From Ophelia neglecta (Eukaryota): a DNA stretch of 64,000 nt. Location of the stretch: contig OZ260661.1 of assembly GCA_965285935.1 (NCBI GenBank), forward strand, positions 87,792,001-87,856,000. The letters run 5' to 3'. Of the stretch, positions 1 through 64,000 are shown in pieces (within the stretch, counting starts at the first letter, position 1; each line of letters opens with the position of its first letter). The notes under the pieces were generated by a model, which was not told the origin of the DNA, made no database searches, and was given only the letters and a program-made list of their open reading frames with translations. The position numbers and the translations under genes were made by a program.

Positions 1-1000
1 CTGGGAGTATGAGAGAGGCTCTGTGAGTATGAGAGAGGCCCTGGGAGTATGAGAGAGGCCCTGGGAGTATGAGAGAGGCCCTAGGAGTATGAGAGAGGCT
101 CTGTGAGTATGAGAGAGGCTCTGTGAGTATGAGAGAGGCTCTGTGAGTACGAGAGAGGCCCTGGGAGTATGAGAGAGGCCCTGGGAGTATGAGAGAGGCT
201 CTGTGAGTATGAGAGAGGCCCTAGGAGTATGAGAGAGGCTCTGTGAGTATGAGAGAGGCTCTGTGAGTATGAGAGAGGCTCTGTGAGTATGAGAGAGGCC
301 CTAGGAGTATGAGAGAGGCTCTGTGAGTATGAGAGAGGCTCTGTGAGTATGAGAGAGGCCCTGGGAGTATGAGAGAGGCTCGGTGAGAACGAGAGACGCT
401 CTGTGAGTACGAGTGAGGCCCTGGGAGTATGAGAGAGGCTCGGTGAGAACGAGAGAGGCCCTGGGAGTATGAGAGAGGCTCTGTGAGTACGAGAGAGGCT
501 CTGTGAGTATGAGAGAGGCTCTGTGAGTATGAGAGAGGCCCTGGGAGTATGAGAGAGGCTCGGTGAGAACGAGAGAGGCCCTGGGAGTATGAGAGAGGCT
601 CTGTGAGTACGAGAGAGGCTCTGTGAGTATGAGAGAGGCTCTGTGAGTATGAGAGAGGCCCTGGGAGTATGAGAGAGGCTCGGTGAGAACGAGAGACGCT
701 CTGTGAGTACGAGTGAGGCCATGTAATTATGAGAGTATAAGAGAGGCCTCTGTGTATGACAAGGCCCTGTGAGTATGACCAAAGCCACACGAGTGTGAGA
801 GGGTGACCTGTGAGTATGAAAGAGGCCCTGTAAGTATTAGAGATGCCCCGGGAGTATTAGAGAGGCCCTGGGAGTACGAGAGAGGCCCGTGGGTATGAAA
901 GAAGCTCTATGACTATCAGAGATGCCCTGTAGATATGAGAGTGTGAAAGAGGCCGTGTGAGAATGAGAGTGGCCCGGTGCTTAAAAGAGAGGCCCTGTGA
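1..1000. repeat. 20-bp minisatellite (CTGTGAGTATGAGAGAGGCT / CTGGGAGTATGAGAGAGGCC variants), truncated by the window start and degenerating after ~720
   Basis: 36 near-perfect 20-bp units at 1-720, then diverged units to ~1000. The ORFs 81..788 and 221..790 are translations of the repeat. Confidence 0.97.
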
Positions 1001-4000
1001 ACATGGGATTGAACCTGTAGTATCAGTTTTGTGATTAATCAAGTAGATTCAATTGACTGGTCCCTGCTTTCATATTATTGACAAGGTGGTGTAGCTTAAA
1101 CTTCGACAGCTTGTGAGCATGCTGGGGTTTGTTAAGCAGGGTTGATAAATTATTTTTGACACATTGTTATAACTTTTATGGTTTTTCAAGGCTTGGTTTT
1201 TCTTCTGGGCAAACACATTACAAAAGCCTCGATAGGACAAGCATGTAAATAACTAGGAAAAATAAAAAGGAAAAGTACATGTATACTCTGAATGGATGCA
1301 TTTTAATCCACATTCACTATTTAATGGGTATTCACAGTAATACCATAATTTTCATGACCCCTCCCATCACGGGGCTTTCATGACACCCCCTATCAGAAGG
1401 GGTCGGTTTCCATGACCCCCCCCCCCCCTCCCTCTTAATCTGCCCCAAACAATCGGTAATTGAGAAGGAGATGCTATGAGATATTATATGCTTTTACGTA
1501 TATGTTATTTTGGGTATAGGTGCTGTGCACGGTGTACTGGATATTATTGAACAAAGATACATTTATTCCTAAATTAAATCTGTTCATACGTCTGTCTACA
1601 TCTCTGCTCTGACTTAGAAATAGATGTATATTTTTGGAACAAGAAAATGATTCTGCTCTACCATCACTGGAGGTTTCTCTGCTTTTCGATCTTTCGTTAG
1701 TTTGTGAGTGAAAATGTTTATAGACGGCCAGGTGGGCCCCGCGTTTCTCTCATAAATACCTGTCCTTCGCTTGGTTCAGGACTGCCAACTAGCCAATCCC
1801 AACTCGACTTGGGCTATAATGTACTCTGATAAACCCCACACCTGGGTACTGGATCTGGAGGGCGGCTCCTCTCTCTGTCATTTACATCAATGCCACCACT
1901 AAATATCTATATTACACACACTGAATAGTGCGGCCATCCTTGGCCTTTTCTTACCCTGGGTTAATGTCTCGTCTGTTAAATGATAAACACTTTTATCAGA
2001 TATATTGACACGATAAGATCAAATTATAAAATGATTAACTTCTCAATTGCCCTATCCGTATTGTAAGTTGAGATTGGGTGCTTGGACGTTGTCCATGAGT
2101 GATGATGGGTTTTTGTATGCCTGGTCACCTTCAGCCGGACCTTGCCTGTTTAGACTATTGCTACAGGCAGACAAGACTGGCCAAGTCAGGGACGCCGCAT
2201 CTTGACACAATCGGCGTGGTAATGTAGTCATCTCTGTGTTATAACGAAGTAATCAACACCCTAGGAGGCAGGTAAATATGAACATTCCCTGCGGCATGAT
2301 AAGCGAGTAAACAAATGTAACGACAACTGTTCAATGTTAATAGTTAACATTCTAAACAACATATTGCCACATGCAGTGGACAACATATCCTTAAGCTAAG
2401 GGTGGCCATTGTCCATTTAAGTTTTAAAAAACTTCATTTGTCATGTTTGTGCAATCCACCTGTAAGGTTAGTTGTTAAGAATGTAGAATTCACTTTTATT
2501 CTTAGCATGCTGCTGAATTGTAGGGCTTGGTAATTGTATCCCTCAAACTAGGTTAGCTGCATAACCCGATACCGTAGCGAATATCTACGCCTGGACTATA
2601 CCCCAATTTTCATGCTGTTTACACATAAAGGTCCATATTTTGGCATGTGTAGCGAGGATAACAGCTAATGCCATAGGGATTACAGGTAATTCGCCGTAAT
2701 ATAATACTGGAAGTTTTGGACAATTGTCGGTGTTGTGAAGGAATGTACAAGCCGTGGAGCTCGGGTGGACGATAGCAACATTTCAGGTTGTATTATTTAC
2801 CATTTGACCTTAGAAATTCTGTTTGTGTGTCACAGTCAGAATAGGTCTGGAGATAGATACATGTACCTATCTATGCTGGGCGGATAGGCCTACTGCCTGC
2901 ACCTTAAATGTTACTGCCATGCTAAAAGTAAGCGATCACAACCATGTTTCGAATATTTATATAGGCTTGTGTGATATGGAGGATTTGAACCTCAGTATAT
3001 ATATATATGGTAAAACGAACCGGTAAAACGTGATTACTATCTATTAAATGTCGTGGTTTACCTTGATGATTTTAGCATTTTAAGTAAGGACTAATGCCCC
3101 AGCAAGGATACGTGTTGGTGATGATAGATTGGTCATTTTTTGTTGTTTTGGTGACAACAAGTTATGACTTTAACAAAGCACCAGGCTGCGCTGTCATTTG
3201 TTCACTTTCGAAAGGTAAACGTCAATTTATTTGCCCTTAAGCTGGTCGTAACAGGATAACATTCAAGTTGTCCTCCTTGAACCTTTGAACTTCCGGCTCT
3301 TTTCCCGCCAAGGTGTCCATTACCATGCCTACCCTGCGTATTGTCAATATTTGGTTGACCCCTGGAGGAATAATCATTTATATCTGATCACTTCTTAATA
3401 AAGAAGCTTTTCTGCAGTTGCTCATTTGCATTTCCAGCCAAAATACCACATTCAAATGTACCTCGATGTCCATTCCACTACAGCTACTACCTTTATGGGC
3501 GATGCTAGTGGTACAATAGGGCAACTTGCTTGTAAGTCAACAGATCGGCCTCAAATGCAGCTGTCAGTTATCTCCGACTACTGTTAAACTTTACTTTTAA
3601 AGTTATTGTATTCATATTCATATTGAATCGAATAAAATCGGTTGTCATCTAAAGACAAGAGCCTTTCTATTAATAAACGCTCAAAGGTACACTTATGATG
3701 ATTCGACTTTATATCGAATCGGGGTCATAGGTTGTTGTTTTGAAGTTGGTTTGCCAGATACTCCTGGGCTAATCAAACTTGTATAGTACCATGAGTATTT
3801 GTACAGTCTACTTGTCGAGCTATCATTCTTGAGAGTTTATGAAGAATATATTGGCTCTTATATACTTCAGTGTATTAAAGCGGAGAAGTAGGACACCAGA
3901 TGTTGTAGGCATATTGTATACGGCTGTGTTTTACTTTGACAAACTTCTCGCATCCTCAGTACGTTCCCGTGGTGTCAACGTCTCTCTGCTGTATCGACAG

Positions 4001-7000
4001 CCAAAGGTAATATTTCACTTGATTGCCTTTATATAATGTGATATTGCCGAAGGCATTGCGGTAATGCAAATTAGTTGATTACTGTTGTTAGCTATGAAAA
4101 GGACACTTGAACTTAACACAGAGTCAGGACATCATTTAATGGTGGTTATAGTGCCGGCTTTCACCAAGTGCAGACAAGTATAATATTAGGCATGCGTACA
4201 CATTCGATCATTTTCATATTCTACATGGAAATCAAGTTTACTTGTAAAACAAACAAGTGTCCGGCTAAATAGATACATGTTCACGTATTCGATGTACGTA
4301 TTATAATGAAGAATCCTGTGTTGTTGTGAGCAAATGTATAGTTAGTGTAAACTATGTGTTTAAGTGCACGCAGATACTGATGACAGATGGTTTGTGAATC
4401 TCGATCACAGTGTCTTACTTTACTGATTTGAAGTACAGGAGGGAATCTGTTGTTAATATCTGGTACCTTATCTGTCCTCATGCACAACGTTATATTTCCA
4501 GTCATGCGATTGTCGGACTCTAGAATTGTAATACTTACAGTGCTTTTTTCATAATAAAAACCAACCCAAGATTGCATTTTACATATTGTTCTATCACGCT
4601 GTTCATTACAGAAGTAGGCATATATGTTTTCTGGCCTAAAAACATGTTTATACTACTTATCACTGCCCTTTATGAGTGTATGTTAAGATATTTTAAATAG
4701 GCGTTGTAGTGTATTTTTCTCAGTCTGTAGCTAAGCTTTTGAACTCATCTACAGTTCTCTGTGTTTCTTTAAATTGGTTCGATTCGTTTTGGATTATTTT
4801 GCGGGTTTTTTGTCCTAACGTACAGGGAAACCTGCCTTAAATCACTTCTGTATTCAGACAACCTGCCAATCTGAATACTGCTAATCTGAAGACCATGCTG
4901 TACACTTTCAATATAACATAACTTGACTAAACAGACCACCCCATTATAAGTATTTTCAAGTTCCTTGAGTGGTCTCAAATCACAGATTTCACTGTATTGT
5001 CCTATATTTATAAAGAGACCATATACGGGTCATCGGAATAATGTTTCGAGAAGTATTAGTTTATGATATTTTTGGGGCCAAATCGGTGTTATACATGATT
5101 TGTTGTTCATATTTATGAAAAAAGTAAGCATAATTGATATTCGATACGATACTAAGCTACTGCTTAACATATTTAGTTGGTTCTTGGCCTTATTTCAAAT
5201 ATATCATCCAGCTTTTAGAGTTCAAAAACGTTTATGGAAAAACATGGATGAAAATTATACACTATCGAGGGGTGATTTCCCAAACAGTCGTCTAGGGCAC
5301 TCTAAAAGCTATTAACAATCCTAATATTTCCGGAATATAAATATATCAGTTCATCTATGTTAGTGCCGAGGAGGAAAACAGCCGAAATTTCTTTTACGTC
5401 TTTTTGTGTGTCATGAAATGACCAAAAGGCGATGACACATAGTTTGAAGTCGATTTGCCCACACATTTAAACAAGAGTAATATAATAGATATAATTACCG
5501 CTACCTCTTTATCAGGTGTCATTAAGTGTATGAGTTTTAGAAATATGCAATCTTTTTGAAAAAGAACCCGCTAAAATATCAAATAAAGAGCGAGTCGCTA
5601 TAAATAAGCAGGTATCAGTTAAGAGAGTTGAGGAAAGAAACTAGCGGCAGGTAATACTTCACGATGATTGGGCAGGCTGAAAAGACCCCTGGAGATCTCC
5701 TCAGGTGAAAAGTGTCCGTTCAGAACCACGTCAGCCCACCATTATTCTAACAAGAGGAATTATAAAGGTTATATTACCAAGTGATAGAATATCTTTTCGG
5801 GTTGTTAGCAGCCCCATAGAGATAAAATGCATAAACAACTTCCATTCTTTGCATAAACCATCTAAAACTTACAATTCTGACAAGTCGTCCAACAACTAGT
5901 TTGTCAACAGGCACTCGGTGAAAGATGTTGTTTTTAGGATGTTTTGAACTACTTATCAATTTTACAGATGAAAACATAAACGTAATAGGAACAGCATGAG
6001 TCATGCTGCTGAGCCAGAGAGATTGTTTCAATATCGTTTTTAATATGGCCTGGACACGCGACAGCGAGGGAAGACTCGTATAGTGCCAGTACAGGAGAAC
6101 TTTGTCACAATGCTTGTCGGGTAAAAAAAAAACAAGTACAGGCAGTGTGCAAACTGATAAATGTACATGTTTCTCGCAAACGCTATTCGTTCTTCCACAA
6201 CACCAGCGCACTACAACACCAGCGCACTAAGTACACACGGTTATTTAATAATACAACAATTCGGACATTGGACTTAAACATTAAACATTTAAACAGCTAA
6301 ATTGCGACCTGAAATGTGAAAAAGATGACGGTATATGCCTATTGCCCTATTCATACATATTATAACATAACAAATTGTTGATTACCATTTAAGACGGTCG
6401 ATGAGCATGAATCTTAAAGGAAATACCTTAGAACCTAGAACAAGGCGTTTAGAAACGCAGATCCTCCACGTATTGAAACGGATGTTTGTCCGACAGTCCA
6501 CTCCTTTCAAATTCAATAAAAAAGTTAATTCTGAAATTCGATAAGTTACAAAAATATGGTTTAATCTAGGTTTTCAATGAAATGCTAGGCTGTTGCTGCT
6601 ACGATAAAGGCTGAATTCATCATTCCGGTAATTTGACCTTGAAAGACAAGTCAAATCTTAGTACTCAAAAAAATGCGAAAAACATCGTTTCCCAAAATTT
6701 TAAACTCATTCAATGTGAAAAATGACGTTTCGTATAGGTTCCTAATGTACTTCTCTGCTCTTACTGCTAAAATAAAGGTTGTAATCATAATTTGGGTTAT
6801 TTGACCTTGTAAATGAACACCAAAGGTCAAATCTGTGGGTGGTGGCAGGGGAGGACATGGCCTAATATTTATCCCCCTTGTTTTTTCCTCCGAAAAAGGG
6901 GGGGGGGGCAAAATGAGTCCTAAAACCAATGCTATTGGTAAACTTCAAAGGTATAAGTGTTATTACTGTGGGATATTTGCTGGTAAACTTTAATGTATTC

Positions 7001-8634
7001 TGTACACATTTGATGCATATATAAGTTTTTTTTTCGTACAAGGCCTACGTCTACGCTGTGGTGTTATAATTGCTTAATTTTTAATGTGACCACCTCTACA
7101 GACAGATAAAATGACCCCCCCCCCCCCCCCCCGCTCCGGACATTAACGATAAACACTCGCAAGAAAATAATAAAGGAAATTTTATGAATATGCAGTCATT
7201 TATATCTTATATTAACGAATGTAATGATGAACGTTATAAGTGAGAATTTGAAAGTACACTCCATTCATAAACCAGGTGTTATTTCTATCCTGCCAGGGCT
7301 GAGGACGTTGACAGTCGCCAGAACTTGGGAGAAAGCCACCTTTTACCAGATAAACAGCAGCTTGACAAACACTGCTTTGTTGCGTTGCTGCCTGGGTGAT
7401 AGGGTGCGTGGAGTACTTGTCATATCTGACAGTTACCCATCTCTAGGCCCCTATCCTATTAGCCGATCAGTGTCTCTGAGCCTGGGGACATCGCCCACGT
7501 TATTATCAATCACCATGCGCGATAATGAGACATAACATGTATGAATATAAGTTCTACTCTACAACGGATTTGAATAACTGATGATTTTTTATTTTCAGGA
7601 ATGTGGACTAAAAATCATCCCAGGTGTATCGTATGATCACAACAAAAGTCTGTCTATATTGATTCGGAGGAAATAAGGTCAGTTTGCATACAGGCCTATA
7701 GAGACAACGTCCTGAACATACCCTCGGTATCATCTGGTGATTTATACGAGCACCTTGGAAAGCTGTATTCGGAGAAGAGCCATTTAAACTGTTTCAGCTT
7801 CAAAAACCTCAAGTTGTTTTACATGTGCCACGATCTTAATGAAAAACATAGATGCAAAACGTCTGATTCGTATTCCGACATCTTAGTTTGCCACGGATGG
7901 GATCACCCAGGATTGTAGGCAAATAACAATAACCAATCTGTTGTGTATAAAATTCACCGACTCAGAAAAAGAAACAGACTTTGTGTCGTGAATTACCTTC
8001 CCAGTTGGAGCTACAAAAAGTGTTAAGTTTCTAACCGAAAGGTTGTCAATAGGTTTTCAGTCTCTGATAATACTTATACCGTCGACGCTATAACGTGCAG
8101 TTATAACCCGCCACTGATAGCTAGGGGAAGTGTTTTGTGAGCTCTGCTGCTGCAGTTAAACAGGCTATCATTAGAGTTTGTTGGCAGCGCAACAAATATT
8201 GAAGTGGCGCGAAGCTACGTATATTCAGGCTGTTGAAGTCCCAGCCTGGCTTAGTCGGTTAGTCGACACGACCGTAACTTTCTGGCCTAAGCGTAGTTCC
8301 CGGCTTAGGCCGCTTTCGCTTATTTATAATGTATGCCGATTTAATTCTGAGGTAGGCTCGACTTTTCCCTAGAAATGCCAAGGGGTATTTTTGCCACCGG
8401 TGAAGGCAGAGCTATTACAGACTCCGCAGTTTAAAGTAGGAGCGGCGGCCTTGGGTGATTACCTGTGATATGGACTATCTCCAACGGATTGTTCGAGACA
8501 CACATCTCCCTGGGACAGCGGGGGCGTCAGGGGTTCCAACAGTAATACTGAGCCGGCCAAGCAAAACACACTACGCCGTCAACTAGCTGCAGTAGTTTTC
8601 TCAGACCCACTTGCTGCCAGTGCCTCGCCCAATG

Positions 8635-8897
8635 CGGAATTGTTTACATATCCAAGGGAATCATAACAGACTTGGAGCTTGACCAGAGAACCTATGACTA
8701 GTGCCGCCTTGGATATTCGCTCGGTAATTTGCACAACACTATTCTAGAGTATTAAGCGCTTTCAATTCGGAATTGTTTACATATCCAAGGGAATCATAAC
8801 AGACTTGGAGCTTGACCAGAGAACCTATGACTAGTGCCGCCTTGGATATTCGCTCGGTAATTTGCACAACACTATTCTAGAGTATTAAGCGCTTTCA
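8635..8897. repeat. Perfect 130-bp tandem duplication
   Basis: CGGAATTGTTTACATATCC...AAGCGCTTTCA occurs at 8635-8764 and 8768-8897, separated by ATT. Confidence 0.95.
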
Positions 8898-11800
8898 GGT
8901 CCGCCATTGCAGAAGGCAATAAGCTGTGCAAGTATTTGAGTTTCAAGAATACCTAGTTTATTACCGGAAAAGTGGAGTGATCTCCAGGATTAAGTCGAGT
9001 GTTGTACTAGAAATAGAGCTGTTGGGGCATGGCCATTGACTCTTGAACGGAACTACTTATTCAAAATACGGATCTGTTGGTTTGGATTACTTTTCCGAGC
9101 GCATCTTCCCTGCGGAAACTGATGAACGCTCCTGCAGCTCAGCGGACTGTTCTGTCAATGTGGAATACATCGTTTCGACCCTGTAAGTACCGCCATGCAG
9201 TTATTAATATATACCAGCTAAAACTAGGTGGAACTATCACGTGTTAAACTCTGTAAACAGTTGTCATCTCTGACTTATGTAGCAACCAAACATTACTAGC
9301 CCAAATTGGAAAACACCTTATCACATATCATATACATCTGCGACGCAATTTGACCGTTGAAAGTGTACCTTATCAACTTTGACCTTATATATTTAGGCAA
9401 ATGGACTTCATGCTGTGGAACAGTATGAGGCTAAATTATTGATTATAGTAGTAAATGATATCAATATTGTGATAAACTTATTCAGACCACGCTTTGCACA
9501 CTTGACATGCAATTCCGCATTTCTCCAAACTTTCAAGTCACTTGTCAAATGTATATAATGGTCGGAAAGCTTACTGGGAGGTACCCATACACCAGCTAAC
9601 GTACGCTAAGTACTTTAATAGCTCATATCATATTCATAGTGTACATGATTCACTTCTGATAATCTCAAAAATATATGTTAATCAACCTGTGTAGGTAAGT
9701 AGTTCATTTATTTCATTCAGAGTGGTATTATTATACAAGCACAATCACTGATGGAGAGTGTTTTAATCAACAACAGATTAACTCTTGAATGCGATTATCC
9801 AAACGTCTTAACTCCCGATCCTGCTTTCAGTGGATAAACTGATATATAACAGCATATTATGGAAATGGTGAAATTCAAGGTAGTCACAACGTTATTCTGT
9901 TACTTTTCGTCTATAATAGCTAGAGAATAAATCCTACTGAATATCAAAACTGTAAACGTGATAGCGAACTGTTGTTTTTTTCTCTTGCTAAAAGTGGAAA
10001 TGCCTTGACGGGGTGTTTTCTCAGATTAGCCATATCTAGCGTCCTTTAGATTACTAATCCCATGCCATGTTGACATGTTGTAAACATGGCAGATAAGCCT
10101 GTTAGATGTATTGCGGTGGCAGTATTAATTACATGTAAACGTCCAAGTGACACCAGAAATAAGGCTGATGAGTTTTTAGTGCCACGTGTTCATCTGGTGG
10201 CATCCCTTTGAGACACCATGCCCAGATAGTGTACACTTGATAATATGCTTTGCAAGTCTTGTTAAGTACAGATATTGAAAAATCAGCAGTTCTTTTCTCG
10301 TCATATAGAGGCCATTGCATTTGAGGACACAGTTCAATTTGGTGAATTTTTTCCACGCTCGGTGTTGAGAGCTTTGCTGTCAATCCATCTGAATTGACAC
10401 ATACGGCTTCGACTATTGATAGAATTTTTTCTCGTAGGTCCTTGTTCAATCCCAATGTCTCACGGTTATGCCAAATATCACAAACAATATATTTCGCCTG
10501 GGCGCTGCCTATGAGTGATGCGGTAATATTCTCGAAACGTTCACTCAAATATGTAAATACGCATAGGTTTCAAGGTCATCGGAAATTTAGGTTTCCAGCA
10601 TGTCAAATTAATACGAAAATAAGCATAATACGGAAATAAACATGGGCAAACTCCAAAACCTTCAGTGCCAAAGTAAGCTTATTTCCCACAAAATATATTT
10701 AGACCTGGAATTTTGTTAACAGCAGTGGAGACTGGTGTTAGATGCCTCTGTTAACCTCTTAACTTGACGAGAAGTCCGACGGTACTCGTACATATATGTA
10801 TGCTGGGTGTGTATGGTGATTGGTAAGATTTTCAATTGTGGTCAACAAGTTGTGTCTTGGTTATTCTATCTGGACACTGGATCGTTTCTGATAATACAGA
10901 CGTGCGACGGTGTTTTCCTTAAGGCATTTTAAGTTTGATATTTTTACAACATTACATGTAAAAACAGGTGTATTAAATTTCATAAGCCTTCTATTCGCCT
11001 GAACAGATACAGTACAAACGGAACAATATATTCAAATTTGAGACTTTTTTTCACATTAGTGACAAATTCCCATATTTAATACGATGGATATGAGATTAGA
11101 AATATTCTACTCCCAAGATGTGCTCAATAAAACACTAACTGACGACTACTACTGCTGTTTCCTGTACGCTGTAAATGTAGTGTGACACTCCAGTAACCAT
11201 GTTAAGGAGCTAATGACCTTTCAGCCAATAGAGCGCACTACCATAATGAAAAGTGGTTAGAAGTTTGTCATCTTATTCTGACCAGATGGCAAGCTTTTTG
11301 AGATATTAATATGGACTAGACCCAGATGATCACTTGATGACTAATGATCTAGGCGTTATAAAATAGTTATGCTAAGCATTCATTAATCACAGTGTTTCAT
11401 TGAATATGGTAACGCTCATTACCATGATACGTAATGGCCATCATGGAAATGCAGTTAACGATTATATTTTCCATAATATATAACGTGCACTATCAAAGTT
11501 TTTAGTGTAAGGTGCATATAACGAACAGAAATCTCAATTCAATCATGGCTACACGGATTCTATTACGATTTAAATACGTTTCATTCCCTTGTTACCAATA
11601 CATGTATATCCACAATCACCTCGTTACCGACTATATGCTGCTCAAATCAGGCTTCTTTCATTCAGATATGTTATTCAGTTCAAGCGAACTCATATGACAC
11701 AAACATATATAAATACGAAGTACCCGTACCACTGCTGTCCTATGAGGTTGAACAAGGATGGCAGTTGAGGCCGTTTTTGTATAAAGCTAGCACGCGGTAC

Positions 11801-13756
11801 CATGATCGATGAATTACCGTGATTAACAATAGCATTTTTATAAAATAAATTGCCTCCCTTTGACTGGCGACCACGCACGAGCTTACCTTAAGATAAATCG
11901 ATATATCGGTAATCAAAATGCCATTAGTTAAGGATGAAAGCTCCCAATGGCGTGGGGCCTTCACAACCGAAAGTGATAAATCTCCTACAGTTATAAAGAG
12001 CAGCCCTCTGACTCAACAGCCTATTACAATTGTATATTTTTGTAAGTAGATGATTTTAAAGAGGCGGGCCGACCTTTGTGCTATCGAAGTGAGCAGTTGA
12101 CAGGTGAAGTTGAGTGTCCGATGGTTTGTCTAGGCACCAAGCTCTGATTTAGTTTTGGGACGCGCCGCTGGGGTGTTAACGTTGTGACCACGCAGATGCA
12201 AAGCGCACTAGTTAACTCCAACTCCAGAAGGGATGTCTTGCTGGAAAGGAATTTCCAGAGATGCTGGTGCAGTGTAAGCGGTAAACACACTGTTATTATA
12301 TGGAGTTTTACAAGGTTGCTGATCTGAGCCTGTGAGAGGTCACCCACAGGGGAAAATTTGTTATCAAAATAGGAAATGACCAATTTTCCAACCCGTCTGT
12401 TATATTTGGTCAAAGCGCAAAGGAATGGGGAGATAATGCAATTTACGAGGTAAAGGCTTAATTGTGAACACGAATCAGCTGAAATAGCCAATGTTTATCA
12501 GGTCAGTGTCATATTATCTCAGCACGAATGATGAAGTGCACAGATTGTGGCAGGGTCCAGGTTTTGGCCTCTATGAAAATATATAGTGTTGTACTGGACC
12601 ATAGAGCAGGCATTTAATGATAATATCAGATATCGATGGTCTAAATCCCCATTTTGGAGTGCCAGTCAACCGATTGTGTAATATGGCGGCCTAAACACAG
12701 AATTTGACGACAGAACGTTTTAGGTAAGTAGAGGGATAACCTTCAGCTGACTTCTAGAATAGTGTACGAGGTCAGACTTGCCAAGTCCTGGAGGTACAAC
12801 CGATTGTTGTTGACAAAATTGATAATTGTATGTAACCACGCTCTGTATACATAGACTGATAAAATAGATGGATTGTTTGTGAACACTTCATGTGTTAAAT
12901 TACCATACTTCCTACCGCGTTAGAAGTTTTACCTAGATCGGTTGTCATTAGCTAAATATTGGCAACAATTTAAAAAGGAAATCAATGTTTTTTATTATAA
13001 AACTATAGTTTGTGTATCTCAGGGGTGGTAAGATTGAGGTAAAAACAATCAGACTGTTGAAAAGTTATTCTGTGAGTAATAATTTATGTTTTGTCCCAGC
13101 ACTCATGTCAATGAATATATACCTTGAGTTTTAACCAGCAGCTAGAGTGATATAAGTGTGCCACTAAGTGGGACAGTGTCACAGTCCTGTGATATGTTAA
13201 CTTATTTGATCAGTGATAACATTTAGGCCACCTAGTTAAACTGATGACCTTCGTGTACATATTAATGTTATGGTGGTTTATGAGGTGTACAAGAAGCTCC
13301 CTTACATTTGATCTCAATGTCTTATAGGGGCAAAAACATAACCACAATAAAAAGTGCTTCTACTTTTTGTAACTTTGCTATACCAGCAACACTGGCAAGC
13401 ACAGCTTAAACATTGTTTAGCTCCGTGATAAAGCCTGTATGAATACTTGTACTCATGAATGGCGTTTAAAGTGGAAGCTGGAGCTAAACAAGCAATATTT
13501 TACAACAAATTGTTTTTACAGTTACAATAAATACTGGCATCAAATAGGCGATCTAGTGGATAGTCAGAGGCCTTTAAACCTTATAACCCATATCTGTATA
13601 TGTCAGAAATGTTCACTAGATATGATATTTCATGTTACACATAGGCCTACATACTATAGTCTTAGTTGTTTGCATTGAATGCAAATCGTATAGATGTGCT
13701 CTGGAAGTTTGACCATATGGACTGGAACAAGATGCCCAGTCCCCTTTTCTAGGCTA

Positions 13757-13898
13757 GACCAAGTCTGGACACACGATTCCATGTCCACTTTCCTTATATA
13801 TATATGTTCAGGCCCAGACTGGGCATACGAGTCCCGGTCCACATTCCTTATATATATGTTCAGGCCAAGACTGGGCATACGATTCCCAGTCTACTTTT
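13757..13898. repeat. Imperfect ~53-55-bp tandem repeat (~2.5-3 units)
   Basis: Recurrent CCAAG(A/T)CTGG..CA.ACGA.TCC...TCCAC.TTCCTTATATATATGTTCAGG units. Confidence 0.8.
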
Positions 13899-14412
13899 CT
13901 TGCGTTGGAATTGTGCAATGTTTTATGCACACCAGGATTATTAACCTGATTCAGCACCTGGTGTTCACCAAATAAGCTTCACAAAAATACATATGCTTGC
14001 TTGCTCAGTTTACGTAACACAATTTTGTTGACCACTCTGGTAAATCAGAATGGATGGGTCAAGAATTAACCTCGGGAGGTGTCTGTGCACACTTTTGTGT
14101 CATTTTTCACCGACATTGAACATTTGTTAGTTTTGTTTATCCCTTACCAATTAGTGTGATAGTGGTCAGCGCTCACTTTGAATTTCCTTTAAACTTGACA
14201 TTTAATGTACTGCTGAAGTTCTCCATGCCAATCCAAAAGTAAATAGTCGTACTAAACTTATAATAGAAAAAGTCAGTGGTAGGAATCGGTGCTTGTACTT
14301 CGACAGATAAAGTTAACACCAACTTCTTCCGTGAGGTGTTAATGAAATAAAATATCTTGCCAGAGAAAGAAATTTGGCTTGTAAAAAAAGTAGTTTGTCG
14401 AACACTATACCC

Positions 14413-14438
14413 ACACACACACACACACACGCACACGC
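14413..14438. repeat. (CA)n microsatellite
   Basis: CACACACACACACACACACGCACACG. Confidence 0.85.
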
Positions 14439-17400
14439 ATATCTGGAGACATAATTTACTTTATAAGAAACGAAATAATTATTTTGTTTGGCACCAAAGA
14501 AAGTCTTTAATGCGAACAAATTTGAAAGTTTTGCTCTCAATAGTGTATCGCGAGTAAAAGTCCAAAAAAACCGACACAGTGTATAAGTCTACTAGTTTTG
14601 ACAGTTGGTTAGCACATTGCCAGCCCTCTAGATCCGTATTTTGTTTATGACTAGACGCATGTTTCTGCGGGTCGTATGTGTTCGCTGCTGAAAGTTTTAG
14701 GTTGTTGCGGTGCATTTATATAAGAAACCGGCACTTGGGTGGCTTCAATCTCATCGGCTTGACTGGATCAAACTTAATCGCAAAAATACTAAGCTGCACA
14801 AAACATACTGATCTGTTGAGTGTATAATTTCTTCAACCAGAGTGAAGAAGTATAACATCTGCAACTGTTTTCTTAACTAAGGAGAGATAACGCAACCTAG
14901 TAGAAAGCCTCTTGTGTCTGATAACCGAATACTCCCAATGTACTGCTGTCATCAGGTCATCTGGATAGTGCTGAGCTCTTGTTAAAGTCTGCATAGAACA
15001 GACAGATCGGAAATGTATCCTTAAAGATGGAGTGGGCACACGTTTAGACCCTAACACAGACTAAGGTAGTTTGCCATGATTGATGGCAATCATGTATTGT
15101 GGCTTCAGGTTGACAAATACATCATTTATAAAATGCCGAGACTACTGTACAGGCTCACTGACGTTTTGCTCACCCTTGCAAGGTTACAATTCACTTAATA
15201 ATTCACACGAGAACTGTTTTCTTTGTATATAGTTCACAACTTTGCCAGATAACTGTTTAAAGCTGCTATATCTCACATTTGACCTGTACGTGTTAAACTA
15301 CAATAGTACTGGTGATGTATTACTTGTTTAAATACCGGTCATTGTATCCCGAAGCGTACAAGTTCACCAGGCCATATTTAACATTTACCTAGCCAGTGAT
15401 CGTGGGAAACCCCACGAGCCCCATAAACTCAGCTAAATGAAAGAAATGGCAATGATAGTTGAAGCAATTTTACTATGCGAAAACCCCACAGCTGACAAAA
15501 GGCAATGTAAAAGAACATAAATCCACACGCAACTATAGACACAACCCATCCCCGCCCACCCTGGTTGTGGTGGTCAAGGAGAAATATTTTTTCACATATA
15601 ATTTGTTTACAATATTTGTGTTGAAAACCATGAAATGAAACAGGTATACGCTGAATAAGTTTGTGTTCATTCAGTGATCAATGCGGTTCAGCTAGTAAGA
15701 GGAATTTAATGTGTTTGTTAATATGTTGCAATGTTATTACAAATTAAATTGTGTATACATGAATCTTGTCTGGATAAGATGACTGGGTGAGATGAGACGG
15801 AGTTTTTGGCTCTCATGTCTCCGAAGTACCCAAATGGTTGCAGTGTCAATGGGGGGGGGGGGGGGGGGGCTCGAGGGGGCACAGACCACGATCTAGGGTA
15901 TACATGCCCAGCCGGAAACTCAATATGTAGGTTCAATCTTATAGTAATGCGACTGAAAAACGACCCATTTTTTTAAAAAAGGAAACCGAAAATTGATTCA
16001 CATAGCCCAAATTTTTGCATACATATACTGGTGCCAAATGGTAGTTCCCCCCCTTCCCCCCCCCCCCACCCCCCAAACCCGCGCGCCACCCGCCCTAGTA
16101 CTGTACACAAACAATCAGCACTATTTCCTATGGAGGGAAGCCAAAAACTCAGAACCAAGACTAATATTAAGCTTCGGACAGAAAGATTTATTTTACTCAG
16201 ATGTTGATATTCCACGTGATTATTCACGTGTCCAAGCACGACAGCCCACCTGGCTGTAAGAGTCAGAAGTCTAGATTCAGTGTATGACTACAGACGGCGA
16301 ACGTCGTGGGGAGGAAACAGCAAGATACGTGTTGTCACGGCGAGCAAGGCATTTCCATCACTGATACATTGTATAGACGGCTGTCTGTGCCTCATTTTGA
16401 AAGAACCTGCACATGCCAATCAAAAACAGTAACCTTTGAAGCTGAAATTTCAGTTTAGCGCTTGAGCGATGTGCGCCTGACAGGCGACCTCTTTTTTATT
16501 ATATATAGCTTATATCGGTCTCCCTAGATGTCTCACTGTTAATTGAACTGCGCTCAATGTTTCAATCATTGTGAAAAATAAGACCCATGAGGCATAAAAC
16601 CTCTGTTTATTTATAATCAACTTGAAGTACGTGATTATGAAGTATACTTTCATAATAATTCTCCAAAGTATAATGTTAATTGCTTCTAATTATTACAATT
16701 ATTTTACCAGTTTTGCCGCCGGACTAACGCTCATTGGGAGGCACTTGACAGATTTGTTCCACTTGGTTTTGATACAACCAAAGGTAAAACGGAGTCTGGT
16801 TGAGCCCGTTACTACCAATAGGCCTTGGTACTTCTCTCTAAAAAACAAAAAAAAAATTATCTGGAGCTGTCAATTTCACTTCGAGGATGAAATTCCTCCA
16901 TATCAGTTGTTAATAGCCGAGCCTAGATAAAGTCACCAGCGTTTGGTGTCCGTGTTCAGTCCTGTGCTCAATCATGTGACCTTTATTATAACGTGCGCCA
17001 TCTACTGAAGGTCAAAGTGGGACCGTGCTCTAAGGGACGATCAAGGAAATCGGTTACCTGCTTGTAGCACACGAGCGTAATATCTCAGGCATGTGTCAAA
17101 ATATACCACAAGTAGGCTCAAGGTAAGATCAAACGATGCATATATGTTTTACGACATGAAGATGGCCACTATTCTTAACGTGGTATTTCCATGATTATTG
17201 GCCCCTTTCCAATTCCAACTTTGAGCATTTATCGTCTGACACGGAAGCCAGTTTTCGACGTGTTTTCATCCGAATGCCACCTTGGGTCTATTTGTTTATG
17301 TTTTTTGTTGCTAGCTGCTGAGCGAACGGTTATGATCATGGTGAAACCAGGTTGAAAAGAGCGATTTTGTCGGTTCATGTGTTCGCCACACCACCATGCA

Positions 17401-20400
17401 GGATGAATAATACCCCTCTTATGTGATGACACCACTGGAGCCATTGTAATTAACTGGCTCATAAGGACATTACCTGATGTGGCGTGGCTATATATATATC
17501 GGGCATCTTTTAGACTGGTTCGAAATGGCTTACAAAATATTTGAAAGTTGACGTATCAATAGCTATGCTGCAACCCCGCACATTTTCAGTGGATATAGGG
17601 TTGTCGTTATTAATTTAGTCGAAAGGGGGTGGGGGTTTGGACGGGGTAGGCTAGGGGCTGGGTGCTTACTGCAAGATTCCTCCGACATCGTGATATTTTA
17701 ATTAGGGAAAAAATACCACCCTGCTGTCGACCTATTGATATGATGTTGACGTTCTTATCAGCTGCCTGGATATGGTAATTATGATAAGAGTATGAATTAT
17801 CAGGCTGTATGATTGTATGATAAATGATTGCTAATCCCACGAGGAATTTAGTAAAACGCTGGCAAGGGTTGGAAATTATAACGTTCATTCGCATAATACA
17901 GCACCACCATTGCACATGTCTTTGTTGACATAGTATTAATTATGTTCCAGTTACACAGAGTTTATGTATTTAGTTGATCAAACAACACTCACCCCAATTT
18001 TTGACTAATTGAAGTTGACAAAAGATATGTCATCTCCCAAACTGACCTTGGCATGATTTACCGAAAGACCAAAGAAGGTGACTTTCAAAATCGGAACCCA
18101 AAAGTGCCAGTTGAGTTTTATTATTTTCATGAAGGTCATCAAGTTTTATCTTCACGGTTCTTTGCAGGTTACATAGCTTTACGCTATGGTTGAAGGTAAA
18201 ACCGATGTTTTGCGATTTCAGCAGCCTACCCTTTTGAACATACAAAATTGCTGAGAAAGTTACCTCAGATACATTTCTCATAGAGTTTTGATATTGACTT
18301 TGTACTTTTCAGTCATACACATCATGAAAATTAAAAGCATACAAGTTTGTCCCGGATGTGAAACTGCCGCCTAAGCAAAGCCCTCTCTGAGTCAGCAGGT
18401 CAGGGCATATAACTTGTTTAGGCTGATTCTTTCCTTTGCGATAATGATGAGCTTTTAGCCCCAAGTTGTTCATGCAGCTATGTAAGTTTTATCGGCGTTG
18501 TCGTGTTTTATTTTTACTGATAGCAAGTCTGAAAGGAAATTTATGCATGTGTTTGCAAGTCGATCCCCACGAGTAGCTGTCCCTCGGTCAGATACTCTTT
18601 AAGACCCGTGATGACTCCATGATCCATGGCTCCCGCCTACAAAACCAACAACTTTATAGATATACAAAGCGTCTAAATGCAGTTGCCAAATTATGTGGAT
18701 GCCATATATACAAGTTCTTCTTTTATGCAGTTGTTTTACTATATATATTGCATCAACAAACAGCCTTTTATCTGGACCCAAGTTCTTAAAAAAAGAGTAG
18801 CATCAGTTATTTGCGTTGGTTGCCTCCATAGTCACCTATGAGATATCATTATGAAACGTCACAATTGACACCCATCCTTGAAACCTTTCAAGTGGGACTT
18901 ACAGTTTGATTGTTATTGAGCAATTTTTCATGTATTGTGATATAACATTTTTTGAACGCCTTATCGTCGATTGGCATTTCGTCCACCAAGCTACACGATT
19001 GACTCAGAAACATGTACAATTATATCTCCCTAAGGGAAGGAGATGGCGGGAATATCCGTCTGTTACTGTGTTATGCCCTTTTCTTCTTAAGTAATTTTTC
19101 AAGCCTAGCTTTCAGTAAAAGAACAGATACATCGCAGCGGCACAAACATTTTATTTTCGGCAGCTACCACGTCTGGCATTTGGCCATGTAAAACCTGAAG
19201 GTTCTGGTGAAAAGGTTATATTCCTACCTGGCTGGTACGCTAATGTAATCCAGAGATTGCCGTGTAGTTAGTTGTCAGATTTTTCAGTAAAAGCGGGCAG
19301 TTAATTGAATTTATCGCACTAAGCAAGCAACAACAACCCAGGAAATTAAGATAAAATAATCAATGAAAAATGGTTTCATCTAAAACTTCGACATAATAGC
19401 TTTAATATTGCCTAAATTTTCCTAATAGTGTCCTTGGATGTTACTTATGGGGTATTAGTTGAGTATTGGGATTGACTGTGTACCATTGATATACAGATAT
19501 GCTCAGTAAGTTTCTTGGTATCCTGGGAATGCACACTATGGGTGTGCCCTCATCAGTTCAGCTAAAGTCTCCCAACAGCAATTTGCCAATATCCCTTCAC
19601 TGACAGACGTTCCCTGCATTTCATTTACTAGACATATAGCCCCACATGGTCCCAATCGCCCTCGGCTTTGTAATTATATACTGGAGTAAATGAATGGATA
19701 TTTTTCTCGTAATGTTCTGGGGCTCCCTCCATACACATTTTTCTTCTATACAGTCTACAATACAGTATATATATATATTATATATATTATGCATATATAT
19801 ATAACTAAGTTTATATATCACAATAAAAAGGAATTAGAAAGCTTGAATTTTGTAGAGGGCTATGTGAAAGAGTCGTTGTTCCCAAAGAATTTGTCTTCTT
19901 CATATAGGCCTACTTTCCCACATTAATGAGTTGTCTTCATTCGCCGGATATTCCAAGTAATCACTTATAGTCATCAAAAGAGAAATACATTATTAAGATG
20001 ACAATGTTCTTTATATGTTTTATTTTATATTTTATTTATCCGCTTTCCCTTTTGAGAGTTTAGATAGTTTTTATCTTTATATAAGGACACATACCCTATT
20101 ATTACTCAGACAGGTGTTTTTGGACAAGTATCTCACTCTAATCGGACCCTTATTATATTGTTTGTGTAACTGATTAAGATAGAAATCTAAATTATTTTCT
20201 ACCCATCTGCTGTATAGTCAGTTCAATGGCCATAGTTCTTAAAAGTCTTCTACAACGAACTTACATGATTATAAAGGCAAGGCTCCTCAACAATCTTATA
20301 CCTGCGAGACATGATTGGCTCGGTTTATCTAAGTGCAAGCAGATATCATTGTTTAAAGTAAGCACGGTGCACTGGGTCTTACTTCACTAAATATAAGATA

Positions 20401-20758
20401 TCATTAAATGGCAAAAAATGTATTATTGTTATTTCGGTGGTTCTAGATTACATCAGATAGCCATACTATAGATTCGGTTTAAACGTTAGTTTGAAAATGT
20501 ACAAGCCTTTCAGTTTACACTTCGGCCGTGAAACTAGATGATTGGTGAAAGGGGTACATAAAGTGAAAATGTTAAGGACAAGTGTATGACATTCACCAGA
20601 GCATTAAGATTGAAGATTTATGTTTTGATGAAACCTTGTCATCTACAAACAATCATTTCCCAGAATTTTGTGTTTTATAAAGATCAGTTTTTTCCTCATT
20701 ATTGTTTCTTGTAAGGAGGTACTTAAATGTTGAGCTTAAATGTTTTTTTCTTTTGCAG

Positions 20759-23700
20759 GAATATATGAAAAAGATTTCCAGAGAAGAGATCACACAGAAA
20801 AAGATGGCAGGAACTAAAGGAGAGGAGATGCTGTATAAGCGGGAGAGTAAAATGGGGGTGACCACTTTCACCTTCCAGAGCAGACGGTACATGTTCCCTT
20901 CAGTGATCGTCAAGGGGGATCCAAACACTTCAGAGGGCGACTGTGTCATGCTGGATGTCGGCCTATTCTGTCCCCACTGTAGCCGCGCCGTGTCAGGAAA
21001 ACTATCCAGCACACTCCGCCGGGTCGCCCTGACCAAATCAACCTCCGCCGAAAATATTAATCAGGCCCGGGTGTATGGGGCACCGGGAAACGTGCCACAA
21101 GCCCTGCCCTACGGCAGTCTGGACCGGGCAAGTCTCAAATCCCGGCGACATGGAATGCTCGAGGAGCGAGGTGTGGCATTCTCTGTTGGCCATGGCTCCG
21201 TCCCAGAAATTGCGCTGTCGGAGGAGCATCTGTGTCGCCACGGAGCCATTCCCCGCCCTATCCCTTGCCTGCCTACTCACCAGGAACGCGAGCCAGTGGA
21301 AGGCGAGGTAGATGAGGATATTACACAGCCTGTATCAACGAGAAACACTACTGAAACCCCACAAGCAAGGACAACCAGGATGTCCCCAGTGTATGCTTCT
21401 GGTACAGGTGACGCGAATAGTATGGAGAGAAGAAGTGATTACGATAGTTTAGATTACTCTTCGGTGACACAGAGTTTAGATACGTCTATTCGGAGTGTTA
21501 GGGAGCCATATCGCAAGAACAGCTCCAGTGATTATGAAAGTATGGATACTAGTGTCACCCACACTACACACCAGCATGAGAACAGCAAATCAGGAATACA
21601 TTTTAAAGGCTCAGACAAGCAACGAAATACCAAACACCAAAGTTTGGAAACGCTGGGAAAGTCGCCGGCAAGTCGGCCAGGGCCTTCCAAGAGACATAGT
21701 GATGATGCCACTATATTTGCAGACAATAGACCAAAAATATCGAGGATATCGCCTGATTCCGATACCACTGGTTCATCATTGTCAACTATAAGGCAGGCAG
21801 GACTCATTCCAAGTAGGTTTCGCGATAGCAAGGGTGAAGTGTACATCTCCGACAGTGAACAGATAGATATGGCCGACTCAAGCGAGGAAGCTCTCATCGA
21901 GGAACTCCTTCACGATGAAGAAATCACTGACAATGATAGTGTTGGGCGTGATATTCTAGATGGTTTATCATCTGGAGACGAATTAGAAAATTACGAACAG
22001 GAGATTGACAAAATGCAGAAAGTGATATCTGCCAGCTTGGAAAAAGTCGCCAAGCAGTCGTCTGAAGATTTTCAGTTTGACGAATACTTAGCCTACGTTC
22101 CACAAAAGGCCAGACCTAAGAGTCAAGAAAGTGTGGATTTGTACACAAAAGAAGTGACCGCCATTTTAGAAGGAATGGGTGGCGAAAATGATGCCAATGA
22201 TGATAGCGATGAAAGAAAACGGAGCATAAGTCCAGATGAAATGGTGGAAACTATTCTTGATAACTTGGACACTGAGTTGTACAGTGGAGATGTAACTCTT
22301 AACCGCATATTTTCGGTGAGAAGAGATTTTGATGGGTCAGTTTTTAAAGAAACACCTCGAAGACCAAAGTATAAGGCCAAAAAGCGTCCTATAATAACTG
22401 AAGACATTGACGAGGAGGCTCTGTTCGCAAATACTCAACCCACTGAACTAAAGGAGTTACGTATGACTCAAACAGTGGAGACTTCAACTGTGTCCACCCA
22501 GGAAATGGAACCTAAATATGAGAACATTACTAAAGATTCAGAAGTAGATTACATTAGTAAGTTAGACATCACACAAGCAAGTGTTTTCGCCCAAAGTCCA
22601 ACGAATGGAACTGCATCAGCAAAAGAGAGAGAATGGAGTCCAGAGGACTTTTTCGAACAAGCAGTAGAATCCATCCCAATTGATTCCGAAGAGGGTCTTA
22701 CTGATTGGACATCAGATTATGAAACTGATAACAATGAACAGTTTGACAGGGACAAAATAAAAACAGACTTTAACATAAAGAGTGAAAGTGATCAAGATGA
22801 ATCGAGACCAGAAGTAGTATCTGGTTATCCTCAGGAATATTTGGGGGTTCGACACAACCAAAGCCGCACATCCTCATGTGAGGCTATTTTAAATGATTGC
22901 GGTCATGAAACGGAGAGTTCTTTGGGGGCTTCTTACCATGATACAGGTTCAGAACACTCTGGGTCCATGGACTATTTGAGCAGCTCAGAATGTTCGGTCG
23001 GTGAAAATAACATAAGCGCCATTGAACATGATGCGGACTTTCGTCAGATAATCTCTGAAACTATGAATATGACAGAAAGTTTAAAATCTTTCCAAGACAG
23101 AAAGGAAAAGCCTCATAGCGCTGGTAAAAAACAATCTCCTTCAAATTCAGAACAAAAAGATGCCATTCTAGTCCACTCAGAAGATGAAGAACACCTCCGA
23201 CAAGAGATCCGAATGCACTTAATCGAGCAACGGCTTGAAGGCGGAGAAAGAACTATCCTACACGTGCCACTTGAAAAAGAGTACCATTCCCATAACACCA
23301 GTGAAACACCCACTACGCGAAATACAAACCCTGCACAACAGGAGGTATTTAGTAGTTCTAGTAGACAGGAAGCAGTGTGTCCTGCACGATCTCCATTGGT
23401 ACAGAAACCGCCGATGTTTGCACGAATCAACAAAATCCCACTGGTCTCAAATGCAGCGGAGGATGTCCCGGAAGAGCAATGCAATCGTTCAGCTAGTTCT
23501 TCCGAGCCAGATGCTTCCTATGATGACGTGGATCTTGATCTAGAATTGGAATTTGAGAACAATATGAGACTCTGTGAACAAGATTCCTCGTCGATGGGGC
23601 TGCTAGAATCGGAATCTGATGATATTATTCTACAGGAATTGCTTTCCGTAGACATGTCCGCTGCTCGCACTCGGAAGGAATCCAGTGGCTCACATCAATC

Positions 23701-26700
23701 TGAAATAGATGAATTCGTTCCCGAGACGGACGAAGATCAGCCAGAGGTTATCCAACAAGCATATGAAGCAGCTCAGTTTGTTGCCAAGCTTCTGGAAGGT
23801 GAACAGCTCCACCACCCTTGTGTGTACACCGAAGATGACCCTAATATCAAGCATGGTTTATTGAAAACAGAAGATGAAGAAAGGTCAAGCGACCGGAAAG
23901 ATCAACATATCTGTCATAGCGAGGATGCTAATTGGCACACTTATGTGGGTGACCCGCAAGGAGCTGATTCTGACTTTGAGACACGAGGTTCCCTATCCCG
24001 ACAGCAAGCCCAAGAGTTCATGCGTATAATGATGGCTTCTAACCAGTCTAAGAGAGAAAATAATAAACCACAGAAAGATAAGGCAGAGGAGAGTAAGGCA
24101 TGTGCAGTAAAAGCGGACGAAGGCATTATAGTCAAGTCAGAGGAAATCACAACCCAGGAGTGTACAATTGTTCTCATGTGGCCGAAGAAGAAAAACAAAA
24201 ATATTATAAAAAAAGACAACAATCCATTTCGTGAAGTACATTTGCACCGTGTTACGAAAGTAAACGACCTTGATATTGAAGTCATTGAAGGTCCAACTAT
24301 CGACAGTGTTGAATATAATGTATCGGAACAGGCTGTAGACAAAAGGCAAAACATGGATAGAATTTCAAAAGAGATGTCACTGGTCAAATCTGTGGTAGCC
24401 AAAGAAATTCCGATGGTGTACAAAACAGATTCTAACGACGGACGCCATAGCGTACGAAGCGCACAAAAAGCCGAGCAATCTACCATAGAGACTCCTACTG
24501 GAAATGTTATTTCTGTCAACAGGTCGGACAAATTTACTCATATCTTAACAACATATGATACAGTTGGCTCGGAGCCAGATATAAGCCCGGAAGCTTCAGA
24601 GGTACACGACTTAAAAGCCGATGACGAAGATGTTGTCCAATCTACGCCTGCACTAGAAAAGGAGAACGAAAGACAAGGGGAGTGGCCGCTATCTTCAAAA
24701 GCTGCCATATCGTCTGAAGAAGGTGAGCTTACAGAATCCGTTTCTATGGTATCCTCCGTTGCTTGCTGTAGTGTAGAAGACCAGATAGACGGCGCTTCGA
24801 ACCCTGAACAAGATATTGGAGAAAGTAACCTGACCAGTGAGAATGTATTCGAAGAGAGTAATGATGTAGAAGTTGATGACCTTAGTGATACTGCTCTGTA
24901 CAGCATTGTCCGAGATCTAAAGGCTCTAATAAATAGCCAAAGTGACGAGGTCGATCCCTTCGAGGGGTACACGCCAAAGGGGCAGGCAATTCCCACTACT
25001 ACGGTCGACACTAATACGGCAAGACAATCTGTAACAACCGTAAGTCAGACAGCCATTGACGTTTTGCCACTTGATGAAGAACGAATGAAAGAAGACAAAG
25101 AAGAAACTCCTGTCTTAGAGGTAGATTCCTCTGCATCTGGTTTTACAACTGTCGATCACACATCAAATGTTAAAGAAACTGGTGCCCCCTCTGATTCAAT
25201 TGACGCTGTACACATGGACTCGGCGGTGGAATGCTATGACAATATTGTCAACGCAGGCCGGGCGAGAGATGTACAAGGGCCTAATGTCCTGCAGGATATA
25301 AAAAATAGCCACAATAGATCTACACACACGTCAGAAGCTGCCTATATGTTGTTTGACGCAAATGCGAAAAAAGGCGCCCAGACCATTCCAGATGTATCAA
25401 TGGACAATGTGCCAAATCCGACCTATGCTGATGAAACAAGGTTGGCAATCCACCAACCCCTTGAACAAATCGTGGGGCATTGCAACAATGAATCGAGTAC
25501 TGTGAACAGTATTGAATCAATTGCTTTGAAAGAGGTCCAAACATCTGAAGTTTCCAACCCCGAAACATCATTTGAACATAACGTAGTGACCGATTCTGTG
25601 ACTGATAATATTCGAAAATACCCTATGCCCGAAATATCGAAAATAAACCTTATTACTGGCTACAATGAAGAGTTCCATCCGTCCCAAACAAATGAGTCTG
25701 ATGTGGCTATATATTCTGATGATTATGAATATTCTTCTATGGAGGCCATGGTAGAAGAGTACGAGACAACGGAAAGTGAAGACGAAACCGTGGAAGAAAC
25801 TGTAGCCAGTGTGTTGTACGATGTGGTCACGACTATTGTTGAATTTCAAAAACATACCCAAGAAACTTCGGCATCTTTGTGCGAGGACAACAATATCAGT
25901 TGTGAGCAAAACGACGACAGTCGAAGGGAAGAAACCGTGACGAAAGACACAAATGCATTAGTTCGAGAAAATGTTGCCCCTGTGATTCCGAGCAATAAAA
26001 ACTTATCAGACACATGCCCAAATCCACAAACTGGTTATTTGCCGGACGGCCAAGATTTAGCAGGCGTAGAATTAAGATCAGTCTCCGAACAAGTGGAATT
26101 ATTAGTGGAGAGAACAAAACGCTGCAAATTCCGTGAACCAGACCCTTCCCATCGTTTTGGATCTCCATTACCAAAAGACGGAAGTAGCCGAAAATATTCT
26201 GTAGATGAACAACAACAATCGGACATCAGTGCCGAGGAGACGAAAGTTATGGGCAGTGAAAACGAAATGACTCAACTTACTAAAGAAATAAGGGAGAAAA
26301 TCAAATGTCTTCTCAGTTCCGAGCTCGAAATTGATGACGAATACTCTATGAAAAAAGTTGAGCTGGTCGATGCTGCCACAGAAACACTTTCCCGCCGAGA
26401 TTCCTCGTCCCCGTCAAGGAAAGAAACTAAGACGACCGAAGTCGAGGCAGATCGAGCCTTCTTGATGGGTTTGACAAGAGACTCCTCCCCTCGAGGGATT
26501 ACTCGACTCGACGAAATCCGTATTGACACGACGTTGCGGCCAGATGTAAAAGAAACAGACCCATTTCTCAGCCCTGTATATGTCCCCGGTGTGAAGGACC
26601 ACTCTGCTTTTATAGAAAAGCAGTTGCAGTCTCCAACAAGCGACATGTTTTCTGAAGAGTACGACAACGATATCAGCCAGTTAGAACGAGTAGAATGGAG

Positions 26701-29700
26701 TGAAATAGATGCCTCAAATCCTGCAGTAGATGACGTTACATCAGGGATCGATGAACAGCAAAGAAGCGACTGGGTTGTCAAGGTTTCCAGTTCAGCCCCA
26801 GCAAAAAACCAGAACACAATTTACCAGACGAATAGCAACCATGTTGGGCTTTCGTCTACAATTGCAACTACAACAACGGAAACATCGAAGACTGTATTCT
26901 CTTCAAGGAGAGTAGAAACCCATTTACCAGTGGACATGGCCCCGATAGGTAGCTACAAAACGCACAGCGGTGGGTTTCAGAGTGGAACATCCGAATCGTC
27001 CAGGGCTGGGACAGTCAGTCCAAATACCCAAGAAAGATCCATATACGAAGTTGACGTTCGGAAATATTTTGGCTTGCCAAATTCCCAGCCATCTCCTCCA
27101 AACTATAGTATCAACAACAGATCCAAGTCCCACGAGGAGATAAGGAATAACATAAACGAGCAATATCTCACGAGCAGTCAGGAAAGGCTTTCAGTCGACA
27201 CAGGACCCCTGGTAAGTTGTCACTCGACCTCCTCTCTATCCACCCGATCTAAACACCTTCGACTACCCAAAATACGGGATTTGTTGATAGAAGAGCTTTC
27301 AAAAGACGATGTTGAGGAAAGCAGATTCAAATCTGAGGATTTCACTGACGACGTCTTACTCGGGTGGCTTGTAAATGATAAATGCCTGAGTCTTGAGGAG
27401 GAAATCATGAAACGCTTAAAAGAATTGTTACAACTTGCAGATAAGTTTTACAGAGAGGGTACAATACCTAAAAAGGACAAATGCGCTGCCTACGAACGGT
27501 TAGCTTCAAAGTCCCAACCAAACCTTATTGATCTCGATATGTGGTCTCTCGAGCACAAAGTAGAAAGCCTAGCAGTTAACAAATTAATGAACGAAAGTTC
27601 TAGCTCAGAGAGGAGTTCAAAGTCGCTGTCCCCGGAAATGAAACACTATGTAAATAACATGGCGCAGTCAATTATGCAAAAAGTAATGGCCAGTGTAAAA
27701 ACGACTTTAGAGGAAGAAACGAGTCGTAAACATGAGGACGAAAGTTGTGCCGAGAGAGAAAGTGAACAGCACATGATGGGTGCTCCTGGGAGTCAGGAAA
27801 TAACCGAAGAACTGGCAAAAAAAGAACCAAATAAGTCTTTCAGTGATACGCATACTGTAGAAAAATCCATTGAAAGAACGTCTCTTTTTATTCAAATTGA
27901 ATCTTCAGAGGATTTGACGAAAGAATGTTCTCTCCCGCCTCTTCCATCACCACCACCACCTCTAAACCCAAAGCAGATCAAACCAGTGAATAAAACGGCT
28001 GAGGCTAAAACAAAGTTAGATGTCTCATTAGAGGCCCAAGCCAAAGCAGGTGGACTGAAACAAGATATCGGGAAGGAAACTGAAGCAGAGAGAGATTTAA
28101 CCATAGAGTCAAATCAGGCCTTAGAATATTCAAATAATTGCATTGATATCGAGCAAGCTAATAACGTCGAAACTGGGGATTCTGACAGCCCAGATGAAGG
28201 TGAAGTAACTTTAGACCTACAAGAGGAAATTGAAACATTCTCGTTGTTTACGAAAATGGAATTAAAGGAGAATTATGCCCCACCGGCATTGGAAACCATT
28301 GAAGAATGCGACGAGGATCATCTTAGTTCAGAGGCGACCAGTGCCCAGTCATCGATAAAGGGTAGTAAAGACGATATACCTAGTGCTCTCAGGGAGAACA
28401 GCTTTAGGTACGAAGTGCATAACCGCAGCATTACAGAGAGTCTTGTGGAGGAGGCGGAGGATGAAAACAGCCTCATGGCCGTTGAAAAGCTGAACTATAG
28501 GGAATTTGATAAAATCACGTTTGGAAAAACGCAAACTTTTAAAAATAATTGCAATGAAAGAGATGATATTATTGTTGTTTCGGAGATGGGTGGCAGTGGT
28601 AGCACCCCAAACATTTTCGAACAGTGTGAAATTTTGTCTGACATACCAATAACGACACATATTGCCTCTAAAAGTACATTGAGCCCACATGACGGCCAAG
28701 ACATTCGACCGGCGATTGGTGCCGTTGCGGTAGCTTCACTTATGGAAGAATCTCAAAAAGAAAGTATCATGACAGCTAAAATATTTGAGAGCCAACCTCA
28801 TTGCATCTCAAGCATACAACAGACAGTGGAAAATGTTCATGAAGGTGTAACGCCTGAACACAGTAATATCAAAGGACAAACGGTTCACGACGAGCATCCC
28901 GGTGACAGATCATCGTCAGAAGAACCGCCCACGTTCTTCGTCAGTCTAGCTGTTTTAACGCTTATGGACGACATGTTAGATAAACTCGAAGAGAATGAGA
29001 TGAAATCAGAAGAAGACTTCCCTTGTGAAATTGTTTCTTTAAATGACACTTCTGTTACTTCATCGGAACGCATTGGAGACACAACGGTCACTTCTGAGGA
29101 AGGCGAGGATGTCCTCAATATTGGGATCACATCGATTATAAATGAAATTTTGGAAGCAGCAGTCGCTTACTCAGAAGCGCATAAAGATGATTCGTCCCTC
29201 AAATCTGGTATCTCTGATATAGCTAAAATAGAAGTAAACTCATTCGGACTACCAATCAGTAGAGTGGAAAGGGTGAAAAATGCAGACGATGCTGAAAATG
29301 CACTTGATGTTGAGCGTATAAAGATAGAAAAGCTAGCTGCAGATATAGTTGCCCGAGTTGTACATGATTCGATATATGTTGTATCTATGAACTCAAATGA
29401 GCAATTAGACAAACCCCAGTCTGCTAACGACTGCGCTTCAGCTAACATTAGTACATCGGGCTCCGTTATGGAAGTTTCAGAGATTATGGTTCCAATAAAC
29501 ATCGTGATAACAGATGATAGTGGCAACACACATATTCATGAACACTATGCTTCACCTGTGTTAAACAGCAGAAATTCCCAAAGCAGCGACTCATTGAGCA
29601 AAGAAAAATATGGCATACAATGCAACAGTAAGAGTAGGTCTTGCGAAGATATGCAATACGAAGATGAACAGTTCATAAGCCTCCGCGATAGATGCAAAAA

Positions 29701-40800: not shown

Positions 40801-43800
40801 ATTTCCCTTCGTAGCAGAGTACACAGCTCCGTTCTCTTCTCCTGGTGATGCGGAGAAGCTATGCGATAAGCACAAGCCTCTGCTGCGAAGGGTAACCAAT
40901 CATTGAATTTCGATTTTTTTCCCATTCTGATAATGTCGAATCAATATAAAAATCATCCGACAACCGTGAAGGTCAGGCACAAAATCTTTGCTACTAATGA
41001 AAAAATCGTCATTGACAATGAATTTATGCCATTGCCAATAAAAAAAATATTGAATGCTGAAATATAGGTTGACAGTCAAACCCGGACAAGTGGGACCACA
41101 TCTAAAATACAGATTATGTATATTATTAGTGGGGGACTAAGATATCTTTATCACAGAATACCATATAAATTTAAAAATAATAATTATTTTCAAATGCTTA
41201 TCATGGTTTGTTCTTAGGTTATGTAACTCACCACATTTTAATTCGTTGCCATGCTTAACAGTCTTGTATCCTTCCTCGCAATAACATCTTTTCGTGCCAG
41301 TGTTGGTGCCATCATCTTTGCACACAGAATGCTTTGCCAGACACACAGACACGTCTTTTTTACAACCGTCACCAAGCTGTGCTCGATACACTGAAACGTT
41401 AAAGTCAACATCAATGCCGGTATATGTCTAAAAAAACGTTCAAGTCTGCAATCGTTTGTTTATATAGAAAAGCAATCGGCACCCAACATGTAAGCCCCCC
41501 CCCCCCTCCTCCCCTCCTCCCCCTCCCACAACCGTCAATTCGACTAACTATATATTCTCCTATAGGTCTACTGGTGACAAAGTAATTGAGCCAGTGTCAT
41601 TTATTAGATTTATTTATTCATTTATTTATTAAAATTCCTTAGACTGCATAGCCCTAGGGTACCAGTTAGTTAGTCCAAATGATGCATGAGAGGAAAATGT
41701 ATAGATACCCAAACTCATTAGTTTGATACAAGAATTAGTACGATATGTACAAATGTAAAAAAAAATCCTTACTATACATAAGAAAATACGTTTTCACATC
41801 TATGCAAATCCAGTTACTTAATGCGTGTTGTTTGATTAATTTTAAAGAAAGTAATTTGACTGTCAGTGTATTAATAACATATATACGAAAGAAATAGAAA
41901 TGAAGATTTACATAGAAGAATGAAAAATAGATAGATATAAGTTGGTTCTATTGTGAATGTATACTGTTTTAACCGTGTAATTTTATATTTTTTAGTTTAA
42001 TGTCTGTGCATTCGTCGTTAGTTAGATAATCTAGATTGCAATCGTTACATAGTTTTTTGTAAAAAAAATTGTGAACGATGAAATATGGGTATAAAAATAA
42101 AGAAATATTTAAAAAAAAAAAGGGTTAGTTAGACCTTAAGATGCGCTAGCTACCTAGGCGAGGTATCTGGTAGACTCCTGCTTGTTGGTAAAATGATGTA
42201 CAAATGTATTCTAATATGAGATTTCCAGGTATATTACCTTTTTTTGCAGCCTCTGGAGAACCATCAACATTTAGATCTCAACCTACTTCAGCTTGAACGC
42301 TCTTGCCATAATTATATTGACAATGTGCGCAGCCTATTTTGTTTTCGGTTTTGCGATTTCGGTCTCCAATTAAAGATCAAGGGATGATGAGTCTGCGGGG
42401 GCAGGGCGGGCAGCACAAAGAAGGGGTGAGGAGTAAAGCCATTAAAATATGTAAAAATGGGGAGGGTGGGGTGTGTTTTGGGGGGCTATGAAGAAGGACC
42501 CACGTTGGTTCAAAGAGAACATTAGAAGTGTTGGCCTTACAATAGAAGGGGGACAAAGTGCGGCTGTACAGGAGTTAGGGTAGAAGCGATGTAAGGTGAT
42601 GTTGAGGTTTGCGGTATACTGATGTAGGGGAGTTAAAGAGATATGGGTCGTGTCTGGGGGGGGGGGGGGGGGTTGTCGGAGGATAGAGGCTGTTGGGGGG
42701 CGAAGGATATAGATCAAGAACTTACACCAGGACTGCCTTTTTGCTTCCAAAGCGTATATCAAGGTAGGCTTATATAATCAAGAAAACAGTGCCTGCCAAT
42801 TATTTTGGGGATCATTGAGAATCGTGAGCCCCTTGGCTATACATACACTAACTGCCATATTCCCTCGGCCGTAGCAGCCGGAGTAATACCCTTGCTGCTG
42901 ATGATTCCCCTGATGATCCCTTTATATGGCAGGCACTATTTGCTTATTATGAGCCAAATAAACCTACAGCAGGACTGTCCTTCCTTGTAGAAGTTCGACT
43001 TGACATCACAGACACATTGAGCCAAACTAGCGTTACACACCGAGCCACGTGTTTTGCTGCTACACTCTCCGTCATGAGTACAGTTTGTCCGGTTATCGAG
43101 TATTTGCGCCGCCACAATATTAGTAGTTGTCGGATTGTTACCGCCTGCTGTGCCATTGTTGCCCGTTGCTCCGGTGCTATTCCCGCCTTTGTCTGTGCCA
43201 TTTATGTTGTTTTCATTGTTGGTAGGCCTACCATTTCCTGGGAAAGAATGAAAACAATTAATATTGAATCAGGGTCTTCATTTTACCAAAGTATGAGTGG
43301 TGCTTAAAGGGATACATAGGCCTATATGTTCAACTTATATCTTGGCGTGACTAGAAGTCGCTTAGCCTCTTTCAGAACCTAGACCTAATATCGGTCGATT
43401 AGTCCACATTTTTAGCTATATATTAAACCAATGTACGGTAAACTTTGTATTTGATCGAAATTACGGACGCACATTATATAGCTGGCGGTTGTGTGTGTGT
43501 TCCGGAGGGGGTGGGGGGGGGGGGGCTAGAAGGTTAAAGAAAATACCTTTGTCGTGTCAAGTTTTTTTTATAATAGAAATGACCAGGTCCTGATTTTACT
43601 TACTGTGGCACAAACAGTCTTTATTTTCAGAAGTGCGTCCCTTGTGCCACGCCCATAGGGCTGCATCGGAAGCATTGTTTTATCCCTATTGGTCCGTTTC
43701 CCATTGCCTTCATCGCCTTTCCCCCTCCCTGCCAAACCCAAGTTGTTATGTAAGGCTTTGTCGCTAAAATCTTAATTCTAATGTGTAACCAAAGCTGCAA

Positions 43801-46800
43801 GCCAAGGTATAAAAGCGAGCGAAAATACAAACCCAAGAAAAACGGAACACATAAAAAGCATTGCTAGGAACAGATTGTAATATAAGTTTCTTAGTAATGT
43901 ACTTAAATATCAAATAAAAAATAACAAAGCGCCCAAGCAACATTTATGGATGACTGTAAATATATTCCCGCGCCTGTCAATGTGGAGGGATACACTGGGA
44001 TATATTGTGTCCTTAATTAAAGTTATAATGGGATATACCTAGTCTGTACATAGGTTATTAACACATCTCTCTCTATATGAGTTTCTAAGCAATGTAGGCC
44101 GAGGCCATATTTTACCTGCGGTTGGCCTACTTGTCGACTCGTTGACGGGAGGACGGGTTGGAGGAGTCAGAGTCTCGCCGCTTTCCGCTGTGGTGTTTGT
44201 GCCGTTGGTGTTATCTTCTGAGGTGCCATTAGTAGTTGAAGAGCTGTTTCCGGTACCGGGCGTATGGTTTCTTCCATCAGCGCCCTCTTGTACTGGTTGT
44301 GTCGTGTTTGGTGTGTCGGTGGGTAAGTGAGTTAAATCTGTGGTTGAATTTGTATTATTCGTCCCGGGTAATTGCATTTCTGTGTTATTGGGCGCGTGCG
44401 TCGAAATGTCAGAAGAGGGCATTGTGTTATTTAAACTACCTGTGCTCCTCGGATTTGACTCGGTAACTTTTACTTCAGTGTCATTGGTTGCTGGAGTTGC
44501 AATACCGGAAGTAGGTCCGGGCGCTTGCGTGGTATAATTAGCGTTACCAGCGGCACCTGGATTAGACTTCGTTACTTCTGCCTCAGTGTCATTGTTTGCT
44601 TGAGTTGTAATACCGGAAATTGGTCCGGGCGCCTGCGTGGTGTAAGTCGAACTACCTTTGTCGTCTGTTACGGTGGTGTTTGTTGACACATCGGTGGAAT
44701 TCGACATGCCTCCTGTGGCATTAAGAGGCCCGACAGTAGTAGTGTTGGAAAAATCAGATTCGTGTGACTCAGTAGAATTTCCTGTACCATTAAGGCAAGA
44801 TGTGTCATTAACTTCACAGGAAGAACAATTTCCATCAACACAGTTGGGAAGAGGGGAATCAGAAAGAAAGGATTTACAGTTCCCATAAAATTCATCTTGT
44901 GTTCTCTCAGACGAAATGCTGTCCGGCGCTGGGGGCCATGACAGCAGGGGTATGTCAAACCATGGTGGCTTTGGTGGAGGCGGTAATATCAAACAGGGAG
45001 GCCGAGGGAAGCTTTCGCTATCACCTACACACGAAAAGGAGCCGATATACTACATAAATCCTTCTCACCATCGTCGTTCTGATAAGAACATTAATTTTGC
45101 TAATTTAACCAGAAGAGAACTTTATATAGGCCTATTGGTAAATATAAATACAATGTATTATTGTATTGTGGTTAAAATGGTGTAACCGACAACCATCTAA
45201 GGAACTGCGAAATACACATGTATATGAAAATCATATCAAGACAAAATTTAATTTTTGATGAAAAACACGGTTTCTTCATGAAAAACACGGTTTCTTTTGC
45301 TAAATAAAGTTTTTTTTTTGGCTAACTTATATATAAGGACCCTCCAGGATTCCCAAGCGCAGGAAGATAGCACCGCCGCAGAGAACACAAAATGAAATGT
45401 GCTAAGCAAAGGAAAATCACCAAATAAATTGAAGACAAAAGGTATTAATATTTAGCTAAGAAACGTCAGCAGGTAACATAGAAAAGTGCATTTAGGTGAT
45501 TATAGGCTTAGACGTCTATGTATGAGAATGCTTTAGAAATTAAACCAATTAGTTATAAGCAGATCATATATCTAGAATTATAAAATGCAATCAACAAAAA
45601 TGAGTAATGAGTTCTAGAAGGCGATTGGTAGCTGGTAAGAATTTTTATGACCCCGATACCTTTACGGATAATTTGAATAAAAATGCATCTTTGTATATTT
45701 TTCAAGTTTATTTATGTCAATACTAACTGCAGGAGAATAATTCGAAACTACCCTGGAGAAGGCCTAATTGAGCAGGCTCCCTGGAGGTTTATAACGAATT
45801 GTTTAGCTTAATTAAGACCAATTTTATACCAGCCACATAAAGTCTGGAGACTTTCAGAAAAAAAGGTTTCAAATCATACGATGCTAGAAAACAGTGTGCA
45901 CAAGCTACTGCTGACGTACATATTGTCTATGTGTAATTGGTGTGTTTAAAAAAGGCTGCCTCCAATTGGTTTGTTATGTATGACGTTTGACCTATTTGAC
46001 GCGTTTTGCCAGAGCATTGTGTCCTTGGGTGCCACTGCCATCTGGTGGTGACGTCATCGCCGAAAGCAGGCCAAGCTTAATTTGCTGTCAGGGCCAATTA
46101 GCGTTCACCATGTGAGCGTGTCGGACATGCATTGAATACAGATTCAAAGTTTTTTAAGCACCACTAGTCTCCAGACTTTATATTGCTGGCATAAATTATA
46201 GGAGAATCAATTTTTACATAATCCATTGCAAGCGACGTATTCTGCCGTCATTGGTTGAAAGGGCTGTTTAGCGTCAGTAGCCAATGTATGTTGTTTGGCC
46301 GAAGCTCAATAGTGGTAGCGCAGCTAGTGACGTCACACAACATGGTGAGCGTCACTTTTCATGTTGACAAATCAGCGGGCAACGGATTATTACGCTAATT
46401 GCCCTGGTCTACCAATGAAGGCCCGACACGTGACTTGCAATTGTTTATATGAGGACGTCAATTGAAATTTGATTCTCCTACAATTTTAGGTTGGTTGTCA
46501 TATTTCACAATTGACAACAGGCTTTTATACTTTTTTTCTAAGCAGCATCATACTCACAGAATTAACTGATCTACAAAATAGTTGGTGTTATTTAAGTAGG
46601 CATGTGCATAAATTCCACCATAGATATAACCGGGCCCCTTTTTTTACGAATACGCAACTGCCACCATTTTGCCTTCTAATATCCTTCTTAAGGGACTGAC
46701 TATAGCACTATAATAAATCATTATTATTGCAAAAGTCATGTGAGGATTTCAAGGCCGAGGGATCAAGAAATCACCAAGTCCTCCCCGAAACCTAGCAACT

Positions 46801-47285
46801 GATAAAGGGTGCCATACACTTATTTCACATGAAGGTTAATAGGTATAATAAAGAAATACATGATTATATAAGTTGTAATTCCATTCAATACTAGAAAGAC
46901 AATTAAAGTACAATAAAAAAAAACAAATTAACACACCAGCCTATCCGGGGGTTCATTTTTATAATAAAAAGTTGCACTACATCCAAACAAAACAAACAAC
47001 GATTTAAAAGAAGATGTTGTAACGCTAGAGCGCGGTGGTGTGAGGCCAAACGATCACAGGTCCATTAACATGAAATACCCTCTATTAATATAAAAAGAAT
47101 GATGTAACTAATCATTTCGATAAGGCTGGTATGTTTATTTATATCTTGGCGTTAAAGGAATAAGGAGATACCCTTATACAATGTACGAGACGGGAAAATG
47201 ATACACGTATACCTGGTGCATCCTGGGACAGGACCATCATTATCACCAGGGAGGAGAACATAAGACAGTACAGTAGTCTCATCAT
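34817..47285 (-). CDS. EGF-like + zona pellucida (ZP) domain type I membrane protein, paralog A, with a long N-glycosylated mucin-like N-terminal extension (~899 aa)
   Basis: 12 phase-consistent GT-AG exons: 47285-47213 (signal peptide MMRLLYCLMFSSLVIMMVLSQDAP), 45024-44116 (Thr/Asn-rich), 43237-42968 (Cys module), 41390-41232 (Cys module), 40328-40182 (EGF-like), 39673-39429, 38573-38434, 38293-38182, 38039-37912, 35908-35728 (ZP-like; IFIHCTLKLC), 35549-35420 (furin site RRRRS), 35022-34817 (TM helix, tail ...FTLPRIAPSGAQRL). Total 2700 nt, in frame. Confidence 0.88.
36019..36365. repeat. Compound trinucleotide microsatellite (GTC)n(GTA)n(GTG)n(GCG)n in an intron of ZP paralog A
   Basis: Long pure GTG run at ~36072-36143 flanked by GTC/GTA/GCG runs, with degenerate continuation to ~36365. 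Confidence 0.92.
37501..37562. repeat. C-rich repeat (CCCCA)n; G-quadruplex-competent on the - strand
   Basis: CCCAACCCCCCACCCCCCACCCCACCCCACCCCCACCCCAACCCCCCAACCCCACCCCCG. Confidence 0.7.
45823..46195. mobile_element. MITE-like element 1 in intron 1 of ZP paralog A
   Basis: ~30-bp inverted termini: TTTATACCAGCCACATAAAGTCTGGAGACT (45823-45852) and AGTCTCCAGACTTTATATTGCTGGCATAAA (46166-46195). Confidence 0.7.
46031..46056 (-). promoter_or_regulatory. CTCF-like motif abutting a CRE palindrome
   Basis: The reverse complement CACCACCAGATGGCAGTGGC matches the CTCF core CCACCAG(A/G)(G/T)GGC(A/G)G. TGACGTCA lies at 46049-46056. Motif match only. Confidence 0.4.
46194..46485. mobile_element. Fold-back/MITE-like element 2, directly adjacent to element 1
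   Basis: Termini AATTATAGGAGAATCAATTT / AAATTTGATTCTCCTACAATT. Inverted similarity continues inward (ATTGCAAGCGACGT...TCATTGGTTGAAAGGGC vs GCCCTGGTCTACCAATGA...ACGTGACTTGCAAT). Confidence 0.68.
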
Positions 47286-47459
47286 GGCAATCACGTGGTC
47301 TGCGCCTGAGGTGTGCGCCTAGGAGAGACGGTAACTGTTAGGTTGACAAGCACTGTGGTGTGTTATGAAATCATAACCGTATACACCCACGATATTATGT
47401 AGATTTTTCAAATAACTATTATTATTATCATAATAAACAATTTAATGGTTTGCAAAAGG

Positions 47460-50400
47460 AGAGAAACAGCGACTTCTGTGCTCATTATGGCCACGTCACA
47501 TTTTCTTGAAATGTTACGTTGTGGGAAAATATAACTGATCCCCACGTGACCCATTCGCTGTTCCGTAGCTGAGCTAACTGCAAGTATTCCAGATGTTTCT
47601 ATCTGTTTGGCAGATATAAAGCCTTTCTCCAGAGCGGTTCAAATGAAAACAAATAATTCAGTCTGAAGACCCAGTCGGAACGTTTGGCCGGCATATAGGC
47701 CTATCAATAGCAAAAACATATAGGCCTAGGCTTATAATATTCAAATTTTCGCAGTAGTTCAGCCATTGAAATTATATAAATTAAATTAATATGTCAAAGC
47801 GGCACCGAATTTTCGAGGAATAACTCTAATCAATTGTTTAAGGAACTTTATTTTGCCTATTCTTGGCCAAAGCATAATTTCCTTATATAAGTGAACGATA
47901 TGAAACTTCCTGGTTTAATTCAATTTGTTAATGCGGCACCAAATGTTCTCGGAACAACTTTTATTGAATTTTGGCAACACTTTAATTTCCTAATTTTAGG
48001 TCATCGCGTACGTAACTCGCAAATATTTGTACGTCTACAGGGATAGTTCAAGTTTTGCAATTTATTACTGCAGATATTAAAACCGAGTAGGCCTAGGATA
48101 TATATCTTGGCTAGGTTACCTTCCACGTTGTGTTATTACATTAATAGGCTAGGGCTCTTTTACCATTTCTTGATTTTTTTAAATTGCTAGGTCCATTTTT
48201 GGTAAACTGTGCTTTTAAAGTTTGCCTGCATTTCTTTTTTTTCAGGGACCAAATGTTTTACGAAAGCTACCATCGAAAATTCAAACCGACCCCTAAAATG
48301 CCTTTATTATATTGAGGTTCTGTTTGATCCGTACTAAAACACGTTTGAGAGCTTCCAGTTTGAGGAAGGTAACCAGAGTAAATAACAGATTATTAAAAGA
48401 ATGGGGACTGATTCAATCCTACCATATAGCATGATTCAAGACAGACTATATAGCCATTTTTGTTTAAAGTTTACCAGCACCACAATCTATTTCAAATAGA
48501 TTATTTATTTACGCTCTATTAGATGAAATGGTAAATCTAAAATTTTCCACTGCGTCATAATTTGAGGGGGATTCAATCAGCGTGTGTCTGATGAGTCAGA
48601 GCTTGTTTGTCTTCATTTATAACAAACGCGGTGCCATATGGAAACACAAACAACTGATAAAGCCAGAAATTCCAATACATCGGATTTTGTATAGAAATGT
48701 TAACCACCTTATCCACTTGATATTGAACTGCACTGAAATGTTTTTCATTTATATAGCCACTGGACTCGAAGCAGTCAAACAACAATTTCAATGAAAGCTC
48801 TATATTTGATCAATGATGGGAGAAATACTGATAAAAAGGATGAATAGCGGTGAAAGTTGCACTGGTTGCAATATTTTAGCACGATAAATGGTTTGTGAGG
48901 TCTACAACTTTTTTCAAACACCAAATGTAAGCCGGCGTTGCTTATTTTAAGAAAAGCTGCGTTATTTGTATTATAATGACATAAGTTCACTACCTCAGAC
49001 ATTTATTGAAATATACGTATTATATGTCAGCTTCGTTATCGATAGAATTAATAGGTCAATCGTTCGGAAAATAATGTGAGGCTAATTTCACTAATACATT
49101 TGTTACTGGGCATTGTGATAAATATGACGAGAGAAGATATTTCTGAAATGGACTTTGTTTTATAATTTAATCCTAAACGCGTCATTAAGTACAAAGTGAG
49201 TTGCCACCATTTGGGGGGGGGGGGGGATACAATCCAACTTTTGTTTAGTCATTTTGGCGCAAACAAATTATTTTTCTCTTCCGAAGTTGGTAAACGCACA
49301 TTTTCCTTCTTAAAAAGTGGGCGATAAACATTTTTATCAACATTAACGACCACTCCCGACCCCCAGTTCGTCCCAATTTGTTTGGTGATGCTGGGGAATG
49401 CTACCCCTATAGGCTATTACATGACATATTTTACCGATTGCGACCATCGAGATGTCCTGTAACTACAGCAGTTTGGCTTTGCAACCATGTGGTAATGAAA
49501 AGTGCAATAATATAAATGCTAGGTCTATTCATCCTTAAAAATTGACCAAAACGTATTTTTAAATCGGATCCCTTAAATACGGCGGGGTTAGAGAGGTAAC
49601 ATTAGTTTACCCGGCAACACCAGCCTTCAGTTGATTCTAAGCAATATTATTGGACAACCCGCAAAACGACCAGCGTTATGTGGCGTGCAGCATCAGAGAA
49701 ACGCTGAGACTTTCTCATTATGGCCACGTAACATTTTCTCGAGCCGTAATGTTACGCGGTGAGAAAATGGCAACTCTCTGCGGTACTGCTGACCCCACGT
49801 GACCCATGTCAATGGGTCAGTTTACCACGGCGAAAATTAATCCCATCTGTATCATCAAGTAGCTCAGTGACAATGTTTATTAAATTAATGACTAATAATT
49901 ATGAGCAACTTCGTCAAATTAGTGCAAAGGCAATTCATGTAATATATCCATCACTAGGTGCAATACCCAGCATTTAATCAATTCGAGATGTTTCATTCTT
50001 AGTGAAGATAAAGCCTGACTTTGGATTACACCAAAGCGGCACCAAATCCTATGCCCCGCAGGCCTATATTAATGTTGCCGAACATTTCTCAGGAATGGTT
50101 CAAAAAAATAAGTAATTCTGGCTGAAGACCCAGTGGTAAAGAATTGGTCGGCATATATACAGTATATAGCACGTATATATTTGTAGCCTTCAAATGTTCG
50201 CAGTAGTTCAGCGGTTTGTAGTAGGCCTATATAACTTAAATCAATTTGGCAAAGCGGCACCAAATTTTCGCGGGACAACTGTTTTTGAATACTTTTTACC
50301 TATATTTTGCCAGAGCATGATGATAGTTTAAGTTTTACAGTACATGGTTAGATATACATATTAGCCAGTTTACTTCCCATATTTTGGTAATAATACGTTA

Positions 50401-51300
50401 GCTTATTAATGTAGTTAGGTATTTATATTTAGATCAATTTTTGGTTAAATGTGCTTTTGAAGTTTGCCTGCATATTTTTTTTAACACGCAATGCAACCGC
50501 TGAAGCTCCACGACATCTACTATACAAATTCAAGACGACCTCCAAAAATGCCTTTAGTATATATTTATTGAAGTCCAAATTGATCCGTACTAAAGCACGT
50601 TTGAGAGTTTCCAAGATTAAAAAAACAAATTTAAGATAATTATATCTATATAAGAATGAAGACTGATCAAATCCTACCACAGCATAATTCAAATTAGGCC
50701 TTATTGCCATTTTGATTTTGAAATTTATAAGTTTTTTGCACAACAATCTCTTCTAAGTAGGATGTTTATTTAACATCTAATTGATGAAATAGTTAAACTA
50801 AAACTTTGTCACTGCGTTGTAATTTGAGCGGGATTCAACCAGCGTGTGCCTTATGAGCCATAGCTTGTTCTTAGTCGTTTAAAACATGTGCTTTGCCACA
50901 TGGAAAGACAACATTATAACTGGTGAAGGGAAAAATTCCTATACATCTGGTACGGATCAAAACATTAACGACCTCATTAAAAGAAAATTGAATTGTGCTG
51001 AATTGTTTTCATTTACAAAGCCGCTGGAATTGAAGAAGACAACGGCCATTTCGATGAACCTCTAAATTTAATCAATGATGGGGGAAAATACTTATAAAAA
51101 GTCTGAGTAACGGTGAAACTGACACTAAGCCTTGTTGGTGAACTTCTTACCGATAGATTGTTTTGACATAGTAAGATATGTCATATTAACTCACCAGTAT
51201 ACCTAAGAAGGCGTCGCTTATTTTAAGAATAATATCAGCTATATTCGTGCTAATGTAATTATACACAATTTAGCAAATTCAGCTGTTTATTAAAATATAC
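47460..51300. repeat. Diverged ~1.6 kb direct duplication in the shared upstream region of the two ZP genes (copy 1 ~47460-49017, copy 2 ~49696-51300)
   Basis: Collinear shared blocks: CTCATTATGGCCACGT, CCCCACGTGACCCAT, CTGAAGACCCAGT, TTCGCAGTAGTTCAGC, AAAGCGGCACC, AAGTTTGCCTGCAT, TTTGATCCGTACTAAA.CACGTTTGAGAG, TAATTTGAG.GGGATTCAA.CAGCGTGTG, TCAATGATGGG, GCTTATTTTAAGAA. Confidence 0.88.
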
Positions 51301-52878
51301 ACACATATATTAGCAACGTAGAATATGGAAGGTTATTTAACTGAAGAGTTTATGTATAAACATGCCTTCAGCGATTTGTAATAAATAATCTTGTTTAAAG
51401 TATTAAGAAAGTGGATAGCGTACCTGTGAATGTTGGTCTTAGTTCTTAATACAGCAAGTAAAACGATAAAAAACAGGTAAATTGTCGTCCAAGCTGTGAC
51501 TGTCAGGCTTCAGAGGCTTTTGGGTATAAACAGATAACACCAATGCATTTATGAAGCACCGCTGTCCTCCGTTCTGTACGTATACAACAGAATTGGTTAA
51601 ATTATTCTGATAACCCTCGACTTGCAGTGTTGCTCTCTACTCCAGCTGTTGCCGATGTAAACTCGTATGCTGCAGAAATGCAGGTGGCTTTTAGAAATCA
51701 ATATTCAGTGTGAATTTTATCACAAAACTTAGAGCGTCATAATAATATTGTGAGATCGGGAGTGTTACTAACCATTGCGCGAACAGACGATTCTGTTACT
51801 AAAATCATATCAGCTTTTTTCTTAGGTTTTAACTAATATAATACAGTAATTTGTGTAGTATAATTTCCTATTTAATAACTAATATCGCATTTGAATTCAC
51901 ATATATTTAAAAGGTTTGCAGAAGGTGAAAACTCTATTGCTTATAGGCCTACCATGATTAATTTAAACATATTATATTACATGTATATGTCAAGACGATA
52001 GTTATAGGTCGCTGGGGATTCGACTTAACAACAATTTGAAATTAATAAGATATGTATGCTAGGCTTCTGATTTTGAATTAACACATGAACTAATTTGAGG
52101 GTGTCACTCTCCTAATAAAAGTATTTAGAAAAGAAGTTGGCTTGATTATTTATATTTTTTATAAGGTCAGGGGTAAGGTTAAATACGTCAAAACAGTGTA
52201 AAGCGATTTTCTGTGCTTGATGATCATATAAACCGGATATACGAATTGATTAAATAATGTTTATGTTCAATTGAATATCATTTCGGAGAAGACAGCTATA
52301 ATATCAAGCGGAGTTATGCAATAAAAACAAAGTAACTGATGCTTTCAAAGGTAACAGCTAACAATTACAATTCAAATGTTTACTGCATACAAAATCCATC
52401 TGCTACATTATCTGCTTTGAAACAACCCAAGCGCACGTGGCAAGAATGGCTCTCCAGGGCGGCTTAAAATCTATAATCTCGTCTGACTGGTATATGAGTT
52501 AATGACGCATCGCGTTGAATCAAACCTCAATATTCAAACACATGTTCGAACTGAGTGCGCATATGTTCTGCGCAGTAATAGATGTGTTTTATTGAAGTTA
52601 TGTGGAAGGTGAACTAAAGCTCAGAGGAACCCAGTGATCTAGATTTAGGTGAGTGCCATTCATCGTTGAATCAATAATTTGTTAATTGAATAACAAACGG
52701 GATCTATTGATTACTTTTGACTCAATTCCGTTTCAAATGTTTACTCTTTCGAAAGCAAATGAACTTTACTTGTGGGCCAGTCCGCCTACATAATTCATTC
52801 AGATAAATTTCTGTAATTACCTTCTGCTTTCAGGATGGCCGAGCATTTAACTGGATTCCACGGATAAATATTAATATC

Positions 52879-55800
52879 ATGCGGAGCTGTTTCAATTTCT
52901 GTGGTGCACAAATAATTACCATGCTTACCTCACAAACTCTTTTTCTAACGATAATGGTTCTGGGAACAATGGGCGAAAACACAGGTATTTATTATTCACT
53001 AGATAACTTACTGCTTAAAGTGATATGTTGACCTACATTTTGTATGGACTGATTGACTTCTGCGCCATGGTCTCACAGCTGGGTAACTTATATTACCATG
53101 CTATAATTTTCTTCAGATTAAGTGTAACAGTTAATGTAACAAGGTAATTTTTTAAGTGTCTTTCCACATTTCATTTATGATAAACATTATCAGAAGACAG
53201 AGTTTTCCCAGACACTTGTTCGCACACTTCACAATGCGGCCATCTGCATCCATTCGCCGTCTGTCGTCAGGTCAATCTCACTTCCGACTCCGGTACTACT
53301 ATCCTAGAAAGACGTTGTGCCTGTGACCAATCGCAAAGCTTCTTTTTTGAAAATGAAACATGTGGTAAGTTACACCCTTTTTTACCTCAAAAGTCTATTT
53401 ATTTTAGGGATGTATTCTGTTTTTCTAAACAATGCCAACTATAATCTGGAAGTACACTCACCTACTTACAATGGCTGTGACTTTATACCTTTAACTCTCA
53501 AGTCCCTTATAAGTTCATGGGCCAATGCCAAATTGGTAGTTGTCATGGGAATAGACACCCAAAGAGAGAGAAGATATGTGGATTCATATAGCACAGGTAT
53601 TCAGCTATCTGCTGGTACCAAAATATTTTTGTCTTCGGTGGCGTCCATAAAATTGAAGAAATGACCCATGGACTAAATGTTTTATGTCTTATAACAGAAA
53701 AAATAATAATACAGTTGCAATAAGCAGAACTACAGTATTTGGAAGAAGCAATGGACACAACTCTACCGTTAGTTTCCGTCGCTTAATTCTTGGTAGCAGC
53801 TCTCGCGATAAACCTCATATAAATTGTTTAGAATTCAAGTTAAAAACGTGAAAATATTGGCTCTGTTGATTCTTTCCAATTCCCTATGCGAACTAATTCT
53901 TTTTCAATATGTTGAGGTGTTGATTGCATGATTTATTTATTGTTTGTCAAATTTCCTTATCTTAAACAATGTGCTCGAAATAGTATGTAAACTTCCTGTT
54001 CAGGTAATGAGCCCATTTGTGCCTTTTTTTATGCGTTGATTAGCTTTTTTCTTAATAAATGTAAACCACAATTTTGAGATTTGATGAAAGGGTAGTATAT
54101 TGTTTATTTCCTCTTTGAATTTCTTTTTAATCTATTTGTTGTTTTGTTGATATATTCCATGCCAAAATGGATTGCGTAAAATTGTCGCCAAATAATAGTT
54201 TGTATGTGTGTCATATGATGTTATGTTATTTCAAAATAAAATTTGGCTTGCCTTAGTAATGTTGTTGATAGGTTGACTTATTATCGTTGTGCTATGTAGC
54301 TCGATTGTTGTTTTTTTCTTGTTTTTTTTCGTAGTAGTAAAGTTACCTTTTTGAGAACTAACACTATTTATAGATGTGTTGTTTACCCATTCATTCATTG
54401 GACCATTCTTTGATGAATTGTTTGCAGATTTTCCATTTGTGGGATTATTTCTTAAAAAACATGTAAAATTGTATTATTCTTTGCATTGATTGGTTTGTTG
54501 TTTCGTTAACCTAACACCTCGTACAATATCAGAAATAACCAACTGCGTATTGCTGGATTTGTATATACGTTGATTAATTGGTTTATTAATATGTACAGTC
54601 TTGTATGTTACGAAAGCAGAATCGGTAGATTCTAAATGATAAGTAAACTGGTTTATTAGTTAGTATATTCATTTGTTCATTTGTTGAATGATTCATTTTT
54701 GGGCAGGAAATTAGGTGACCTTTGCGTAAAGTAATTAGTAATACACCAAATGAACATTAAACAAATTTAACAATGAGACCTTCTTGCAGTCGATCTTACA
54801 CCAAAAACCCCATCGTTTTGTTATATTTTACAGTAAAGCACGTTAGAGTGTTGCGGCCATGCGAAGCCGGCAGAGGGCGTTGTGTGGATAGATATACTGC
54901 TTGCGTTGATGACGGCTCGGGGATGGGTTATAGTAGATGTATGTGCCAGGCAGGAACAAAACAAGTCAGGGGGGATGACGGATTCCTAGTTTGTGGTACG
55001 TAAGAGATAGAAATAGAGACATTTGAAGAAGAACCATAAAATAAATGTGTAATTTATTTATACGGAGCTCTAATTGAAATATCATATTATTACAATTATT
55101 GTTTTTATAATCATTATCGTTATCATTATATGGGGCTTTATATTTTTGTTTCGTAAATTTCTTAACGGTTAGGTTTTCCAGAGAAAACATACCGCACGGG
55201 GAAAATGCCACAAGAAGGCCTATGTGCTATGTGGTACATGAGTACTATATTAACACTATGTTTATGATATCATGTTATATACTACAAAAGTGTTTCTCTG
55301 TATAGCTCGAATTATTACCGTTCTCGAAGACCCGCTGTGTAGAGCGTGCGAAGAAAATGGCGGCCAATGTTATGACCTAGATGAAGACGGGGTCAAGAAC
55401 GGCTGCATCTGTCCCGCGTCTTTGTCGGGATCTGACTGCCAGCACATACATGGTAAACATCGCGTCCATTAGAAACCGTAGCATGCCAATCACAAGATAT
55501 TTCGCATTAGTTCCATGCAATGTTAGTCCCTTAGAAATATCCTATTTAGATCCAAAGGCAAACACATTTGGAGCATTCCTGTATAATTTTCGAAGTTAGG
55601 GTATCTAACTTAATTAAAAACGTGTGCAAGTCCTATGTAATCACTCTGGTCTTTTCTGAACAGTTAACAGAAAATTCTTTGCACACACAGTCATGGTTCA
55701 CATATTGTAGCTTACTTCATAAAAGTTTTCGTCAGGTTACTATGGAATTAGGAAACAAATACGGAAAGAAAATCTTAAACATGTCAGTTAGGCCTATATA

Positions 55801-58257
55801 TCCATAGGGCAATGTACCAATTATTGGCCTAAAAAGATTTCCCAGGATGCTTCTTTCTTCACAGAACATTGCCAGTACACATTTATTGAATACAATTAAT
55901 ACGATTGATAAAAACGACTTCATCAATAAAGATTTATCGCATTTCCTAAATAGAAATTAGGAATTTTATATGGAAGAATCTGTTACATTTTCTGTCGGAG
56001 AATGCTTATCGCTGTGCAATAACTTCACCTATAGAGATAGGCTTTAGGCCTGCTGGGTAAACGATATGTTCTTGAATTCAGTCCATGTTACATGCGAGAA
56101 GGAGATTATGACGGTGTGTTACGACCCACACCCGGGGTTTAATTTCTCCGACGGGGCCCGTGTGTATGTTGATGGGGCAGGGCACCTCAGCCAGTGCGTG
56201 GGGGTACCGGCGGAGAAGGAGTGCGGCCCAGGCCAGTTAGTACTTCACTTACCACTGGACGAGACTCGTCGTCACACCTGCTCAACGCTCAAACACAGAC
56301 CAGACGTGAGCTACTCTCTTATAATTACATCATATATATATTTATTCTTTCCGTGGGAAACCTTTATCAGTTTGTTGTAGATATAATTGCTTTCATAGAC
56401 AGATATTAACGAACAGCAGCCTAATTGACAAGACACTGTTTTTTAATATAAGCTTTAAGAGAAATATATTGAGTCAGATTGTGGTTTTACTCAACTCTAA
56501 TTTTAAATGTAACTTTCTTTTTAGGACAGATCTATAAGATATGAAAATATGTTACTCGTGAAGAAGGGCGAAGATGCGACGGGAGGCGAAGAAGATATGA
56601 TTTTATTTAATACATATTGTGCTTACAAAACGCAAGCCGAAGGCGGATTTATGGGTCAGAAGGTCTACGGGTAAAACACATATTCTAGCTATCATTCTCT
56701 TACCACGAGCTTTCCTCTAATGTGTTTGTAAAGCCCTATTTGTTATAACACCAAATAGCTGGTTAGTTCCAATTCCTCTTCCAAATATGTTATATCAAAA
56801 CTATAAAGATAACCCAAAACAAAGAAATGCACCGGGTATGTCTGAAATATCTGGTCGATTTGGCCTCATCGGTCAACAAAACACCTAGGTAGGAATGTTT
56901 AATTTCATGAATATGGACTCTCTTGCCAGTGATACAGAGGACAATGTCGGTGAGCGTCGTAATGCCGATGTAACCTTCTCCGTGGAGACTGCCACTGGAG
57001 ACAGTATACCTAAAGGTGTGATGGTCAAGACTGGGGACTCGGTCAAATTCAGACTTTACCTAGATACAGCCAGTAAGTGTTTACTTACAACTCTCACCGC
57101 TAGGACAAAGATTTGCACGGTCGAGGCCAATCAAGTGCACAACTTACGAACAGCTTGAATTACAGTTGTGTTTTGCATGCGCGGCTACCACATCACTCTA
57201 GACCGACAAAATATAGCATGCTCTTACTTATCAAGACGAAATGTAACGCGGTTGACATATTTAATTTCAATACGTAATATGTCGGGCTGGAAAATTGAAC
57301 CTGTCTTCGACGGTCCTCTTCGCGCGTTGATATCTAACAATTTACTCTATAACAGGTGGATATGAAACAGTGAGAGTTGACTCTTGTCTTCTCTCCAACT
57401 TACCAATTACGCACAGAGCCGCCAAGACCTTGTCAGTTGTGGAACAAAGGTAGGCTGTTGGTCATTTTAAATGATGTGTAATTATATATGTTTGAAGATA
57501 CCGAATATAACAGTTCATACTAAAGCATTCAATGCTAATCAGACAGTCCGTTAATTTGACATTGCAGCTGCCCGGCGCTAGGACAATCCTTTTTCGACAT
57601 GATCAACTACTGGCACTTCATTTCCCCAAGAAAGAATGAGATGGAGACGGGACTGGTGCGTGTCCAGCCAATTGGCACAGGGACCATGGTTTACCTCCAA
57701 TGTAACTTAAGAGTGTGTTTGCGAGGTTACGAGGCTCTGTGTGATCCTATCGCCTGTCAGATGGGGAAAATGACAAGGCGGAGCTTGGAGGAAGACCGTT
57801 TGGAGGTCAAGTTACTGCATGTTAGCGTTGGTCTCGCTGTGTGGGAGGGGCGACACGACACAGCAGAAGTCCGAGGTATTTATTGCAACCATTACTAACA
57901 GAAAAACAAATTTGCTCAACATAATGTTTGGCTGACCAATTTACTTGTAAATATTTATTCCTGACAATAACATTGCACATTTGCGGTTCAAGCTTAGGTA
58001 TTATTATGAAATTTGAAATCCATATGCAATAACTATTTTTGTCAGCAGGCGACAAGGTGTCAATTGGACCAGAAGTAGTGATTGGCTTATCAGTAGTATT
58101 TGTGCTGCTCTCAATTAGCGTTGTTGTTGTCATTTATTTTCTGACAAGTACGTCTCGTTTGAGGCGATCGAGAGACGATCGACAGGGATTACACAAGGGT
58201 GACGCTAAGGATTATGGGACTGATGCGGGTCGCCACACATCCCAAACACGGATTTAA
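52879..58257 (+). CDS. EGF-like + ZP domain type I membrane protein, paralog B (~570 aa)
   Basis: 10 phase-consistent exons: 52879-52984 (signal-like TLFLTIMVLGTMG; alternative ATG at 52921), 53194(or 53212)-53364, 54834-54995, 55306-55452 (EGF-like, 147 nt as in paralog A), 56082-56305, 56525-56670, 56930-57072, 57356-57449, 57568-57875 (VYLQCNLRVC; TRRS), 58046(or 58049)-58257 (TM, tail ...SQTRI). Exon-by-exon similarity to paralog A. Probable non-coding first-exon donor at 52649 and acceptor at 52833. Confidence 0.87.
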
Positions 58258-59271
58258 CGGTTATCCTCTAATAGGCCAATAATATAAACTGAATATCCTG
58301 ATATCCAGGCCAGTTAGGATATTTATATGATTTAAGAATCATTTTGGCTGAGCTGCCAACATTCATTCATGTGATCGATCTGTTGCAAAGACCCATAAAC
58401 AATATGGCTAATCTTATTTGACCAAGTGCACACAGGAAGTGGATGGAACACTTCTTGTGGCTCAAATTGGAGGGGCGACACCGTCGAGAAAGGTTCTAAC
58501 AGAACACATATAACGAGTCGACGAGTATGGCCTGTTTACTTTCATATATGAACAGATAATTTGCAAACTAAGATTGGAAAATCAGTGTCAGTTTTTAACT
58601 TTTCTCTTTTTATAAAAAAAAAATATATATTTTTAATAGCTGTTTATATAGCCTATTGCCTTTGAATTCAAACCTATAAAGCAGAAGAAAAGGCAAACGT
58701 TAGTCTTATTGCACTTTTATCCTCAACCAAATGGAGATTGGAAGCTCGTTGATCAGTTGTGTTTCTTTCATGAGGGTGATGTTAGGTACTTTTAATATAT
58801 AATTCGAGAGCACAGTTTACCTCCATTTTAGTCGTACGACAGGCTATTAGTCGCCGTCGCAGGCAGAATTTTTGGTAAACCATATTAATGGAATATCTTC
58901 AGTTTGCCCACCAGGTAAATCCTATTACGTAGTGGTTTCTCGTTAAGGTGCCTCTCCTTAAGATTTTGTTTGTTTCCATTGCGAGGTTTGTTTGTTTTTA
59001 CCAATCTTTTACGCCCTATTGTACCATGACAGTACTAGCCCCTTGTATAATATTAGCATATCAAAAGTCGAACGTATTTTGCAGTAGAAAGAAACAATGA
59101 TGACTCGGAGTTCCTAATGACGTGAAATTCTTAAACCGATTTAATGAGCTAAATGTAGTCTGTTTTTATCGCTATGCTAAAATGAATGCGCCACTCATTC
59201 AGACATTTAACGTTAACATTCAATATGATATGTTTTTTTATATTCTTTGTGAGAAGTAAATGACACTGGTT

Positions 59272-62200
59272 TCAATCAGGCGGTGGTAGCTCCACACAGA
59301 TATGGGTGTATAGAGGCGTCTTTCGATGTGACACCAGTTTGTATCGTAGTGTAGGCAGGCCGTCGTCGGTGTACCGGGCGTGGTCAAAGATCTCACCCCA
59401 TCTGAAGCAAAAACGGAACCTAGACTCACATCAAAATGTACAGAGCTAATACGTTAGCTGGCGGTGTATTTAACGTAATGAAGCAAGTCAGTTATATTAA
59501 TAATGTGTATAAAGGGCTTTTCCAAAAGATATATCCTCGGGGGATGGGGGTGTGGTTCGCTTTCTATGTCCGGGGACATGTGAGTGTCATGGATGCCGTG
59601 TTTCCAGAGGAGGGTTGGTGCTGGGACAAAATAAAAGTGTCCAGGGTTCAAAGGCACCATTGTTTTTCAAGCACCAAAAAAAGAACAAAATTAAGGGACA
59701 AAAAAAACTGATACAGCGGCAAATTGCAAATCGTCTAAGGAGCCGTTTTTGACATAATCCTGCATGAATATTAGAACAGAGTATGGGAATATATGCCAAA
59801 TGCTGCTTACAATCACTATTGATTTTAAATAAGTACATTTTTTTAAAAACTGTCCAGAGGAGAGGGGTTAATTGAAATGTATAAAATAGCCTGTGTCCGG
59901 GGGTCGGGGGTTAAATTATAGGGGTTGTATTGGGGGAGGTTCATTAGCGTGTCCGGAGCGGATGGGTCCAAAAATAAAATGCCCCACCCCCTAAGGACAA
60001 TTCTGGAAAAGCCCTAATTGAATAAAACCGATTGATGCTATGTAAAAATTCTATATAAAATAAATTTGATTTGTACATGTCAATTCTTTCGTTCTGTTCC
60101 TTGTGTTCTAGTTGGTAGTAGCCAGACACCTCGGCCGCGTAACGAGAAGGCTGCATGTTGTGAACCCGTAATCTGAAAATGAAGTGGGCTTATATCCATT
60201 CATTCCTATGGTTACCGTCCTTTTATTAACATGTAAACATGTAAAGAAACAAGTAAACAGGGCCTAGAAATGGGCCAGGTGATTCGTTGATCGGCTACAA
60301 GAAGATCAATGGGCTCTGGTTTGCTGTATATATATAAACGTATATATAAACTTGTACCGAGTGTGTTGCATCTTGTCAGAGGACAGCGGCGACATTCATT
60401 GTCACCAAAACGGTTCTATTCATGTCCTTATGCAACAATTACCTACTGTAGATGCCTTTTTTTTGTTCAGTATCACAAATAAAAAAATCGACTGTCAACA
60501 TTCAACTCTCCATATCATCCAATTTGATGCCACTTTTTCCGGCAAAAATATTATTACTAGCTTCAATTATTAACAGTACACATGAAGCTAGCGTAAGCAA
60601 CTATACATTTTCTTTAGAGAATTCATTCTTACTGTAAAAAAGAAAGCGATGCTAGTACACGTTGCAAAAGCATAATTATGCTTTTATCGCTGTCGTTTTC
60701 AACTTGTTGACGTTCGAAAGCCATGGCAAGCCATGTCAGGTATCTAGTGCGACTGCGTGAGCATTTTGTCGGGAGGTACTAAATTCTGCATTGCTAGGTG
60801 AAATTGCGCATTCGTTCATAAATTATGTAGATTTTTTCGTCGAACCGGGTCAAAACAATGCATAAATGAAGACACGTCACTCACAAATCTATGCCAGCAG
60901 ACGACAAATTGATAATACAAAACCAGAGATGTATATAGCCAGAGATTGGAATCGGGCCCTCCTTATACCCTGCGCAAATGGCAATAGGTTACCCGCACAC
61001 GAGCTCACGCTGTACGCGGGATTTTGTGCGCGAACGTTCGAGAGCCACCATTGTGTTCACATAGAGGAAGCCGAGCGAACACCAAACACAAACAGAAATA
61101 AATTGGCGTAGTCGGCGTTTTACACCAACTCAGAAGATAAATGTTCAGTGTGAACTGGTATCAATAAGACTGGTACCACTGTTGTGATTATTTTAACCAA
61201 AATAGGGGGGACTTATATGCAACGTATGTTAAAAGAATGTTTGTTCCCAATGCCCAATGGCTATACAGTATAGGTTTATCTTTTGGGTGTAAAGCAAATA
61301 TCAGGATATAAAATACCGTCTGAGAATTCGAACATGAGTCATTTGATATAGCAAGCAAATATTAAACTGACCTCATCCATATTTCGTCGTCCTCCCCTCC
61401 CCACCCGTAGAATATCGTAGGGAACCCACTTATCCTCTCCACTTGGTCTGGAGACATCATGATAGCACCGCCGAAATAATGCCAATAAGCAACTCTGTAA
61501 TCAAGATGTGAAAACCCAAATAACTACATTACCATTAAAGGATAATCATATTTTATTTTTCCTAAACAAATGTTCATTTAGGCATATAAAAGACCAGCTA
61601 GGGCTACCTGTGAAAGATGTTGTGCTGAACCGCAGCACCGCAGCAGCGCCGCGACACGGACAACATGGTCGGCGAATCAACTCGCTCCATGTTTGGGGTG
61701 CGGGGGGAGTGGGGGAGGTGAGGAGTTGGGTGATAATTCAAGTGCACATATTATCGCTAGTGAAAACTAATTTGATCCAACAATGATGTCTTTTATGACA
61801 GTCCATGTAATTTTACCATGACTTATGACCTGATAGTTACCAATAGATACTATAGCATATAAACTGGCACTTAATTTTAAACTTGAGGGGAGTTCCCTGA
61901 TCTTACCTATACCTGTAGCTATTCCTAGCCACAGTAAGCAGTCGAGGCTGTGTACTGCAATAATAAAGATTACACATGTCCTCGGGGACTAGATCCACGT
62001 CATGGAAGGCAAAACAGTCAAAATGTTCCCGAGCCACCATCTCCAGATATCCCACATTGAGCAGCGCCGCCCTGTTGAAAGGATGGCTGTCCGCCTGCTC
62101 AACTATCACAATAACATAGTCTAAATACTGCTTCTGGAGAAATCGGTGGATGTTGCTGAGGAACCTGCTCAGGTGATCCTCCCTGTCTCTATATGGAATG

Positions 62201-63462
62201 ACAAGGGCGATTTTAAAACGCGGACGACAATCAGGCGGTCTCCACCGACCACCCGCCTCCACAGTGGGCAACATGTGTAATAAAGTTTCCATGGAAACAG
62301 TCCCTTTCTTGTTCAAGACTGGGAACTCTCTACCTATAAATAAGAAGTATATTTCATACCTCCCAGACAACATTTTAACAAAACATAATCAAACTTTACA
62401 CTAGTAGGCCTACCATATTATTTGGCTTATTCGGACTTAATGATTGTTTTCAAAATAAAAGGCTATGGTAATAAAATCAATTCATGTTTCTACCAAATGT
62501 GTACGATGATTGCCAGACAGAAGCCTCCGTGCTTTTCGGCCAGACCATGCACCTGGTCATTCCTCGTCTGCCGGGGGTGAAGACAAACGCCCACGTGTCT
62601 AGGGGACTCAGTTCTCTCAGTAACACGTGCTTCAGGTCGCTCCCTATGCAGAACCGCGTTACCACTTGTAGGAAATCGGAGATATTTCCAGTTGTGGCGC
62701 CAACAATCACATCTCCTTTGCCCATGCCGCTGCTAGAGTAGACTTGAGCCTTTTTGGTGTCGGTGAAGAAGATGACCTCTTTTGGACGACATGAACGCCT
62801 AAGACGGACCAAGTGGACAGATCCCGGGCTGGCAGATGTCCAGTTGTGGACAAGTTGACCGTTGATGACGATGAAGCCGTATCGGCTGCTCGAGTTGACC
62901 GGAAACCCTCGGATTGAGAAATGGCACACTGAAAAGAGTTCAGAAATTGTTTGTTTAGCGGTTACAGTAATTGCCTCATTTTCCTCAAAATACCTAATAC
63001 ACTAAGGTAATTGTGATAGCATCTAGTCTGATATCTGAAATACATATTTATGCAATATGACTACTATACAAGCTCGAAAAGATTATGTTTTAATGCCATA
63101 CACATTTTTATTATTAAATTCATGCTATGTCAATTCGGTGTAGATCTAATTTGGGTTACTCTTATTCACCACTATTTATTACCCTTTTCCTCGCATGGCA
63201 GAGGGCATGCTTCCACGCCGGAGTAGTGGTAGTTGTACTCTGCTGTGTGGTACTTGTGGTGAAGCGTGCGTGAGAGGAGTAGCTGGGACTGGTTATAGGG
63301 CGGGGGGTTCCATCCCTCGGGACCAAAAACACCGCTGTCCCTGCCCTCTCGTCGTAACGCCGACCGAATGACAAAGTCCCATCCCAACAAGATGACAATG
63401 ATGCTTGCTGCTACTTTAACAAAATCCCACAACGTTTTAAGTCGCAGCCTTTTATTCTTCAT
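59272..63462 (-). CDS. B4GALT: Glycosyltransferase family 7 (beta-1,4-galactosyltransferase / beta-1,4-GalNAc-transferase-like), type II Golgi membrane protein with an extra stem domain (~496 aa)
   Basis: 6 phase-consistent exons: 63462-63183 (basic N-terminus + TM), 62928-62494 (extra domain), 62333-61907 (GGRWRPPDC, IALVIPYRDR, FNRAALLNVG, FHDVDLVP), 61494-61372 (YFGG, GWGGEDDE), 60172-60077, 59401-59272 (DGLPTLRY...PLYTHICV, TGA). All hallmark GT7 motifs are present. Confidence 0.93.
59512..60016. mobile_element. MITE-like element in the last intron of the GT7 gene
   Basis: Inverted termini AGGGCTTTTCCAAAAG..TCCTCGGGGGATGGGG (59513-) and CCCCACCCCCTAAGGACAATTCTGGAAAAGCCCT (-60015); no ORF. 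Confidence 0.68.
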
Positions 63463-64000
63463 TCTCTTGTCCACAATGTCGGTGTATCAACAACATCCAT
63501 CATAAAGGCGATCTTGAAAATAACAGAATAAATTCGATTCTTGAGTGCATTCCTTTTTTCATAGGTGATATGAATTACAAGGATAAACTTTTGTCAAATA
63601 GCTCGTGCCTCTCTATCTTAGTATTTTATGGGGAAAGGTGTTCAAATATATAGGCCTATAGGGAGGAAAAAGACCCTTCGGTTAAATACTTCGTTAACAG
63701 TGGTAAAACTAATTGTCTATATGTTCATCAGGAGCTACTGAGGTTATGGTAAAACAAGAGGGACACGCAATTCAGTTTTTCCTAATTTTATCCCGTGAAG
63801 ATGTGAATTTAAGGCCACGAATACAGTTGGTGACTATTTTTTCAATTACAGTTGTCAACGCCCTTCATGGGCATGTCATCTATAATTATTTTCATTCCTG
63901 AGCCACCTCAAGGCTGGCAGCATTCAGTTATAATTAAAATCAGCCGGGAGGCATGCAATTGTTTAACGTCGCTGACAATCTCCAGTCAGAGCCATAGGTA

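Follow-up and report, generated by a model that had tools for sequence, protein, structure and literature searches.

A giant single-exon annelid protein with candidate AKAP-type helices in a largely disordered chain

The window analyzed here, a stretch of 64,000 nucleotides from the genome of Ophelia neglecta, contains a gene with a single coding exon for a very large acidic protein. Judged from its helix patterns and those of its relatives, this protein is on balance probably a previously undescribed scaffold of AKAP-like type, in which one or two of five similar helices would be real anchoring sites. The best candidate among the window helices appears to be helix 4 (Table 1). The initial annotation had proposed an undescribed giant with at least four AKAP sites. 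The undescribed giant is borne out by a length of 3,656 residues, the lack of a Pfam match and a sole named relative, a protein of the annelid Paralvinella. The count of sites did not hold up, as helix 4 alone conforms to the tighter pattern described below, helices 3 and 4 are at flank identity and distant relatives carry one to two tight-type helices each, not four; four or more PKA sites are thus unproven.

Table 1. Features of the gene and of the encoded protein in the window.
Feature	Position	Strand	Remarks
Splice acceptor AG	20757..20758	+	behind pyrimidine tract; from sequence
Single-exon CDS	20804..31774	+	3,656 aa; from Met42 of ORF P0001
N-terminal family block with CxxC (CPHC) motif	20804..21010	+	from alignment
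Best-conserved family block TQE.T..WPK...P.RE.H..RV	24128..24310	+	from alignment; one match in genome
Helix 1	25799..25852	+	wide-faced; 7/8 face places hydrophobic
Family anchor helix CLSLEEE...	27383..27448	+	alignable in distant relatives; not AKAP-like; positional landmark
Helix 2	27647..27700	+	8/8 face places hydrophobic, 0/6 off-face; aromatic first residue
Fifth helix	28937..28990	+	wide-faced; overlooked in the initial annotation
Helix 3	29123..29176	+	wide-faced
Helix 4	29324..29374	+	sole window helix fitting hA..hh..hh..[AS]
Long C-terminal amphipathic helices around RRWS	30932..31141	+	probable coiled coil, judged by eye
RRWS, PKA-consensus site	31040-31051	+	in 4/6 proteins checked (P0001, P0002, P0006, P0011)
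RRVQF, RVxF-type, PP1-docking-like	31244..31258	+	matching place in P0002 only
Candidate 3' UTR	31902..33268	+	AATAAA at 31902, 32908, 33263

The stop-to-stop reading frame (P0001) spans 20681-31774 on the forward strand in frame 2, and the start of the coding sequence was placed at an N-terminus of the MAG/MAA...YKRES type common to four relatives. The exon begins at 20759, 45 nt 5' of the likely start codon, and what lies upstream of it in the transcript is presumably non-coding; in relative L055 a similar acceptor is found 7 nt 5' of the ATG, in another phase. One coding exon holds both the start and the end of the gene. The reading frame is kept in P0002, a close orthologue with 45-50% identity, and in distant relatives, and among the indels listed both of the two inside the ORF are in frame, while none of the eight outside it is a multiple of three. 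Two other assignments of the exon were rejected: the upstream peroxidase gene, whose last exon it might have been, ends approximately 8 kb before the window, and a giant ankyrin exon, which would sit in a gene with ankyrin repeats, ZU5, UPA and death domain, was discarded as no ZU5 match lies within 1 Mb of the window, the nearest being 1.2 Mb off on the other strand.

The protein is rich in serine (13%), glutamate (10.7%) and aspartate (7.9%) and largely disordered over its length. Pfam searches gave nothing above the cut-off, whether run with the entire protein, with 13 relatives or with 10 helix fragments. The members of the family have 3,000-3,800 residues, a single coding exon and no Pfam domain, and the gene family is so far without name or description. 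Further searches for relatives added one protein (P0018); one metagenome scan gave no relative and another a single locus nearly identical to P0003. The N-terminal CxxC block is a candidate targeting element or metal site. Neither conserved N-terminal block gave a usable match in the ESM Atlas, and an AlphaFold2 model of residues 42-1241, which asked if the two blocks make one domain, showed no folded domain (mean pLDDT 42, with a poor alignment of 14 rows). The family anchor helix is the best site in three of seven relatives at p<0.005. Near the C-terminus, the RVxF-type motif RRVQF, which we take to be PP1-docking-like, follows the PKA-consensus site; scans for SxIP and 14-3-3 motifs found nothing shared with any relative other than P0002.

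All four peptides named in the initial annotation are present in frame 2 of the ORF, starting at 25802, 27647, 29126 and 29324. Their description as hydrophobic islands amid acidic disorder agrees with the acidic, serine-rich composition; in a low-confidence AlphaFold2 model of residues 1703-2902 all four are helical within an unfolded chain, with pLDDT below 50. The window protein has exactly five wide-faced helices (hh..hh..hh), one more than had been named. All lie within residues 1700-2900, where 1.08 are expected (p=0.003), and none occurs in the remaining 2,455 residues. The N-terminal half contains many conserved narrow amphipathic helices. The full face of an AKAP helix (14-18 residues, hydrophobic at places 2, 5, 6, 9, 10, 13, 14 and, optionally, 17) is present in helices 2, 4 and the fifth, while helices 1 and 3 fit in seven of eight places.

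The RII-binding consensus [AVLISE]xx[AVLIF][AVLI]xx[AVLI][AVLIF]xx[AVLISE], used as quoted in the initial annotation, is matched by helices 1, 3 and 4, as had been reported; helix 2 falls outside it because Met occupies hydrophobic places. Overlapping matches number 12 against about 2.5 in shuffled sequences, a count reached by none of 2,000 shuffles, and separate proline-free sites number 7 against 2.0 by chance. Since shuffling erases helix periodicity, this excess means that there are many amphipathic helices and not that they are AKAP sites. The consensus had rightly been called permissive: four other stretches match it (residues 402, 1027, 1231 and 1402, plus 2675, which has a proline), and four distant long relatives show no enrichment, with 2, 3, 2 and 1 sites against 1.75, 1.37, 1.0 and 1.21 expected. 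The permissive consensus is therefore weak evidence for an AKAP.

Comparison with P0002 separates the helices. Helix 1 (identity 0.64 vs. 0.34 in the flanks) and helix 2 (0.71 vs. 0.35) are conserved islands, and the fifth helix is strongly conserved (0.79 vs. 0.36). The expectation that the named helices are conserved above the flanking disorder thus holds for helices 1 and 2 but not for helices 3 (0.36 vs. 0.34) and 4 (0.29 vs. 0.22). Helix 3 has a helix of the same pattern at the corresponding rank in P0002 (2935-2951), and helix 4 a counterpart at P0002 3036 with 5 of 18 residues identical; in these two, the pattern is kept and the identity is not. The five helices recur in order in P0002, which has four wide-faced sites against 0.88 expected (p=0.014) and none elsewhere. 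Helices at 402, 1027, 1402 and 1865, which are not AKAP-like, are more conserved, with identities of 0.86-0.93.

In known AKAPs the face comprises places 2, 5, 6, 9, 10, 13, 14 and 17, and RI anchors have F/Y-A at places 1-2 (Falcone 2025, PMC12083921). The tighter pattern hA..hh..hh..[AS], which was tuned after the relatives had been inspected, is present in all six family proteins that extend over the C-terminal half. It sits at 0.59-0.80 of the protein length, and 0.04-0.13 occurrences are expected by chance per protein. Over five proteins, with P0002 omitted as close kin, the joint p is approximately 1e-6 with local shuffles, and with shuffles that preserve the hydrophobic pattern it is 1e-5. 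Requiring only Ala at place 2 gives 0.004-0.007 and 0.037, respectively, and dropping the Ala requirement 0.4-0.66. Three of the six proteins (P0003, P0006 and P0007) have an FA start, and a further YA helix is common to P0007 and the fragment P0004. F/Y-A at places 1-2 is found nowhere in the window protein, P0002 or P0011; helix 4 starts with LA and helix 2 with YV. Helix 2 is the first wide-faced helix past the anchor helix, where P0003 and P0006 bear their FA-start helices; it is the best match to the FA helix of P0006, though not a significant one (p=0.31). The sites of the distant relatives do not align in sequence with helix 4 or 2 (p 0.1-0.96), whereas a control helix aligns in three of seven; homology of the sites is therefore not established. 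In 17,210 residues of giant ankyrin ORFs from the same genome the tighter pattern occurs once, where a pyrimidine-rich lead-in precedes one of the ORFs. The ankyrin exons have one consensus site against 17 expected and are poor in any amphipathic helices, which makes them a lenient control. At E up to 10, the 10 helix fragments gave no match to a Pfam PKA-anchor family, and searches of PDB sequences, in a library that holds no chains under 20 residues, gave no AKAP chain with helix 4 alone or a six-helix profile.

The reading of the protein as an AKAP or D/D-domain binder stands at the level of pattern for helix 4 and less directly for helix 2. Helix 4, and probably helix 2, would fold into the groove of the D/D dimer of the PKA regulatory subunits, and the docked helices would tether PKA to the giant disordered scaffold. 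The conserved N-terminal blocks may target the complex, the C-terminal helices may dimerize, and the RRWS and RVxF motifs could provide feedback. The D/D partner would be PKA and not some other protein with such a domain. Two RII and one RI docking domains are encoded in the genome, together with a D/D domain that, from its sequence, we take to be SPA17-like. An RII domain lies on C1 near 55.76 Mb, RI on C8 near 46.28 Mb and the SPA17-like domain on C7 near 40.53 Mb.

It is possible, though in our view unlikely, that the helices are generic elements that fold on binding other partners or pack against each other, and look AKAP-like because any broad amphipathic helix does so. The conserved amphipathic islands of the protein number at least ten, and several surpass helices 3-4 in conservation. 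The loose patterns lie close to chance, and the helix-4 profile, built from six helices, fits a Sac3 helix (E=0.75) better than any AKAP chain in the PDB. Against this, 6/6 relatives, although their flanks are unalignable, share Ala at place 2 with a small residue at place 13, three of them with FA starts, and in each of the two close orthologues the wide-faced helices are limited to a single region. Less probable still is binding to the D/D domain of a non-kinase protein (SPA17, ropporin-like or DPY30), in which case the protein would not be a PKA anchor but architectural, e.g., in cilia or sperm. A SPA17-like gene is present in the genome, and AKAP28 is stated to bind ROPN1L/SPA17/CABYR as well as R subunits (Falcone 2025, PMC12083921); on the other hand, FA/YA starts, which the same study ties to RI flanking helices, are found in four relatives, and the RRWS site is kept in 4/6 proteins.

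That the consensus matches are functionless products of chance in a long open frame is highly improbable. Although about 2-2.5 matches are expected at such a protein length, the frame conserved at 45-50% identity and in distant relatives, the in-frame indels among those listed within the ORF, and the conserved islands at helices 1, 2 and the fifth argue against it. As far as the gene and these three helices are concerned, it is already largely refuted.

The preferred reading, an AKAP-like scaffold, matters because AKAPs are hard to find by homology; the titles and abstract openings searched gave no annelid AKAP of such a kind. A lineage-specific multi-site giant anchor would mean that multi-site PKA scaffolds arose convergently, and the FA, LA, IA, CA and VA starts seen among the relatives make rules of RI/RII selectivity testable with few peptides. 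A bolder version is rather doubtful: annelids would have evolved a single-exon giant AKAP independently of vertebrates, holding three to five PKA holoenzymes on a disordered arm of 1,200 residues. Its helices would be of the RI-type (FA) or the RII-type depending on the lineage and would have PP1 and PKA-substrate sites beside them. Were this so, multi-site and RI-type anchoring would reach well past the origin in vertebrates that PMC12083921 proposes, and the family would offer a natural series for isoform switching.

Multi-site AKAPs are already known. AKAP220/AKAP11 and SKIP/SPHKAP are, like the window protein, large and largely disordered scaffolds in which anchoring helices, here candidate ones, occur more than once. 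Myospryn/CMYA5 is a protein of about 450 kDa that binds RII-alpha (PMC3797997). In it, a single giant exon encodes a long acidic stretch with several anchoring helices. Its C-terminal TRIM-like domains set it apart from the window protein, which has no Pfam domain and one coding exon. Helix 4 shares with the Ht31 peptide of AKAP-Lbc the spacing of hydrophobic pairs and Ala at place 2, a likeness of pattern only; unlike AKAP-Lbc, the window protein has no GEF or other catalytic domain. The giant ankyrin exons of the same genome are likewise very long, acidic, disordered frames but lack the wide-faced helices. The Pfam family AKAP_110 (PF05716) did not match P0001 (E up to 1) or 13 relatives (E up to 0.05); a search of the genome with it was silent even on the controls and is therefore uninformative. 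Some helices of the vertebrate dual-helix proteins AKAP220/AKAP11 and SKIP/SPHKAP start with FA, and dual-helix and RI-selective AKAPs have been dated to the base of the vertebrates (PMC12083921). Compared with these two proteins, the window protein has five candidate helices instead of two, and the named member of its family belongs to an annelid.

The four peptides lie in an open reading frame of 3,697 codons (20681-31774, plus strand) in an animal genome of 762 Mb. Met42 of this frame, at 20804, matches the MAG/MAA...YKRES start found in four relatives and stands 45 nucleotides behind a putative splice acceptor, versus 7 nucleotides behind the similar acceptor of L055, the locus of a relative. 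Since this spacing differs between the two loci, we infer that the upstream exon would be non-coding; the predicted product is a single-exon protein of 3,656 residues. Among the 40 variants listed from DNA contigs of one study (the table holds 135 more), both indels inside the frame are in frame, versus none of eight outside being a multiple of three, and 15 of the 31 substitutions listed inside the frame are synonymous. The haem peroxidase gene upstream terminates at a stop codon of its own, some 8 kb short of the window, and ZU5 is absent within 1 Mb; therefore, both the tail of the peroxidase gene and that of a giant ankyrin were rejected as identities of the window gene.

The surroundings of the gene and other loci of the same genome are summarized in the table. 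The two homeobox genes are presumably NK6 and NK7, judged by their motifs. The set of giant ankyrin exons on contig C8 is unusually large.

Features in the window (plain positions), on its contig (G000:C1) and on another contig of the same genome (G000:C8)
Feature	Position	Strand	Remark
Tandem array	1-720		20-nt unit with variants
Putative splice acceptor (pyrimidine tract, then AG)	end at 20758	+	from sequence
CxxC stretch (CPHC-like)	20804-21010		N-terminal
SPEDFFE and DWTSDYE motifs	22640-22730		residues ~654-684
EGF/mucin-like membrane-protein gene	34800-45050	minus	downstream of window gene
Exons reading like a ZP-domain gene	53200-57900	plus	no Pfam match in 2 of 2 exons tested
Glycosyltransferase family 7 gene	61900-63500	minus	PF13733
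Animal haem peroxidase gene	G000:C1:87773400-87784100 (L010-L011)		N-terminal exon reads like chitin-binding (CBM14-type)
Mitofilin-like gene	32-41 kb upstream of window	minus	
Two divergent NK-class homeobox genes	G000:C1, ~61 and 116-125 kb upstream of window (L016, L021-L022)		
Giant ankyrin frames	G000:C8:41590095-41648923 (L036-L042)	minus	downstream of ankyrin ZU5 exon; 2,268, 5,017, 6,363 and 3,562 codons plus a 413-codon frame; ~17,000 aa, 52 kb coding
Second RII gene	G000:C8:43907777-43910869 (L033:1465-2574)	+ (in L033)	370-codon intronless frame; RIIa and two cNMP domains

No Pfam family exceeded its cut-off in the window protein or in 13 relatives. A phmmer search of 1.84 billion representatives with residues 71-1270 returned 13 proteins at E <= 0.001, and the orthologue P0002 (3,802 residues) shares 50% identity with the window protein in the first 1,400 residues and 45% along the whole length. 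An organism name was attached to one of the ten relatives looked up (Paralvinella palmiformis, KAK2146416), and from this single name we infer that the window comes from an annelid and that the family would be confined to annelids. Its common blocks are the N-terminal CxxC stretch, a TQE.T..WPK block, which has one match in this genome, and an anchor helix (residue 2235); some members also have RRWS within a helical region near the C-terminus. AlphaFold2 models of residues 42-1241 and 1703-2902 gave, at low confidence, separate helices within an unfolded chain. The N-terminal CxxC is kept in all relatives with an N-terminus, and a second one (VCQTC-like, near residues 870-1000, just before the TQE.T block) is found in most relatives and is absent from the window protein and P0002. 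The two, about 1,000 residues apart, possibly form a common zinc site, for which AlphaFold gave no support. The SPEDFFE and DWTSDYE motifs recur in nearly all relatives between unalignable flanks and are candidate phospho-regulated docking motifs.

All four peptides of the initial annotation (helices 1-4, starting at about 25802, 27647, 29126 and 29324) are present, and three fit the RII-binding consensus as claimed. This consensus has 12 overlapping matches in the protein versus about 2.5 in shuffles, including residues 402, 1027, 1231, 1402 and, with a proline, 2675; its matches are at chance level in four distant long relatives. A wide-face pattern, with hydrophobic pairs at places 1-2, 5-6 and 9-10, tells more than the consensus. 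It marks five sites, the four helices and one that had been overlooked (28937-28990). Every one of them falls between residues 1700 and 2900, where 1.08 are expected (p = 0.003, with bounds set after the sites had been seen), and the remainder has none. P0002 has four such sites, arranged in the same order, where 0.88 are expected (p = 0.014), and none elsewhere; its helix 2 deviates by one Thr. The annotation had also raised the question of conserved islands, and identity to P0002 (14-residue helix versus 40-residue flanks) answers it in part: helices 1, 2 and the fifth stand out (0.64, 0.71 and 0.79 versus 0.34, 0.35 and 0.36), whereas helices 3 and 4 are near flank level (0.36 versus 0.34 and 0.29 versus 0.22), retaining pattern and rank, not residues.

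According to Falcone et al. (2025; PMC12083921), who describe the anchoring face of AKAP helices, RI anchors start with FA or YA. A tight pattern, hA..hh..hh..[AS], written after the sequences were seen, occurs in the window protein at helix 4 only, once each in P0002, P0003, P0006 and P0007, and twice in P0011. Counted over 10 of 18 proteins (five N-half fragments, P0009, P0010 and P0012-P0014, and three cluster-mates, P0015-P0017, were omitted), it is found in all six that cover the C-terminal half (0.04-0.13 expected each; P0007 lacks the N-terminus) and in one of four shorter ones (P0004). For five independent proteins the joint p of this post hoc pattern is about 1e-6 with local shuffles and 1e-5 with shuffles keeping the hydrophobic pattern; it is 0.004-0.037 with only Ala-2 demanded and 0.4-0.66 without Ala-2. 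P0003, P0006 and P0007 have the FA start, and the FA helix lies 107 (P0003) and 240 (P0006) residues behind the anchor helix; in the window protein helix 2 lies at +88 and helix 4 at +650. None of the two-sequence profiles made from helices 1-4 aligned significantly with the distant sites, and therefore the counterpart of those sites in the window protein is not fixed to one helix. Four giant ankyrin ORFs of this genome (17,210 residues), whose value as a control is limited by their general poverty in amphipathic helices, gave one match, in apparently intronic sequence (residue 40 of a stop-to-stop frame).

Taken together, these results show that the giant scaffold is real, although it has no name, and make it credible as a candidate AKAP. 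Candidate partners encoded in the genome are an RII D/D in an intron-bearing gene on C1 (E = 1.6e-11 to human RII-alpha chains), the second, intronless RII, possibly a retrogene, an RI D/D and an SPA17-like D/D. We lean towards a long flexible PKA tether, all steps of which are predicted. The conserved N-terminal blocks would set its location, helix 4, probably along with helix 2, would fold into the D/D grooves of R subunits, the C-terminal helices may dimerise the protein, and RRWS (four of six proteins) together with an RVxF motif (same position in two of six) would permit phosphorylation feedback. That at least three sites work is unlikely.

That the helices are generic ones folding on binding some partner is rather doubtful, if the most serious rival to the tether. 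Four helices without a wide face reach 0.86-0.93 identity to P0002, and therefore conserved islands are common here and not particular to AKAP-like helices; Pfam and PDB searches linked the helices to no AKAP sequence, and the weak matches of a helix-4 profile include a Sac3 helix (E = 0.75), a reminder that partners other than R subunits wrap such helices. Binding to D/D domains of non-kinase proteins, of which the SPA17-like domain may be a case, is improbable. Chance matching, which the permissive consensus would allow, is very improbable.

The listed titles and abstract openings of AKAP literature on annelids, Platynereis, invertebrates and evolution, and multi-PKA anchoring do not describe the family, and passages of PMC12203939, PMC11276731, PMC7926881 and PMC4963476 hold nothing on it. 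By sequence the window protein belongs to none of the AKAP220, SKIP and myospryn families; it is a candidate AKAP by functional class. Myospryn has several anchoring sites, and an RI-binding anchor is known outside vertebrates, in a nematode, from older work. Multi-site AKAPs are already known in AKAP220 and SKIP (PMC12083921), and myospryn (449 kDa) binds RII-alpha (PMC3797997). Since Falcone et al. (PMC12083921) date dual-helix and RI-selective AKAPs to the base of vertebrates, the FA helices of these proteins would, if they are true anchors, represent RI-type anchoring independent of vertebrates.
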